A program made the translations under genes and the position numbers. The notes under the pieces are model-generated. The model saw only the letters and a program-made list of their open reading frames with translations. It was not told where the DNA came from and ran no database searches. Positions 1 to 64,000 of a stretch of 64,000 nt of DNA are shown here, one piece after another (the stretch's first letter is position 1; the number at the start of each line of letters is the position of its first letter). Source of the DNA: Spirochaetota bacterium (GTDB taxonomy: Bacteria > Spirochaetota > UBA4802 > UBA5550). The stretch lies in NCBI GenBank assembly GCA_963664815.2, contig CAXXHB010000003.1:2880001-2944000 (forward strand), in the 5' to 3' direction.

Positions 1-2
1 CA

Positions 3-497
3 GCAATAGAAGCGGCACGTGCAGGGGAACATGGCAGGGGTTTTGCTGTGGTTGCGGATGAAATAGGGAAACTTGCAGACCAGACAGCGGATTCAGCAAA
101 AAACATAACTGGACTGGTTACAAACGGTGTAAACTCAGCCAAACAAGGGATTCATGATATCAGTGAAACTTCAAGAGCACTTGAGAATATCATTAACTAT
201 ATCAATAACACAAAAGAACTTGTCCAAAAAATTGCAGATTCAACCGACGAACAAACAAGGGCCAGTAAAAAAGTAGTTGATGCTACAAAACAGGTCATGG
301 ATATGTCTGACAGCATTTCAAATGCAACACACGAGCAAACAACAGCCTATCAGGAAATATCCAATACTATGAACCAGATAAATGAACAGACACAATCACA
401 GGCCTCCGGTGCGGAAGAAATTGCATCATCTGCCGAAGAGATCAGTGCACAGGCAGAGAGTATAAAGTCTTTACTTGAATTTTTCAAAATAAACTGA
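3..497 (+). CDS. Methyl-accepting chemotaxis protein, C-terminal signalling domain (5'-truncated by window edge)
   Basis: Frame is open from nt 3 and reads [25 protein letters not shown], the MCP hairpin-tip signature. It ends with the methylation helix [15 protein letters not shown]. Confidence 0.95.
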
Positions 498-845
498 TTT
501 TTATTAAGTTTAATAAAATTGAAGAATTTAAAAATATATAAAAACTTATTATAAATACCTTGACCTCCAATATTAAATTTATTTTTTTTATAATTTAATA
601 ATAAATCTATCACTTTATAAGACAGTTTTATGATTTTATAGATAAAACAACTTGTTAGTCCCGTGTAAAAATTCCGTTTTTTATAAATTATATATTCGTA
701 ATTATTTCTTAAAAAATAACAGAAAGATTGATATTTAAAAATATAATTTATAAATTGTACATATAAAATATGTTTTAAATTTATGATGTTTTAATCCCTG
801 TAATTTTCGGGATAATAATTTTATTAAATAACTGGAGTTCAACTG

Positions 846-1919
846 ATGAAGAAACTATTATTTATTTTTATTCTTTTTCTTCCTGTTTATGTTTTTGCTG
901 GAACATATGATGATATGGCAAAAGAGCTTATAAGTAAAATTCCGGCGAAAGACAAAACAAAAGTTCTCGCGGTAATGCCATTTTCAGCAGATAAGGAATT
1001 TTCTTCAGAAGCTGGTTTAGCCACTGAAGAAATGACAAAAGCTTTAATAAACGCCGGGGCAACTGTTTCTGAAAGAAGCCAGATCGACAAGATATTAAAA
1101 GAGCAGGAGCTTCAGCAGGTAGGTTTGCTTACAAATCAGGATGCAGGTGAAGTTGGCCAGGGTCTTGGAGCTAAATATGTTATTCTCGGTTCAGTAACAA
1201 AAATAGATAAATTCGGTGAACAGGGGAACATCGGGCTGAAGATTAATGTAAAGCTTGTGGTATCAGCTAATTATAAGGTTTTAGCAGCTTCATCCATCGA
1301 TGTAGCAGCAGGGGACGCCTCCTCCAGGTATAAACGAAAAGAACCCAGAAAAGCCGCTGAATACCCTCAATTCCTTGAAGTATTCGGTGGACCCACTTTT
1401 TTAAAATACTCTGGTAAATATGATGATAATAAAGTCAAAGATGAAAGACATACAGGTTTCTCCGCCGGTGCAAGATATATACATGAGAGTAAAGGTTTCT
1501 TCACAAGCGGCTGGGAATTTCTTTTTTCAACCCGTAAATTCGACGAAGACACCACATATAAGAGATTCGAAGTATACCAGTTAAGCTGGATCCCTACAAT
1601 CCGGATACCTCTATGGGCTTATTTTGATTCACTCCCGGATTATACAAGCCTGAGCTTTGCATACGCCTTCGGTTTAGGAATTGACCGGATGAAGTATATT
1701 GATAATAATGAGACAAAATACTCCAGGGGTTTTGGAGTATGTTCATCTCCAATTATTGGATTAAAGATTGGACTATCCGACTCAGTTGCATTTTTTGTTG
1801 ATGGGCGATATTTTCCACATCGATTAAACAATTTTTTAAGATATCCCGGAAATAATATTGATGTAAAAGAAGATACAATTGGACCGGCAGCTTATTTTGG
1901 TATTAGCCTTATGCCATAA
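846..1919 (+). CDS. Exported protein: N-terminal CsgG/FlgO-like domain plus C-terminal outer-membrane beta-barrel-like region
   Basis: Signal peptide MKKLLFIFILFLPVYVFA. The segment LAVMPF...ERSQIDKILKEQELQQVGL...VGQGLGAKYVILGSV is typical of CsgG/FlgO/TolB-N folds. The C-terminal half has alternating aromatic beta strands. RBS ggag upstream. Confidence 0.7.
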   Translation: MKKLLFIFILFLPVYVFAGTYDDMAKELISKIPAKDKTKVLAVMPFSADKEFSSEAGLATEEMTKALINAGATVSERSQIDKILKEQELQQVGLLTNQDAGEVGQGLGAKYVILGSVTKIDKFGEQGNIGLKINVKLVVSANYKVLAASSIDVAAGDASSRYKRKEPRKAAEYPQFLEVFGGPTFLKYSGKYDDNKVKDERHTGFSAGARYIHESKGFFTSGWEFLFSTRKFDEDTTYKRFEVYQLSWIPTIRIPLWAYFDSLPDYTSLSFAYAFGLGIDRMKYIDNNETKYSRGFGVCSSPIIGLKIGLSDSVAFFVDGRYFPHRLNNFLRYPGNNIDVKEDTIGPAAYFGISLMP

Positions 1920-1999
1920 TTACCAGTGTACAACAATCTGCATCAGGATGGAAAAAACAGCCTGCTGCAGATTACTTTTTGCCGGATATTAAAAATGTG

Positions 2000-2275
2000 T
2001 TATTCCCTTCCTTCAAGCGCTTTATTAAGTAAGGAGGTTACCACTTCATTAATTCCGGTTTTTTCTTTTATTGCAATGTTTTGAATTTGCTGCACCAGAT
2101 CAATGTTCAACTTGACAGCGAAAGGAACAAGCCCTTTCGCCTGATCGATTTTACGCTGTTCACGTTTATCAATAATTTTTGTAACTTCCTTGTTAAATGA
2201 AACTGCTCCGCCCGGCGTCTTAATTTTGTTATTAATTTTATTTCCTATTGATTTTTCAAGATCCGTTCTTTTCAT
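2000..2275 (-). CDS. Small hypothetical protein with C-terminal ribbon-helix-helix-like segment
   Basis: 91 aa with RBS aaggaa. VPFAVKLNIDLVQQIQNIAIKEKTGINEVVTSLLNKAL fits a beta-alpha-alpha RHH pattern. Confidence 0.65.
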   Translation of the reverse strand: MKRTDLEKSIGNKINNKIKTPGGAVSFNKEVTKIIDKREQRKIDQAKGLVPFAVKLNIDLVQQIQNIAIKEKTGINEVVTSLLNKALEGRE

Positions 2276-2533
2276 TTCTTATTCCTTTATTATTCTAAAT
2301 AATAACCTCATGAGATATAATCATATTTATAGAATAAAACCCATTAATTTTTTTATTATTATAATTTAATTATAGCTACTTCCAGTAGCTATATAATGCA
2401 TATGATGACGGAAATGTATTCTGTAACGTCAATATCAATTTGTTTTTACAAATACACCTTTGATATAAATTTCATTAAGCTGAATATGGAGAGTTGAAGC
2501 TGAGATGTATGATAAGTAACTCAGCAGAATAAC

Positions 2534-2854
2534 TTATCTGATATTCAGGAAAATAAGTCCGGCTATTGCTAAAATTCCTGAAAAAATTGGGGTCAATCTT
2601 ATTTTATCAGTCTTTCTTTTCATTCTGGTCAAATTAAAAAATACACCCGAGACACTCAGAAAGACAAGAAAAATAAAAAGACCATAGATAACATAACCAC
2701 CTGCTCCCTTTAAACTAAAACGGTCAACTCCTGAAGCATCATGATTCCCAACAGCAAAAATTATAAATATTGTGCATAGTATTATCCAGGACAAAAGAGA
2801 AATCCCTGTTATTATATTCATTATTGTATCAGGCCCTATTCTTCTATTTTTCAT
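2534..2854 (-). CDS. Small 3-TM membrane hypothetical protein
   Basis: RBS gagg. Three hydrophobic segments, N-terminal NRRxGPD and cytoplasmic RMKRKTD motifs. Confidence 0.7.
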   Translation of the reverse strand: MKNRRIGPDTIMNIITGISLLSWIILCTIFIIFAVGNHDASGVDRFSLKGAGGYVIYGLFIFLVFLSVSGVFFNLTRMKRKTDKIRLTPIFSGILAIAGLIFLNIR

Positions 2855-3006
2855 TTAATAGCCTCGGATTACTACAATTTTAATTCATTGCATTATAGTA
2901 TAATCCCAGATTATTATTACAACATGAATATTAATCAAATTAAAATTAAATATTATGTTTATCAAATTATTTCATCAGAAACTGAATGAAATATAATAGA
3001 AAATTC

Positions 3007-4074
3007 TCAGTTTTCAGGTAAACTGAAATAAAAAACTACATATTCACCCTGAACAGAATCAATCCACACTCTGCCCGCATGTTTTTCTATGATTTTTTTA
3101 CAGATATAGAGTCCTAACCCCGAACCTTTAATTCCTTCTGTTCCTTTCTGTTTTAATCTTCCGAATTTTGCGAAAAGCTTTGTTTCAGCATCATCTTTTG
3201 ATATCCCCACACCCTGATTATATATGGAGAAGATTATTTCATGGTCTTTTTCGAAAACAGAGATTTTAACTTCAGTTCCGTTACGTCCATATTTAATAGC
3301 GTTGTTAACAAAATTGGTTACAACTATCTGCAAAAGGTTTGGGTCCCCATGAATTTCAGGATGTATCTGATAATCAGTTACAACTGGCATATTTTTCAGA
3401 TTTGATGAGTATTCGGGTATTTCAAGAACAGGTTTAACTACATCATTAATGAAATCTATTTTCTGATTAAAGGATTCCATGTCATCCAGTTCCATTTTTG
3501 ACAAATCTATATAGCTTCGTATAATATCTTCAAGATACTGACAGTTCCTTATGATTGTTTCCAGTATTTCTTTCTGTTTTGGTTCTATATTGCCAAAGTA
3601 TCCCTTGGCAAGCGTCTGAGCCGTGGTATGAACAACTGCAACAGGGCTTTTAAGTTCATGAGAAACAATTGCCATTAAATCCAGCATATTTGTCTCGCTG
3701 TTTTCACTCGATTTGATTGCGTTATGTATTACATCCCGGAATTCATCCGGTGTAAACGGTTTGGGTATATAATCAAAAGCTCCCATTTTCAATGCTTCCC
3801 GAGCGGTCTCTGCAGTGGCAAATCCCGTAAAAATTACTACTTTAACATCAAGTTTTCTTTCTTTTACTGAACGAAGAACATCAATTCCGCTCATTCCAGG
3901 CATCATCAGGTCTGTAATAATCAAATCGTATTTTTCCTGATCAACCTTTATAAGGCCATCTTCTCCGGAATAAACAGTCTCTATATGATAATCCTCTCCT
4001 CTGAGAATTCTCAGGCAGCTTTTTAAAACAATATCTTCGTCATCTATTATCAGTATTTTTATCTGCTTATTCAT
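3007..4074 (-). CDS. Cytoplasmic hybrid histidine kinase (REC-HisKA-HATPase_c)
   Basis: REC: LIIDDE, ITDLMMP, FTG, KPF. H-box VSHELKSP, N-box NFVNNAIKY, G2 KGSGLGLY. Confidence 0.92.
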   Translation of the reverse strand: MNKQIKILIIDDEDIVLKSCLRILRGEDYHIETVYSGEDGLIKVDQEKYDLIITDLMMPGMSGIDVLRSVKERKLDVKVVIFTGFATAETAREALKMGAFDYIPKPFTPDEFRDVIHNAIKSSENSETNMLDLMAIVSHELKSPVAVVHTTAQTLAKGYFGNIEPKQKEILETIIRNCQYLEDIIRSYIDLSKMELDDMESFNQKIDFINDVVKPVLEIPEYSSNLKNMPVVTDYQIHPEIHGDPNLLQIVVTNFVNNAIKYGRNGTEVKISVFEKDHEIIFSIYNQGVGISKDDAETKLFAKFGRLKQKGTEGIKGSGLGLYICKKIIEKHAGRVWIDSVQGEYVVFYFSLPEN

Positions 4075-4178
4075 GGCTGATCACCGGTAACATTTTTTCT
4101 AATTAGTTATTCTTAATAAGTAAGTCGCCCTATATCTAATAAAACTAAATTCTTTAATTCTTTTACAAAAAGTGAATA

Positions 4179-4218
4179 TGATTGATAAAATGATACCAAA
4201 GTATCATTTTATCAATCA
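4179..4218. terminator. Perfect 18-bp inverted repeat downstream of hydrogenase operon (probable terminator/RNA hairpin)
   Basis: tgattgataaaatgatac-caaa-gtatcattttatcaatca, ending about 20 nt past the stop of 4238..4645. Confidence 0.5.
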
Positions 4219-4237
4219 AAATTCAAACCACTTTATT

Positions 4238-4645
4238 CTATACAAATTTTTTTATCTTTTCAATAAGCTCATCAATATCCACAGGCTTAGTGAGAAAATC
4301 GCTTATATTTGGTAAAAAACTCTGTTCCGCATTAAGAGAAAAACGGGAATTAGTTACCTGATCAATAGCGGTAAGCATTATTATAGGAATGTCTTTAACT
4401 ACCGCATACTTTGATCCTTCTCTTTTACTGCGAATCTGATAGACAGCTTCAAAACCGGCCGTATCTGTTTCCATCATAACGTCAAAGACAACAAGATCAG
4501 GCTTGTCAGAAAGTACTTTTTTCAATCCCTCTGTACCGCTAAATGCTTCAATAACATCAAGATTATTCATTTTAAGCGCCTGCGCCAGAGTAGCGACAAG
4601 ATCTTTATCGTCATCAACAAGAAGTATTTTTTTCGACATAGTCAC
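4238..4645 (-). CDS. Single-domain response regulator (REC)
   Basis: LLVDDD, VFDVMM (phospho-Asp), MLT, TKP. Strong RBS gaggagga. Lies 6 nt after the hydrogenase small-subunit gene. Confidence 0.92.
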   Translation of the reverse strand: MTMSKKILLVDDDKDLVATLAQALKMNNLDVIEAFSGTEGLKKVLSDKPDLVVFDVMMETDTAGFEAVYQIRSKREGSKYAVVKDIPIIMLTAIDQVTNSRFSLNAEQSFLPNISDFLTKPVDIDELIEKIKKFV

Positions 4646-4651
4646 TCCTCC

Positions 4652-5182
4652 TCAATTATCCAGCATTTTATAAATGACGTTTCTGTTTTCCCATGCTTTA
4701 TTCCTTTCGTAAACATCTATCGGGAATTCCATCTGCTTAAGCTCAACAGGCGCAACCTGTTTATCAACAAGTCCAAGCGCAAGAGCAACACCATATATTA
4801 TAGCTTCCGGTCTTGGAGGACATCCCGGGATGAAATAGTTTACAGGAACAACACCAGTCGCTCCACCGGTAACATTATAAGTATCAAACCAGCAGCCGCC
4901 GCCTGTTGCACATGAACCTATTCCGAAAACAAGCTTCGGATTAGGGAGAGCATCATAAGCTTTCTTTACCAGGGGAAGCGTCGGTCTTGTAACCGCCCCG
5001 GAAAGAAGCATAACATCCGCATGTCTGGGAGAAGCAACAAGCTTCATCCCGAACCTTTCAACGTCATAATAAGGAGTAAGGACGTTGAGTATCTCTATAT
5101 CACAGCCATTACACGCGCCTGTATTACAGTGGTAAATCCATAATGACTTGCCGAATATTTTCTTTGAAAGATTCGTAAACAT
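4652..5182 (-). CDS. Group 4 [NiFe]-hydrogenase small subunit (HycG/NuoB-like)
   Basis: GACNGCDIE, YDVERFG, SPRHAD, GSCATGG, PGCPPRPE. Confidence 0.93.
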   Translation of the reverse strand: MFTNLSKKIFGKSLWIYHCNTGACNGCDIEILNVLTPYYDVERFGMKLVASPRHADVMLLSGAVTRPTLPLVKKAYDALPNPKLVFGIGSCATGGGCWFDTYNVTGGATGVVPVNYFIPGCPPRPEAIIYGVALALGLVDKQVAPVELKQMEFPIDVYERNKAWENRNVIYKMLDN

Positions 5183-5184
5183 AC

Positions 5185-5730
5185 CTATTCTCCTAATTTC
5201 GCAGGTCTTTTATAGTTTGCAGTTTTCTTCAGCATCTCTGTATCGAAATGATCAGTTGTCTGTCTTATTAATGCCCGCGCTTCGATGTTATCATATCTGT
5301 ATCCGAAAAGATCCAGTCTGTCTATCATATTCTTATTTTCCATATCGTAACATCTTCCACATCTCTGGCATGTAAGCATAAAGAGTTCCATGCTTTCAGT
5401 CAAATCCTGTTTATCTCCTGTTGCTGTTTCAAACTTGTCAGTCATAGTTATAGCTTTTTCAGGACAAACATCGGCACATCTTCCGCAGTATGTACATCTC
5501 GATGCATCATAAACCATCAGCCTTATTTCCTGACATATGTCCCGCACTAATATTGTTCTGGCAGGGCAATGATTCGCACACCCTCCGCAACCGATACACT
5601 TTTCATGATCCCAGTATGGCATTCCCCGGAAATTTTCAGGTACAGGAACTTTTTCAAACGGATAGTTCAGAGTAACCACGCCCGGCTTCATTACCATTAA
5701 GACCTGTTTTATTTTACTTGTGAGCCACAT
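5185..5730 (-). CDS. 2x[4Fe-4S] ferredoxin-like subunit (HycF/NuoI-like)
   Basis: TLNYPFE..PENFRGMP, CIGCGGCANHCP, CTYCGRCADVCP, and an extra CQRCGRC. Confidence 0.92.
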   Translation of the reverse strand: MWLTSKIKQVLMVMKPGVVTLNYPFEKVPVPENFRGMPYWDHEKCIGCGGCANHCPARTILVRDICQEIRLMVYDASRCTYCGRCADVCPEKAITMTDKFETATGDKQDLTESMELFMLTCQRCGRCYDMENKNMIDRLDLFGYRYDNIEARALIRQTTDHFDTEMLKKTANYKRPAKLGE

Positions 5731-5747
5731 AGTTTTCCTCCTTCTCC

Positions 5748-6647
5748 TTATATCCCGTACACTGATAAGCCTACAGCAACCAATGCTACAATTATAAGTG
5801 AAACATAATATTTCACAGCCTGGTCAATCCTGAGCCTCGGATTCGTCGAACCTATCAGAGCAATAAATACATAGACGCACGCTATTTCCATAAGCTGTAT
5901 AACTAAATCCAGAGCGTAAATCCCTGTATAAAGAAACGGTATGAAAACAAGGACAAATAACGCCGCATAAAACATCTGTTTCAACATCATTGAATATTTA
6001 AAAAGCGCATAGTTGGGGCCGCTATATTCAATAAATGGCCCTTCAAGTATTTCCTGTTCCGCCTCTGCTATATCAAAAGGCAACTTACCGACAAAAGCCT
6101 GTAAAGCCATCAGGTAGAGTACCAGCATAATTACTACTGCCCAGCTATAACCGTTATTCATTACGCTGAAAATAACATCATCAATACCAAGACTCTTTAC
6201 CTTTACAGCGCCGACAAAAAATGTCATCGCCAGAACAGGTTCCACAAGAATCATAGTAATCATCTCCCTGCTCGCACCCATCAGAGCAAATGTATTCTTG
6301 CTCGCTAACGCTCCGATAAGAATTGATACTCCTCCGAGAACAAGAAGATAAATTATTGTTATAACATCCCCGTATCCCGTCATGAAATTTGCCTTATATC
6401 CAAGCGGAATAAAACAAATTACCGTGAGAACTGCTGCGAAAGACATCATTGGAGCAATTTTGAAAGCCCAGTTACCGACATTAAAATTTTCTTTTCCCAG
6501 AAGCTTGATTATATCGTAGTAGGGCTGAATTACCGGCGGACCCATCCTCGACTGAACCTTTGCCGTGATTTTTCTTACAATACCCTCAAACAGAGGTGCA
6601 AGAGCAAGGAATATAACAAGGTTGATCAAAACATATACTATATCCAT
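5748..6647 (-). CDS. Membrane subunit HycD/HyfC/NuoH-like
   Basis: RKITAKVQSRMGPP..QPYYDIIKL, GASRE, KLPFDIAEAEQEILEGPFIEYSG, PRLRIDQ. Multiple TM helices. Confidence 0.93.
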   Translation of the reverse strand: MDIVYVLINLVIFLALAPLFEGIVRKITAKVQSRMGPPVIQPYYDIIKLLGKENFNVGNWAFKIAPMMSFAAVLTVICFIPLGYKANFMTGYGDVITIIYLLVLGGVSILIGALASKNTFALMGASREMITMILVEPVLAMTFFVGAVKVKSLGIDDVIFSVMNNGYSWAVVIMLVLYLMALQAFVGKLPFDIAEAEQEILEGPFIEYSGPNYALFKYSMMLKQMFYAALFVLVFIPFLYTGIYALDLVIQLMEIACVYVFIALIGSTNPRLRIDQAVKYYVSLIIVALVAVGLSVYGI

Positions 6648-6659
6648 AATTCACTCCCC

Positions 6660-8330
6660 TCACTTATTACCGCGTGATATAAATTCTAATTCAGACTTTG
6701 TCATTAATCTGTTATTGCCGGATCCTACATTTATCACCTCTACTCTATCCGTACATGAAAAGCAGGGGTCGATGCTCCCTACAATAATCGGGAAGTCCGC
6801 AAACTGATTATTAAGCAGCATAGCTGGTATTGCCTGAAGATTCGGATATGTGGGGGCACGCACTCTCCACCTGTCGGGACGATTTTCCTCTCCAGTAATT
6901 ACGAAATGCACAGATTCACCCCTGGGAGCCTCGACTACAGAAATTCCCTGTTTAAGAGCAGGAATGGCTGCATCAAGTTCAGTTAGTATTGGTCCCGCTG
7001 GCATTTTATCAAGTATCTGACGCATAATGCTGATTGATTCGTATATCTCAAGTATTCTCACCAGAACAGTTCCCCAGACATCGCATGTGTCAACTACAGG
7101 AACATCAAACTTCAGTTCGCTGTATGCTGCATACGGGTGATCTCTTCTTGCGTCGATATCAACTCCCCTTGCCCTGGCAACCGGACCGACGAGGCTCCAC
7201 CTGATCGTTTCCTCTTTTGTTATACAGCCGACTCCTTTTGTTCTTTTATGTATCGCAGTGTCGCCTATAATTGATTTATGTATAACTCTTGTTTCCTCTT
7301 CTACTTTTTTAATCACATTGAGAATGTCAGCTGACAACTCTGCCGTTACATCACGTCTTACACCTCCGACAATGACCATACCGTAAGTTTTTCTGTTCCC
7401 GGTCATTCTTTCACTTAGCCACATCAGCTGTTCACGAACTCTCCATGCCTGCATAAATACAGTATCAAAACCGATAAGATGCCCTGCTACACCCAGCCAA
7501 AGCAGATGTGAATGGAGTCTTTCCAGTTCAAGTACAAGGCTTCGCAGGTATTTTGCCCTTTCAGGAACGGTTATTCCCGCAGCCATTTCCACCGACTGAG
7601 AGTATGCTGTGGCGTGCACTGAACCGCATATACCACAAATTCTTTCTGCGATAAATGGTATTTCGTTATAGCTTACCTGGCTTTCACAAAGTTTCTCAAT
7701 ACCACGGTGAGTCATAAATCCTCTGTAATCACAACCTTTTATCGTTTCACCGTCTACATATACTGCAAATAATGCAGGTTCATGAAGAGCGGTATGAAAC
7801 GGACCTACTGGCACCATAGATGTTCCTTCAGGACATTCATCAAGCTGATATGCAACGTCTTCCGCAGAGGGTGGAACCATGTTATATGGCACTTCCTTCC
7901 TCAGAGGAAACACGTCTGATGGCCAGTCGTCTGCTACAATAAGCTTTTTCGGTTTTGGATGTCCGGTAAATTTCATTCCGAGCAGATCCATATACTCACG
8001 CTCAGACCATCCTGCTCCCGGAATATCAGGAGTAATTGAGTCCATCACCGGATTATTCCCCGGCACAGCAGCCCTCAGAAGCAGAATAAAGTTGTCCCTG
8101 TCGAATCCGAAAGTATGCACAAGGCCTATATTACCATCACGTGCTATCTTGTCGTAACCTATACTTACAAGATATCTTCCGCCAAGTGCAACTATCTCGT
8201 TGGACACGTCTCTGACTTTATCAGTTTTAATATCTATAAACAATCTTGTGGCAACAGGAGATTCACTGTTTACAATACTGCTGCCGAATTTATCTTTTAG
8301 CGTCTTTAATACTCTTTCCAATGAGTTCAT
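6660..8330 (-). CDS. Group 4 [NiFe]-hydrogenase large subunit (HycE-like NuoC-NuoD fusion)
   Basis: NuoC-like WSEREYMDLLGMKFTGHP. HRGIEK. L1 motif ERICGICGSVH and L2 motif DPCFSCTDR supply all four Ni/Fe Cys, followed by a C-terminal extension for proteolytic maturation. Confidence 0.95.
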   Translation of the reverse strand: MNSLERVLKTLKDKFGSSIVNSESPVATRLFIDIKTDKVRDVSNEIVALGGRYLVSIGYDKIARDGNIGLVHTFGFDRDNFILLLRAAVPGNNPVMDSITPDIPGAGWSEREYMDLLGMKFTGHPKPKKLIVADDWPSDVFPLRKEVPYNMVPPSAEDVAYQLDECPEGTSMVPVGPFHTALHEPALFAVYVDGETIKGCDYRGFMTHRGIEKLCESQVSYNEIPFIAERICGICGSVHATAYSQSVEMAAGITVPERAKYLRSLVLELERLHSHLLWLGVAGHLIGFDTVFMQAWRVREQLMWLSERMTGNRKTYGMVIVGGVRRDVTAELSADILNVIKKVEEETRVIHKSIIGDTAIHKRTKGVGCITKEETIRWSLVGPVARARGVDIDARRDHPYAAYSELKFDVPVVDTCDVWGTVLVRILEIYESISIMRQILDKMPAGPILTELDAAIPALKQGISVVEAPRGESVHFVITGEENRPDRWRVRAPTYPNLQAIPAMLLNNQFADFPIIVGSIDPCFSCTDRVEVINVGSGNNRLMTKSELEFISRGNK

Positions 8331-8364
8331 AACTTTCCTCTCACCTTTAGTTTAGGAACCAACA

Positions 8365-10236
8365 CTACTTTACGTTCCCGCCTGTCCACCACATGAAATG
8401 CTTGAATGCATGATACATGCTGCTCGCCTTATACCTTGTCGTTTCATTCAATTCCTGGTATCCGCACATCCATACAGGAGCAGTCCTTTCAACGGATCCT
8501 GCAGATTTTTTAAACAGATACGCAATTACGAATGCTATGGCAAATACTGCAAGCAACATGGCCGGAACTGCTATTGAAGAAACACTTATGCCTGCGCCGG
8601 GCAGATTAATCTGCACGCCCATTGCCGACTCAACTATAGAATTGTTAACCTGCATCCCCCTGAATAAATTCGTGACAATAGAATGTCCTGAATTTTTAAA
8701 TATGCTGATTATTGTCTCGAAATACAGGAATGGGAGCAATCCCTGAATAATACAAAGAGCTGCCAGTATGAATTTCGGAAAAAGCATCAATACAGGAACT
8801 TCCTTCACTTCCTTTTTTGTATTCCACTCGTGTCCGGTTGATGTGAATGTCATTCCAAAAAATTTCACGTACGAAGCCAGTGTTATTGCGCTTGTCATCA
8901 GCGCTATTATTCCGAATATAACAAGAAATCCTACTTCAGTTCCACCCAGAATATCAGCAGAAATAATAGACCACTTGCTCATAAACCCGCTGAATGCAGG
9001 AATACCGGCTATAGAGAACGCTGCAATCCCGGCTATAACAGTTGTGGCAGGCATGAACTTGATAAGTCCACCCAGTTTATTCAAATCTTTTAAACCTGTT
9101 GCATACTGGACACTACCGGTTGAAAGGAACAGAAGACCTTTAAAAACCGTATGGTTAAGAGTATGATAAATCGCTCCTATCATAGCGATAGCAGCTAAAA
9201 CCTGCAGGAACGGATTAGGGCAGCTCAGCATAAAAAGTGCGCTTCCTATTCCAAGCACTATATAACCCATCTGACCGATTGAATGGTAAGCATGAAGTCT
9301 CTTTGCATCATGCTGTTTTAAAGCCTGTGTAGTTCCTATGAAAAGTGAAACAACACCGAATGTCGCAACAAGTGCTCCCCAGAATTTTCCGTTAAATACA
9401 AAACCGTTTCCTTCCGGAACAATCCAGAAAAGGGTTCTGATAATTCCATAGACACCTGTCTTAATCATAACGCCTGAAAGCAACGCACTTATAGGTGACG
9501 GCGCAACAGAGTGGGCATCCGGAAGCCAGAGTTGCCCGAATGGGAACACACCAGACTTTAATCCGAAACCGACAAGCAGCAATCCATATACCACATATAC
9601 ATGAGCTCCTCTCACAACACTGAATTTTTCTGTAATATGACCAATTGAGTCTCCCATTGTCACGCCGGGTATAAGCATTGTTCCGCCAATTATTAAGAGC
9701 CATGCCAGTTCCATAAGTATAAGATACTTATTGGCGCTCCTTACAACGCCCTTTTCCCTTGATTCAAACCTTATCAGAAAGTATGATGCTATTGTCATAA
9801 GCTGCCATGCAATAGTGAAGCCGATTGAAAGGTCATCAACAGTAAGCAGGACAATCATACCCAGTACAAATATCGGGAGATTAAAATAAAACCCTCTCAG
9901 ACTGTAATCATGATAGTGTTCCATATATTCTATTGAATATAATGAACTTATCACAGCCATAAAGGATACAATGGCTACAAAGAATGCGGAAAAACTATCC
10001 ATAAGGAAATAAATCCCGAATGCCCCAAGAGTAATTATTTTTGACTCCTGCGGAGCAGCTTCAAAAATTACCGCATAACATGTATACAGGAGAAGAATAG
10101 CAGCAGTCGCAACCAGTGCGAAATTTATCCAGCCGGCAAGCTTCCTTTTTGTTCCCGCTACTATGGGGGAAACAACTGCTGAAGCTAAAAGTATAGCCAT
10201 GGCCGTCATTAAGTTTCCGTAAATATCGATATTCAT
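8365..10236 (-). CDS. Antiporter-like membrane subunit (HycC/HyfB/NuoL-MrpD family)
   Basis: 623 aa polytopic protein with GFGLKSGVFP..WLPDAHSVAPSPISALLSGVMIKTGVYG, AYHSIGQMGY, NHTVFKGLLF, GIPAFSGFMSKW and C-terminal PVWMCG. Confidence 0.92.
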   Translation of the reverse strand: MNIDIYGNLMTAMAILLASAVVSPIVAGTKRKLAGWINFALVATAAILLLYTCYAVIFEAAPQESKIITLGAFGIYFLMDSFSAFFVAIVSFMAVISSLYSIEYMEHYHDYSLRGFYFNLPIFVLGMIVLLTVDDLSIGFTIAWQLMTIASYFLIRFESREKGVVRSANKYLILMELAWLLIIGGTMLIPGVTMGDSIGHITEKFSVVRGAHVYVVYGLLLVGFGLKSGVFPFGQLWLPDAHSVAPSPISALLSGVMIKTGVYGIIRTLFWIVPEGNGFVFNGKFWGALVATFGVVSLFIGTTQALKQHDAKRLHAYHSIGQMGYIVLGIGSALFMLSCPNPFLQVLAAIAMIGAIYHTLNHTVFKGLLFLSTGSVQYATGLKDLNKLGGLIKFMPATTVIAGIAAFSIAGIPAFSGFMSKWSIISADILGGTEVGFLVIFGIIALMTSAITLASYVKFFGMTFTSTGHEWNTKKEVKEVPVLMLFPKFILAALCIIQGLLPFLYFETIISIFKNSGHSIVTNLFRGMQVNNSIVESAMGVQINLPGAGISVSSIAVPAMLLAVFAIAFVIAYLFKKSAGSVERTAPVWMCGYQELNETTRYKASSMYHAFKHFMWWTGGNVK

Positions 10237-10730
10237 TTACAAACTCCTTTGTTACAATTTAAAGCATCTGTTATTATCTGAATCAGGACATCGGCACTCT
10301 CCCTTACTGCCGGAGAAAGCTCAGCCCCGAAATCTATATTATCAACCACAACTCCGAGCAGATAAGTCTCTTTATTATGCTCGTTAAATATTTTGCCTGA
10401 CATCTTCAGAGCGAGTTTATGAGTTGAAAGTGTCCCCGAAAGTTCCTCAAACTCATCATCAAGCTTGCCGAAAAGAATAGAGCCTGTTTCCGCATCAGCC
10501 TTAACTGCATCAATAACCACAATGCTTTTACAGGGAAGCTCTGCAAGTTTATAAACATACGCTTCAATAACATCCTCGACGTTAAAAATCATATGCCCGT
10601 TACCAGCAGCCCTTCTTACAGACTCGATGATAAAGAGACCAACAGCGTCATCGCTTTTAAGGAGATTCCCCATACCAACGATACAGCAGTTGTCACTTAC
10701 CACATTTTTTATTTCCGACAGAAGATTCAT
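10233..10730 (-). CDS. Hydrogenase maturation endopeptidase (HycI-like)
   Basis: VGMGNLLKSDDAVG, VIDAV, STHKL. 4-nt overlap with the next gene. Confidence 0.9.
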   Translation of the reverse strand: MNLLSEIKNVVSDNCCIVGMGNLLKSDDAVGLFIIESVRRAAGNGHMIFNVEDVIEAYVYKLAELPCKSIVVIDAVKADAETGSILFGKLDDEFEELSGTLSTHKLALKMSGKIFNEHNKETYLLGVVVDNIDFGAELSPAVRESADVLIQIITDALNCNKGVCK

Positions 10731-10732
10731 AT

Positions 10733-11581
10733 TTATATCACTTCCCCAAGTGTTTTTATCTGTTTATATGTATAAACGGGACCATCGGTACAAACAAGAG
10801 TTCTCCCTATGGCGCAATGCTGGCACTTTCCAATACCGCATTTCATATGCCTTTCAAGAGTTGAGAGAATACAATCATCCTTAAGGCCTCTTTTCATCAG
10901 CTCACCGATTACAGAATTGAACATCACCGGAGGACCACATACAAATGCTACAGTGTTCTCCACAGGTACTTTCGCTTTTTCTATAAGATTATGAACATAC
11001 CCTGTCTCTCCAGTCCATCCAGCTTCTGCCTGGTCAACCGTTACATAACATTCAAAACCGGGAATTTTAAGCCATTCTTCTATATTATACTGATACATCA
11101 GATCTTTAGGAGTTCTCGCTCCGAGGAGAACTATTATTCTTCCGAAATCATCTCTGTGTTTGAGAGCGTGTAAAATCGATGACCTCAGCGGAATCAGACC
11201 GATACCACCAGCTACATATATAAGGTTCTTTCCTTTTAGTTCCGTAAAAGGAAAACCATTACCAAAAGGTCCCCTGATCCCTACTTTATCTCCCGGCTGA
11301 AGTTCAAACAGTGCTCCGGTTACCTTTCCGACTTTTTTAATCGAAAGGTGAAACCTGTCCCCTTCAGGGCATGTTGGCAGAGAAAAAGCCGCTTCACCTG
11401 ATCCGAAAATACTCAGCATAACTATCTGACCCGATTTCCATTTGAAATTCTTCTCAATTTCAGGATTATCAAATTTGATATAGAACGTTCTTACATCCTG
11501 AATCTCATCCTTAATTTCCTCGATGGTTGCTATTTCCGGTATTGTTACTATTTTATTATCCATTTCGCTCATGGCTATCAC
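10733..11581 (-). CDS. FAD/NAD(P)-binding FNR-type subunit with [2Fe-2S] (AsrB/HydG/FlxA family)
   Basis: RGPFGNGFP, AGGIGLIPLRS, VCGPPVM, ERHMKCGIGKCQHC...VCTDGP. Confidence 0.92.
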   Translation of the reverse strand: MIAMSEMDNKIVTIPEIATIEEIKDEIQDVRTFYIKFDNPEIEKNFKWKSGQIVMLSIFGSGEAAFSLPTCPEGDRFHLSIKKVGKVTGALFELQPGDKVGIRGPFGNGFPFTELKGKNLIYVAGGIGLIPLRSSILHALKHRDDFGRIIVLLGARTPKDLMYQYNIEEWLKIPGFECYVTVDQAEAGWTGETGYVHNLIEKAKVPVENTVAFVCGPPVMFNSVIGELMKRGLKDDCILSTLERHMKCGIGKCQHCAIGRTLVCTDGPVYTYKQIKTLGEVI

Positions 11582-12637
11582 CTACTCTATAATTTCCCGT
11601 CTGATGTATGTAACAACATTCGGCAGACCTATATCGCCGGGGCATACCCACTGGCATCTTCCGCATCCTACACATCCCGGCCTCATATACTTCTTTGACT
11701 GTGAATATGAAAGCTTGCAGAAAAATCTCTTGTTTCTTCTGTCTTCAACGGGATGCCGGGGATTATGGTCACCAGCCATTTTTGTATATCCTTCGAACGA
11801 GCAGGAGTCCCACGTCCTCAACCTGTCAGTTGAACCATTGAAATTATTATGGTCTTCAATATTGAAACATGAACAGGTTGGGCATACGAATGTACATGCA
11901 CCACATTCAAAACACTGTTTACCTATATACTCCCAGACTTCCTCTTTAATAAAACCAGTTGTAACCCTGTTCATAACACGTGATATCCACGCTTTGTTAT
12001 CTGTCGCAACCAGTTCAAAAAGCGATATGGATTTATCAACTGCTTTGCCTTTAGCGTCAGAGTGTTCATTCCCCGCTTTTTTAAGCCCCATTTTTTCAGC
12101 GAACGCACGCCCTTTTTCACTGCCAGCCTCAACAAGATAAACATCGCCAAGATCAGTAAGGTTGAGATCATACCCCTCTTCAGCTGACGGGCCGCTGTCA
12201 GTACATACACAAAAGCACTGTTTGAATGGGACAGTACATGTATTTGTTACAATAAACATTCTCTTTCTATGTTCGAGGTAAACTTCATCAACAAATTCCT
12301 GTCCCATAAAAAATCTATCAAGGACTATTATACCTGAAAGATCACATGGACGAAGTCCGAACAATGCTTTGCTCGAAGTATCAAAATCAGGAATCATATC
12401 AACTTTTTTTGCGCCCCTATCATACTTATACTCAAGTATCCTTTCAATCTGGGGAAACACCACATTTTTAGGGGGTATAGAAGGTATTTCGGCCGAAAGG
12501 CTAATCTCAGACGCATCTGCGACCTTATTAAAAAAGACCTGCTTAGAGTCCTTATCCACTATCGGGCCGTAAAGAGAATAGCTCTTTGCAAGCTCTTCGG
12601 CCAGCTTCATTACATTACTTTTTTCTATCAAATACAT
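11582..12637 (-). CDS. 4Fe-4S dicluster subunit (AsrA/HydB/FlxB-D family)
   Basis: RPCDL, CTVPFKQCFC, CFECGACTFVCPTCSCF, RTWDSC, CVGCGRCQWVCP. Confidence 0.92.
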   Translation of the reverse strand: MYLIEKSNVMKLAEELAKSYSLYGPIVDKDSKQVFFNKVADASEISLSAEIPSIPPKNVVFPQIERILEYKYDRGAKKVDMIPDFDTSSKALFGLRPCDLSGIIVLDRFFMGQEFVDEVYLEHRKRMFIVTNTCTVPFKQCFCVCTDSGPSAEEGYDLNLTDLGDVYLVEAGSEKGRAFAEKMGLKKAGNEHSDAKGKAVDKSISLFELVATDNKAWISRVMNRVTTGFIKEEVWEYIGKQCFECGACTFVCPTCSCFNIEDHNNFNGSTDRLRTWDSCSFEGYTKMAGDHNPRHPVEDRRNKRFFCKLSYSQSKKYMRPGCVGCGRCQWVCPGDIGLPNVVTYIRREIIE

Positions 12638-12639
12638 AA

Positions 12640-14646
12640 TTATATCCTCTCTATCCTGATTGGAATAATTGCGTCTTCTCCCTTATCAAAATCTTTATTA
12701 TGCTCAAGAAGGAATGAGGAGATCATCTCTCTTATAAAGTAAGGTACATATGCAGTTCCGGCCTTCACATCTTCAGATATTTTAACCGTGACATTCATTG
12801 ATCCGTGAGAAGAGGCTATTTTAACATTCCAATGTTCTCTCACCTGAAGCTTTGCCGCATCTTCTTTGCAGATTTCTATATATCCCATGGGATATACAAG
12901 AAGAGTTGCGTTATATTCCCTTTTAGGAATATAGGTTTTCTTCATCACATTATTCTGATGCCAGAAATGCTGCCCCTGTCCGGTGATGAGAAGTATCGGA
13001 TAATCTCCACCCGCTGCAGGAACTGCATAATTTCCTGTTACCGGAGCGAATTTAAATTTTTTACCACCAGCTGCCGCATCCAGTCTTTTGCATCCCTGCG
13101 GATACTTGTCATTGCATGGCCACTGCAACCCCAGTGATTTTTCAATTTTATCATAGGTCATGCCTGAATATGATGGTGTGAGTGAAGTTATTTCTTTAAA
13201 TACATCTTCAGCTGATGAGTATTTCCATGAAAGCGAAGCCTTAGCTGCAATCATCGGGAAAAGCTGCCATCCTGTCAGTACCTTCTGAAAAGGTTCAACT
13301 CTCTTTCGTGAAAGCTGCACTCTTCTTTCAGTATTAGTATAAGTTCCATCATCCTCAATAATACCGGCAACAGGTATAACTACATCGGCATATTTAACAA
13401 AAGGATTTTCGAATGTCCCGATATAAGCTACAAATTCCAGTGCTTCAATCTCTTTCGAGTATTTAACAATACCTTCGTCGTGGTCAGCCACAACAAGACA
13501 TTTTAGTTTTGAATTTCTGTCTGCCAGCAGCTTATAAACATCATTGCCGGCTTCTTTATTTAGCTTTACACCCCAGTTTTTTTCAAACTTCGCAACAGCA
13601 TCTGCATCGGAAAGTTTCTGAAAACCGGTAAGGATATCAGGAGCGGTTCCCATATCATATCCACCCTGAATGTTGCATATACCGGTTATTGGATTTGCAC
13701 CACAGTTTTCTTTCCCCATTTTTCCGGCAACAAGCAGAAGGTCATATATGTAGCTTACTGTGTCCTGATCAAGACCCGAAATTCCGGTGGACCAGAATGC
13801 CATTACTGACTTAGCTTTGCATATCTCTCCTGCAGTTTTTACTATCACATCGGATTCTATCCCCGTGAGAGAAGAAACATTATTCATATCAAGGTTACTT
13901 ACAGCAGTGGAAAATGCGTCAAATCCCTCTGCCGATTTATCCGCTAGCCCTTCAGCAATAATTGCCTTTGCCAGTGCTGCAAGAATGACTTTTTTTGATC
14001 CGGGCCTTATCTGCAGATGTATATTGCTGAGCTTCGCGATCTGAGAAGAAATGCTGCTGATAGTCACTACTTTTGTACCAGACATCTGGGCCTTATGGAT
14101 CTCACTTCCGATAATAGGATTCATTTTCGTAATATCAGACCCTACAACAAGTATAAATTCCGTCTTTGAAATATCCTCCAGGGATCCTGTCATCCCGGGA
14201 AATCCGGCACCGTCGTTCAGCACATTTATGCTGCCCCTGTGGCCCGATTCTGAATCAAGTGTAATATTATTTGTTTTAAATACACTCTTTGCCAGTTTTG
14301 AGAACAGATAATTATTTTCATTAGATGATCTTGGCGAAGCAAGAAATGCTATCTCTTCTGTAGATTTAGCACTGTACTTTGACATCTTTTCCATCATGAA
14401 ATTAATCGCTTCCTCGTAGCTGACATTTTTAAAATTGCCGTCTACTTTTATCATGGGTGAACTTATTCTCTGATCTGTCATAAGCAGTTCATGAAAATGC
14501 CATCCCCTGACACATAGCCTGCCTTTGCTTACCGGGTGGTTTCTTGACGAATAAACTCCGCAAACTTTACCATCTTTAATGTTGAGGTAGTTGCCGCATC
14601 CGGTTCCGCAGAAATTACATACTCCAGACTTATAATCCATATCCAA
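12640..14646 (-). CDS. FdhF/FdhA-like molybdopterin-oxidoreductase-family protein, apparently lacking catalytic residues (NuoG C-terminal-like)
   Basis: N-terminal CNFCGTGC...LCVRG [4Fe-4S] motif, SNENNY, GTYTNTERRVQ, GLQWPC and a C-terminal molydopterin-binding domain. Ligand loop reads NNITLDSESGH (no Cys/Sec). RBS gagg. Confidence 0.88.
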   Translation of the reverse strand: MDMDYKSGVCNFCGTGCGNYLNIKDGKVCGVYSSRNHPVSKGRLCVRGWHFHELLMTDQRISSPMIKVDGNFKNVSYEEAINFMMEKMSKYSAKSTEEIAFLASPRSSNENNYLFSKLAKSVFKTNNITLDSESGHRGSINVLNDGAGFPGMTGSLEDISKTEFILVVGSDITKMNPIIGSEIHKAQMSGTKVVTISSISSQIAKLSNIHLQIRPGSKKVILAALAKAIIAEGLADKSAEGFDAFSTAVSNLDMNNVSSLTGIESDVIVKTAGEICKAKSVMAFWSTGISGLDQDTVSYIYDLLLVAGKMGKENCGANPITGICNIQGGYDMGTAPDILTGFQKLSDADAVAKFEKNWGVKLNKEAGNDVYKLLADRNSKLKCLVVADHDEGIVKYSKEIEALEFVAYIGTFENPFVKYADVVIPVAGIIEDDGTYTNTERRVQLSRKRVEPFQKVLTGWQLFPMIAAKASLSWKYSSAEDVFKEITSLTPSYSGMTYDKIEKSLGLQWPCNDKYPQGCKRLDAAAGGKKFKFAPVTGNYAVPAAGGDYPILLITGQGQHFWHQNNVMKKTYIPKREYNATLLVYPMGYIEICKEDAAKLQVREHWNVKIASSHGSMNVTVKISEDVKAGTAYVPYFIREMISSFLLEHNKDFDKGEDAIIPIRIERI

Positions 14647-14884
14647 CCTCTAAGCCAGTATTCTTAATTATCTACATGACATCATAATTACTTCTAATTG
14701 TAACTATATGCCATATACAATATCCAACCATTAGACCACTGATTTTCTTTGAATAACCGTTGCTGAAACTCATTTCCATTCCGGCCGTAGGAAATAATAT
14801 AGCTAAGCAGTTATACATTAAAAATTTTATTTGAATATAGACTTAAATAAAATGAAAGTCAATGGGGAGATAATCTTTTTAAGG

Positions 14885-14908
14885 AGTGGGGGAATTCCCC
14901 TACTTTTT
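14885..14908. terminator. GC-rich hairpin at end of LuxR-fusion kinase gene
   Basis: agtggggg-gaatt-cccctact followed by ttttt, adjoining the stop of 14908..17796. Confidence 0.45.
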
Positions 14909-17796
14909 TATGAGGTTTTTTCAAGAATATACTGAACGGCAAACTGAATTAATTCTGAAGATGAATCTATATTCAGCTTGCTCTTTATCTTTTCACGGTA
15001 ATTTTCTACTGTTTTCACACTGATACGAAGCTTATCTGCGATGTTTTTGTTTCCAAGACCATGGCCAATCAGCTGGAATACCTCAAACTCCCTGTCTGTC
15101 AGAGAGTCAACCAATACGGAATTTTCATCTCTGCGCGGGGATGAAAGCTTATCAAGCAGTTTTTCCTTGAGGCTGTCGCTCATGTACTGCCTGCCTTCAA
15201 GAACTATTCTCACTGCATTTATAATTATACCGGGATGTTCATTCTTCATAACAAATCCTCTGGCACCTGCACGAATTGCCCTTTCGGCATATAATGATTC
15301 ATCATATATTGATATTACAAGTATAGGAATCTCCGGATATCTCTCCCTGCAGGCTTTGATCAGGTCTATCCCGTTAGTGCCGCTTAAAGAAATATCAACT
15401 GTCAGTATGTCCGGTTTAACTCTCCCCAGAGCTTTTAGTGCATCATCTGCCGTGCCGGCTTCCCCGATAATAAAGAGATCCTTCTCCATTTCAATAATCT
15501 GCTTCAATCCATGTCGCACTATCGGATGGGCATCTACAAGAAATACACCCGATCTGGTTTTATCCGGATTCTTTTTAAGGAACCTGACCCTTTTTGTATT
15601 CTCTATCTTTAAAGGTTCACCTGTAATTCTTAAGCGGCATGACAGGCTTAACCCACCTCCGGGATTACCCTTTACTTCTACCGTTGCTCCAATAAGCCAT
15701 GATCTGTACCTTACAAGGCTCAGAAAAAGATTATTCCTGTCTTTATCTATTTTTTCAAAATCTTTCCCATCGTCCCTGATTTCAATAATATATACATTAT
15801 GATCTTTTGAGGCATTAATTAAAATATTCTCCGCTTCATTATTTTCAATTGAGTTGAGTATAGATTCTTTAATTATGTAATAAAGATTTGAATTTTCAAG
15901 CTTACCGTTTATAATAATTGATTCGTCCCACTTTACGAGTATATTGACGTTTGACGTTCCACGTACACTCTCTTTAAGGTTCTCTACTGCAGCGTGTAGA
16001 CCGCCCGGACTTATATCAACAGGGCTAAGCTCTTTTGCAATCTCCCTTGTTTTGCTTACAGCACGGTCCACAAGATCTATTATTTCATCGATCTCGGGAA
16101 TGGTATCCGGCACGGAATCTCCGAACTTCACTTTAAGCAGTTCAGCTTTAAATATTATACCGGCAAGATGCTGAGCCAGTCTGTCGTGAAGGTCCTGACC
16201 TATTTTAAGCCTTTCTGCAGCATTTGTTTCCATCACCACTTTTTCCAGACGTTTTCTTTCAGTTATATCTATTCCTACAAAGAAAATAAAATCGACATCT
16301 CCATCCATCCGTATAAGCGGTTTTCCATGCCATTCCACAAGTATTATATCACCATCTTTTGCAATTATCGGATATTCAGAAACGGTCGCTTTTTTTCTCT
16401 CAACCATGTTTTTAAAATCTTTTCTGATTATATCCCGGTCAGCCTGATTAAACAGAAGTTCAATATAATCTCTCCCGACAACCTCTCCAAGAGTGTAGTC
16501 AAGAGCGATCAGCATTGCCCGGTTCATGGTTAGTATGTTGCCGGACGAATCAAGCGCTATATAAAAAGAGGGATTAATATCTTCCAGGCTCTTGAGGAAA
16601 TCTTTCCCTTTCCGGATGGTTTCCTTAGCACGCAATTCAGCAGTAACATCCCTCTCTATAATTGAGGCTCCTATGATATTTCCGGTTGAATCGTATACAG
16701 GGGAGATATTCATTGAAAGATAAATCTGTTTCCCGATTGAGGTCATGCCGACTGTTTCATAATGATTGATCTTTCCACCCTGCTTTACTCTCTCAAGAAG
16801 GAGCGGAAAATAATCCGGCTGATACGGAGGTATCAGCAGAGAATACGAACACCCATTAATCTCATCGAAGGAATACCCGAAAATCCTTTCTGCACTGCTA
16901 TTCCAGCTTACAATCAGGCTGTCGAATGTAACTCCGATTATTGCGTCTTCTGAATCCTCCAGAAGCGATGAAAGCTTTTTACGCAGCTCATCTATATTCC
17001 TTTTCTCCATCACATCATGGAAAACACTGAGTATTGCATAATCATTGTTATATTCCACAAGCCTGCTGCTGACCTCGACAGGAACAATTTCACCTTCCGC
17101 GTTCCTTATTGAAGTTTCAATCCTTTTTCCATCCCTTGTCAGGTCGCTCATAATACTTGATGATATATCAGTAAGCGAATGATAGTTGAAAAGATTCAGA
17201 ACCGAGAAACCAACCACTTCCTCTTCTTTTAAACCAAGGTATTCAAGCCCGCTGAAATTAATCTCAAGCACTATTCCTTCAAGATCATGAATTACAACAA
17301 TATCAATAATGCTGTTGAACAGCAATTTGTAATTGTTTTCAGTTCTGTTCAGGGTTTGAGTTCTTTCTACAAGAATATTTTCCAGTTGCTGGTTTTTTTT
17401 ACGGAGTTTATCTTCGGATGTCTTAATCCGGAGCATTGCCTTCACCTGTGCGGCCAGTTCAATTTCATCAATTGGTTTTGTCAGAAACGCATCCGCACCG
17501 GATTCAAGCCCCTCCGCCCTTTTAGCAGAAGTAGTGTCCGAAGCCGTAAGTAAAATCAATGGTATCCCTTTGGTCTCCTCATCAGATTTGAGAAGCCTGC
17601 ATGCTTCAACACCATTAATTCCCGGCATTACATAATCAATTATAAGAAGGTCAGGCTTTTCACATTTTACATTCGATACGCATTCCATTGCAGATGTGAG
17701 TGTAACAATATCAGCATCCCTGAAAAATCTGTTTAACAGCGCTTTAAGCGTAATGAGGTTATCCCTGCTGTCATCTATAGCTAATATCTTGAACAT
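14908..17796 (-). CDS. Multidomain signalling protein REC-PAS-PAS-PAS-HisKA_3-(degenerate HATPase)-REC-LuxR HTH
   Basis: N-terminal REC (AIDD, IIDYVMP, TKP) and three PAS/PAC repeats. HisKA_3 ERLKIGQDLHD. Second REC (LVDAHPIVRHGL, TVDISL) and LuxR HTH LTDREFEVFQLIGHG...ISVKTVENYREKIKSKL. Confidence 0.88.
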   Translation of the reverse strand: MFKILAIDDSRDNLITLKALLNRFFRDADIVTLTSAMECVSNVKCEKPDLLIIDYVMPGINGVEACRLLKSDEETKGIPLILLTASDTTSAKRAEGLESGADAFLTKPIDEIELAAQVKAMLRIKTSEDKLRKKNQQLENILVERTQTLNRTENNYKLLFNSIIDIVVIHDLEGIVLEINFSGLEYLGLKEEEVVGFSVLNLFNYHSLTDISSSIMSDLTRDGKRIETSIRNAEGEIVPVEVSSRLVEYNNDYAILSVFHDVMEKRNIDELRKKLSSLLEDSEDAIIGVTFDSLIVSWNSSAERIFGYSFDEINGCSYSLLIPPYQPDYFPLLLERVKQGGKINHYETVGMTSIGKQIYLSMNISPVYDSTGNIIGASIIERDVTAELRAKETIRKGKDFLKSLEDINPSFYIALDSSGNILTMNRAMLIALDYTLGEVVGRDYIELLFNQADRDIIRKDFKNMVERKKATVSEYPIIAKDGDIILVEWHGKPLIRMDGDVDFIFFVGIDITERKRLEKVVMETNAAERLKIGQDLHDRLAQHLAGIIFKAELLKVKFGDSVPDTIPEIDEIIDLVDRAVSKTREIAKELSPVDISPGGLHAAVENLKESVRGTSNVNILVKWDESIIINGKLENSNLYYIIKESILNSIENNEAENILINASKDHNVYIIEIRDDGKDFEKIDKDRNNLFLSLVRYRSWLIGATVEVKGNPGGGLSLSCRLRITGEPLKIENTKRVRFLKKNPDKTRSGVFLVDAHPIVRHGLKQIIEMEKDLFIIGEAGTADDALKALGRVKPDILTVDISLSGTNGIDLIKACRERYPEIPILVISIYDESLYAERAIRAGARGFVMKNEHPGIIINAVRIVLEGRQYMSDSLKEKLLDKLSSPRRDENSVLVDSLTDREFEVFQLIGHGLGNKNIADKLRISVKTVENYREKIKSKLNIDSSSELIQFAVQYILEKTS

Positions 17797-17800
17797 TTTC

Positions 17801-18940
17801 TTATTTAATCCATTTACTGATTATCTGAATGAAAGCCCCTATATTGAATGGCTTACGGATAACATCGTTAAATCCGGATCTTACCAGCTTTTCCCTGTCA
17901 TTTGCAATATCAAGCGCAGTAAAAGCTATAACAGGTATATCATCTTTAACAAAAAGATTTTTAATATTTCTTACAAGAGAAAGCCCGCTGATATCGGGTA
18001 GAGTCAGATCAAGAAGTATTATATCCGGCTTTATCTTCTCCAGCAGATCAAGTCCTCTTCCTCCATTTTCAGCATGATACACTTTTCCAAGTCCTTTAAA
18101 CTCATGTTCAATAATTGCATTAACAGGTATTATATTATCTATATCATCATCTATTACAAGCATTATAAACTCCCTGCCTACACGATGATTGAAATCTTCA
18201 GCCATTTCTCCTTCATCACTGTTTTTAATATTATTCTGCTTGCAGGGAATAGAAAATGAAACAATCACATCTCCTTTACAACCGATAGAGAAAAGAGCTT
18301 CGCCATTCAGATGACCCGCACAGATTGAAGCAAACTCCAGCCATAAAACTGAACTTGCACTGTAACCCTTTTCAATAATTTTGTATTTGTCAAATACCAT
18401 CAGATCATTTATTGAATCATCAGATTTATTTAAAGATGCTGTTAATAGTAAATTCGAAGAATGCGATATTGTTTTAAAATAAATTAAAGGAATATCATCC
18501 CCTGAGGAAAGAAAAAATAAACATATATTTTCAAGCATCCTGCATAATACATCTTTCTCCGGAATAAAAAATGATGATCCAAAATCTATATCGCTGACCA
18601 GAGAGCATCGGGTGTTGCGAACAATTGGAAGAATTGACAATAAAGAATTATCCAGTATTTCCCTTAATTCATCATGTGATTCTACATTCTGTTTTTCATT
18701 CTGATTGGATTTCTTTGAATAAGACAGATTATCGATAAAGGAGAGTTCCTCCATTATATATAAAATCTTTTTACCGTTTCTTTCAATAACTTCAAGATAT
18801 GAATTTTCATCATCTGTAAAACTGTTCCCGGAACCTCTTAAAAGGATGCCGGACAGATTAATTACAGGATTGAGTGAATTTTTAATTTCATGAGTTACTG
18901 ATGAGAAGAGCTCTCTATTCTTTGAATAATTTTTTTCCAC
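17801..18940 (-). CDS. HisKA-(degenerate HATPase)-REC protein
   Basis: H-box SVTHEIKNSLNPV with no recognisable G boxes. C-terminal REC has VIDDD, LLDLTLP, FTA, KPF. GTG start. Confidence 0.8.
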   Translation of the reverse strand: MEKNYSKNRELFSSVTHEIKNSLNPVINLSGILLRGSGNSFTDDENSYLEVIERNGKKILYIMEELSFIDNLSYSKKSNQNEKQNVESHDELREILDNSLLSILPIVRNTRCSLVSDIDFGSSFFIPEKDVLCRMLENICLFFLSSGDDIPLIYFKTISHSSNLLLTASLNKSDDSINDLMVFDKYKIIEKGYSASSVLWLEFASICAGHLNGEALFSIGCKGDVIVSFSIPCKQNNIKNSDEGEMAEDFNHRVGREFIMLVIDDDIDNIIPVNAIIEHEFKGLGKVYHAENGGRGLDLLEKIKPDIILLDLTLPDISGLSLVRNIKNLFVKDDIPVIAFTALDIANDREKLVRSGFNDVIRKPFNIGAFIQIISKWIK

Positions 18941-18954
18941 AGATCAGCCGGTTA

Positions 18955-19443
18955 TTATATATTTAAAGATTTCTTCATCAGATAAAGTATATTATAAAAA
19001 ACAGTTATACCGCCGGTAAATCTTTCTTTTATTACACTGTTCCCCATACGGTCAATATCAGATTTAATATCTTTAACTTTGCTGTCAAGCTCATTATGTA
19101 TTCTGAGAGTCTCTTCCCGACCGAGCTTTGAAACAACCATGCCGAGATTATTATTTATTGTAGTTATGTCTGCAAACATCTCCCTGTAACTGCGTTTCAA
19201 ATCATTATCCATATTACGCAGAAGTACTTCCACTATCGCAATTCGGACAATTCGATATCCCTTTTGCACCTGAGCAGAATCGCCATGAGAAACAGATGCA
19301 GGATAAAGCAGACAGTAAATCTCACCCAGCTTTATCATGGAATCCAGACTAAAATCAAAATCCCCATTAAGCTTCAACAGCGATTCCCTGAACAATTCAG
19401 GTTCTACAGTATTTTCAAGAATTTCATATATTACACGATTCAT
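18955..19443 (-). CDS. Hypothetical all-alpha protein
   Basis: 162 aa, 1 nt from the upstream kinase stop and 14 nt from the next gene, so it is operonic. Confidence 0.75.
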   Translation of the reverse strand: MNRVIYEILENTVEPELFRESLLKLNGDFDFSLDSMIKLGEIYCLLYPASVSHGDSAQVQKGYRIVRIAIVEVLLRNMDNDLKRSYREMFADITTINNNLGMVVSKLGREETLRIHNELDSKVKDIKSDIDRMGNSVIKERFTGGITVFYNILYLMKKSLNI

Positions 19444-19444
19444 A

Positions 19445-21361
19445 TCAACCTGCCGGAAGTTTAATTATAAATTCAGTACCTTCGCCGGGCGTACTATTCA
19501 CGGTTATACGTCCGTTATGACGTTCGATAGTTCCATATGTTACTGCAAGCCCAAGTCCCGTCCCCTTCCCCAGTTCTTTTGTGGTAAAAAAGGGATCAAA
19601 TATCTTTCCTATATTCTCCGCAGAAATCCCGATACCGGTGTCTTTTACTGAAATAAGTATACAGTTTTCACCTTCAACATGAGAGGTACTAATTATCAAT
19701 TCACCTCCGTCAGGCATGGCATCGGCAGCGTTAAGGGCAAGATTATTAATTACAGATTTCATCTGATTCACGTCTATCAGTATCTCCGGAATATTGTATG
19801 AGAAATTCCTTGTAACTCTTATTTTTCTAAGGTTTACATGTTTCTCCAGTATAGCCAGAACATTGTTTATTATTTTGTTGATATCCGTATACTCTTTTTC
19901 AAGACTAGTCTCTCTTGCAAAATCAAGCACTTCTTTCAGAATTTTTCTGCACCTAATGGTTTCATCTATTATAACATTTAAATCTTCAACATATTCGGTT
20001 TCCGCAAGCTCATCTTTCAGCATGCTGCTATATGCAAGAACTCCCGTAAGAGGATTGTTGATTTCATGCGCTATTCCTGCAGCGAGCCTGCCAAGCGATG
20101 CGAGTTTTTCAGATTGTGCAAGCTGATTATGCGTAGTCTCTTTAATTTTCTGATCCCTGTCATATATGGCATCTATCATTCTGTTAAACGCTTTTGAAAG
20201 GTGACTCAATTCACTTTCTCTGAACACTCTCAGCTTTTTGCTGTAATTCCCACCGGCAATCACCTCAGAAGCAGCAACAACTTCATTGATCGGTTTTATG
20301 ATTCTGTTTATCAGATAAAAAGATATAAGAACAGCGCACATGGCGGTAATGAGGGTTATATATAAAAAATATTTTACCGTATTATCTTTTATTTTATCAA
20401 ATCGCTCCTGTGGGACACCCACATAAAGTATACCGATAATTGTATTATTTGTATCATATATTGGTGTATATGCAGCGAGAAACCATCTGCTCACTACAAA
20501 AGCCCTGTCAACCCAGTCCTCCCCTCTGTCAAATATACTTTCATAGACCTTCGATGATACCTGCGTTCCTGTTAACCTCTTCCCATCCCCTCTGACTACA
20601 TTAGTAGATATTCTTATGTCATCAAGAAAAATAGTGGCTTTCCCTGCCGCATAATCCGTTACACTTTCAGATGGAAAAACAAGGTTCTTTATTTTATCAA
20701 CAATTTCGAAATTATTATTTACTATAAAAGCACCATATATAACACCTACAAACTTTCCATTCACAAACATAGGAGTAGCCGAATTGAGAACCAGAGCTCT
20801 GTCTTCACGTTGCTTTGTTATATGCCTCCCCATTTCAGTAGGGACGATATCAATCAGGGCTTTTTCTGCTATATCTTTACCTTCCTTTAAAAGAATGTCT
20901 CTTGTTAGAATACCGGATCCAGATAAATCTTTTAATGATTCAGTCACTTTTTTTATACACTGAATATCGAGAGCTGAGTCGCCATTAAATCCGCTGTTAT
21001 TAACCCTCTGAATAACCTTTCCCTTACTATCAGTAATAATAATTATATCAGCCCCGATCCAGTTTTTCAATTTCAGGAGTTTTGATTTAAGAAATTTTCT
21101 ATCCTGTTTTTCTACAGCTCTGCATATATAATCAAGATTGCCAATATAGTTCAAAGTCATTTCGATCTGATAAAGTCTGTTGTTATAAATATACTGTGCT
21201 GTTATTAAATCACTTCTTACAGATTCATATGCCTGTTCAATTATCCCTCTGTTTATTATTCTGTAACCGGCAAATATTGATGAAATGCCTGTTAAAGCTA
21301 CGAGAAAGAGAAATCCCAGCATCAATTTATTTTTTATACTGTTTTGTTTTATCCGTTTCAT
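19445..21361 (-). CDS. Membrane sensor histidine kinase (Cache-HAMP-HisKA-HATPase_c)
   Basis: Two TMs flank a Cache domain (ATIFLDDIRISTNV...GTQVS...AYTPI..IIGILYVG). HAMP, QSEKLASLGRLAAGIAHEINNPL, DTGIGI, FDPFFTTK, GTGLGL. Confidence 0.93.
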   Translation of the reverse strand: MKRIKQNSIKNKLMLGFLFLVALTGISSIFAGYRIINRGIIEQAYESVRSDLITAQYIYNNRLYQIEMTLNYIGNLDYICRAVEKQDRKFLKSKLLKLKNWIGADIIIITDSKGKVIQRVNNSGFNGDSALDIQCIKKVTESLKDLSGSGILTRDILLKEGKDIAEKALIDIVPTEMGRHITKQREDRALVLNSATPMFVNGKFVGVIYGAFIVNNNFEIVDKIKNLVFPSESVTDYAAGKATIFLDDIRISTNVVRGDGKRLTGTQVSSKVYESIFDRGEDWVDRAFVVSRWFLAAYTPIYDTNNTIIGILYVGVPQERFDKIKDNTVKYFLYITLITAMCAVLISFYLINRIIKPINEVVAASEVIAGGNYSKKLRVFRESELSHLSKAFNRMIDAIYDRDQKIKETTHNQLAQSEKLASLGRLAAGIAHEINNPLTGVLAYSSMLKDELAETEYVEDLNVIIDETIRCRKILKEVLDFARETSLEKEYTDINKIINNVLAILEKHVNLRKIRVTRNFSYNIPEILIDVNQMKSVINNLALNAADAMPDGGELIISTSHVEGENCILISVKDTGIGISAENIGKIFDPFFTTKELGKGTGLGLAVTYGTIERHNGRITVNSTPGEGTEFIIKLPAG

Positions 21362-21775
21362 AATATATCAATTCGCAATTTAGATCACACGCTTCCACTT
21401 AAATTTATTAAACTAATCAGTAAAAAAATCTGATATTAACTTTTCAACAATTCAGGAAAAAGTTTACAATATCAGTTTATATCAATTAATAAAGCATTAT
21501 TTCTCCATCTTTGGTACAGGAGAATAATCCTTTTATCAAAAAAGTTATTGATAAATTTGATTTATTTAATAATCACTAATAACTCTTACCAGTCAAGAAC
21601 AAAGTTGCACTAGTTATCATGAGTTTGATTGATGCTTAAAAAATAAAAATTGAACCTGCTATTATGTAAAAAGGTCTGATTTTTTACGATTTACACGTAA
21701 TTCCATGATGGCTATCAGCCGGATATTTTATTAAAACATTTTTTCGAATATAAATCCCTGAAGAATGGAGAAAGT

Positions 21776-23074
21776 ATGACAGAAATAAAAAGAATTCCAA
21801 TTGAATATTATAGCATCAAGGATGCGCTTGATAAAACAGAAATGGAAAGCAGATCAGGTAATGCGGTTGATTTTATAAATAAAAAAATTGCCTCTCTACA
21901 AACACTTGATGAAATAATTGATTTCCTTTTCATAAATATTCAACAGATAATTCCATGTGACAGAATAGCTGTTTCTTTTTTTGAAGAAAATGGTAAAAGA
22001 GCAACCATATATTATGTAAAGGCAAACTACAATAGCATATATCTTAAAAAGGGTTACAGTGCCGATATAAACAACAGCTCTCTGGAAAAAATATTTAATG
22101 ATGGAACTCCCCGTATTATTAACGATCTTCAGGAGTACCTTAAAACACATCCTGCAAGTGATACTACATTACTTCTTGTTAAAGAAGGTATAAATTCAAG
22201 CATAACAGCACCCCTTTCTGTTGAAGGGAGACCAGTGGGTTTGATCTTCATAAGCTCAAAAAACCGGAATATATATGACTCTACTCACATCATTAATCAT
22301 ATGCTTATTGTGGAAAGAATAGGTCAGGCCGTTGAGAAGACTTTCAGGATAGAACAGCTTTCTGAATCAATAAATTCATACCTTGAAATGCTCAGCTTCG
22401 TCAGCCATGAGCTTAAAAGCCCTCTTGATTCTATAATAACACTGGGAAATACTCTCGCCGGGGGATATTTCGGAGAGGTAAATGAAAAGCATAAAGATTA
22501 CATCATCCGAATGGTTAACAAGGCCAAATACCTTAAGGAGATGACTACTGAATACCTTACACTCTCAAGATTTGAAAATAAAAATGTTGATCTCTACATT
22601 ACCGAAACAGATATGGCAAAAAATATTATAGAAGAATCTCTTGATATAGTGATGCCTCTCGCAGCAGAAAAAAAAATAACAATTAACAAAAATATAACCC
22701 GTAATATAATAGTTGAATGTGATGCGACTCTGATAAAAATTGTAACCAATAATATTTTAAGCAATGCAGTAAAATACAGCGATGAAAATGGAAAAGTGGA
22801 TATTAATCTATCATCAGATGGAGTTGATATTATACTATCAGTAAAAAATACCGGGCCGGGATTCCCTGAAGAAGCAAAATCAAAGCTATTCAGAAAATTT
22901 TCAAGAATAGAAAAAAGTGAGTTAATGAAAAGAAAAGGTACTGGAGTCGGCCTTTATAACAGCTGGAAAATAATAAAGCTCCATAATGGCCATATATGGG
23001 CAGAGTCAAAAGAGAATGAATGGGCTGAATTTTCTTTCAGAATACCATTGAAAAATATTAAAAAACAGATATAG
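21776..23074 (+). CDS. Cytoplasmic GAF-domain histidine kinase
   Basis: GAF (PRIINDL...SSITAPLSVEGRPVGLI), H-box VSHELKSPL, NILSNAVKY, NTGPGF, GTGVGL. Confidence 0.92.
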   Translation: MTEIKRIPIEYYSIKDALDKTEMESRSGNAVDFINKKIASLQTLDEIIDFLFINIQQIIPCDRIAVSFFEENGKRATIYYVKANYNSIYLKKGYSADINNSSLEKIFNDGTPRIINDLQEYLKTHPASDTTLLLVKEGINSSITAPLSVEGRPVGLIFISSKNRNIYDSTHIINHMLIVERIGQAVEKTFRIEQLSESINSYLEMLSFVSHELKSPLDSIITLGNTLAGGYFGEVNEKHKDYIIRMVNKAKYLKEMTTEYLTLSRFENKNVDLYITETDMAKNIIEESLDIVMPLAAEKKITINKNITRNIIVECDATLIKIVTNNILSNAVKYSDENGKVDINLSSDGVDIILSVKNTGPGFPEEAKSKLFRKFSRIEKSELMKRKGTGVGLYNSWKIIKLHNGHIWAESKENEWAEFSFRIPLKNIKKQI

Positions 23075-23194
23075 TTATATCATGGATTTTTCAACTTCGC
23101 ATCCCTGTTCTCCCGGAGGAGATTGGGATTAGGACAACGATGAAGTCTCTGGCTGAAAATGACTTCTAACAAGATAAAAAAAGAATAGTTAAAT

Positions 23195-24307
23195 ATGATA
23201 AACAAAGATTATGAACAAACCGGACTTTTATACTTCACACTTCCTGCCAAAAGAGGAAGCGGCAGCGACATATCAAACACATACGCTTTTACTACAGGGA
23301 AACATTGGTATATAATTGATACATCATGCGGTAAAAAAAGGTACAGGGAACTGAAAGAATTCCTGAAATATAAAAATAACTATACCATCCTCTGCACTCA
23401 TTACCACAATGACCATATTGCAAATAACGGAAGATTGGTTCATAACTCCGGAAAAATTTTTTACCATCCGAATGCCAGATCCAAAATACGGAATCTCCGC
23501 ACTAATGCCACTGGACAGATACTTATGATGTACAGGGAACTCGATAAAAAAGGTTTTCTGAAGCGAATGGGATATTTTAGCGATGGTTTTATTGATTTTA
23601 TGCTGAAAAGAAAGTTCACCTCTGAATATGTTATGATTCCAGTACTGTTGATTGCAACCTATTTTTTTTCAATATCAAATATCGGAAGAATCTATCCAGG
23701 AATAAATCATATAGAGTTCTTCGACGAAAATAAAAAAATAAAGGTAAACCTGAACGGGTTAGAGACAGCAGGATGGCTGATCGATGAAGGAATATACGCG
23801 ATAGAAACTCCCGGACATTCAGACTGTCATGTGATGTATTACTGGAGCGATAAAAAAATCCTGTTTACGGGTGATGCGCTTAATTTTCTCACCCCCAATG
23901 ATATACAGTTCGGAGAAATTCAAAGTACAATGGAATCTCAAAAGATGATTCTCAAAATTGCGGATAAAGAAAATATATTGATGATCTGTCAGGGTCATTA
24001 TATACCTCTTGAAAATAATAAAGCCATTGTTGAATACATTTCTGATACTATTGCCAAACATGAGCATGTTTATAATAAATTAAAAAATTTCTTAAATCAG
24101 GACAACATCTATCTAGGTTTTGATGAACTGTACAACAGAATCTGCGGCATGGATGACTCCGTCATACAAAAATTGCTGAAGATAACATTTCCCAGATCTA
24201 CTCTGGTATTCCTTGATGTCTATCTCCTTAAAGTAATCAAAGAAACCATGATTAAAAACAATTTCCCTGAAAAAGAGATATGCGCTGAAGATGGAAATAA
24301 AATATAG
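23195..24307 (+). CDS. MBL-fold metallo-hydrolase
   Basis: IIDTS, THYHNDH (HxHxDH), TPGHS, LFTGDA, QGH. Confidence 0.88.
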   Translation: MINKDYEQTGLLYFTLPAKRGSGSDISNTYAFTTGKHWYIIDTSCGKKRYRELKEFLKYKNNYTILCTHYHNDHIANNGRLVHNSGKIFYHPNARSKIRNLRTNATGQILMMYRELDKKGFLKRMGYFSDGFIDFMLKRKFTSEYVMIPVLLIATYFFSISNIGRIYPGINHIEFFDENKKIKVNLNGLETAGWLIDEGIYAIETPGHSDCHVMYYWSDKKILFTGDALNFLTPNDIQFGEIQSTMESQKMILKIADKENILMICQGHYIPLENNKAIVEYISDTIAKHEHVYNKLKNFLNQDNIYLGFDELYNRICGMDDSVIQKLLKITFPRSTLVFLDVYLLKVIKETMIKNNFPEKEICAEDGNKI

Positions 24308-26438
24308 AAAAGAACTTAATGATATTCGCACTGATTTGTTATATGTGAATTCTTTCCAGTCAGTCATTCCGCTTCTTGTAATAGTCATGTTTGCTATTTT
24401 CTGGTTCCGTGACATTCTGAATTATTATAATGTCTATCACCATGTTTTATATATCTGGTTCCCGTTTGCAGTTTTTTCATTTACAGTCAAGATTTTCATG
24501 GGCATTGCATATAATAAAATAAAAAATAAAGATAAAAAATTATGGCGCAGGCTCTTTTACTTCACAACCGCTCTGACCGGTATCGTTTTTGGGTCATATC
24601 TTTATTTTTTACATTATATAGATGATCACACATACATTTTCTTTTTCATTCTGCTTTTAGGCGCACTGTCATCAGGTTCAGTAAGCACACATTCAACAAG
24701 CATGACTGCTTTTATAATATACAATTCACTGGCTCTTTTCCCTTATTCAATATATTTTATCCTTTCATTTAAAAACGGTTATCAGCCTGTAGGTTTCCTT
24801 ATTGTTCTTTTTCTCGGGACAATTTCCATTACTGCATACAGGGTTAATAAAACTCTTACAAAATCTCTTGCACTCTCGCTGGAAAATGAATCAATTATTG
24901 ATAAACTCAGCCAGTCGGAAGAAAAGTTCTCCAAATCATTCCACTCCGGGATTGCACCAATGGCGATGCTCAGAATTGAAGATGCAAAATTTATCGATGT
25001 AAACAATGCCATGACTAATCTTGTTAAATATTCAAAAGATGAGATTATAGGTAAAAATCCTTATGAACTTAATCTCTATGAAAAAGCTGAGGATGCCATT
25101 GACATTGTCATTGAAGCATCAGAATCGGGGCATATTTCCAATAGAGAAATATCTTTAAGAACAGGAGATAATAAAATAAGACACTGTCTTGTCACTATTG
25201 AGAATTTCGTTCTCGATGATTCAAGTATAGCGCTTATTATGCTTCAGGATTTTACAGAGCGGATTGAACATGAAAAGGAACTTGAGTTTGAAAAAGACAG
25301 AGCCGAAACCGCTGCGAGTGCTAAAACAAAATTCCTGGCTTCAATGAGCCATGAGATAAGAACACCAATGAATTCGATCCTCGGCATGGCCAACCTTGCA
25401 CTTATGACAGAAGACAGCAAAGAAAGAAATGAATACCTGAATGTAGTAAAAGATTCAGGAAATTACCTTATGGTTCTTATTAATGATATCCTTGACATGA
25501 CAAAAATTGAAGCCGGAAAAGTTGAGATTGACCTTATTGATACCGATCTAAGCAATCTGATTACAAGTATATACCGTTCAATGGAATTGCTTGTGCTCAG
25601 CAAAAAACTTACATTCAGAAAAAAAATCAGCCCAGATGTACCTGTATATATAAAATCCGCACCTGAAAGATTAAGGCAGATATTGATTAATCTCATAGGT
25701 AACGCCCTTAAATTTACAAGTACCGGCGGCATTGAACTTGATATTTCTCTTTCGGATGGAAAGAATTACAATCACAATTCCGATGCCCGTCGTTTCATTG
25801 AATTTTCAGTGACAGATACCGGTATAGGAATACCGGCCGACAAACATGAAATTATTTTTGAGAGTTTTACCCAGGCAGATCCATCAACATTCAGAAAATT
25901 CGGAGGAACAGGCCTTGGACTTGCAATTTGTAAACAGATTATCAAACTTATGAACGGAGATATCAAGGTCTTAAGCGAACCGAACAAAGGTAGCACATTC
26001 AGTTTTATTATACCTTTAATCCTCGGAGAAAGGCCCTGCATTGATGATATTGAGCCTTATGTAAAAAATGACAATAACGGTTTCCTGAGAATACTTATCG
26101 CGGAAGATAATATCATGAACCAGAAGCTCATTGAAGCATATATGAAAAAACTGGGCCGTACTTATTCTTTGGTAGAAAACGGGGTTGAAGTCATTGAAAG
26201 ACTAAAAAATGAAAAATTCGATATAATTTTTATGGATCTCGAAATGCCTGTTCTTGACGGTTATGAAGCCATGAAAAAAATCAGATCAGGCGAAGCCGGG
26301 TTTGACAATGCAAATATAGTAATCTATGCAATGAGCGCACATGTATTACAGGATACAATAGATAAATGTGTTGATGAAGGGTTTAACGGGTACATAATCA
26401 AGCCACTTGACCTGAAAAAAATCAGGGATATATTATAA
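24291..26438 (+). CDS. Membrane hybrid histidine kinase (multi-TM-PAS-HisKA-HATPase-REC)
   Basis: 5-6 TMs, PAS, FLASMSHEIRTPMN, NLIGNALKFT, DTGIGI, GGTGLGL, and REC AEDN/FMDLEMP/KP. Overlaps the MBL gene by 17 nt. Confidence 0.93.
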   Translation: MEIKYRKELNDIRTDLLYVNSFQSVIPLLVIVMFAIFWFRDILNYYNVYHHVLYIWFPFAVFSFTVKIFMGIAYNKIKNKDKKLWRRLFYFTTALTGIVFGSYLYFLHYIDDHTYIFFFILLLGALSSGSVSTHSTSMTAFIIYNSLALFPYSIYFILSFKNGYQPVGFLIVLFLGTISITAYRVNKTLTKSLALSLENESIIDKLSQSEEKFSKSFHSGIAPMAMLRIEDAKFIDVNNAMTNLVKYSKDEIIGKNPYELNLYEKAEDAIDIVIEASESGHISNREISLRTGDNKIRHCLVTIENFVLDDSSIALIMLQDFTERIEHEKELEFEKDRAETAASAKTKFLASMSHEIRTPMNSILGMANLALMTEDSKERNEYLNVVKDSGNYLMVLINDILDMTKIEAGKVEIDLIDTDLSNLITSIYRSMELLVLSKKLTFRKKISPDVPVYIKSAPERLRQILINLIGNALKFTSTGGIELDISLSDGKNYNHNSDARRFIEFSVTDTGIGIPADKHEIIFESFTQADPSTFRKFGGTGLGLAICKQIIKLMNGDIKVLSEPNKGSTFSFIIPLILGERPCIDDIEPYVKNDNNGFLRILIAEDNIMNQKLIEAYMKKLGRTYSLVENGVEVIERLKNEKFDIIFMDLEMPVLDGYEAMKKIRSGEAGFDNANIVIYAMSAHVLQDTIDKCVDEGFNGYIIKPLDLKKIRDIL

Positions 26439-26826
26439 TTTTAAAAGACGGAATATCTACATCAGACATAATTACTACTCCTGTAATATTAGATGTGTAT
26501 TATTGCATTAACGAAGAATTTATGTATTTCAAATACTTCATCTCCTATTCCGTATTTAAACCTGTTAAAACTGTAATTCTGAACACGATTACAGGATTTA
26601 ATGATTGCCGGTACTAGATGTTTAGGAATTGTAAACTAAAGTACTCTATAGCCCCTGTCTGATTTGGCAGAGGGCCAATATATGTAAACCCCAAGCTCTG
26701 AGTAATTTCCAGTGTAATTTTCCTGAATCCAGACAATTACACTCTAAAAGATTCTTAATTTTTTACTTGACTCCAAACAGTAAATATAATTTTTAAATTT
26801 ATTCAATAAATTTAAAGTGTGGTATT

Positions 26827-28320
26827 ATGCAGCTTGGTAAAACATCTGAACTTTCAGGCCAGGTACTCAAGGGAGAACCGGTTAAGCTTACTTTTCATTA
26901 CAACAACAGGGAAATCAACAGATTCCTTAACTCTCTTTTTACAAAAATTCTGTCTCAATCAGACATGCTTTACCTTCAGGGAACAGTAGAAAATGTTTTA
27001 CGTGAAATGATAGTTAACGCCGTAAAAGCAAATTCCAAAAGAATATATTTTAAAAAAAGCAATTTAGACATAGCCGATCCGCAACACTATGAAGAGGGTA
27101 TGCTGTCTTTTAAAACATATATGACAGATGGAATAAATGATATTCCAACTGAATTGAAACAGAACGGATATAAAGTTGAGCTTGTTCTGAAAAAAGAGAG
27201 CAATGGATTCAGAATAATTGTAAGAAATAATTCAGGACTTCTCCCGTTCGAACAGGAACGAATTAAACTCAGAGTAGACAAAGCAAGAGAATACACGGAT
27301 TTTTCAGATATATACATGGATATAGCCGATGATCAAGAGGGAGAAGGTCTCGGGATCCCTCTCACTATGCTCTTTCTGAAAAATTCCGGGATTGGGGAGA
27401 AATCATTCAGTATTGTTTCTGATGGAAATGTAACCCAATCTGCTTTTACGATCCCTTTAAAAACACAACCTTGTGCTATAAAAAGAGTTATTGAAGTAAA
27501 AATCGTAAATGAAGTTAAAGACCTTCCCACTTTTCCGGAACACATAATGGAACTTCAATCCATGTGTAAAAAAGAGAATATTACAATAGGAGAACTGGCT
27601 AACAAAATTTCACTTGATCCTTCACTTTCCGCTTCAGTCTTAAAGCTCTCAAATTCAGCTGGATTTGTCACTTCCAAAAAGATTGAAAGTATCGCCGAGG
27701 CTGTAAAAATAATTGGACTAAAAAATCTAAACTCAATTCTTATAGCATCATCAGCAAAAAAAATAATGGAAGAGCGTTTCCCATCTTTTAAAGACGTGTG
27801 GAGCCACTGCAACAAGACTGCTTTTTATTCCCGGTTGCTTGCCCAAAAATATGGATTGAACAAAATCAGCGACATGATTTTTTTATCATCCATGCTTCAC
27901 GATCTTGGGAAAATCATCCTTTTATCAGCTAATGAAGAACTTACAGACCAGATTGAAAAGATATCAGCTAACAGACAAATGAGGACTTCTACAGTTCTTG
28001 AAGAAGTTTCAATGGGGATAAGCCACTCGACAATAGGGAAAATGATTGCAGAAAAGTGGAACTTCCCTCAATATATCAGAGAAGCTATCTCTTATCATCA
28101 CTCGCCACTGCAGGCGAGCGAAGAAAACAGAGATATTGTATTCATCACATATCTTGCAAACTCACTCTGTCTGATTGAAGAGAAGAAGTTTGACTATTTT
28201 TATCTGGAGGATGAGGTTTTGATCCGATTCGATATGTTATCTGAAGAAAAATTCTCTGAAATGCATAATAATTTTAAGCTCCAATATGAAAAACAGTCAG
28301 AGTTACAGCTCTCAATATAA
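26827..28320 (+). CDS. HATPase-like N-terminal domain plus HDOD domain protein
   Basis: LREMIVNAVKAN and EGEGLGIPL (N and G2 boxes). HDOD: DLPTFP, ISLDPSLSASVLKLSNS, MLHDLGK, AEKWNFP..IREAISYHH. Confidence 0.85.
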   Translation: MQLGKTSELSGQVLKGEPVKLTFHYNNREINRFLNSLFTKILSQSDMLYLQGTVENVLREMIVNAVKANSKRIYFKKSNLDIADPQHYEEGMLSFKTYMTDGINDIPTELKQNGYKVELVLKKESNGFRIIVRNNSGLLPFEQERIKLRVDKAREYTDFSDIYMDIADDQEGEGLGIPLTMLFLKNSGIGEKSFSIVSDGNVTQSAFTIPLKTQPCAIKRVIEVKIVNEVKDLPTFPEHIMELQSMCKKENITIGELANKISLDPSLSASVLKLSNSAGFVTSKKIESIAEAVKIIGLKNLNSILIASSAKKIMEERFPSFKDVWSHCNKTAFYSRLLAQKYGLNKISDMIFLSSMLHDLGKIILLSANEELTDQIEKISANRQMRTSTVLEEVSMGISHSTIGKMIAEKWNFPQYIREAISYHHSPLQASEENRDIVFITYLANSLCLIEEKKFDYFYLEDEVLIRFDMLSEEKFSEMHNNFKLQYEKQSELQLSI

Positions 28321-28449
28321 ATATTGCCTGACAAGATAACTTAACCCACTGTCCCGTCAGACACAATCACATGTTGTTTAGTTTTTTGCCCGTCAAAATA
28401 CTCAGAGATTATTTTCTTAAACACATCACATTCTCAATACATGAGAATG

Positions 28450-30198
28450 TCAGCTTTTTATACGAACATCAATAAAAGATTTAACCCCTGGTATCAGATC
28501 GGCTATCATTTTATCAAGTTTCAATTCAGTTTCTTTGGCCGAACCTGATTTTGCAGAAAAATAAAATTTTATTTTAGGCTCTGTCCCTGATGGTCTCACT
28601 GTAACAATAGAACCATCGAAGAGTTTATACTGTAAAACATTTGATTTCGGAAGAACTGTCACCTGATCGTTTGAATCATATAGAATATCATTAACATAAT
28701 CTATTACTTTGATAACCTTGCACCCTCCGATTTCTTCAGGTGACTTCTGCCTGAATTTTTTCATAACTTCACCTATGACTTCAGCTCCTTTCAAACCTTC
28801 TGCATCGATGGAAACATTTCTGTCATTATAATATCCATACACACTGAAAATATTATCAAGGTAGCCGATTATAGTAAGACCCCTGTTTTTCAGATAAGCG
28901 CAGCATTCTGAAATCATTATTGTGGAAGCGACTGCATCTTTGTCTCTTGCATATGTTCCAGCCAGGTAACCGTAACTCTCTTCACCACCAAAAAGATATT
29001 TATAATTTCCCGTTTCTTCAAAAAACTTAATCTTTTCGCCGATATATTTAAATCCCGTCAAAACATTAAACACTTTAAGCGAGAATGATTCGGCAATTCT
29101 ATCCTGAAGGTCTGTTGTAACTACAGTCTTCACAACCGCACCATCCGGCGGTAGAGTTCCCTTCTCCTTCATCAGCGAAAGTTTATAGAACTCCAGTATA
29201 GCACCTATATGATTCCCGGAAAGAACATCAAACTCTCCCATATCATTCCGTACCGCTATACCCATTCTATCCGCATCAGGATCAGTAGCAATAACTATAT
29301 CCGCCTCCTCCCTGAGAGCATACTTTATTGCAAGATCAAGGGCATCTTTCTCTTCAGGATTAGGTTTTCTAACAGTCGAAAACGATGAATCGGCTTTCAT
29401 CTGTTCATTTACATAAATAATATCATTAAACCCGAGTCTCAATAATGCTTCCGGGATTAATGTCCCCCCTGTTCCGTGCAGTGGCGTGTAAACGATCTTT
29501 ACGCTGCTTTTTGCTATCTCTTCCGGTGAAATTGAAAGAGATATTACCTCTTTCAGAAACTTTTCATCAATATCTTTATCAATCCAGTTTATCAGTCCTT
29601 TTTCTTCCAGAGATTCAAAACTCTCTCTTTTTACATCATCCAGCTTTTCGACTTTCCTGACTTCACTGATAATATTTTCATCATGAGGATTAATTATCTG
29701 CCCTCCATCTTTCCAGTACACCTTGTATCCATTATACTCTTTAGGATTGTGACTAGCTGTAATTACAATCCCTGTTACACACCCGAGTTCCCTGACTGCA
29801 AAACTAAGTTCGGGAGTTGGCCTCATCTCTCTGAATATATATGTTTTTATACCGTTTGAGGCAAGTACCGAAGCACTCTCCATTGCAAACTCTTTTGAAA
29901 AAAACCTTGAATCGTACGCAATAACAGCTTTAGGATCAGTCTCCCCCGATTTTTTAACATAGTTGGAAAGTCCCTGCGTAGCCCTGGCGACAACATATTT
30001 ATTCATACCGTTGGTGCCATTACGGATGATTCCCCTTAATCCGCCTGTACCGAATTCAAGTTCAACGGCAAACCGCTCATTGAGTTCTTTCTCGTTTTTA
30101 CTTTTGATGAGAGCTTTTATTTCATCTCTGCATTTTTCATCATATGGCAACTCTGCCCATTCAGCAGCTCTTTTCAATACAGATTCAGGTAATATCAT
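28450..30198 (-). CDS. pgm: Phosphoglucomutase/phosphomannomutase (alpha-D-phosphohexomutase)
   Basis: FGTGGLRG, TASHNP, DPDADR, GEESYG, RPSGTEPKIK. Confidence 0.93.
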   Translation of the reverse strand: MILPESVLKRAAEWAELPYDEKCRDEIKALIKSKNEKELNERFAVELEFGTGGLRGIIRNGTNGMNKYVVARATQGLSNYVKKSGETDPKAVIAYDSRFFSKEFAMESASVLASNGIKTYIFREMRPTPELSFAVRELGCVTGIVITASHNPKEYNGYKVYWKDGGQIINPHDENIISEVRKVEKLDDVKRESFESLEEKGLINWIDKDIDEKFLKEVISLSISPEEIAKSSVKIVYTPLHGTGGTLIPEALLRLGFNDIIYVNEQMKADSSFSTVRKPNPEEKDALDLAIKYALREEADIVIATDPDADRMGIAVRNDMGEFDVLSGNHIGAILEFYKLSLMKEKGTLPPDGAVVKTVVTTDLQDRIAESFSLKVFNVLTGFKYIGEKIKFFEETGNYKYLFGGEESYGYLAGTYARDKDAVASTIMISECCAYLKNRGLTIIGYLDNIFSVYGYYNDRNVSIDAEGLKGAEVIGEVMKKFRQKSPEEIGGCKVIKVIDYVNDILYDSNDQVTVLPKSNVLQYKLFDGSIVTVRPSGTEPKIKFYFSAKSGSAKETELKLDKMIADLIPGVKSFIDVRIKS

Positions 30199-30200
30199 AG

Positions 30201-31232
30201 TTAATCCTCCGCCATTCTGTTTTTAAGGTGATGAATAAAATCTATCTCCCCTGGATCCTCTTCATTTAAAAGCGCGAGATAATATGATACCCAATCGCAG
30301 AAATAAACAGCATCGAGAAGCCTCTCCTTGAAAGTCTCACCTTTACCCTGAATTTTTAATATATCAATTTTTTCCCCACTTAGCAACTTATTTATTATTT
30401 CAATTCGTTTCTTTATTCTTAAAAAGATATCATCATCCCAGATTGTTACAATCTTATATTTTAATCCCGAGTCTTTTACACTTTCCCATCCTGTAATTTC
30501 ATTATGGTTCATTTCAGGGTACTCACCCATCCATGCATGGATCTTGCTGTTTTCATTAAGTTGCCCTTTAAAACGTTTCCCGGCAGAATCATTCAGATCT
30601 GTTACAGAATAAATTACAGGGATATACCCCTTCAATGAAGCGGCAAATTTACATGCATCTCCATCTTCAATTCCCAATTCATCACCCTGTTTCTTAAGTG
30701 ATTGAATGATTTTCTTTACAACAATGTCCTGTGATTCAATAAGATTTAACTCCTGTATAACTCTCAGAAGAGTGAAGAAGGAGTTATACAATGCATATCT
30801 TGGCTGAAATCCAGGTTTAAGTTTTATAACAGTTGTCTTATTCTCAACTGCAAGCCTCTCTATCTCTCCTCCGGTAGTGAGTGCTATAACAATGCACCCT
30901 TTTTCAACAGCCGACTTAAAAGCGGAGATTGTTTCCTCCGTATTACCTGAATATGATGAAGCTATAACGAGAGTATTTGCTCCTGCATAGGAAGGGAGAA
31001 GATATGAACGGTTTACTATTACAGGTTTCTTAAGTTCACCATTCAGAAAGTTCCTTAAAATATCACCACTTATAGCTGAACCACCAAGACCGGTTATTAT
31101 AATGTGATCTATGTTATCTTTGTCTATTACCGGAAGACTGATATTTCTCCATGCGTTTTCAGCCTGCTGCCACGATTCGGTTATGACCTTATGAAGGTTT
31201 TTCGTATCATGAGAGAATAATGATTTATTCAT
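30201..31232 (-). CDS. Bifunctional phosphoglucose/phosphomannose isomerase (PGI/PMI, SIS domains)
   Basis: GLGGSAISG, SSYSGNTEET, QPRYAL, RFKGQLNENSK, PEMNHNE. Confidence 0.9.
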   Translation of the reverse strand: MNKSLFSHDTKNLHKVITESWQQAENAWRNISLPVIDKDNIDHIIITGLGGSAISGDILRNFLNGELKKPVIVNRSYLLPSYAGANTLVIASSYSGNTEETISAFKSAVEKGCIVIALTTGGEIERLAVENKTTVIKLKPGFQPRYALYNSFFTLLRVIQELNLIESQDIVVKKIIQSLKKQGDELGIEDGDACKFAASLKGYIPVIYSVTDLNDSAGKRFKGQLNENSKIHAWMGEYPEMNHNEITGWESVKDSGLKYKIVTIWDDDIFLRIKKRIEIINKLLSGEKIDILKIQGKGETFKERLLDAVYFCDWVSYYLALLNEEDPGEIDFIHHLKNRMAED

Positions 31233-31493
31233 TTCCTTACCATCCGGGATTATTTATTTCATTGTTAGTAGTGATACGTTTTTTATACTACATTCATTTT
31301 ATTTAAAGTAAAAAATCATAAAGCTTTATTGCAAGTATTTTTCATAACCAGTTTAATCTCAGGATTATATCCTGCATCAGGATTGAAAATATAATACATT
31401 TCTTCAATCTAAACTCTATACAATATTATGCTGCACAATCGACAAACGAAGGGTAATTTCATATTAAAATTGATTTAAATAATAAATGCGACA

Positions 31494-31522
31494 AAAAGCT
31501 GCCTGATAGTGGCAGCCTTTTT
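31494..31522 (-). terminator. Probable intrinsic terminator
   Basis: aaaaagctgcc-tgatagt-ggcagccttttt, about 30 nt after the stop of 31555..32082. Confidence 0.55.
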
Positions 31523-31554
31523 AAGGATAGATAAGTGTAGAAATGAATAATCAG

Positions 31555-32082
31555 CTATATGGCAAGTGCCTCTTTGAACGAAGAATACCAGTTTAACTCG
31601 GATTCAAAGAAATTACCTGTTATACCAATTTCCCGGTAATAGTCCATGAGTATCTTAAGGTGAACAATCTCTTTATCTTCATCACTCAAAATTTTCACAT
31701 CATCTATTACAATATTATTAAATGAATTCTCAATCCACTCAAAAAACTCACTCCCCTTATCCTTGAAAATCAGATAGCTGGAAATCATATCGAATTTCAC
31801 CGTTTCAAGAGCTTTCAGAAATTCATCATCGCTTTCATCTTTCATTGATGTAGCCATCTCTGCCTGGAAGTAATCTCCCCATGAGATAATATCAGGTGTA
31901 ACACTATATTGCGCCTCAAGCCTTACAAGCTCTTCATCTTTCATATAAGGTTTTGCAGAAATTCTATCAATAAAATCTTTTATATAAATAAGCTGCAACA
32001 TTCTTTCAGAGGTAATTCCTCTGTCATTTATTATCGGTATTATCGCCCTGTTTATCAGATTGTTCATTCTTTTCTCCTGCAT
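31555..32082 (-). CDS. Hypothetical protein
   Basis: Acidic helical protein with TPDIISWGDYFQ. The true start is probably the second Met (MNNLINR), which follows aggagaa. Confidence 0.75.
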   Translation of the reverse strand: MQEKRMNNLINRAIIPIINDRGITSERMLQLIYIKDFIDRISAKPYMKDEELVRLEAQYSVTPDIISWGDYFQAEMATSMKDESDDEFLKALETVKFDMISSYLIFKDKGSEFFEWIENSFNNIVIDDVKILSDEDKEIVHLKILMDYYREIGITGNFFESELNWYSSFKEALAI

Positions 32083-32389
32083 AAAGCTTCAAAGAGATAA
32101 ATTAAATCTCATTAAATAATCGGCAAATGCATTCTTATTAACTTAACGTTTTTTAAAAAACAGGTAAATTTTAAATAATTTATCTGAATCAAGCACTTTA
32201 ATTACAGGGAGATAATGTTTAAACCGGCCTATGATGAAATTTTAAATTATGTCTCTCTCTGTCAAATTGATATTTACTGACAAACCACAGACAGATGCAG
32301 TTAAGAACGGATCAAAACAGATGACTTTTATAATTATAATTTTCACAAATCAGATGCAGATATATTAATCATAAATAATTTTTCGAATA

Positions 32390-33226
32390 TTATGAATGAG
32401 ATTTAATTCTGTCATATATTTCGTATGGAATCGGTTTTGAAGGGAGGTAATATCCGATTTTCTCCTCCTTATCTCCATGGTAATCACTTCCGCCGGAGAC
32501 TAGCAGATTATACCTCACCGCAAGTTCAAGGAAATCGTTGATCTCTGAAGCCTTATGCATTGAAGAGTAGACTTCAAGTCCATCCACTCCGACCTCAATA
32601 AATCTTTTAAGAATGTTTTCAAACTCTATCATGTTTTTATAATTCAGAGAAACCGGATGTGCAATGATAGATACTCCCCCAGCTCCCTTAATAAGACTGA
32701 CAGCCTCTTCAAGCTTAATCCTTTCTTTTTTCACATAACCAGGTTTGCCTTTTACAAGGTATTTTTTAAAAACCTCATTTATATTATTTGCATAACCATA
32801 TTTAACAAGCACACGTGCAACATGAGGGCGACCTATCGCTCCCCCAGCGCTCTCCAGAAGTACATCCTCAACAGGAATTTCAATCCCATGTTTTTCCAGA
32901 TCTTCAATTATTCGATAAATACGCTTATCCCGGACACTCTGAAGATGAAGAGTCTTATCAATCAGAGGTGAATAACTGTAATCTATGTACAATCCAACCA
33001 GATGAAACGACCCCCCCTGGTAATCTATACTGAACTCAATCCCCGGGATTAATTCAAACTCTTTACACATTGCGTATTTCACAGCCTCTTCAAGCCCTGA
33101 AACAGTATCATGATCGGTTACAGCAAGCACTTCTACATTTCTTTTAATAGCAAAATCTATAAGTTCTGACGGTGTTCTTATCCCGTCAGATGCAGTTGTG
33201 TGACAATGCAAATCTATCATTTTCAT
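32390..33226 (-). CDS. PHP-domain metal-dependent phosphoesterase (TrpH/YciV-like)
   Basis: DLHCHTTASDG, AVTDHD, PGIEFS, GRPHVA, AHP, GGSDYHG. Start moved from 33280 to MKMIDL. Confidence 0.9.
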   Translation of the reverse strand: MKMIDLHCHTTASDGIRTPSELIDFAIKRNVEVLAVTDHDTVSGLEEAVKYAMCKEFELIPGIEFSIDYQGGSFHLVGLYIDYSYSPLIDKTLHLQSVRDKRIYRIIEDLEKHGIEIPVEDVLLESAGGAIGRPHVARVLVKYGYANNINEVFKKYLVKGKPGYVKKERIKLEEAVSLIKGAGGVSIIAHPVSLNYKNMIEFENILKRFIEVGVDGLEVYSSMHKASEINDFLELAVRYNLLVSGGSDYHGDKEEKIGYYLPSKPIPYEIYDRIKSHS

Positions 33227-33460
33227 AATTCGATTTTTCAAAAACAGAATTTTTATGTCTACAATTATTATTAAAACCATCAGTATTTAATGAGCTTTTT
33301 ACCAGGTTTAATGTGTATTTACCAATGAACTAATGTGATTAAAAATGCTCTATGATCCCCACCCTTACCGACAGTGATGCATAATAATTCTTTTTAAGAC
33401 ATAAATATATGTTCAGAGATTATAATCGTGTAAAATGATTTTAACAATACAGTTTTGATA

Positions 33461-33488
33461 TTGACATGTATCGTTAAAACAATATTCT
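33461..33488 (+). promoter_or_regulatory. Putative sigma70 promoter for ROK gene
   Basis: TTGACA-N16-TATTCT about 80 nt upstream of the start. RBS ggagg. Confidence 0.45.
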
Positions 33489-33567
33489 GAATATAGTTAA
33501 TTGAGAAATCAGAATTTATTCTGAATAAAATATAATTCATAGCATTACAACAGGTGGAGGATATTGA

Positions 33568-34521
33568 ATGTTTATAGGGATTGATATAGGTGGAACAAAT
33601 ATTAAAGGCGTTCTTACAAACAGGGATGGATTAATAATAAGTTCAGGAAACGTCCCAACTCCTGACAATACAAGAGAAATTGATAAAAGTATAGTTGCGC
33701 TGATTGAAGTGCTCGCTTCTGCAGCAAAAACAGATAAAACTGAAATTGATGCCATAGGGATTGGCGCGGCTGGTTCAATTGACAGAAGAAGGGGGCTGGT
33801 TATTAACAGTCCGAATGTACTCTGCTGGAAAAAATATCCTCTTGCATCGAATATTGAGATGATTACCGGAATAAAGACATTCCTGGAAAATGACGCTACT
33901 GTTGCCTGCGCCGGCTTCTGGTGGGGGAATGAAAGTGAAAAGTTCAATAATTTTGTAATGGTTACTCTCGGTACCGGCATAGGGGGGGGTGCTGTTATAG
34001 ATGGTAAACTCTTTACCGGACAGAATGGAAGCTCTCTTGAAATCGGGCATATGACTATAGATGTTAACGGAAAAATGTGTGCATGCGGAAACAGAGGATG
34101 TCTTGAACTGTATGCATCCGCTACAGCACTTGTAAAATATGCTGAATCGAACCTTAAAACATATAAAAATTCATCCTTGAAAGATATAGGAAAAAAGGAT
34201 AAGCTTACAGCAAAAATTATATATGAAGAAGCGTTGAAAAATGACGAGCTTTCAGTAAAATCCATTGAATATATCTCAGTTCACCTCGGAGCAGGTATTG
34301 CAAATATTATAAATATTTTAAATCCTGAAGCAATAGTTCTTGGCGGTGGTCTTTCAAACGCTCAAAAGCTCATTATGCCAATTGTAAAGAGAACTGTCAA
34401 AGAAAGGGCAATGAATGGGATGAAAGAAAATGTTAAAATTCTTGCCGTAAAAAACCAGTCTATCATACCGGCTTTCGGAGCTGCAAAGATTGCCATGGAC
34501 AGATTAAAACATATAATGTAA
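33568..34521 (+). CDS. ROK-family sugar kinase (glucokinase-like)
   Basis: GIDIGGT, LENDA, TLGTGIGGG, EIGH, CACGNRGCLE. No HTH. Confidence 0.92.
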   Translation: MFIGIDIGGTNIKGVLTNRDGLIISSGNVPTPDNTREIDKSIVALIEVLASAAKTDKTEIDAIGIGAAGSIDRRRGLVINSPNVLCWKKYPLASNIEMITGIKTFLENDATVACAGFWWGNESEKFNNFVMVTLGTGIGGGAVIDGKLFTGQNGSSLEIGHMTIDVNGKMCACGNRGCLELYASATALVKYAESNLKTYKNSSLKDIGKKDKLTAKIIYEEALKNDELSVKSIEYISVHLGAGIANIINILNPEAIVLGGGLSNAQKLIMPIVKRTVKERAMNGMKENVKILAVKNQSIIPAFGAAKIAMDRLKHIM

Positions 34522-34670
34522 TCTCATTGGAATATATAGTACTCAACACAATAAAAATGGAATAAAGATATATCTACTACCTATTAACACTCCACTGAAA
34601 ATAATACTGGCATGTTATATTTAAGATCTTCTCCTCTTGAACTATAGCAGCTAATAAAATAATTAGGCCC

Positions 34671-34745
34671 TGTCATTTCGAACGTAGGTGAGTGCTTCGG
34701 CTCCGCTCAGCAATCGTTTATAACGGTCAGTGAGCCTGCTGAACT
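34671..34745. repeat. Degenerate REP/REPIN-like palindromic element
   Basis: gtcatttcgaacgtaggtgag followed by an imperfect inverted pair, cttcggctccgctcagcaatcg / cggtcagtgagcctgctgaac. It forms a GC-rich patch in an AT-rich spacer. Confidence 0.5.
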
Positions 34746-34944
34746 GTTCAGTCGCTACCGCTTCTTCAAAATTACAGACTATGTTCTATTTAAATCGTGA
34801 AATGTTATAAACCAGAATATATGAAAAAGTGTTTTTCATATATTCTGAACATTTTCCTTGACTTTTAACAGGTCTGCGAACTTATTGGAATATTTGATAA
34901 TCACCGCGCTTTTTTACGGATACTATAATTTCAGGATTTAATCT

Positions 34945-35976
34945 ATGGAAGAAAAACTTAATAAAATAAAACAGGAAGCGATGGAGATAATAAACTCCTC
35001 AAAATTTCTCGACGAGATTGAAGATATCAGGGTTAAATTTCTTGGAAGAAAAGGAATGCTTACACAGATACTCAGGTCACTTGGCGAGCTTTCTCCTGAA
35101 TTGAGAAACACTATCGGTAAGAAATCCAATGAAATCAAGAAAATCATTGAGGACGCTCTCGATGCTAAAAAGAATGAACTTTCAAAATCTGGTTTTAATG
35201 AAATCGCATCAACTGAATGGATTGATGTAACCCTCAATCCTGCAGTCTCCGCAAGAGAAAGAAAACAGGGTTTCCTTCACCCCCTTTCCAAAACACAATA
35301 TGAAATAGAAGACATACTTACATCCATGGGCTTTCAGATTCTTGACGGCCCGGAAGCAGAAACCGAATATTTTAATTTTGAAGCTCTTAATATTCCCAAG
35401 TTTCATCCTGCAAGGGATATGCAGGATACTTTCTGGACCGAAGACGGCAACCTGCTCAGAACACACACTTCGGCAATACAGATTCGCGGAATGGAAAAGA
35501 TGACTCCTCCTTTTCGCATTATGGCACCAGGGCGTGTTTTCAGATACGAGGCAACTGATGCATCGCATGAACATACCTTCTATCAGGTTGAAGGTATGAT
35601 GGTTGGTAAAGATACTTCCGTTTCACACCTGATATATATAATGGAAGAGGTTCTCCAGGGTATATTTAAAAGCAAGGTTAAGGTAAGACTCCGCCCTGCA
35701 TATTACCCTTTTGTTGAACCTGGATTTGATCTGGACTTCAGCTGCATGATTTGCGGAGGCAAAGGATGCCGTGTATGCAAACATTCCGGCTGGATTGAAT
35801 TCCTCGGATGCGGTCTTGTCCATCCCAACGTTCTGCGTGCCGGCAATATAAATCCCGATGAGTGGTCCGGATTCGCCTTCGGCATGGGATTGAACAGGCT
35901 TATTATGATGCAGTCAGGGATAAATGATATACGCCATTTTATGAGCGGCGACATCAGATTTGTTCATCAATTCTAA
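34945..35976 (+). CDS. pheS: Phenylalanine--tRNA ligase alpha subunit
   Basis: HPARDMQDTF, LLRTHTS, PGRVFR, YPFVEP, GFAFGMG. Confidence 0.98.
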   Translation: MEEKLNKIKQEAMEIINSSKFLDEIEDIRVKFLGRKGMLTQILRSLGELSPELRNTIGKKSNEIKKIIEDALDAKKNELSKSGFNEIASTEWIDVTLNPAVSARERKQGFLHPLSKTQYEIEDILTSMGFQILDGPEAETEYFNFEALNIPKFHPARDMQDTFWTEDGNLLRTHTSAIQIRGMEKMTPPFRIMAPGRVFRYEATDASHEHTFYQVEGMMVGKDTSVSHLIYIMEEVLQGIFKSKVKVRLRPAYYPFVEPGFDLDFSCMICGGKGCRVCKHSGWIEFLGCGLVHPNVLRAGNINPDEWSGFAFGMGLNRLIMMQSGINDIRHFMSGDIRFVHQF

Positions 35977-35994
35977 GGCAATGAGGTAGATCAA

Positions 35995-38391
35995 ATGTGG
36001 ATTTCACTTAAAATAATAGAACGCATGACTGATATATCCGGAATTACCCCGGAGGAAATAGCAGACAAACTCACAATGTGTACAGCGGAAATCGAAGGCG
36101 TAGAATATATTAACAGTTTTTTCAGAACAATCATTACAGCAAAACTAGTAAGCGTTGACCGTCATCCGGACGCTGATAAACTGACCATCTGTGTCGCTGA
36201 CACAGGAACTGAGAAAATACAGGTTGTCTGCGGAGCGCCTAATCATAAAACCGGAGACATTGTTGCTCTCGCAACAGTGGGAACGAAATTCAGCGAAGAA
36301 TTTTTAATTAAAAAAACAAAAATCCGTGGTGTTGAATCAAGCGGAATGCTCTGCTCATTGAGAGAACTCGGTCTTTCTGATGATCACAGCGGTATACATA
36401 TCTTCCCGGAGAATACACCTGTTGGCAAACCACTAAGTGAAATATTCAGTGAATGGATGGATGTTAGACTTAACATAGACAACAAATCGATTACTCACAG
36501 GCCGGATTTATGGGGACATGAAGGATTTGCCCGCGAAATTGCTGCGCTCTTTGGCAGAAATTTCAGAAGACCTGTAAACAGTTCAATCATCTCCGGGATT
36601 AAAAGCAGCGACAATCTTAAAGTAAAAATAAAAAGCCCTGAAGCGGCACCAAGATACACCGCTCTCGTAGTTGATAATATAAAAATTGCCCAATCACCGG
36701 ACTGGCTCAAATCTGCAGTTACCACTCTCGGAATGAGACCTATAAACAATATAGTAGACATAACAAATTATGTAATGGCCGAAATCGGAGAACCGATGCA
36801 CGCATTCGACCGGAAAAAACTAAAGGGTAATGAAATTATGGTTCGCCTTGCAGATAAAGGCGAGAAGATTACAACTCTTGACGGCAGATCTCACGAACTT
36901 ACCCAGGAGGATATAGTTATTTCGGATGCCAGCGGTCCTATAGCTCTCGCAGGTGTAATGGGTGGAGGAAACAGTGAAGTGGAAGACAGCACAACTGGAA
37001 TAGTTCTTGAGGCTGCCACTTTCAATCCTGTAAATATACGGAAAACAGCTCAAAGGTTCGACTCAAGAACAGAAGCGGCAATGAGATTCGAAAAAACACT
37101 CTCACCGGAAATTACAGTTGATGCCATTGCAAGATGCTATGAACTCATCAAAGAGATTATTCCATGTGCCGAAGCAATCTCTTCGATAGTTGATGATTAT
37201 CCTGTTCCAATTAAAAATTCTGAAATTGATGTAAAAACAGATTATATCAGAAAAAAAATTGGCCAGAATATTGACGATAACAATATAGTTAAAACTCTCA
37301 CGGCTCTTCAGTTTGAAGTAAAAAACGATGAAGGAAACCTGCATATTACAGCACCACACTTCAGGTCAACTAAAGATATCACCATGAAAGACGACATAGT
37401 TGAAGAGGTGGGGCGGATTTTCGGATACAGGAATATTGAACCGACGCCCCCATTTGTTGCATGCGTTCCCCCTGTTAAAAATCTTTTCAGGTATTTCGAA
37501 AGAGATGTTAAAAACATACTGACTCAATCCTTCAGCATGACAGAGGTTTCCGGATACTCTTTCACGGGTGAGGAAACCCTTAACGCTTTGAAGATCAATG
37601 AAGATAAGGAGTTGAGGCTACGAAATCCTCTTTCTATTGAGCTCGACAGACTTCGCCGGAGCCTTGTGCCTAATATTCTGCATTTCATTAAATACAACCA
37701 GAGATTCTATGATAATTTCGATCTTTTTGAACTCGGCAGGGTCTACCTTAAAGATGAGCGTAAATCTTCCGATCTTCCCTATGAAAATTTCAGAACTGCC
37801 GGGACAGTATTCATGAAAAAACCGGAGACCCCTGTATTCTTTGAGGCTAAAGCTGTTGCAGTCGGATTAATTGAAAAGCTAAGAATAAAAAATTATAAAC
37901 TGATCCCGGCAACTGACTCTCTCCCATCCTACGCTCACCCAGGGAGATCAATGAAAATTGAGGTTGATGGGAAAAATGCAGGCCTCATATTTGAAGTTCA
38001 CCCGGAAATATCACAAGTGTACGAGTTAAACGGTAAGGCTGCGATCTTTGATCTGGATCTTAACATACTTTTCAACGCAGAAAAAAATCCGGTGAAATTC
38101 AGTGAACTTCAGAAATACCCCGAAGTTCCTTTTGAAATCTCAGTAGTTGCAGATAAACAGACCTATAGTGAAGAGATTCTGAAAATTGCAAGAAAGTCTG
38201 ATAAAAACAGAATTATCGAAGCAAGGGTTATATCTGTTTATGAAGGATCACAGCTTCCGAATGACAAAAAATCAGTATCGATAAAGATAGTTTTCGCATC
38301 GAAAGAAAAGACCCTTGAGCCACAAGAGATTGATGAACTTCAGAAAAAAGTGATATCTTGTCTGAATAAAGAAGGTTATACTCTGCGATGA
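35995..38391 (+). CDS. pheT: Phenylalanine--tRNA ligase beta subunit
   Basis: HPDADKL, VVCGAPN, IRGVESSGMLCS, RPINNIVDITNY, EEVGRIFGY and a C-terminal FDX-ACB domain. Confidence 0.98.
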   Translation: MWISLKIIERMTDISGITPEEIADKLTMCTAEIEGVEYINSFFRTIITAKLVSVDRHPDADKLTICVADTGTEKIQVVCGAPNHKTGDIVALATVGTKFSEEFLIKKTKIRGVESSGMLCSLRELGLSDDHSGIHIFPENTPVGKPLSEIFSEWMDVRLNIDNKSITHRPDLWGHEGFAREIAALFGRNFRRPVNSSIISGIKSSDNLKVKIKSPEAAPRYTALVVDNIKIAQSPDWLKSAVTTLGMRPINNIVDITNYVMAEIGEPMHAFDRKKLKGNEIMVRLADKGEKITTLDGRSHELTQEDIVISDASGPIALAGVMGGGNSEVEDSTTGIVLEAATFNPVNIRKTAQRFDSRTEAAMRFEKTLSPEITVDAIARCYELIKEIIPCAEAISSIVDDYPVPIKNSEIDVKTDYIRKKIGQNIDDNNIVKTLTALQFEVKNDEGNLHITAPHFRSTKDITMKDDIVEEVGRIFGYRNIEPTPPFVACVPPVKNLFRYFERDVKNILTQSFSMTEVSGYSFTGEETLNALKINEDKELRLRNPLSIELDRLRRSLVPNILHFIKYNQRFYDNFDLFELGRVYLKDERKSSDLPYENFRTAGTVFMKKPETPVFFEAKAVAVGLIEKLRIKNYKLIPATDSLPSYAHPGRSMKIEVDGKNAGLIFEVHPEISQVYELNGKAAIFDLDLNILFNAEKNPVKFSELQKYPEVPFEISVVADKQTYSEEILKIARKSDKNRIIEARVISVYEGSQLPNDKKSVSIKIVFASKEKTLEPQEIDELQKKVISCLNKEGYTLR

Positions 38392-38498
38392 AGTTTTCAA
38401 TACTGCTGTTGTTATCTGCTAAACATTTTTACCTCTTTAGAAACTGGCGGGAGCGATTAGCATGTGAATGATTAAAAAATATAAACTATTACCTTTTA

Positions 38499-38537
38499 AA
38501 ATAAAAGCTGACAGAGATGTCAGTTTTTATTTTTTTA
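38499..38537 (+). terminator. Probable terminator after pheT
   Basis: aataaaagctgaca-gaga-tgtcagtttttatttttt. Confidence 0.5.
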
Positions 38538-38580
38538 TTGTTGAATTATTGATATTTAATTTATCATCATTATACTAATT

Positions 38581-39321
38581 ATGGTAAACGATAATTTAAT
38601 AATTGCACCGGGAATCCCGGGGAAAAATACAGCATCATGGACGGAACAGGATTTCAAACTTGCCATTAAAAAATTCAGGCAAAACGCTCCCACTGCTCCA
38701 CTCCCGAGATTATATGAAGCCTACAAATGGCTTAAAGAACATATTGATATACATGATAACGAATCTGATAAGCAATTCACATATTTCATTGAACACTTTT
38801 TGCAAATACTTGAGAAACGCGGAGCCGGCAACAGCGAAATATACAGTGAAGTTCTGAGAGATTCCGCTGAATATAAATATTTAAAAGAGCTTTTCCACAG
38901 CAGCAAAGAAGAGGATAAAGAACCGGAACCGGAAACAATAATTCAGAAAGCTGAACATCCTGTTCTTAAAGAAAAAAAGATTACACTTAAAAGTATATTA
39001 CGACAAAAAAATCCATCTCTCTCTGTTTATGACATCAATTCATGGAATAAACTTGTAAATGAGCATCTCAGAAGTTTTGCAACTGAAGAATCCTTTGTAA
39101 AAAACTGTTCCAGTATAATCTCCAATATTAATAAAACACCTGATAAAGAACCATTTCACCTGGAAATAGTAATCGTTTATGCATTAGAAATGATTCAGCT
39201 ATATAAGAAACCGTCACTTAAAACAAAAGATTTCGCATTGAAACTATTAAATCTTATGACAAATAAAATGGAAATATGGACAGTATTGCATAAAGAATAC
39301 CTGGAAATTATTAAAAAATAG
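38581..39321 (+). CDS. Hypothetical protein
   Basis: 246 aa ORF filling the gap. No recognisable motif. Confidence 0.65.
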   Translation: MVNDNLIIAPGIPGKNTASWTEQDFKLAIKKFRQNAPTAPLPRLYEAYKWLKEHIDIHDNESDKQFTYFIEHFLQILEKRGAGNSEIYSEVLRDSAEYKYLKELFHSSKEEDKEPEPETIIQKAEHPVLKEKKITLKSILRQKNPSLSVYDINSWNKLVNEHLRSFATEESFVKNCSSIISNINKTPDKEPFHLEIVIVYALEMIQLYKKPSLKTKDFALKLLNLMTNKMEIWTVLHKEYLEIIKK

Positions 39322-39325
39322 GGAA

Positions 39326-39850
39326 TTACAAAAAATATTTCAGTTCCAGATAGGACCTTCTCTCAAATTTTGTAAGCCCGAGTTTTGAAGCAGTAACAAA
39401 TAATTCCTGTTCTATATCTTCTTTCATCTCACCTATTTTTTCAATCTCCACAAATGTTCCAAGACCATCAACATAATCGATTGATATTTCCATTCCATTA
39501 AATGAAAAGATCTCTCTCTCTTTTTCTATTATTCCGCTCTCAACAAAACCGAGGCTCAACAATATATTTCGCATTGTATCGAAATTATCCACCTCTGTCT
39601 CATGTTCAACCCGGGCTTTAGTAGTCGCACTGACCTTGGGACCCTTATAGGTAATCCTGCATTTATTATTAACAATACGAAGTCTCAAAGCTTCATCTGT
39701 GTCTTTAAAATTTCTTGAAGGATGGTTAAAATAAATATCACGCTCATCCCTTTTCTCAATAAAACAGGCACCAGCCACTCCAAGGAGTTTTTTAACCTTT
39801 GCATCATCATCGCAGTAGCATTTTATTTCAATCTCAAGCTTATTGTTCAT
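39326..39850 (-). CDS. cyaB: Class IV adenylate cyclase / CYTH-domain protein (CyaB-like)
   Basis: EIEIK, DIYFNHP, LRLR, TYKGPK, KERE, GTFVEIE, RRSYLEL. Start moved to MNNKLEIEIK (aggag RBS). Confidence 0.85.
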   Translation of the reverse strand: MNNKLEIEIKCYCDDDAKVKKLLGVAGACFIEKRDERDIYFNHPSRNFKDTDEALRLRIVNNKCRITYKGPKVSATTKARVEHETEVDNFDTMRNILLSLGFVESGIIEKEREIFSFNGMEISIDYVDGLGTFVEIEKIGEMKEDIEQELFVTASKLGLTKFERRSYLELKYFL

Positions 39851-39854
39851 ATCT

Positions 39855-40625
39855 TCATCTCCTGAGTGGACCGCCAATAGAGAGACCATCACCACCAATT
39901 GTTTTTCTTCTTTGTCCATTAATTTTTATTATTATACTATCTACATCATCAAATTGTGTTGCAGTATGGACAATCTGTTGAATTCTCTTTAAAAGAATAT
40001 CGCCGGCAGCCCCCTCCTCTATTGCGCTGTTAAAATCAATCTCAGCAGTCTTACCTTTAATATCGATGTTTCGAATTTTTAGATTAGATGGCACTGCCGT
40101 TATATATCCCTTATTGATCTCAGAAGCTGATGGGCCTTTTATAAGATGCTCAAGAGTCAAAGAAAGGAGCTTCTTTTCCGGCAATCTCCTCTTAACATTG
40201 CTCAGGTAGATTTTTTCACTTTTCTCGTCGAGTTTAAGGAAAAAAAGAAAAACCTCCTTTTCAGACACAGCTTCCTGTTCGTTCTTTTTTTTATCCTTTG
40301 ACAATGATGTTTTATCCATACCCGATTTATCTGTCCCGGTTATCACTTCTGATTTAACATCAACAGCTTTATCTTTTGATATTTCACCCTTTTCTTTAGC
40401 AGATTCTGTTTTTTCAGCAGCATTTTTAAAATGTGGGAGAGTCAATTCACCTTTTTCATAAAACTTATTCAGAAGCAGTACAATAACTGTAATGAGAATA
40501 ATAATGACAAGCACATAAAACGGACCGTTACTACCTCCACTACTTTGTGCAGTAACATGTTTTGGCGCTCTCATTGAAGGTTTTTTAACAGATGATTTTT
40601 TATTTCCTTTTTTTTCCGGAGACAT
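39855..40625 (-). CDS. Membrane-anchored GerMN-domain protein
   Basis: Single TM followed by LIKGPSASE..GYITAVP...AEIDF...QIVHTATQFDDVDSIIIKING. Confidence 0.85.
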   Translation of the reverse strand: MSPEKKGNKKSSVKKPSMRAPKHVTAQSSGGSNGPFYVLVIIILITVIVLLLNKFYEKGELTLPHFKNAAEKTESAKEKGEISKDKAVDVKSEVITGTDKSGMDKTSLSKDKKKNEQEAVSEKEVFLFFLKLDEKSEKIYLSNVKRRLPEKKLLSLTLEHLIKGPSASEINKGYITAVPSNLKIRNIDIKGKTAEIDFNSAIEEGAAGDILLKRIQQIVHTATQFDDVDSIIIKINGQRRKTIGGDGLSIGGPLRR

Positions 40626-40777
40626 TTGGATCCTTTTCGTTATCAATAAAATTCAGTAACAGTGAATATGTTTAAATAACATTATATGTTACCGATCACT
40701 GCTATTGTATGCCGTGATACAGATATCATTTTCAAGAACAAGCCGATGAAATAATAAGCAGTTAATTATAATAAATC

Positions 40778-40807
40778 TTGACTTCAAAGTATTATATAAA
40801 CTATAAT
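40778..40807 (+). promoter_or_regulatory. Putative sigma70 promoter
   Basis: TTGACT-N18-TATAAT upstream of the 7TM-DISM kinase. Confidence 0.4.
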
Positions 40808-41059
40808 TATACTGTTCAGGCATTTACATTTTAATGATATAATATTCAGTAATTCAGTCAGGAACTATTAATTGAATTTCGAATCAGTTTTCACTAACCG
40901 GCTTAGAAATATGATAATACAATCTGTGTTATAATTTCAGGCTTTCCTGGTTAATAATAGCTTCTTCGAAATGAATACATTATAAAATATAAATGACTGT
41001 AAAGTCATTCGAAATTAAAAACTGAATAGAATTAATCAAAATCAATAATAAGAAGCCAT

Positions 41060-44000
41060 ATGATTGTCAATATAAAATATATCAGAATAATACGATATTT
41101 CATACTCTCATCCCTGCTGGTTCTGGGGAATGTAACAGCAATCTTTCCGGAGACATTCCCGTTAAACAGCAAAATGGACAATATATCTCTTGATAACTGT
41201 ATAGAATATGTTGAAGATCCAACTGGGAAAATGGAACTGGATGATATCAGAAAAATTGATGCCCGACAATTCAGACAGCTCCCTGACAATAAAATTAATA
41301 TCGGTTATTCAAAGTCAACCTTCTGGCTGAAAATTATAATTAAAAACGAAAGAGTTGATCCTTTCAACTGGATTTTTGAATCGAGATACCCTCTTCTTGA
41401 TTACATCACTCTTTACATTCCAGCAGAATTCGGTTTTATCGAAATTGAATCGGGAGACATGCTACCTTTTAAAAATATGCCGATTGATTATTATAATTTC
41501 GCATCCAGAATAACAAGCCCTCCTGGTGAATCAAGTATATATCTTAAGATAAAATCAGAGGGTTCTCTGATTTTCAAATTCCGAGGATGGGATTATGATT
41601 CCTTTCTGCACAACATTTATGTAGACATGTCACGTTTATGGCTGCTATACGGAATAATTATTGCCCTGTTCTTTTACAATTCTTTCATCTATATAGTATC
41701 TAAAGATAAAGCCTATCTATTTCTGTCACTCTTCATTGTTTCCACAATGTTATTAACTTTAATTTTTAACGGAATGGCAAGAAAATATCTCTGGCCAGAT
41801 TCAACATGGTGGGCAAATTACTCCCATCCATTTGCACTTTACTTAACCCTGATATTTCTTATAAAATTTACTCAGGCATTTTTGAACACAAAAGTCTATA
41901 TCAGATTCACACATAATGTACTTAACATCATTGTTGCAGCAATAATTCCGCTTATTATGATATCCCTGTTTACTCCCTACAACATATCAACAAAACTTTC
42001 CGTTACCGCAATGATTGTAACTCCTTTCATTTTGATTATTTTCACAATGATACCGATGTTCTGGGTTAACAGAAAAATGGCTTTATACTATTTATGCTCC
42101 TGGCTATTTTTCTCTCTTGGAATTATCCTCATAGGATTCAGAAGCCTTGGCCTTGTTACTGACAGTTTTCTTACAGAACGAAGTTACCAGATTGGAATGG
42201 CTTTTTCCTTCGTCTTTCTATCTATAGGAGTTGCAGATAAACTTGGTGTGTTAAAAAAAGAAAATGAAAAAGCTCTTTCATCGCTTAAGGAATCTGAATC
42301 AAGATACAGGTTATTCTTTGAAACAGCACACGATGCTATAATGTACTGCATAAATGATATTCCTGTTTTCGCCAACAGAAACATGCTGAAGATGACAGGA
42401 TATAACTCTAACGATTTTTACAAAAAAAGTGTTTATGATTTCTTTATATCGGAAAATGAATCTGGTGATGATGTTATACTACAGATTAAAAAAATATCAT
42501 CCGGTAAAATTCAGAACGCACAGTTTGAGGCTCTGCTTATAAATAAAGACAACATAAAAATAAATGTCCTTATTTCAATTTCATACCTCTCTGCAGGGGA
42601 TAACGGAGGAATATTTATGATAATATCAGATATTTCTTCATTAAAAAATGCATCAAACACAATCCATAAGCAGTATCAGAAAATTCAGGCTCAATTCGAC
42701 AGCATGGAAGTTCTCAATAATGAGCTGATATCGGCGCAGAGCAAACTGATAGCAGCTAACATTGAGATTGAAAAAGAGAAGGAATTTCTGTCCGCAACGC
42801 TTCTGTCAATAGGAGATGGTGTAATTGCTTATGATATTGAAGGGAAGATATTCCTGATAAATAACGTCGCAGAAGATATGACAGGAATATCCGGAAAAAA
42901 TGCCATTGGTAAACATGTGCGTGAGATTCTGCATCTTACTGATGATTTATCAAGAGATCTTTTTTTTGATACACTTGGGAAAGTTACCGAGAAATACAGA
43001 TTTAACAATATAGGTGTGCCATTTAATCTGATAGATAAAGATGGTAATGAAAGAATCATTGAAATAAACAGCGCCATAATCACACTCGACAATAAACCTC
43101 AGGGCATAGTACTGGCACTGCGCGATATAACTATAAAAAGTAAAATTGATACGGAACTTATCAAGATGAGTAAGCTTGAATCAATAGGAATTCTCGCTGG
43201 AGGTATAGCGCATGACTTTAACAACCTGCTGACAGGTATATCCGGAAATATTTCGATGATGAAAAATCATGCTCTTGAATTAGATGGGATATCTGATATA
43301 TTTAAGAATCTTGAAAAAGCTGTTGACAGAGCCGCTGCTTTAACAAAGCAGCTTTTAACTTTTGCCAAGGGTGGAGAACCTATTCTAACCTCTTCATCAC
43401 TTAAGGATATTATTAATGAATCTGCAAAATTCATCATTAAAAACCAGGACATCCGGATTGAAGTAGATATCAGTGATAATCTTCATTATGTTTTGATAGA
43501 TCCCAATCAGATCAGCCAGGCGATAAATAATCTTCTTATAAACTCCATACAGGCCATGAGCCGTGGAGGTACTATAACAATTTGTGCATCCAATATTGAC
43601 GAAATTCCTCACGAGATTCCTCTGAAATCCGGTAGTTATGTAATGCTTAAAATATCTGATACCGGTTCCGGCATACCGGAAAAAAATCTCGGTAAAATTT
43701 TCGATCCATTTTTTACAACAAAATCAAATGGTACGGGGCTTGGCCTTACAAGCACTTATTCAATTGTAAAAAAACATAGAGGTTATATAGAGGTTTCTTC
43801 GGAAGAGAATATGGGGACTACATTTAAAATATATTTAAAATCCACCCCTATGCCGGAACAAAAAAGTATAACAATTCAAAATAAAAATGAGGAAAAAGGC
43901 ACAGGAAGTATTCTGATTATGGATGATGAGGAATATATCCTGGAAGTTCTGTTGAAAATGCTGAAACATAAGGGATATAGTGTTGATTGTGCGAAGAACG

Positions 44001-44275
44001 GGGAAGAAGCAATTAAACTATATACGGAAAAGTTCTCTTTAAACAAAGCTTATGATTATGTTATTCTTGATCTTACGGTCTATGGTGGTATGGGTGGCAA
44101 AGAAGCTATTACAGAGCTGAAAAAAATTGACCCCAATATAAAAGCAATTGTAAGCAGCGGTTATTCCGATAATACCATCATGGCAAATTATAAAGAATAT
44201 GGTTTTGCAGGTGTTTTAACCAAACCTTATGCAATAGAGGATGTGATCAAATCACTGGCAGAAACTGATTTATAA
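41060..44275 (+). CDS. 7TM-DISM hybrid sensor kinase (DISMED2-7TM-PAS-PAS-HisKA-HATPase-REC)
   Basis: NIGYSKSTFWLK (DISMED2), seven TMs, two PAS, AGGIAHDFNNLL, FDPFFTTK, GTGLGL, REC MDDE/ILDLT/KPY. Confidence 0.93.
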   Translation: MIVNIKYIRIIRYFILSSLLVLGNVTAIFPETFPLNSKMDNISLDNCIEYVEDPTGKMELDDIRKIDARQFRQLPDNKINIGYSKSTFWLKIIIKNERVDPFNWIFESRYPLLDYITLYIPAEFGFIEIESGDMLPFKNMPIDYYNFASRITSPPGESSIYLKIKSEGSLIFKFRGWDYDSFLHNIYVDMSRLWLLYGIIIALFFYNSFIYIVSKDKAYLFLSLFIVSTMLLTLIFNGMARKYLWPDSTWWANYSHPFALYLTLIFLIKFTQAFLNTKVYIRFTHNVLNIIVAAIIPLIMISLFTPYNISTKLSVTAMIVTPFILIIFTMIPMFWVNRKMALYYLCSWLFFSLGIILIGFRSLGLVTDSFLTERSYQIGMAFSFVFLSIGVADKLGVLKKENEKALSSLKESESRYRLFFETAHDAIMYCINDIPVFANRNMLKMTGYNSNDFYKKSVYDFFISENESGDDVILQIKKISSGKIQNAQFEALLINKDNIKINVLISISYLSAGDNGGIFMIISDISSLKNASNTIHKQYQKIQAQFDSMEVLNNELISAQSKLIAANIEIEKEKEFLSATLLSIGDGVIAYDIEGKIFLINNVAEDMTGISGKNAIGKHVREILHLTDDLSRDLFFDTLGKVTEKYRFNNIGVPFNLIDKDGNERIIEINSAIITLDNKPQGIVLALRDITIKSKIDTELIKMSKLESIGILAGGIAHDFNNLLTGISGNISMMKNHALELDGISDIFKNLEKAVDRAAALTKQLLTFAKGGEPILTSSSLKDIINESAKFIIKNQDIRIEVDISDNLHYVLIDPNQISQAINNLLINSIQAMSRGGTITICASNIDEIPHEIPLKSGSYVMLKISDTGSGIPEKNLGKIFDPFFTTKSNGTGLGLTSTYSIVKKHRGYIEVSSEENMGTTFKIYLKSTPMPEQKSITIQNKNEEKGTGSILIMDDEEYILEVLLKMLKHKGYSVDCAKNGEEAIKLYTEKFSLNKAYDYVILDLTVYGGMGGKEAITELKKIDPNIKAIVSSGYSDNTIMANYKEYGFAGVLTKPYAIEDVIKSLAETDL

Positions 44276-44518
44276 ATAGTTTTTGCAGCGCTCCGGACTG
44301 CCGGATTCTCATTTAATGATTAAACCATCAGCTATATTATTATTCTGAATCCACTTCCAGTTATATATAATTCAATTGCATAATTTTCACTAAAAAATCT
44401 TGACAACATATTTCATTAAAATTCATTTTAATAACATTGTATCTTTTTTAATCAGTTCATCAAAAATAGACCGTTAATACTATTCGGCTACATGAATATA
44501 AAACACAAAGAGGATTAT

Positions 44519-46360
44519 ATGACAATACCTTTAAGAAGTGAAACAACAACATCAGGCCGAAGAATGGCAGGAGCAAGGAGCCTGTGGCGTGCAAATGGAA
44601 TGAAGGAAGAACAGTTAGGAAAACCGATTATTGCTATTGTAAATTCATTCACAGAGCTAGTTCCAGGTCATGTACACCTCAATGAAATGGGAAGATTCAT
44701 AAAAAAACTGATAGAGGAACAGGGTTGTTTTGCTCCTGAATTTAATACAATTGCAATCGATGACGGGATAGCCATGGGACATGACGGTATGCTCTACTCA
44801 CTTCCATCAAGAGAAATAATAGCTGACAGTGTAGAATATATGTGTAATGCACATCAGGTAGATGCCATGATTTGCATTCCGAACTGTGATAAAATTGTCC
44901 CTGGAATGCTGATGGCGGCCATGCGACTTAATATACCAGCTGTGTTTATTTCAGGCGGACCGATGGAAGCAGGAGTTCATGATGGAAAAAAATATGACCT
45001 TATTGACGCGATGGTTATGGGAGCGGATCCATCCATACCTGATGAATTTATCGCCGAGCTTGAACTTAAAGCCTGTCCGACTTGCGGCTCATGCTCAGGG
45101 ATGTTCACTGCCAATTCTATGAACTGTCTCACAGAAGCGCTGGGTCTTGGACTTCCCGGCAACGGAACTGTCGTAGCAACACATGCAACCAGAAGAAGGA
45201 TGACTGAACAGGCAGCTAAATTAATTGTTAACAATGCCAATGAATATTATGAAAAGGGTAAAGTATCCGTACTTCCACGTTCAATTGCTACCAAGGAAGC
45301 TTTTCTTAATGCCATGTCTCTCGATATAGCTATGGGAGGATCGACAAATACTGTACTTCACCTTCTTGCTATTGCAGATGCCGCTGAAGTTGATTTCACA
45401 ATGAATGATATTGATATACTTTCACGTAAAATTCCCAACCTCTGTAAAGTGGCACCAAGCTACCATTACCACATAGAGGATGTAAACCGCGCTGGAGGAG
45501 TAATGTCAATATATGGCGAGCTGGATAGAGCCGGATTAATAGATACCTCTGTTATGAGAGTTGATTCACCATCACTGCAGGAAACCCTCGACAAGTACGA
45601 TATTATGCGTAAAAGCGTATTGCCTGAAGCAAAAAAAATTTACAGCAGTGGTCCGGGAAGGAATGGCAGAAACCTCAGATTTGCATCGCAGGATACTTAC
45701 TACAGTGAACTTGATACAGACAGAATATCCGGATGCATCAGGAATATTGAAAACTGTTACAATATGGATGGAGGCCTTGCAGTCCTTTTCGGAAATATCG
45801 CTCAGAACGGATGTATCGTCAAAACAGCAGGGGTTGACGCTTCTCTTTATAAATTCAACGGCCCTGCAAAAGTTTTCAATTCACAGGAACTGGCATGTGA
45901 CGCAATACTCGGTGGAAAAATAAAAGCTGGAGATGTTGTTGTTATCCGTTATGAAGGCCCGAAAGGCGGACCCGGCATGCAGGAGATGCTTTACCCTACT
46001 TCATATATAAAATCAATGCATCTTGGTAAAGAATGTGCCCTGATTACTGATGGCAGATTCTCGGGTGGAACAGCAGGCCTTTCCATCGGACATATCTCTC
46101 CTGAAGCAGCATCTGGAGGAAACATAGCATTGGTAAAAGACGGAGATATTATAGAAATAAATATCCCTGAAAGAAAAATAAATATATCTGTTGATGATAA
46201 TGAAGTTATGAAAAGAAATAAAGAGGAGACATCAAAGGGGAAAGAGGCTTTTAAACCACAAGGAAGAGACAGAAAAATTTCCAAGGCACTCCAGATTTAC
46301 TCTCTTCTCGCATCATCAGCAGATAAAGGCGCAGTAAGAAAAATTCCCGACAATATTTAG
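44519..46360 (+). CDS. ilvD: Dihydroxy-acid dehydratase
   Basis: [51 protein letters not shown]. Start at MTIPLRS after agagga. Confidence 0.97.
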
Positions 46361-46384
46361 CTGTACATTAAGAAAAAAAGATAA

Positions 46385-46428
46385 TATAATAAGAAAGGGA
46401 ATCTTTTAAGATCCCCTTTCTTATTATA
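46385..46428. terminator. Bidirectional terminator between convergent genes
   Basis: 15-bp perfect arms tataataagaaaggg / ccctttcttattata. Confidence 0.65.
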
Positions 46429-46436
46429 AATTCCAT

Positions 46437-47249
46437 TTAAGGCCACGGTTCCCAGTCGCCCCAATTATCAAAATATTCTTTAAATGCCGGGATTCTTTCA
46501 ATATTGTTAAACACAAAAAATTTTGCCTTTTGAACAATATCCTGCTCCTTGTCAATTGATATATCACCCTGCAGCACTCGTGTTCTGAGAAATACAAAAT
46601 AAGTATCAAGCACATCATGTATGCAGTAATTATTTATATCATCAACTTTTCCCTGAAGAAACATCTCGTAGACCTGATCCCCTTTCGTAGACATTTTGCC
46701 CGGCTTGCCAAGTACTTTAGCAAGAAGATTCAATCCGCCATTCATCCTGATGGCATTATAATTTGAAAGATAATCCTGCAGATCAATATGCTTTGTACTG
46801 TAACGGTTTCGTCCAGCCCATTTATCCTTGAAATGCCTTTTAACAGGATAACCATACCTGAAAGCCATTAACTCAAGCAATGGAATATCAAATCCCCTGC
46901 CATTAAAAGTAACGAGTGCTGAATGATTATAAAGATTTTCAACACCATGCCAGAATAACCTTACAATCTCAGATGATCTGTATGCGGGTTTATCCAGACT
47001 GACTATATCAAGAAGTGAGAAATCTTCAGCTACTTTCGCCAAGCAAACCGCAATCGGATACTGAAAAGTAACAGGGATAAAATCAGTAGTGCCGCTTGAT
47101 CCTTCCAGTATCTCCTCCTGAAATTTTCTTACGGCACCTGCTTCATCAAAACTTTCTTCAGGATATTTAACTTTTTTTATAAGTTTTGCATCAGGTACAG
47201 ATTCCACATCAAATACAAGATATTTGACATCTTCATTTTTAATACTCAA
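46437..47249 (-). CDS. 3'-5' exonuclease, PolB-exo-like (DEDDy)
   Basis: ExoI VFDVES, ExoII TFNGRGFDIP, ExoIII YCIHDV. Confidence 0.88.
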   Translation of the reverse strand: MSIKNEDVKYLVFDVESVPDAKLIKKVKYPEESFDEAGAVRKFQEEILEGSSGTTDFIPVTFQYPIAVCLAKVAEDFSLLDIVSLDKPAYRSSEIVRLFWHGVENLYNHSALVTFNGRGFDIPLLELMAFRYGYPVKRHFKDKWAGRNRYSTKHIDLQDYLSNYNAIRMNGGLNLLAKVLGKPGKMSTKGDQVYEMFLQGKVDDINNYCIHDVLDTYFVFLRTRVLQGDISIDKEQDIVQKAKFFVFNNIERIPAFKEYFDNWGDWEPWP

Positions 47250-47253
47250 TTAC

Positions 47254-47697
47254 TTATTTACCTTTAACCTTTTCTTCCATTTTCTGATATAAATCTTTTA
47301 TGAAAGGATCTGTTTCTGTTTCTTTTGCTTTTTTCCATACTGCAATGGATTTATCAGATTTTATTCTCATTGTTGAAAGAAGTGCAGTATATCTTACCGA
47401 AGCATTCGAATCGTTCAGGATCAGATTGTTCAGTGCATCAACGTTTTTCTCTCCACCTATATAACCGAGAGCCATAGCCGCATAAGCCCTGACCACATAC
47501 CTTGAATCAGAAAGAAGTGCAACCAGCTTTTGAGAAGCATCCTCCTCTTTCTTGTCTCCAAGCCATTCAGCTGCCTGAATAATAATCTTCTCATCTTTTG
47601 CAGGATCAAGATCCGCTATATATTTTTCTTTGTCAGAAGCAAAAACCATTGATGATATCGATAAAATAATAAACGTAATAAAAATTCTTTTTTTCAT
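47254..47697 (-). CDS. Exported HEAT-repeat protein
   Basis: Signal peptide plus repeats LSDSRYVVRAYAAMALG and LNDSNASVRYTAL. Confidence 0.82.
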   Translation of the reverse strand: MKKRIFITFIILSISSMVFASDKEKYIADLDPAKDEKIIIQAAEWLGDKKEEDASQKLVALLSDSRYVVRAYAAMALGYIGGEKNVDALNNLILNDSNASVRYTALLSTMRIKSDKSIAVWKKAKETETDPFIKDLYQKMEEKVKGK

Positions 47698-47865
47698 AAA
47701 TTTACCTATCCTTATAAGTTACTTATACTCATATAATGTTAATAAACAACATCTTTAATGTCAATACTTTTATCGGCATATAAATGCCCTGGCAGTAGAG
47801 AACAGATTATTTTACAGAGGAATAATAAACTTACCGTAAAAATTCTGCCCATAAAACTGTTCTTT

Positions 47866-48438
47866 TCATTCAAGCATCCGTTCCATAAGGTACTCCAGAT
47901 CATCAATATAAATATTATCCTTGGTGATCCTCCACATTGTCGCAGCACCTTCATAAAGATGTACCATTCGCCTGGAGACCCTTTCAATCTCCAGTGTTTC
48001 AGGTAATTTGTCGTTTTTTACCATCTTGTTCAGAAACTGTGCAACAAGATCTACCCACCCATCAATTATCCGTTTCAGAAGATTCATCATTTCACCATCT
48101 TCAATATCAATCTGAAATGCAGATCCCGCAATCGGACATCCTCGATATATAACCTGAAAATCACTTTTAATTACTTCAATCCATTTTCTGACAAAATCAT
48201 TAAATGAATTACTGTCGAGTACCACACTAACCATCTGATTTTTTATTATTTTATCATATTCTATTACACATTCCTTTATCAGATCTCTTTTCGAAGGAAA
48301 ATGATTATAGAAACTTGCTTTTGCAACCTTTGACTCTTCAATTATCTGATTAATCCCTGTACTTTTTATTCCCTGGCTATAAAAAAGTTTCATTGCAGTC
48401 TGAAGAATTCTTTCTCTTACACTTCCGCCATCACTCAT
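47866..48438 (-). CDS. TetR/AcrR-family transcriptional regulator
   Basis: RERILQTAMKLFYSQG..STGINQIIEESKVAKASFYNHFPSK and RGCP. Confidence 0.93.
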   Translation of the reverse strand: MSDGGSVRERILQTAMKLFYSQGIKSTGINQIIEESKVAKASFYNHFPSKRDLIKECVIEYDKIIKNQMVSVVLDSNSFNDFVRKWIEVIKSDFQVIYRGCPIAGSAFQIDIEDGEMMNLLKRIIDGWVDLVAQFLNKMVKNDKLPETLEIERVSRRMVHLYEGAATMWRITKDNIYIDDLEYLMERMLE

Positions 48439-48580
48439 TGATTATACCCTGAATTATTACTTTCAATATTTATTCCTTAACTTTTTTGCAAATGAAAAAT
48501 GTTTTAATCATCCCGCTAACAATGCGGAAGGGAGATATAATATCTGCATTTACATTAAAATATTTAGTCAGAATATATTA

Positions 48581-48693
48581 CTGTATTTTTGAATTGACAA
48601 AAGACTGAACAGACGGTATTTGTCAATTCAAAAATACAGACCGGTTTGTCTATCTAATCAATAATCACAACATTATACAGACTTGTCTGTTTA
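48581..48693. promoter_or_regulatory. Divergent control region: perfect 21-bp inverted repeat plus AGAC-N-GTCT operator-like palindromes
   Basis: ctgtatttttgaattgacaaa-N17-tttgtcaattcaaaaatacag, agaccggtttgtct, and acagacttgtctgt. Confidence 0.55.
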
Positions 48694-48747
48694 TAATAAA
48701 GAATTATGTATCAAACAAACTAAACGTTACTAAAAAGGGAGGACGCT

Positions 48748-49842
48748 GTGAATTTCGATTACAATCAGGAAGCCCTAAAAAACTTAAAAATTGAGGATAC
48801 ATCAATCCTCAACAGACTTGTGGATTCGAATTCCGCAAGAGAAGCTCACCTGAAGAAAGACCATTCCCAGAGAGACAAAAGAATGTCACTAAAGGAAGCG
48901 GTTGCCGAATACGTAAACGATGGAGACATCTGGTGCGATAGCGGTTTCAGTTATGTCAGGTCTGCCATTCAGGCATTCTGGGAGATTATTCGCCAGGGAA
49001 AGAAAAACCTCCAGGCAATAGGGTCACCCAATACTAACCAGAGCTATGGCGTTGTATATGGAACAGTAGCACATTGTCACGCATCATATGCCGGTGCCGA
49101 AATGAGAGGCATTGACAGACTTTTCTCAAGGAATTTAAAAAGCGGCAAAGTAAAAATTCTATCCGACTGGAGCCATGGACTTATGGGCCAGGGATTTAAA
49201 GCGGCACAACTTGGAATGCCTGGATGTTTTTCAAAACAGGGACTAGGTTCAGATATAGTTACCCATAATCCCTACCTGAAAGTTGTTCAGAATCCACTAT
49301 CAAAAGATAGTGATCCATGCGTGTTTGTTCCCGCGCTTTTCCCGGATATCGTTGTCATCCATGTAAATGCAGCGGATAAATTCGGTAATGCAAGATTCTA
49401 CGGGCCGGCAGTTAACGACATTGCAACAGCCGCAGCATCAAGAAAAGTTATTATCACCGCTGAGGAAATTGTCTCAAATTATGACATCCGCTATCATGCA
49501 AAAGGTGCACAAATACCTTTCAACAACATTGATGCCGTAGTTGAACTCCCCTTCGGCGCTGCTCCGGGATATATGCCCAATGAATATTACTGGATGAGGT
49601 ATATCTGGGAGAAATTCTTTAAATACGCAAGTGAAACTGATGAGCTATCCAAAGAATATTTCGACGAAATTATTATGGGAACAAAAAATGTAAATGACCT
49701 TGTGGAAATGGTGGGTGGACTGGATTGGGTAAACAAAAGCCGAAGAAGAGCAAGAGCAGCCGAAGGTAACAATGAATCTGACGGTATAAGCTTTGTTTAC
49801 AAGATATGGGAAAACGGTATGGATGTGAAGGATATTGAATAA
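48748..49842 (+). CDS. Family I CoA-transferase subunit A (GctA/PcaI-like)
   Basis: MSLKEAVAEYVNDGD, FKAAQLGMP, VPALFPDIVVIHVNAADKFGN, IITAEEIV. RBS gggagg, GTG start. Confidence 0.88.
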   Translation: MNFDYNQEALKNLKIEDTSILNRLVDSNSAREAHLKKDHSQRDKRMSLKEAVAEYVNDGDIWCDSGFSYVRSAIQAFWEIIRQGKKNLQAIGSPNTNQSYGVVYGTVAHCHASYAGAEMRGIDRLFSRNLKSGKVKILSDWSHGLMGQGFKAAQLGMPGCFSKQGLGSDIVTHNPYLKVVQNPLSKDSDPCVFVPALFPDIVVIHVNAADKFGNARFYGPAVNDIATAAASRKVIITAEEIVSNYDIRYHAKGAQIPFNNIDAVVELPFGAAPGYMPNEYYWMRYIWEKFFKYASETDELSKEYFDEIIMGTKNVNDLVEMVGGLDWVNKSRRRARAAEGNNESDGISFVYKIWENGMDVKDIE

Positions 49843-49884
49843 TCTGTATCAATCTTGAAATTCTGAATTAACAAGGAGAAAAAA

Positions 49885-50670
49885 ATGTCGAATGATAAAC
49901 CAATGAATCCTCTTGAAATGCTGGCTTTTATACTCTCAAAGCAGATTGAAGATAATGAAGTTGTATATATCGGAACAGGACTCCCGATGGTAGCTGCTAT
50001 TCTGGCAAAAAAAACTCATGCCCCTCATATTACTTTTGTTTACGAATCAGGCGGGCAGGATCCATTACATCTTGAAATGCCATGGTCAGTAGGCGGCCCT
50101 ATGACATGGAGAAAGTCTCCGATTATTATGGAGATGCCCTACTCGTTTGGTCAGGCGGCAAATGGAATGGTTGACAAGGGTTTCCTCGGGTTTGCACAGA
50201 TTGATATGTATGGTAGCGCTAATACCCACATGATCGGTCCTGAATTTACAAACCCTAAAGTAAGACTAACGGGATCGGGCGGTAATAACGACGTATCCTC
50301 TCTAGTAAGTAAACTGATTTACGTCGGACTTCAGGACCAGAATAAGTTTGTGAAAAAAGTGGACTTTGTTACTTCCCCTGGATGGCTTGGCGAAGGGGAC
50401 GCGAGAAAAAAAGCAGGTTTAATAAATGATGGTCCTATGACTGTAATAACCTCTGCCGGCGTATATGATTTCGAACCGGGAACACACAGGATGAGAATAA
50501 AGACTCTTCATCCCGGAGTGTCACCTGAACTTGCCCAGTTAGCATCAGGGTTTGAGCTTGTCAGGCCGCAGGGGGCAATTCCGGTAACAGAAACCCCGAC
50601 TAAAGAAATAATTCAGATACTGCGAAATGAAGTTGATCCTAGCGGAATCTTCATCAGTATGCCATCTTAA
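49885..50670 (+). CDS. Family I CoA-transferase subunit B (GctB/PcaJ-like)
   Basis: IGTGLP, YESG (catalytic Glu position), AQIDMYG, RLTGSGG, VDFVTSPG, LHPGV. Confidence 0.9.
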   Translation: MSNDKPMNPLEMLAFILSKQIEDNEVVYIGTGLPMVAAILAKKTHAPHITFVYESGGQDPLHLEMPWSVGGPMTWRKSPIIMEMPYSFGQAANGMVDKGFLGFAQIDMYGSANTHMIGPEFTNPKVRLTGSGGNNDVSSLVSKLIYVGLQDQNKFVKKVDFVTSPGWLGEGDARKKAGLINDGPMTVITSAGVYDFEPGTHRMRIKTLHPGVSPELAQLASGFELVRPQGAIPVTETPTKEIIQILRNEVDPSGIFISMPS

Positions 50671-50704
50671 ATATTTTAAACTGGTAAATCGTTTAGAATT
50701 TGTT

Positions 50705-50752
50705 ACAAAACGTAAAAAAAGGATGATTTAATTCACCTTTTTTACGTTTTGT
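50705..50752. terminator. Bidirectional terminator-like inverted repeat
   Basis: acaaaacgtaaaaaaagg...ccttttttacgttttgt between convergent genes. Confidence 0.55.
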
Positions 50753-51119
50753 GCTTTTTCAGAATCACACATTTTACCCTTTCATATAACTCTGTATCAT
50801 TTAAACATATTGCTTCTTCTATAGATTTCAGTGATGCTGTTATCTCTCCGTTTCTGTAATAGTATTTGGCAAGATTGTAGTAAAGAAGATGAAATCCAGG
50901 ATCCAGTTTAACAGCCTTTTTTAAAACCGCAACAGCATTATAATAATCTGTTTTCGCAGCATAAACCGATGCAAGATCTATATATGCATATATAAAGTAT
51001 TTATTCAGGTTGATTACATGCTTCAGAGCAGAAATAGCTTTTTCCCAATCTTTTTCATTCTTCCACTGACATGCTATATCATAATAATCATCAGCTTCAA
51101 TAAAATCAGTTTTATTCAC
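50742..51119 (-). CDS. TPR-repeat protein
   Basis: Three TPR-like repeats (AYIDLASVY..AVKLDP; YYNLAKYY). GTG start with ggagg RBS. Confidence 0.85.
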   Translation of the reverse strand: MNKTDFIEADDYYDIACQWKNEKDWEKAISALKHVINLNKYFIYAYIDLASVYAAKTDYYNAVAVLKKAVKLDPGFHLLYYNLAKYYYRNGEITASLKSIEEAICLNDTELYERVKCVILKKHKT

Positions 51120-51414
51120 AGGAACTAACCCTCCTATAAATTTTTTTTACACAAATTAAACATTTTTATCCATTTAATTCGTTAGTTAACATTTACTTAA
51201 GACCAGATTCCGTTGTCATAAATTGAAGATTTATGTTTTATTCAATATTTCATTAAAAAGAGTTGCACTTAATTATTAAATCCAGATAACTTTAATCTAA
51301 ATCATTCATCTTAAAGATAAAAAAATACTTTCATTTACTAATGCTGGTATTTTCGAGATGCCGGGATTTTTTAAATAAATAAATCAGATTCAGTTTCAAT
51401 CAATTATAATTTTT

Positions 51415-51834
51415 ATGAAGACAAACATTAATATAAGAAAATTCAGTATAACCGATAAGTCAGAAGTAATATCTCTATGGAAAACCTGCGGATTGATTGT
51501 GCCATCTAATAATCCTGAAGATGATATTGAACTGAAAATCAAATTTCAACCGGACCTTTTTTTTGTCGCCGAAATTGAAGGTAAAGTTATAGGTACGGTT
51601 ATGACAGGTTTCGACGGACATAGAGGATGGCTTAATTATCTCGGAGTAGATCCAGTGTTCAGAAAATGTGGATTTGGGCGCTCACTTGTCGAATACTCTA
51701 TAAATAAACTAAAAGAACTGGGATGCCCTAAATTAAATATACAGATCAGAACAGGAAATACTGCTGTAACTGATTTCTATAAAAAACTGGGATTCCAGAA
51801 TCATGATGTAATTGGTATGCAAATAAAGCTCTGA
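51415..51834 (+). CDS. GNAT acetyltransferase (YpeA-like)
   Basis: GTVMTGFDGHRGWLNYLGV, RKCGFG, GCPKLN, FYKKLGF. Confidence 0.92.
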   Translation: MKTNINIRKFSITDKSEVISLWKTCGLIVPSNNPEDDIELKIKFQPDLFFVAEIEGKVIGTVMTGFDGHRGWLNYLGVDPVFRKCGFGRSLVEYSINKLKELGCPKLNIQIRTGNTAVTDFYKKLGFQNHDVIGMQIKL

Positions 51835-51957
51835 AATTCAAAATATAATTCCATTTCACTCTCAAATTCTCTCATCTACTCATAATACTTCTTTCTCATA
51901 ATGTTTTATAATAGAAGTGTCATTTCTATACTGTCTTCATGTTAAATTCTATCTTAC

Positions 51958-51997
51958 TTCTCATTGTAAACCTTTAAAAAAAGGTTTACAATGAGAA
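51958..51997. repeat. Perfect 18-bp inverted repeat upstream of S1-like gene
   Basis: ttctcattgtaaaccttt-aaaa-aaaggtttacaatgagaa. Confidence 0.7.
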
Positions 51998-52042
51998 ATG
52001 ATATATAATTATTGATTAAATTATTTTTTCAGGATTTTTAAA

Positions 52043-53485
52043 ATGAGCGATAAATTCAGTATAGACGTTGATGAAGAAGACTTTTCAAAGCTTTTTGAGA
52101 AGTCACTGAAAGCAAGAGATGATTTCTCTGTTGGTGATAAAATAGAAGGAACAATAGTTTATACAGGTCCGGAAAATACTTTTTTAGATATATCCGGAAA
52201 AAGTGAAGCACTTATAGATACTGTTGAACTGAAAGATAAGAATGGTAATCTTATCTATAAAAAGGGAGATACAATACCCGTTTATATAATCTCTATCAAG
52301 AGGGGAGAAATTAAAGCCGGATTAAAAATCAGTTCAGGAGAAATCACTCCGGAACTTCTATTAACCGCATACAACAACAATATGCCTGTTGAAGGCCTGG
52401 TTTCGACTGAGGTTAAGGGTGGTTATAATATAACAATTTCCGGCTTCAGATGTTTCTGTCCGTACTCACAGATTGATCTGAAAGCTTCAGATGATAAATC
52501 AAAATACCTTGGCAAAACATTTACGTTCAAGATAATTGAATTCAAAGAAAATGGAAAAAACATTATTCTCTCCAGAAGAATTCTCCTTGAGGAGACAAAA
52601 AAAGAGAAAGAAACAACCCTTAAAAATAACCTTAAACCTGGTGGTGTCATCACCGGAACTGTAGCATCAAAACATGATTTTGGTATCTTCGTTGATCTTG
52701 ACGGAATACAAGGACTTATACCTAAATCTGAAATATCATGGGGCAGATCTATTGACACATCCGGCATTATTGAAGGGAATGAAATAACGGCTAAAATCAT
52801 CGGTGTAGACTGGAACAGCAATAAAATCACATTAAGCGTAAAACAACTGCTTGATGAACCATGGAACAATATCAAAAATTACAACGAAAACCAGGTAATA
52901 AACTGCAAAGTTGTAAATATAATTCCGCAGGGTGCATTCGTTGAAATCGAACCTGGCATTGAAGGATTCATTCATATTTCCAAAATGAGTCCCGTTAAAA
53001 GAATAAAAAAACCTGAAGATGCCGTTAAAAAAAATGACATAGTCAGTGCAATGATCATTTCTATAGATCGTGACAATAAAAAAATTTCAATGCAGCTTAT
53101 AACAGGTGAAACTGATCCATGGCAGTCACATTCAGACAATATTATGAATGAAACACAGAAAGGTACAGTTGAAAACGTTAACAATAGCGGTGTCACATTA
53201 AGACTTGAAAATGGCATGCTGGGATTTATTCCTAAAAACGAGCTTCTGTCCGCTAATGATATACAGAAGAACTATACGGCTGGAAAAGAATTATCAGTGA
53301 CAATAAAAGATATTCAGAGTGCCACCCGCAAACTGATATTAAGTGAAAGCGGTGCGCGGAAAAAAGAAGAGATGAATGATTATAATTCATTTCTGAAAAA
53401 CAGTAATGATGCATCTTCATCAAGCCTGGGAAACCTGTTGAAAGATAAATTTGAAAACATTAAAAAACAAGTTAAAGACAAATGA
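52043..53485 (+). CDS. Ribosomal protein S1-like multi-S1-domain RNA-binding protein
   Basis: Repeated S1 domains: FCPYSQID, FGIFVDLDGIQGLIPKSEISW, GAFVEIEPGIEGFIHIS. C-terminal SLGNLLK. Confidence 0.88.
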   Translation: MSDKFSIDVDEEDFSKLFEKSLKARDDFSVGDKIEGTIVYTGPENTFLDISGKSEALIDTVELKDKNGNLIYKKGDTIPVYIISIKRGEIKAGLKISSGEITPELLLTAYNNNMPVEGLVSTEVKGGYNITISGFRCFCPYSQIDLKASDDKSKYLGKTFTFKIIEFKENGKNIILSRRILLEETKKEKETTLKNNLKPGGVITGTVASKHDFGIFVDLDGIQGLIPKSEISWGRSIDTSGIIEGNEITAKIIGVDWNSNKITLSVKQLLDEPWNNIKNYNENQVINCKVVNIIPQGAFVEIEPGIEGFIHISKMSPVKRIKKPEDAVKKNDIVSAMIISIDRDNKKISMQLITGETDPWQSHSDNIMNETQKGTVENVNNSGVTLRLENGMLGFIPKNELLSANDIQKNYTAGKELSVTIKDIQSATRKLILSESGARKKEEMNDYNSFLKNSNDASSSSLGNLLKDKFENIKKQVKDK

Positions 53486-53841
53486 TCAGACTTATAAATG
53501 GATTCGAGGTTAAATACAATGAAGATTTTGATAAATTTTTCCAGAGTCTGCTTGAAGCAATAATTCATGAATCTAAAAGAAACTCAATCTTGAAAAAATC
53601 CGATCCTGAAGAAATAAAAAATGAAAAAGAGTTATTTCTTCAGGAAATAATGGATAACTGTATATATGTTACACATCAATTATTCACACTCTATAATACC
53701 AACGAAAAATTTACAAAATTTATTATGACTGGATTTATTTTTAATAGCATCATACTGTCACTGGCTAATTTCAGCGATGTTTCAGATCCGGGGAAAAATA
53801 ATAAACAAGCAGATGATGATGGAAAGGACACCGTTCACTGA
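53482..53841 (+). CDS. Hypothetical protein
   Basis: ATGA overlap with the S1-like gene. Ends in TVH. Confidence 0.7.
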   Translation: MIRLINGFEVKYNEDFDKFFQSLLEAIIHESKRNSILKKSDPEEIKNEKELFLQEIMDNCIYVTHQLFTLYNTNEKFTKFIMTGFIFNSIILSLANFSDVSDPGKNNKQADDDGKDTVH

Positions 53842-53858
53842 TGTTCTGCATACAACTG

Positions 53859-54779
53859 TCACAGATAAGAAAGAAGTTTATTCAATTTATCAACATTTAA
53901 CTTTGATATTTTTTTAATCTGTAGAGAACAATCTGTTCTTTTATCAACATCAAGTCTTATCGTTACAGTTCCCCTGTCAAAATATTCAGGAAATTCTATC
54001 ATCAGCCCGGTTTCATTCAATTCATTTATAATTTCATCAGATTCAATCTTCCGTTTGGAGTATTCAGGAAATCTTGCTCTATAAACTGCATCATATAAAG
54101 ATTTATCATCGCTAAATGAAATCGATTCAATAATTGTGACATCATCACCTCTACGGTAAATATCGAAAAGATGCTCTATCAGCATCCTGAATATATTTAT
54201 CCTCACCTGCGATTTATTTATCCAATTATCAATAACAGAAATCCATTTGACAGGAAGAAGCGAAATGTCTTTTATTATTTTAAAACTTATATCTTTTTCA
54301 TCCAGATAATTCAGCAGACTTTCAGGAAATTCAAGAGTCTTTTTTACCAGCTTATCATCTTTTAAAAACCCGTAAGGAAGCTTGAGAACTTTTATGCAAA
54401 ATTCATATCTTACATTTTCTTCGAGATTAAAGCATGAAGAAAGAAGAGAGAATACTTTAAGCCTGCCCGAAGGTCCCAGTTCATTTCTATACATTTTCAA
54501 CGAAACATTTTTTATGAACATATTCAAATCCGGTTTCTCCAGTATAAAACAGTTTACTGATGAAATTCCTGTTTCTCGCAGTATTTCTATTCTGTTATGA
54601 CAGGTAAGAGGGGTGTAACCAGATTTACTTTTAATAACATATGGATATTCCAGCATTCCTGAGTTTTTTAGCGAAACAGTAAGCGTTACCGGATAATTTT
54701 TTCTGCTCACTTTAAAAAAATCATTTGATGATATATCTGTTATATTCACTTCAGCGATGACAGCATATGTTCCATTCAT
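53859..54779 (-). CDS. Degenerate ParB/Srx-N-like domain protein
   Basis: LTVSLKNSGMLEYPYVI..GYTPLTCHNRIEIL resembles the ParB N-terminal pattern (L..SI...G...P..V....Y.II.G.RR), followed by a helical region. Confidence 0.55.
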   Translation of the reverse strand: MNGTYAVIAEVNITDISSNDFFKVSRKNYPVTLTVSLKNSGMLEYPYVIKSKSGYTPLTCHNRIEILRETGISSVNCFILEKPDLNMFIKNVSLKMYRNELGPSGRLKVFSLLSSCFNLEENVRYEFCIKVLKLPYGFLKDDKLVKKTLEFPESLLNYLDEKDISFKIIKDISLLPVKWISVIDNWINKSQVRINIFRMLIEHLFDIYRRGDDVTIIESISFSDDKSLYDAVYRARFPEYSKRKIESDEIINELNETGLMIEFPEYFDRGTVTIRLDVDKRTDCSLQIKKISKLNVDKLNKLLSYL

Positions 54780-54782
54780 TTT

Positions 54783-56354
54783 TTAAACCAGACCTTTCAG
54801 CAGGACTGATAATTCTTCCGGAAATACAACAGTAACCTTATCAAGACTTTTCAACGCGCTCTCACCGGCAGGTGACAAAGGTGCAGTAGTAATAAAGTAC
54901 CCCTGCTTGGCTTTAAAATCGTTAATTGCCTGAGCAAAATTACGAAGTGGAATCTCACCGATATTAGCCCCCTTCCACCTTCTGACCCATACAAGGGTTT
55001 TAGTCTTTCCCTCTTTCTGAGTAGCCATAAAATCAACACCGTCAGACTCTCTGTATGTAGTCATAATCTCATCAATAATCAATCCCAATTTTTCACAAAC
55101 CCTGTATGATATACTTCTGAAATTCTCAGTATCGAGCTTTATTAATTCATCAATTGTAGCAGCTGATTCTTTTATCAGACCCGGATCTTCCATACTTCTT
55201 TTCTCCTTTGATCCTGAAGGCCTGAATGAAGAAATTATACTCTGAATATCCAGCTCCTGTTCACTTTTCAAACCGCAGATACTCCATAAAAAATTATCGG
55301 CAAATGCCCTCTCCTTCCAAGGTTCTGCCTCATTGATTAAAGGTTTGGAATCGTCCGGTTTTGCACCTGGCTTTATATCCATCTCTTTTCTGAGCCTTGT
55401 TATCAGATCAAGTACATTTCTGAAATTTCTTTCCATCTGATAGAGCTGATTCCATGTGGCATATGCCTCTTCCTTTCTGTCATCTACAAGATTGGCAAAA
55501 CCGAAATCATACATAGCAATCTTAAGTTCTTCATTCATATCATTTTTAATACAAAATTCTTTTAGTTCATCATACAGCTTAATGGCCATAGCATATTTTT
55601 TAAGCTCAATATATAAAAAGGCGAGCAATCTTTTTGCGATAAAAAGTGCATTTTCATCGGTTGATTTCTCAACAATATTTTTAGCGTACTCAACCGCTGA
55701 TTTATAATCCTTTTTTTTATATAAAGCAAACGCCATTGCCATATTAGCGATATCTGAATCGGGTTGAACTGACAATGATTCCTTAAAAAGTGTTATAGAT
55801 TCTGATGTCCTCTGACTTTGTAGAGCTGCAATGCCTGCACCGAATAAAACTTCAAAGTTTTTCCTTTTAAGTCTTGATAATGTATCAAGATACCTGAAAG
55901 CTGTTTCAAAGACCTCCTGTCCAAGTGAAATAAAACCAACATGATAAAGTGCTTCTACATCACTTGGGTACTCCCTCAGCAGTTCATAAAATTTTTCAAA
56001 AGCTTTCAGTTTTTCGCCTCTTTTAAGATAAAGATCCGCAAGGAGCTTATATATATCTTCTTTTTCCACATCGGCGTTATAACGATTAATATCAGTAATC
56101 GCCTCCAGATGGTTTATTGCCAGATCAATTTTCTCCTGATTTAGATACAGGCCGGCAAGCCTCCAGTGAATTGGAACTTCCTTGGGACGATTTTCAAGGA
56201 CTTTTTTAAATTCAACGATTGCTTCATCAATGCGGTTTTCATTCAGAAGAATTTCAGCTTTATTCTTCGGATTAAACTTAGGTGCAAGATAATAAAGATA
56301 AAAAACTATTGCACCCAGAATAATAATCGCCGTTACAAGAAATGGAACAAGCAT
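54783..56354 (-). CDS. Membrane-anchored TPR protein with C-terminal Mrr-like (restriction-endonuclease-fold) domain
   Basis: N-terminal TM and many TPRs. C-terminus ESDGVDFMA...LVWVRRWK..IGEIPLRNF...GYFITTA. Confidence 0.8.
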   Translation of the reverse strand: MLVPFLVTAIIILGAIVFYLYYLAPKFNPKNKAEILLNENRIDEAIVEFKKVLENRPKEVPIHWRLAGLYLNQEKIDLAINHLEAITDINRYNADVEKEDIYKLLADLYLKRGEKLKAFEKFYELLREYPSDVEALYHVGFISLGQEVFETAFRYLDTLSRLKRKNFEVLFGAGIAALQSQRTSESITLFKESLSVQPDSDIANMAMAFALYKKKDYKSAVEYAKNIVEKSTDENALFIAKRLLAFLYIELKKYAMAIKLYDELKEFCIKNDMNEELKIAMYDFGFANLVDDRKEEAYATWNQLYQMERNFRNVLDLITRLRKEMDIKPGAKPDDSKPLINEAEPWKERAFADNFLWSICGLKSEQELDIQSIISSFRPSGSKEKRSMEDPGLIKESAATIDELIKLDTENFRSISYRVCEKLGLIIDEIMTTYRESDGVDFMATQKEGKTKTLVWVRRWKGANIGEIPLRNFAQAINDFKAKQGYFITTAPLSPAGESALKSLDKVTVVFPEELSVLLKGLV

Positions 56355-56436
56355 AGCTCTCTCAATGATAAGATTTTACGTCATATTTATAATCGGCATA
56401 TGAAGCTATTAAATCAATAATTCTTTAAGTGTGGGA

Positions 56437-58656
56437 TTAAATTACAACCGATAGTGATTCATTTTTTTTAACAAGAGAAAATCTTATGACTGATGGCCAG
56501 CCGTTTATTATATAACTATTACCGACTTTTCTTTTCAAAATAAAATCATCAGATTCGATTATTGAAGTTTCTACGGGAAGATTTATCATTATATCCGACG
56601 GTATAAATTTTGGAAGGCCGATAAAGCTGAATTTTATTTCTTCACTTGATGTTTCTGACATAAAAGATATTTTACCATATCTTGTTAAAGCATTATCAAC
56701 CTTAATCCTCTTGCCATTATCAAACCAGTGCTTTTCCGGCATAGTAAATATTTCAAGTCTGTCCGCCCTATCAAGAAAAAGTCTATTCCTGATAATTACA
56801 AAGATAAGAGATGAAATAGCTTTTGAATTCCCGTTACCCCATACCCCTCTTTTCAATAAAGGATCTATAAATTCGGGAAGAGTAAAGAAATCATCCATCA
56901 TGGAAAAAAACATGTTATAAAAAGAGTAAAATCTTGTATCTTTAATTAATATCAGATGTATCAAAACTAATGCACTTGAGAAAAGATCAATACCTTTATG
57001 CCGATCAAACAGTGGATAATTTGCCTCTTCGGTCAAACTTGAAAAAAAATCCAGATAATCATTCTCTTTATAACAGGTAAGGATGCTATCCGGAAAAGAT
57101 ATTAAAGAATAAAAATGTGCGAAATCATTTAAAGAAGTCTGCCTTTTCTTCTCTAAACTATTCCTGATAATTGACTGTATACGGTCGGCTTCATTTTTAT
57201 ACTTTACTTCATCGCCGAAAATACCCATAGATCTTGACAAATAGGATATATTCATAACAGCCGATAGCATAATTACAAAATCACTCCAAGTAGCTTCTTT
57301 TATATAATTATCATCCCCGGTACTACCCGGAAGCTGATCTAAAGAATGCACCTCTGTTGAATAATTATAAATGTAATCCCCCAGTTTACGTATTACAGGA
57401 AAATAACTTTGCAGGAAATCTGTTTCCCGTTTATGAATATAGCATTCGTAGAAAGCATTAAGAAGATATGAAGCATTTATAACAGAGCTATACTCCGGGG
57501 ACTTTACATTATATTTAAACTTTTCAAGCAACATATTTACAATCTTTTCAGATTCCTGCTCCAGGCCAGCCCTGTTTATTGCATAACTAAAATAGTACAG
57601 ATTCCTGTATCCATCTGTTTTTCCCGGATTAAAATCATTGGAATTGTTATTTAAAAGTGTCAGTTTAGACTGACGAAAATATCTGGTTATATTTTCATCA
57701 GAAATTTCTATTTTTAAACCTTCATTCATCCTCATTTCAGAGAAAGATTGAAATTCTTTGAACGATCCTGTAAAATCGATTTTCTGAAATGGTAATGACA
57801 TCTTTTTATCAAGAGAAATTCTTAAATTTAAAATATTTTCCCCTTTTTTTAATTTGAATCCGGAAGCCATAGTTGCCATGCCATGTATACAATCAACTGA
57901 TTCAATATAACCTGTCGATAAACAATTCACATCGCCATTATTACCCGATCCGATCTGTATGAAATCAGGTTTTCTATCAAAGGCAACACGGTTTTTATCA
58001 TTTATTTTCAACATATATCCGGCAGGATCATAACTGATGCTGTTTAAACCACCAATAGCACAACAGTTATATGGTCTTATTACAGCAAATAGTATATCAT
58101 CAGCATAAGCAGTATTAAGCTCAAAAGAAACAAGTGCTTCATCAACGCTTGATTTCCCACCAGCTATTCTCTCACAAAACTGAGCAGCACCGTAATTACC
58201 GGTAATAATTATTTCACCTGTTATAGAATCTCTCACCGGTGTTATCCGGCTGCAGTTTTTTTGAGGATAATGGATTGTATTATTATTACTATACCAGAAC
58301 TCAACAGACCATGGGAAATCACCAGGCCCGGCAATCATGCCACATCTATCTATATGAATTTCATCTTGGGATAAATAATTTGTAAAAGTCTGCCATTCGC
58401 GAAAGTTAGTATTTAAAAGAAGAGGATTTGGTGTAGAACGATAATTCTGAGAATAAAAATCCCCTGCTTCAGATAACCATAAAGGCCAGGAAAAATTCTT
58501 AAATTTTTGAATTGCAATCCTGTTTCCAATTCCGAGAGATATATCTTTTAATAAAATCTCTTCCTTTGCAGGATCGATATAATCTTTATAAATTGTAAAA
58601 AGATTACTGAAAAAACTTCCCTGTTTTTTTTTACTCTCTCTTATCTTCAATATCAA
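56437..58656 (-). CDS. Large hypothetical protein, six-hairpin-glycosidase-like architecture
   Basis: Beta-rich N-terminus, helical core, LPEFIDP..RGVWGNG, and a C-terminal beta domain W...G.RIKVDNALTRYGKISF. TTG start. Confidence 0.55.
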   Translation of the reverse strand: MILKIRESKKKQGSFFSNLFTIYKDYIDPAKEEILLKDISLGIGNRIAIQKFKNFSWPLWLSEAGDFYSQNYRSTPNPLLLNTNFREWQTFTNYLSQDEIHIDRCGMIAGPGDFPWSVEFWYSNNNTIHYPQKNCSRITPVRDSITGEIIITGNYGAAQFCERIAGGKSSVDEALVSFELNTAYADDILFAVIRPYNCCAIGGLNSISYDPAGYMLKINDKNRVAFDRKPDFIQIGSGNNGDVNCLSTGYIESVDCIHGMATMASGFKLKKGENILNLRISLDKKMSLPFQKIDFTGSFKEFQSFSEMRMNEGLKIEISDENITRYFRQSKLTLLNNNSNDFNPGKTDGYRNLYYFSYAINRAGLEQESEKIVNMLLEKFKYNVKSPEYSSVINASYLLNAFYECYIHKRETDFLQSYFPVIRKLGDYIYNYSTEVHSLDQLPGSTGDDNYIKEATWSDFVIMLSAVMNISYLSRSMGIFGDEVKYKNEADRIQSIIRNSLEKKRQTSLNDFAHFYSLISFPDSILTCYKENDYLDFFSSLTEEANYPLFDRHKGIDLFSSALVLIHLILIKDTRFYSFYNMFFSMMDDFFTLPEFIDPLLKRGVWGNGNSKAISSLIFVIIRNRLFLDRADRLEIFTMPEKHWFDNGKRIKVDNALTRYGKISFMSETSSEEIKFSFIGLPKFIPSDIMINLPVETSIIESDDFILKRKVGNSYIINGWPSVIRFSLVKKNESLSVVI

Positions 58657-58663
58657 CCACAGG

Positions 58664-59008
58664 CTATGCTTTTTTCAGAAAATCAAGAGCCTCATTTTCA
58701 GAATTAAAAATATCAAACATATCAGTCAGCTCTACAACCTCAAATATTTTCTTAACTGCATTATTCATGTTGCACAGCACAAGTTTTCGTTTACTTTCTT
58801 TCAGAATTCTCATAGTTGAAACAAAGATTCTAAGACCTGAACTGCTCATATACTCTACATCTTTTAAGTTAAGAACAAAATTACTTGTCGGTTCTGCTGC
58901 GATCAGCTTATTGATTTCTTTTTCAATATCTGCTGAAAGATGAACATCCAGTCTGCCCTCTAAATATATAGTAATTTCATTTCCTGTCTTTTTTAGATTA
59001 AGATCCAT
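58664..59008 (-). CDS. STAS-domain anti-sigma-factor antagonist
   Basis: LEGRLD, LKDVEYMSSSGLR (phosphorylatable Ser motif), VKKIFEV. Confidence 0.92.
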   Translation of the reverse strand: MDLNLKKTGNEITIYLEGRLDVHLSADIEKEINKLIAAEPTSNFVLNLKDVEYMSSSGLRIFVSTMRILKESKRKLVLCNMNNAVKKIFEVVELTDMFDIFNSENEALDFLKKA

Positions 59009-59083
59009 TTTCCACTCCAGTTCATTTTTTATTGATATGATACAGTATATATATAAAGTTAATAATAATCAATTAAAAAAAAT

Positions 59084-59566
59084 TTATTCTTTTCCATCTT
59101 TTGCATCTTTTCTTGTTATCATCAGGGTTGAGAAGACAAGAATAAATATCACTCCCAGAATAATTCCAAATATAACAATTGAAGTATGCATATAATCTCC
59201 CTGAATAGCATCATCCCTCTTTACCCCTATGAAAAGACCGTTTTTTAGAAGAATAAGTGAGGATATGAAAGGGAATATAACCCCGTTAAAATAAGCAATT
59301 CCCCTGTATTTCAAAGGATCAAACAGAGGCATTATCATAAGAAAACCTGAAGTTAAAAGCAGAACACCAAAAGCCCTTACTGTAAAATATAAAGGAGCAA
59401 CCAATTCATGATCTCTTACAAGATCAAACCAGTTCTCTGAAACATTATCAACAAAAAACTGGAAAATTGTAATAGGAGACAATATAAAGGCACACCCAAT
59501 GAGGATATAAATAATACCGGAAATCAAAACAGCAGCCTGAAAAGTGTTTGTTTTTGCTGATCTCAA
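59084..59566 (-). CDS. 4-TM membrane hypothetical protein
   Basis: Four hydrophobic helices, PLFDPLKYR motif, gagggg RBS, TTG start. Confidence 0.75.
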   Translation of the reverse strand: MRSAKTNTFQAAVLISGIIYILIGCAFILSPITIFQFFVDNVSENWFDLVRDHELVAPLYFTVRAFGVLLLTSGFLMIMPLFDPLKYRGIAYFNGVIFPFISSLILLKNGLFIGVKRDDAIQGDYMHTSIVIFGIILGVIFILVFSTLMITRKDAKDGKE

Positions 59567-59580
59567 ATTACCCCTCTCTA

Positions 59581-61395
59581 TTATATAATTCTTGCAATCA
59601 GTATTTGAGACAATTTCATTGTTTTTTCAGAAATTTTGTCAAACTTAAACTCATTTTCCGATACATCAAGTATTAATTTTTTGCCCTGATCCAGATATTC
59701 TGCCGGAGGTAATTTCTTCTTTTCAGATGACTCAAGATAACTTACAAAAAAGCTGCTATATTTATCATCAGTGAATGACAGATTTCCTTTATTATTTATT
59801 GTGATATTAAATATCTCTGAAACTTCAGTCCTGTGAAGGTGAGAAGGGAGTACAAATTCATCCGGAAAACCTGATGAACAGTTTTTATCAGCAATAACAA
59901 CCGGTTCAAATAACGGTTCGGAAATAAGGCTAGCGGCCATTAAACGGCTTAGCGATCCTGTACTGAAAATTCTTTGTTCTCCACCGGAATTAATATAGGC
60001 AAGAGGAAGAGAATTAAACATTTCAACCCTTTTTGAACCTGCCAGTTCAGCCGCATATTTTAGTATTTTCCCTGATTTAAAAAGAAAATTTTCCGGAAAA
60101 GTAACTTCATAAATTTTGTTGAATTGTTCCGGTGAAAAAAATTTTTTCAGATTATCTTTGAGTAAATCATGATCATCATAAAGAAGAAGCAAACAGGATA
60201 AAAAATAACTATATGATGAAGAATAGATATAATCGAATACTTTTTCGCATCTGTTCAATTCAAGAAAAACAGAGCCGAGAATTATTGACTCAATCCGGGC
60301 TGACTGAATAACAAGAGCCCTGTTGTCTGTAGTTACCGCTTTAGTATATTTATCAAGATTTCCACTGGATATAAAACTCTCCAGCATATCAATTTCAGCT
60401 CCATCGTAAAATCCTTCGCATCTTTCCAGAATTAATCCCCCGTAAAATGGACCTTTATCGGACGAAAAATTATTGTTTCTTACATAAAATACTCTCTGCC
60501 CTTCTTTTAGCTGTTCATCAAAGACCGGCTGCATTTCCTCCATATCTTTTTTTGAATTAACCAGTGCAAATACAAAATCTGTCATATCAAAAACTTTATT
60601 TCGTAATTCTTCATCGCTGTCTGACAAATCAGCAATAATATATTTATAATCTCTCGATAAAGCAAATAACAGCGGACCCAGAATTGCTGCCTCAACCTTG
60701 ACTCTGGCTGAAAAAGAAATATTAAGAATGTGAAGGTTTTCAGTAACTTTTACAATTCTGTCATTTAAAAGAGATTCTGCCGATTTCTCTCCCTGATCCT
60801 TTTCGGAAAGAGGCACTGTCATCCTTTGCTTAAACACATCAAAGAGTGATCTGCCATTATATGATAAATCGAGGATAATTGTTTTTTCCACCGAGAGAGA
60901 TAATCCGAGCAATGATGAAAGCAGAGTTTTCCCTGTACCGGATTTCCTGCTATAAACAGTAATAACCTTACCCTTAAGATCAAAATATTTTCCCCCGGCA
61001 TCAGAAATATCAAAATTAAGGCTCTCTATAATCTTTATATACCCTCTAAGGGCTTTATGCGACATCAAAAAAAGTTTATAAAAATCATCCTCTCCGACTA
61101 CAAAAATCTGTGAATCGACTAAAGCTTTTACATTTCCTTTTTTTCTGTTCTCAATAAATGGCAAAAAGCCGAAGAATGATCCGGATGAAAGATATACTAT
61201 ATCTCTGTTTGCGATAGATTCTATTTCAAAAATTCCATCAATAACAATGTTTAATGAGTTTGTTTTCTTTATATCTACAACTTGCCCTTTCCTGACGGAT
61301 GTTAAACGCCCTGATTTGAAAAAGAACTCAGCTTCAGCATCATTTAAATGAAGCAGAAAAGGGATTGATCTCAGGAGATTTCTGATATGATCCAT
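59581..61395 (-). CDS. cNMP-binding / ParA-MinD-like ATPase / degenerate patatin-like fusion
   Basis: LRSIPFL..L...GSFFG (cNMP fold), VITVYSRKSGTGKT (deviant Walker A), YIIAD (Walker B). C-terminal region RALVI...FDYIYSSS...GSL.RLMAAS...LFEPV. Confidence 0.7.
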   Translation of the reverse strand: MDHIRNLLRSIPFLLHLNDAEAEFFFKSGRLTSVRKGQVVDIKKTNSLNIVIDGIFEIESIANRDIVYLSSGSFFGFLPFIENRKKGNVKALVDSQIFVVGEDDFYKLFLMSHKALRGYIKIIESLNFDISDAGGKYFDLKGKVITVYSRKSGTGKTLLSSLLGLSLSVEKTIILDLSYNGRSLFDVFKQRMTVPLSEKDQGEKSAESLLNDRIVKVTENLHILNISFSARVKVEAAILGPLLFALSRDYKYIIADLSDSDEELRNKVFDMTDFVFALVNSKKDMEEMQPVFDEQLKEGQRVFYVRNNNFSSDKGPFYGGLILERCEGFYDGAEIDMLESFISSGNLDKYTKAVTTDNRALVIQSARIESIILGSVFLELNRCEKVFDYIYSSSYSYFLSCLLLLYDDHDLLKDNLKKFFSPEQFNKIYEVTFPENFLFKSGKILKYAAELAGSKRVEMFNSLPLAYINSGGEQRIFSTGSLSRLMAASLISEPLFEPVVIADKNCSSGFPDEFVLPSHLHRTEVSEIFNITINNKGNLSFTDDKYSSFFVSYLESSEKKKLPPAEYLDQGKKLILDVSENEFKFDKISEKTMKLSQILIARII

Positions 61396-61400
61396 GACAG

Positions 61401-62753
61401 TTATATTTTTTTCAAAAGCTCGACAAGTTCTGCTTTACCTTTAATCTCTATAGGTCTTGTATTTGCAAATTCAAGAGCTTTCGGAGATACATCACCAGTT
61501 GTTATTATGAGAATCCTTGTAGCATTACGTGGTCTCATTGTTTCATGAATCTGTCTGAAATAGACATCAGACAACATGTCCGTTGTCCTGTTTACTCTGA
61601 TAATTCTATTGGACTGCCTTGTGTTTCGCCATTTTCCTTCAGTTTCAATGGCCATAATTTCTATTTCGGTGTCACTTATTATTTCGATATCTGTAATGTT
61701 ATAATTCATACTTGCTACAATTTTTCTTGTCATATGCTCAAATTGAGCAAGACCGGCAATCATAAAATCTTTAATCCGGTCATCCTGCCTGAATTCGGCA
61801 TACGATCCAAGTTTCTGCTGGACATCACGGAATTTCGGGTTTACTTCAGCAATTTTTTCCCAGTTGATAATTGCAGCATGAACATCTCTCATCTTCTCCT
61901 GGCATTCTGCCAGGAAGTATCTCAGGTTAAGTTCAGTATCACTCCCTTTTTTAGCAAATTTGACTCCGCGTTCAAATTCCATTACAGCTTTTGGAAACTG
62001 AGTTTTTTCCATGAAACAAGTACCACGAGCAAGCAGACTTTTCACTTTGAGATCGTCACTTTTCATAGAGACTTCAAATTCTTTCAGTGCCCATTCATAA
62101 TCCCCCTGCTGCCTGAGTACCAGGCCCAGATAATAATGTGCCTGATAATTTATAGGATCAAGTTTTATAGTATTTAAAAAGTATTGCTTGGCATCGGCAT
62201 ACACACCATTTTTGTAGTATATATGTCCCAGATAATAAAACGACTGATCATGTTTGGAGTTTAATTCCGCGCTTTTTTTAAAATAATTGGTGGCTTTATC
62301 CAGCTGCCCCAGATTATATGTAATCAGTCCTAGCTCAAAAAAATTCTCATAGTTTGCAGGATCAAGTTTTGTAAGAAGCAGATATTCCTTTCTTGCATCT
62401 TCCATAGCTTTTTTATCTTTGTATATTTTAGCAAGTGTTGAACGTATATAGACCTCTTTTATTTTGTCATCAAACCTGCCGAACTTAAGCACCTGCCTGA
62501 ATTCCAATATTGCGTATTGATTGTTACCCTCTGCTTTATAGGCTTCTGCAAGAAGAAAATGAGCATATGGATTCCGGTCATCTTTTTCAATTATTTCAGT
62601 AAGCTTCTTGATAGCAAGCTTGGTCTGACCGGCCTCAATCATCTTCTGAATTTCTTCTATTTTCTTAGGAAGAACATATACGCTAAGAATATAAAGTATT
62701 ATGATAGTAAATATTATGAAAAAAAGAAAAACAAGAATATAAGTAAAAATCAT
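61401..62753 (-). CDS. Membrane-anchored TPR protein with C-terminal Mrr-like domain
   Basis: N-terminal TM and about 8 TPRs. C-terminus QFEHMTRKIVASMNY...RILIITTGDVSPKALEFANTRPIE. Confidence 0.82.
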   Translation of the reverse strand: MIFTYILVFLFFIIFTIIILYILSVYVLPKKIEEIQKMIEAGQTKLAIKKLTEIIEKDDRNPYAHFLLAEAYKAEGNNQYAILEFRQVLKFGRFDDKIKEVYIRSTLAKIYKDKKAMEDARKEYLLLTKLDPANYENFFELGLITYNLGQLDKATNYFKKSAELNSKHDQSFYYLGHIYYKNGVYADAKQYFLNTIKLDPINYQAHYYLGLVLRQQGDYEWALKEFEVSMKSDDLKVKSLLARGTCFMEKTQFPKAVMEFERGVKFAKKGSDTELNLRYFLAECQEKMRDVHAAIINWEKIAEVNPKFRDVQQKLGSYAEFRQDDRIKDFMIAGLAQFEHMTRKIVASMNYNITDIEIISDTEIEIMAIETEGKWRNTRQSNRIIRVNRTTDMLSDVYFRQIHETMRPRNATRILIITTGDVSPKALEFANTRPIEIKGKAELVELLKKI

Positions 62754-62841
62754 AACTTAACCTTAATATTTTTTTATCCCGGGCTTAAACAGTGAGTCAA
62801 TAGACCGGTTTCTTTCAGCAAAAAATTCTTTATATAAAAGA

Positions 62842-62896
62842 AGCAGCCCCCGTACCCCCAAACTGACTTTGCCCCACTGGGGATACGGGGGCTGCT
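62842..62896 (-). terminator. GC-rich 19-bp hairpin with downstream U-tract on minus strand
   Basis: Minus strand agcagcccccgtatcccca-N17-tgggggtacgggggctgct-tctttt. The single mismatch is a G-U pair on the minus strand. Confidence 0.55.
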
Positions 62897-62992
62897 CATA
62901 TTTATTTTAACTTCTATACATTACAGATGACTTTAAAAATTAAATATAATTTCATTGACAAATTTTTTCTATAAAAAAGTATAGATTTAAAT

Positions 62993-63065
62993 GGGGGCGT
63001 AGCTCAGCTGGGAGAGCGCATGAATGGCATTCATGAGGCCAGGGGTTCGATCCCCCTCGTCTCCA
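62993..63065 (+). tRNA. tRNA-Ala(GGC)
   Basis: Acceptor GGGGGCG/CGTCTCC with G3-U70. D arm AGCTCAGCTGGGAGAGC, anticodon stem CATGA-ATGGCAT-TCATG, T loop GGTTCGATCC. CCA not encoded. TTGACA at 62955. Confidence 0.96.
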
Positions 63066-63081
63066 GTTTAAGTCCTCTTCT

Positions 63082-63576
63082 CTATTCATTATAAACAAAC
63101 TCTTTGCCATGTATTGTAACAATTCTTTTAATCAGATAATTTCTTTTCCCGGCTGGAATAACTACTGTGACTTTGTCACCAATAGATTTATTCTGTAAAG
63201 CTGCCCCAATTGGAGACGATACAGAAATCTTTCCTTGTGATGGACTTACCTCATTAGACGAAACAAAAGTAAAAATCACCTCATCATCCGTATCAATATC
63301 AACGACCGTTACAGTAGAACCATATCCAACTTTATCATCAGAAATATCTGTCACATTCAAATCATTCAGCTGATTAAGCTGTTCAGTTAACTGAGCGATC
63401 CTGGCCTTAACAAATGATTGCCTCTCTCTGGCTGCATGATACTCTGCATTTTCTTTTAAATCGCCATATTCACGTGCTTCTGATATAATCTTCGGCAGTT
63501 CAACTTTATACTCATGTTTTAGTTTTTCAAGTTCATCTCTGACTTTCTGCTTATTCGCTTCGAGTTCAGTACTCAT
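63082..63576 (-). CDS. greA: Transcription elongation factor GreA
   Basis: AREYGDLKENAEYHAARERQ, ISVSSPIGAAL. Start moved to MSTELE. Confidence 0.95.
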   Translation of the reverse strand: MSTELEANKQKVRDELEKLKHEYKVELPKIISEAREYGDLKENAEYHAARERQSFVKARIAQLTEQLNQLNDLNVTDISDDKVGYGSTVTVVDIDTDDEVIFTFVSSNEVSPSQGKISVSSPIGAALQNKSIGDKVTVVIPAGKRNYLIKRIVTIHGKEFVYNE

Positions 63577-64000
63577 TCCTATCTCCCTGGCACTAAAAGA
63601 TTTAATTGCTAGTACCATCATTCTGTAATTTAATCAACAATTTTACTTTTTTTTCACCATCTCTCTTTAAAGTAAAACCACTTTCTTTTAATTCTTTTTC
63701 AATCCTGTAAGACATTAAATCAACAATTTTTTTTGTCATGCGTTCTTCCCTGAACCTCAGATTACTTTATTCTCCATGGATGATATCAATAAAAACTGTT
63801 TTTTAATACTATTACAAAGAAAAGCATTTATTTTTACCATTTATTAAACAGAGAATAAGCCATAAATCATTCCGTGATTTATTTTTTATATATACAGTTT
63901 CGGTAATAATCATTCTTAAGAATAAAATAAAAAAATAGACGAATAGAACAACTATAAAAAATACTCCAGGTTCACTATCTCCCTGGTATAGAATAAATAC

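Follow-up and report, generated by a model that had tools for sequence, protein, structure and literature searches.

A group 4 [NiFe]-hydrogenase operon from Spirochaetota with an AsrA/AsrB-type NAD(P)H module and a degenerate formate dehydrogenase-like protein

A ten-gene operon within a 64,000-nucleotide stretch (the window) of DNA from an uncultured member of the Spirochaetota combines the genes for a predicted group 4 [NiFe]-hydrogenase with those for a flavoprotein pair acquired from elsewhere and a defunct formate dehydrogenase (FDH) relic, termed FdhL here. These additions seem to let the membrane-bound hydrogenase exchange electrons with NAD(P)H. The reading that we favour, and to which we give about an even chance of being right, is an NAD(P)H:H+ oxidoreductase that is coupled to ion movement and has the FDH relic as a NuoG-like scaffold.

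Gene content and layout of the operon

A sequence-only reading of the window had listed nine closely spaced genes. All nine are present at the coordinates and in the order given, namely FdhL, AsrA-like, AsrB-like, HycI, HyfB/HycC-like, HycE, HycD, HycF and HycG, and the Pfam and NCBIfam assignments agree; these and all features below lie on the minus strand. The intergenic gaps calculated from the open reading frame (ORF) coordinates are 2, 0, 2, -4, 34, 12, 17 and 2 nt from FdhL to HycG, in line with the -4 to about 35 nt reported earlier. That reading missed a conserved tenth gene. This gene (4238..4645) begins 6 nt after hycG and encodes a stand-alone receiver-domain protein of 135 aa, a single-domain response regulator (Pfam Response_reg). 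A strong, terminator-like hairpin with an 18-pair stem (4179..4218) follows and closes the operon. Ahead of the first gene lies a 261-nt gap with a promoter-like site, TTGACT-17-TATATT (14834..14862), recognized only as a match to the consensus at 10/12 positions.

Only one antiporter-like gene was found among the ORFs and Pfam/NCBIfam matches of the operon, and no HycB-like gene, for which the gaps leave no room. Thus the earlier claim of a single antiporter-like subunit and a missing HycB-type ferredoxin wire is borne out. The operon also contains no HycH and, by ORFs and Pfam, no AsrC/siroheme gene, and its cluster has neither HyfE nor a ferredoxin gene.

The hydrogenase core

The HycE-type large subunit (556 aa; 6660..8330) is a fused NuoC-NuoD protein, matching Complex1_30kDa and 49kDa with an NiFeSe_Hases N-terminus. 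Its two Ni-Fe motifs read RICGIC and DPCFSCTDR, and the second is trailed by a tail of 27 aa; the earlier reading had likewise noted all four Ni/Fe cysteines and a cleavable tail. Among its relatives, RICGIC is kept in 63/63 and DPCxSCxxR in 59/63, the misses being three contig-end cuts and one frameshift. The operon further encodes a HycI-type maturation endopeptidase (165 aa; 10233..10730), which scores 83 bits against TIGR00072, over the cut-off, and 78 bits against TIGR00142 (hycI), under the cut-off of that model. The two motifs, the tail and the HycI gene support the view that the operon encodes a true group 4 [NiFe]-hydrogenase, predicted to be membrane-bound and of the Hyc type. The best solved relative of the large subunit is E. 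coli HycE (7z0s_E, 411.7 bits). Because it is only 37% identical to E. coli HycE and likewise 37% to HyfG, we place it in a separate clade.

The small subunit, HycG (NuoB-like, 176 aa; 4652..5182; Oxidored_q6), is 45% identical to E. coli HycG. HycF (NuoI-like, 181 aa; 5185..5730; Pfam/NCBIfam) is a 2x[4Fe-4S] subunit with a further invariant cysteine set, C66, C121, C124 and C127, a pattern which suggests that it may hold a third cluster. The membrane part consists of HycD (NuoH-like, 299 aa; 5748..6647; NADHdh) and the HyfB/HycC-like antiporter subunit (623 aa; 8365..10236; Proton_antipo_M), whose best match is hydrogenase 4 subunit B. This antiporter subunit shares 34% identity with E. coli HyfB and 25% with HycC. 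Its family-invariant residues K227, K259, H358, H362, K366 and K458 are mostly common to E. coli HycC/HyfB.

The AsrA/AsrB pair

The AsrA/HydB-like protein (351 aa; 11582..12637; Fer4_22) is a poly-Fe-S subunit with 17 cysteines invariant in 27 aligned relatives, and the AsrB/HydG-like protein (282 aa; 10733..11581) combines an FAD/NAD-binding domain with a DHODB 2Fe-2S domain. In AsrB-like relatives, the nucleotide-binding motif GGIGxIP is kept in 73/74 and the 2Fe-2S motif CxxGxCxxC in 72/74. The best solved relatives of the two proteins are P. furiosus sulfhydrogenase 1 beta (9nez_B, 131.6 bits, residues 4-338) and gamma (9nez_C, 186.4 bits, residues 29-276). The pair is thus of the NAD(P)H-module type, as previously proposed: its nearest counterparts are the beta and gamma subunits that oxidise NADPH in P. 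furiosus hydrogenase I, a soluble group 3b enzyme (9nez), and its Cys motifs and FAD/NAD(P) motifs align with theirs. Unlike those subunits, it accompanies a membrane-bound group 4 enzyme and not a soluble alpha/delta hydrogenase, and it scores far under the NCBIfam equivalog cut-offs (148 vs 690 and 196 vs 650). The pair also matches the TIGR02910/TIGR02911 models of anaerobic sulfite reductase AsrABC with 141/191 bits, under the cut-offs of 323/289, and differs from that system in the missing AsrC/siroheme gene. At one metagenome locus (L113), a Sec-FDH gene stands with AsrA-like and AsrB-like genes and no hydrogenase; a trio of this type is a plausible source of the FdhL/AsrA/AsrB module.

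FdhL has lost the catalytic residues of formate dehydrogenase

FdhL (12640..14646) has the molybdopterin oxidoreductase and Fe4S4 domains in Pfam/NCBIfam. It is 668 aa long from a TTG start and 666 aa from the ATG at 14640; this ATG, two codons in, is the more likely start, and the database copy has 666 aa. Against the Fdh-alpha model TIGR01591, FdhL reaches 433 bits, below the 666-bit cut-off. We surveyed its residues in 81 sequences, using E. coli FdhF numbering. The [4Fe-4S] ligands Cys8/11/15/42 are kept in 81/81. The Sec140 position is occupied by G in 79 and W in 2, with Sec or Cys in 0/81, and R333 is replaced by T/A/S/P/V in 81/81, leaving the catalytic Arg in 0/81. Two FDH genes elsewhere in the genome contain an in-frame TGA, so Gly at position 140 is not the organism's usual usage. 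FdhL is therefore not a formate dehydrogenase.

These losses bear directly on whether the operon encodes a formate hydrogenlyase variant, with formate oxidised by FdhL, AsrA in place of HycB and AsrB as a side port to NAD(P)+. Such an enzyme would accord with the overall fold and best matches of FdhL, which are those of formate dehydrogenases, with a hydrogenase part closest to E. coli Hyd-3, and with the canonical Sec-FDH genes inside other group 4 clusters (for example L117, L122 and L123). However, both catalytic residues are lost, the Fdh-alpha score is sub-threshold, and FdhL proteins form a clade of their own apart from canonical FDHs, all of which makes this variant very improbable.

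The sequence-only reading had further called FdhL cofactor-less. What stands of this claim is that FdhL has neither the Mo ligand nor the catalytic Arg, while loss of the pterin cofactor itself is only likely. K44, the bridge between cluster and pterin in FDH, is Arg in 81/81, and N176 is Asp in 81/81. E. coli NuoG has the same two residues at these positions, and owing to these shared substitutions the parallel with complex I drawn earlier is apt. Sequence similarity puts FdhL far closer to genuine FDHs than to NuoG (433 vs 134 bits; 27% vs 21% identity), so its decay was independent of that of NuoG. Among 38 canonical FDH representatives, 79 columns reach 90% conservation or more, and FdhL keeps 43 of them; the lost columns include R581, H655, N662, D670 and K679, which lie in the cofactor-capping domain of FDH. 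The genome encodes Moco synthesis, so loss of the cofactor is not forced.

FdhL also has invariant polar motifs of its own, DHDE, WHQNN and REYNA. His141 is present in 69/81, and in 81/81 the residue two places ahead of the lost ligand is acidic. Instead of a scaffold, such features could point to a new active site. Takano et al. (Front Microbiol, September 2026; PMC13582414), in the text on these clusters, used AlphaFold models of related clusters to propose a three-way, or three-branch, and possibly bifurcating Fe-S network, favouring a third substrate. Applied to the window, the network would branch to the Ni-Fe site, the NAD(P)H flavin and FdhL, with FdhL still holding a modified pterin or other cofactor, or docking ferredoxin; the complex would then link H+/H2 and NAD(P)+/NAD(P)H to a third substrate, with confurcation or bifurcation as a possible mechanism. 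The family-specific motifs and acidic residue, Moco synthesis in the genome and purifying selection on FdhL in at least three phyla all fit such a three-terminal redox hub. Yet position 44 is Arg as in cofactor-free NuoG, the last domain has lost five hallmark residues, and no subunit resembles a known bifurcating flavoprotein, AsrB being of the PyrK/SHI-gamma type. FdhL also evolves faster than the receiver and the other redox subunits: its mean identity to relatives, 52.9%, makes it the least conserved large subunit. The remaining redox subunits, HycD and the receiver lie at 66-83%, with the antiporter-like subunit near FdhL at 55.9% and HycI lower at 44.8%. We consider the redox hub a serious but somewhat unlikely explanation.

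Conservation and distribution

Synteny is strongly conserved. We judged 58 related loci that extend 10.5 kb or more past the start of FdhL. All nine genes plus the receiver are present in 53 of them; 51 have the window's order and 2 have both membrane genes moved upstream. The related loci come from Spirochaetota, Aminicenantes/Acidobacteriota and Thermodesulfobacteriota. The FdhF-like/AsrA/AsrB genes thus co-occur with HycCDEFG across phyla, contrary to the outcome that had been named as refuting the proposed complex, which supports inheritance of the trio together with the hydrogenase. In a phylum sample of Spirochaetota, FdhL occurs in 59/401 genomes, concentrated in one order, where it is found in 30/39 genomes of f1, 11/11 of f2, 7/8 of f3 and 7/9 of f6.

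Most group 4 enzymes use ferredoxin, and the operon might encode another such Ech/Mbh-like hydrogenase, with the trio acting as an accessory or regulatory redox sensor or as a separate soluble enzyme sharing the operon. An Mbh-like function was indeed guessed for a related cluster in 2019 (PMC6349859). The trio is, however, fixed beside the hydrogenase genes across phyla, with overlapping or near-abutting frames; AsrA, AsrB and HycF are equally conserved, at mean identities of 70-72%; and with HycB missing, something must feed HycF. A purely ferredoxin-dependent enzyme is therefore improbable.

Proposed function

In the NAD(P)H:H+ oxidoreductase that we favour, the place of the HycB ferredoxin wire would be taken by an NAD(P)H diaphorase of the beta/gamma type found in soluble group 3b hydrogenases. 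Electrons would pass from NAD(P)H to FAD and the [2Fe-2S] cluster in AsrB, then to the [4Fe-4S] clusters of AsrA, and onward through HycF and HycG to the Ni-Fe site of HycE. The path would be reversible, giving NAD(P)H + H+ <-> NAD(P)+ + H2, with HycD and the single antiporter-like subunit as the route of the coupled ion movement. FdhL would be a catalytically dead formate dehydrogenase descendant in which the [4Fe-4S] cluster alone survives. As a scaffold or dead-end cluster, it would correspond to the NuoG C-terminal domain and its cluster N7 in complex I. We infer these subunit contacts, the substrate, direction and ion coupling, and the cofactor loss.

Several points count against this oxidoreductase. 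H2 formation from NAD(P)H is uphill at standard conditions, and ion pumping by Hyc-type arms is itself unsettled. The genome also has three [FeFe]-hydrogenases and one group-1-like and one group-3-like [NiFe] enzyme, so the physiological need for the operon's enzyme is less evident.

Relation to known systems

The hydrogenase resembles E. coli formate hydrogenlyase-1 (Hyd-3; FdhF-HycBCDEFG; 7z0s/7z0t) in its large subunit, a NuoC-NuoD fusion that carries both CxxC motifs and a cleavable tail, in HycI, HycG, HycF, HycD and one antiporter-like subunit, and in an attached protein of FdhF fold. It differs in lacking HycB and HycH, in the added AsrA/AsrB pair, in an FdhF-like protein without Sec140 and Arg333, and in gene order (C-E-D-F-G vs C-D-E-F-G). 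With complex I it shares a nucleotide-oxidising flavoprotein, an Fe-S wire and a degenerate FDH-fold protein keeping only its [4Fe-4S] site, as well as NuoB/C/D/I/H homologues and an antiporter-like subunit. In contrast to complex I, a PyrK/SHI-gamma-type flavoprotein takes the place of NuoF, and the large subunit appears from its motifs to be an active-type hydrogenase, not a quinone site.

The complex had been put forward as a candidate new one, but related clusters are on record, which weakens that claim. The group 4 cluster of Saganbacteria RX5A, called 'enigmatic' by Matheus Carnevali et al. 2019 (PMC6349859), by its description likewise has an unclassifiable molybdopterin oxidoreductase, asrA and asrB beside group 4 hydrogenase genes, and differs by its cooF and Mrp antiporter-like subunits. 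Takano et al. (PMC13582414) described in silico, in the text on these clusters, Cys/Sec-less Fdh and SHI-beta/gamma homologues in group 4 clusters, and the window shares with them the hydrogenase, the Fdh-like protein without Mo ligand and the SHI-beta/gamma homologues. Their typical cluster, "group 4b", is there given a HyfE-like subunit and several antiporter and several ferredoxin subunits, whereas the cluster in the window encodes a single antiporter-like subunit and lacks both HyfE and a ferredoxin gene. We conclude that the window's cluster is a minimal, ferredoxin-less form of a design found in many anaerobes and known only in silico.

The receiver and flanking regulators

The conserved receiver gene receives no mention in the text of Takano et al. 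on these clusters (PMC13582414). It follows hycG in 53/53 complete loci, and its product has a mean identity of 66.6% to relatives, with D11-13, D55, T92, K120 and a family motif at 91-112 at least 95% conserved in 47 sequences. This small protein may be a dedicated regulator. A receiver-histidine kinase hybrid of 355 aa (3007..4074; Pfam) downstream of the operon, conserved there only in the closest relatives, is a possible phospho-partner. Upstream lies a PAS-histidine kinase-receiver-LuxR hybrid of 962 aa (14908..17796; Pfam), possibly a regulator of the operon; many Spirochaetota loci carry a homologue of it upstream of FdhL, whereas the Aminicenantes loci do not.

A ten-gene operon with a compact gene order

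The sequence-only reading had placed nine tightly packed minus-strand ORFs in this part of the window, and our ORF calls agree with it exactly, with gaps between the nine, taken from their coordinates, of 2, 0, 2, -4, 34, 12, 17 and 2 nt. Pfam and NCBIfam assign the genes as follows. The first product, FdhL, is FDH-like, with a molybdopterin fold and an Fe4S4 domain (433 bits to TIGR01591, whose cut-off is 666). Next come a Fer4_22 protein resembling AsrA/HydB, an FAD/NAD-binding protein resembling AsrB/HydG that carries a DHODB 2Fe-2S domain, the endopeptidase HycI, and a Proton_antipo_M subunit, for which hydrogenase 4 subunit B is the best match. The large subunit, in which NuoC and NuoD are fused, has an NiFeSe_Hases N-terminus and is followed by the NuoH-like HycD, the two-cluster protein HycF (5185-5730) and the NuoB-like HycG. 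A further minus-strand gene, overlooked in that reading, begins 6 nt past hycG and encodes a 135-aa single-domain response regulator (the receiver, 4238-4645). On the same strand, 3' of the receiver gene, a consensus match identifies a hairpin with an 18-pair stem and a T-rich tail (4218-4179), and the best minus-strand promoter-like site, likewise a consensus match, lies at 14862-14834 inside the 261-nt gap before the first gene. Given the receiver gene only 6 nt past hycG, the closing hairpin and the upstream promoter-like site, the transcription unit is most likely a ten-gene operon.

The operon had also been said to have no HycB-type ferredoxin, and this holds: there is neither an ORF for one nor space to accommodate it, the gaps being at most 34 nt. 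Among the nine gene products, no family match in Pfam or NCBIfam was found to a four-cluster ferredoxin of the HycB/HyfA type, and within 4238-14646 we found neither a HyfE-like ORF nor a separate ferredoxin ORF; this same interval encodes one PF00361 protein.

The hydrogenase core retains its Ni-Fe ligands

The large subunit had been taken to belong to a true hydrogenase. Its sequence in the window bears this out, with the Ni-Fe motifs RICGIC and DPCFSCTDR followed by a 27-residue tail. RICGIC is present in all 63 related large subunits and DPCxSCxxR in 59 of them, the four misses being three contig ends and one frameshifted copy (locus L053). In 59 relatives, 23-33 aa extend past the Ni-Fe motif; the operon includes a HycI gene, and the tail is predicted to be cleavable.

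The group 4 subunit set is present (Pfam matches to PF01058, two Fer4, PF00146 and PF00361), and the small, Fe-S and membrane subunits are 25-45% identical to their E. coli Hyc/Hyf counterparts. Among solved structures, the large subunit matches E. coli HycE best (7z0s_E, 411.7 bits), with P. furiosus MbhL at 260.1 bits, and it is 37% identical to HycE and likewise 37% to HyfG. To judge from these sequence comparisons, the enzyme forms a separate clade, and its membrane arm is minimal and Hyc-like. We rejected HydDB group 4f/Ehr as a classification, because the papers that use this label deal with complexes devoid of Ni-Fe ligands or with plain Ech-type enzymes.

Two features of the core bear on how it may work. 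The antiporter-like subunit carries invariant Lys/His residues, mostly common to E. coli HycC/HyfB, that probably correspond to the central charged axis of NuoL, and these shared residues are the one indication that the complex may translocate ions. HycF has an extra set of cysteines, C66 plus CxxCxxC at 121-127 (C121, C124, C127), invariant in 23 of 23 aligned relatives, whereas E. coli HycF/HyfH has CxxC...CxxC at this place. HycF may bear a third Fe-S cluster on the side to which the input module would dock.

A probable NAD(P)H module

Among solved structures, the AsrA-like protein has one strong match, to the beta subunit of P. furiosus sulfhydrogenase 1 (9nez_B, 131.6 bits, residues 4-338), and the top solved relative of the AsrB-like protein is the gamma subunit of the same enzyme (9nez_C, 186.4 bits), with NqrF and PyrK well behind. 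In Pfam, the AsrB-like protein contains PF00970, PF00175 and PF10418, and the AsrA-like protein PF17179. The nucleotide-binding motif GGIGxIP is found in 73 of 74 AsrB-like relatives and the 2Fe-2S motif CxxGxCxxC in 72 of 74, and the AsrA-like protein has 17 invariant Cys. Both proteins fall below the NCBIfam equivalog cut-offs for sulfhydrogenases I and II (SHI/SHII) and for AsrA/AsrB, including TIGR02910 and TIGR02911.

The pair can be compared with two known kinds of enzyme. The features of a group 3b hydrogenase's beta subunit (several [4Fe-4S] clusters) and gamma subunit (FAD, NAD(P) and a C-terminal 2Fe-2S cluster) recur in the window, but the alpha/delta partners of that enzyme do not, the pair standing instead beside Hyc-type subunits. 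In the AsrABC sulfite reductase, AsrC is encoded with AsrA and AsrB, whereas ORF calls and Pfam reveal no gene for the AsrC siroheme subunit in the operon. The AsrA/AsrB-like pair probably works like a beta/gamma diaphorase, yet belongs to neither the SHI/SHII nor the Asr enzymes.

FdhL has lost the catalytic residues of formate dehydrogenase

We aligned 81 FdhL sequences with E. coli FdhF, which supplies the residue numbers. All four [4Fe-4S] cysteines are kept in 81 of 81. The catalytic residues of FdhF are Sec140, His141 and Arg333: position 140 is Gly in 79 sequences and Trp in 2, position 141 is His in 69 and Gln in 12, and position 333 is Thr in 51, Ala in 24, Pro in 3, Ser in 2 and Val in 1. 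FdhF Lys44, which links the [4Fe-4S] cluster to the pterin, is replaced by Arg, and Asn176 by Asp, in every one of the 81. E. coli NuoG, which holds no pterin, has the same Arg at 44 and Asp at 176.

For comparison we used 38 canonical FDH representatives with Cys140 and Arg333, drawn from an exhaustive search for relatives. In this set 79 columns reach at least 90% conservation, and the FdhL family retains 43 of them; H181, G402, D478, R581, H655, N662, D670 and K679 are among those lost, the loss at G402 coming with a five-residue deletion in the GENP loop. Lys44 is present in 38 of 38 canonical FDHs, and Arg44 in 11 of 29 other degenerate relatives. Against a panel of eight very diverse Mo enzymes, which makes for a blunt comparison, FdhL keeps 19 of 32 conserved columns and NuoG 15 of 32. 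FdhL also has the lowest mean identity among the large subunits (52.9% over 53 loci), with the HyfB antiporter-like subunit near (55.9%); values for HycD, the receiver and the remaining redox subunits range from 66 to 83%, and only HycI (44.8%) lies below FdhL.

The residue losses in 81 sequences, together with the canonical columns that are gone, show at the level of sequence that FdhL is not a formate dehydrogenase. An FHL function for the complex is accordingly hardly credible: Sec/Cys140 and Arg333 are gone in all 81 sequences, and a HycB/HyfA-type ferredoxin is missing from the operon. FdhL had been described as a cofactor-less FDH-like subunit. The sequences show that the Mo ligand and Arg333 are gone, while the loss of the pterin itself is only likely. 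Against that loss stand the family's own invariant polar motifs and an acidic residue two positions ahead of the lost Mo ligand in 81 of 81 sequences. The genome, which encodes MoaC and seven PF00384 genes, an in-frame TGA lying in two of the seven, makes Moco and so does not dictate the loss.

The gene cluster is conserved across phyla

FdhL belongs to a large and closely knit family: a word-indexed search gave 446 matches, of which the best 120 are all at least 48% identical. These 120, mostly from Spirochaetota MAGs, bear where named the labels 'molybdopterin-dependent oxidoreductase', 'formate dehydrogenase major subunit', 'YjgC' and 'hypothetical'. A scan of one genome per species yielded 80 loci, in which all ten window proteins were compared by tblastn. 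The 58 loci with at least 10.5 kb past the FdhL start could be judged for content; the other 22 are shorter.

All nine genes are present in 53 of the 58 loci, and the receiver follows hycG in each of these 53. Gene order is that of the window in 51, and in two (L038, L047) both membrane genes lie ahead of FdhL. Every gene is also present in L053 and L062, with the large subunit, and in L062 HycF as well, split over frames (L053 16350-17923; L062 14735-17762), which reflects either assembly indel errors or decaying copies. Two Aminicenantes loci (L066, L076) are complete but for HycI, with no HycI match between AsrB and the antiporter-like gene; HycI may be encoded elsewhere in these genomes. 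Locus L073 ends after a fragment of the antiporter-like gene. Among the 22 shorter loci, 19 show an unbroken prefix of the window order, the exceptions being two of the rearranged type (L039, L042) and one in which AsrA was missed (L028). The synteny held across related loci links the upstream trio of FdhL, AsrA and AsrB to the hydrogenase, so the co-occurrence on which the sequence-only reading depended is found, with 53 of 58 loci complete. That the hydrogenase is instead a ferredoxin-driven enzyme to which the trio is an accessory we regard as very unlikely.

Depositors labeled the loci as Spirochaetota/'Leptospirales', Aminicenantes/Acidobacteriota/Saccharicenans, 'delta proteobacterium'/Thermodesulfobacteriota and 'Eubacteriales'. 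We sampled 401 Spirochaetota genomes evenly (336 of high quality) and, at a threshold of E <= 1e-150, found FdhL in 59 of them and in 51 of the 336. Carriers are nearly all in one order, among the numbered families of the sample f1 (30/39), f2 (11/11), f3 (7/8), f6 (7/9) and f7 (1/1). FdhL was not found in the large Spirochaetota families f15 (0/75), f19 (0/38) and f21 (0/50).

A conserved receiver travels with the complex

In the 58 loci that have both genes, the distance from hycG to the receiver ranges from -23 to 227 nt, one ORF-calling outlier aside. Across 47 aligned receivers, the acidic pocket at D11-13, the phospho-acceptor D55, T92 and K120 are all at least 95% conserved, and so is a family-specific stretch at 91-112. 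Mean identity, at 66.6%, is on par with that of the catalytic subunits. A hybrid kinase lies downstream of the receiver in the closest relatives, and a PAS-kinase-receiver-LuxR protein upstream of the operon in many Spirochaetota loci. The receiver could act either in transcription control through a phosphorelay or by binding to the complex. Its conservation suggests that a respiratory-type complex might be under direct phospho-control, something that to our knowledge would be unusual.

Origin of the architecture

An exhaustive search with FdhL returned 9879 relatives, with only a handful of 50%-identity clusters in the family itself and an identity gap below it, from 40% to 33%. We built an ML tree of 39 rows, limited to relatives of 600-720 aa plus a small number of loci. 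The FdhL family forms nine of these rows (100/100) and is joined by a second clade (100/99) made up of a database protein, P0128, and a metagenome contig, L111; the other 28 rows, canonical and other degenerate FDH-like proteins, stand apart from both. On L111 the order is FdhL-like, AsrA, AsrB, HycI, antiporter-like, HycE, HycD, HycF, HycG, the same as in the window, with identities to the window proteins of just 26-59%; its FdhL-like protein has Tyr140, Thr333, Arg44 and Asp176. Because the same order is found at such low identity, we conclude that the architecture is old.

A possible source of the module is seen on another metagenome contig (L113, 10001-14191), where a canonical FDH gene with an in-frame TGA at the Sec position precedes one AsrA-like gene (30% identity to that of the window) and one AsrB-like gene (33%), after which come rubrerythrin and YceD, with no hydrogenase. 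This single locus, the one stand-alone FDH-AsrA-AsrB trio seen, may encode a soluble formate:NAD(P)+ enzyme and represent the source of the module. On three further metagenome contigs (L117, L122, L123), canonical TGA-containing FDH genes adjoin several antiporter-like genes, and AsrA/AsrB are absent. On L122 and L123 the FDH gene lies within a set of HycG-like, large-subunit, HycD-like and HycF-like genes, whereas in L117 the antiporter-like genes are the sole matches beside FDH; this is a different, FHL-like architecture. An FDH-like paralogue in a relative (L110) was also considered and set aside, having no Hyc or Asr neighbors. A reasonable history, as we infer it, is that a soluble FDH-beta/gamma enzyme joined a Hyc-type hydrogenase and that the FDH part decayed later.

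In an extended version of this history, the step that gave rise to complex I would have been replayed independently. A Sec-FDH and a beta/gamma diaphorase, together forming a soluble formate:NAD(P)+ enzyme of the kind seen on L113, would have been grafted onto a minimal Hyc-type hydrogenase, replacing HycB; the FDH would then have decayed to an N7-like scaffold, giving a reversible, ion-coupled H2:NAD(P)+ oxidoreductase; and a CheY-like receiver of its own, co-inherited across at least three phyla, would switch the complex post-translationally. Graft, FDH decay and receiver switch taken jointly, we consider this replay unlikely.

Proposed mechanism and relation to known complexes

With evenly divided confidence, we propose that the complex is a reversible, ion-coupled NAD(P)H:H+ oxidoreductase with FdhL as a NuoG-like scaffold. 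Electrons would pass from the AsrB flavin and 2Fe-2S cluster to the AsrA clusters, and from there through HycF and HycG to the Ni-Fe site, while turnover would be coupled to ion movement via HycD and the single antiporter-like subunit. FdhL would be a scaffold of the NuoG kind bearing an N7-like side cluster. Electron transfer from H2 to NAD(P)+ is downhill by ~90 mV at 1 bar H2, and the reverse is feasible at very low H2. In complex I, NuoE/NuoF make up an NADH-FMN module and NuoD has a quinone site where the Ni-Fe ligands would be, whereas the window keeps the Ni-Fe cysteines, and ORF calls and Pfam place no NuoE or NuoF gene in the operon.

The mechanism in the sequence-only reading is reasonable, and the finding behind it is real and widespread; its suggestion of a new complex is weakened, the architecture having been noted in silico before (PMC6349859, PMC13582414). 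Matheus Carnevali et al. [quoted passage not shown] In a group 4b subclade, according to Takano et al. (Front Microbiol, 3 Sep 2026, PMC13582414), about half of the cluster-encoded Fdh proteins are without Cys/Sec, and the clusters with Cys/Sec-less Fdh co-occur with SHI-gamma and SHI-beta homologues (section 16). The window likewise combines a Cys/Sec-less Fdh, SHI-beta/gamma and a group 4 hydrogenase. The typical cluster of this type, however, combines several antiporters and ferredoxins with a HyfE-like subunit, whereas the operon is without these and has one antiporter-like subunit only. The three-terminal hub that Takano et al. propose is the main rival account of the window complex, conceivable but doubtful.

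In a full-text literature search we found no biochemical study of the architecture, and only PMC6349859, with its preprint, and PMC13582414 were relevant, though figures or supplements of the papers may show the exact gene order. Passages of PMC5317091, PMC5037454, PMC9431212 and PMC9888536 shed no further light on it. The finding is a minimal, ferredoxin-less, receiver-linked variant of an architecture noted twice in silico.

If our proposal of an NAD(P)H:H+ oxidoreductase is true, many uncultured anaerobes, among them one Spirochaetota order together with Aminicenantes and Thermodesulfobacteriota genomes of metagenome-assembled collections, could link the pyridine-nucleotide pool to H2 by direct electron exchange at the membrane, with no need of ferredoxin, and the fermentation balances and syntrophic H2 thresholds of these hosts would have to be modeled otherwise. 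The complex would also be a present-day system, open to experiment, that mirrors how a proton-reducing hydrogenase turned into an NADH dehydrogenase, and it would add a second, independent decay of a formate dehydrogenase to a NuoG-like scaffold.

Neighboring genes and other redox enzymes of the genome

Two-component signaling genes are unusually dense around the operon (window 14908-26438 and 41060-44275). They include a PAS-kinase-double receiver-LuxR hybrid, a kinase-receiver hybrid, a Cache-HAMP kinase, a GAF kinase, a PAS kinase-receiver, an HDOD protein and a 7TMR-DISM kinase. Two minus-strand ORFs of the window are without a Pfam match, one of 162 aa between two kinase genes upstream of the operon (18955-19443) and one of 739 aa at 56437-58656.

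Elsewhere, the genome encodes three [FeFe]-hydrogenases, group-1-like and group-3-like [NiFe] enzymes, and HypD. One [NiFe] large subunit, group-1-like and full-length (501 bits to PF00374), lies ~17 kb past the window end (L171, G000:C3:2961422-2962831), and a group-3-like large subunit on contig 2 (L172/L173). A second group-4-like cluster, outside the window (L101 4112-11354; G000:C3, ~2626-2633 kb), contains two or three antiporter-like genes, a NuoH-like gene and a fused HycF-HycG protein, with an HTH-PTS-EIIA gene ahead; its fused NuoC-NuoD protein of 505 aa has no CxxC motif at all, and the cluster looks like an Ehr-type, ligand-less complex. The best two FDH candidates of the genome, L082 (G000:C2:568310-569581) and L087 (G000:C3:687794-689455), have one in-frame TGA each, and the organism's real formate dehydrogenases probably use selenocysteine.
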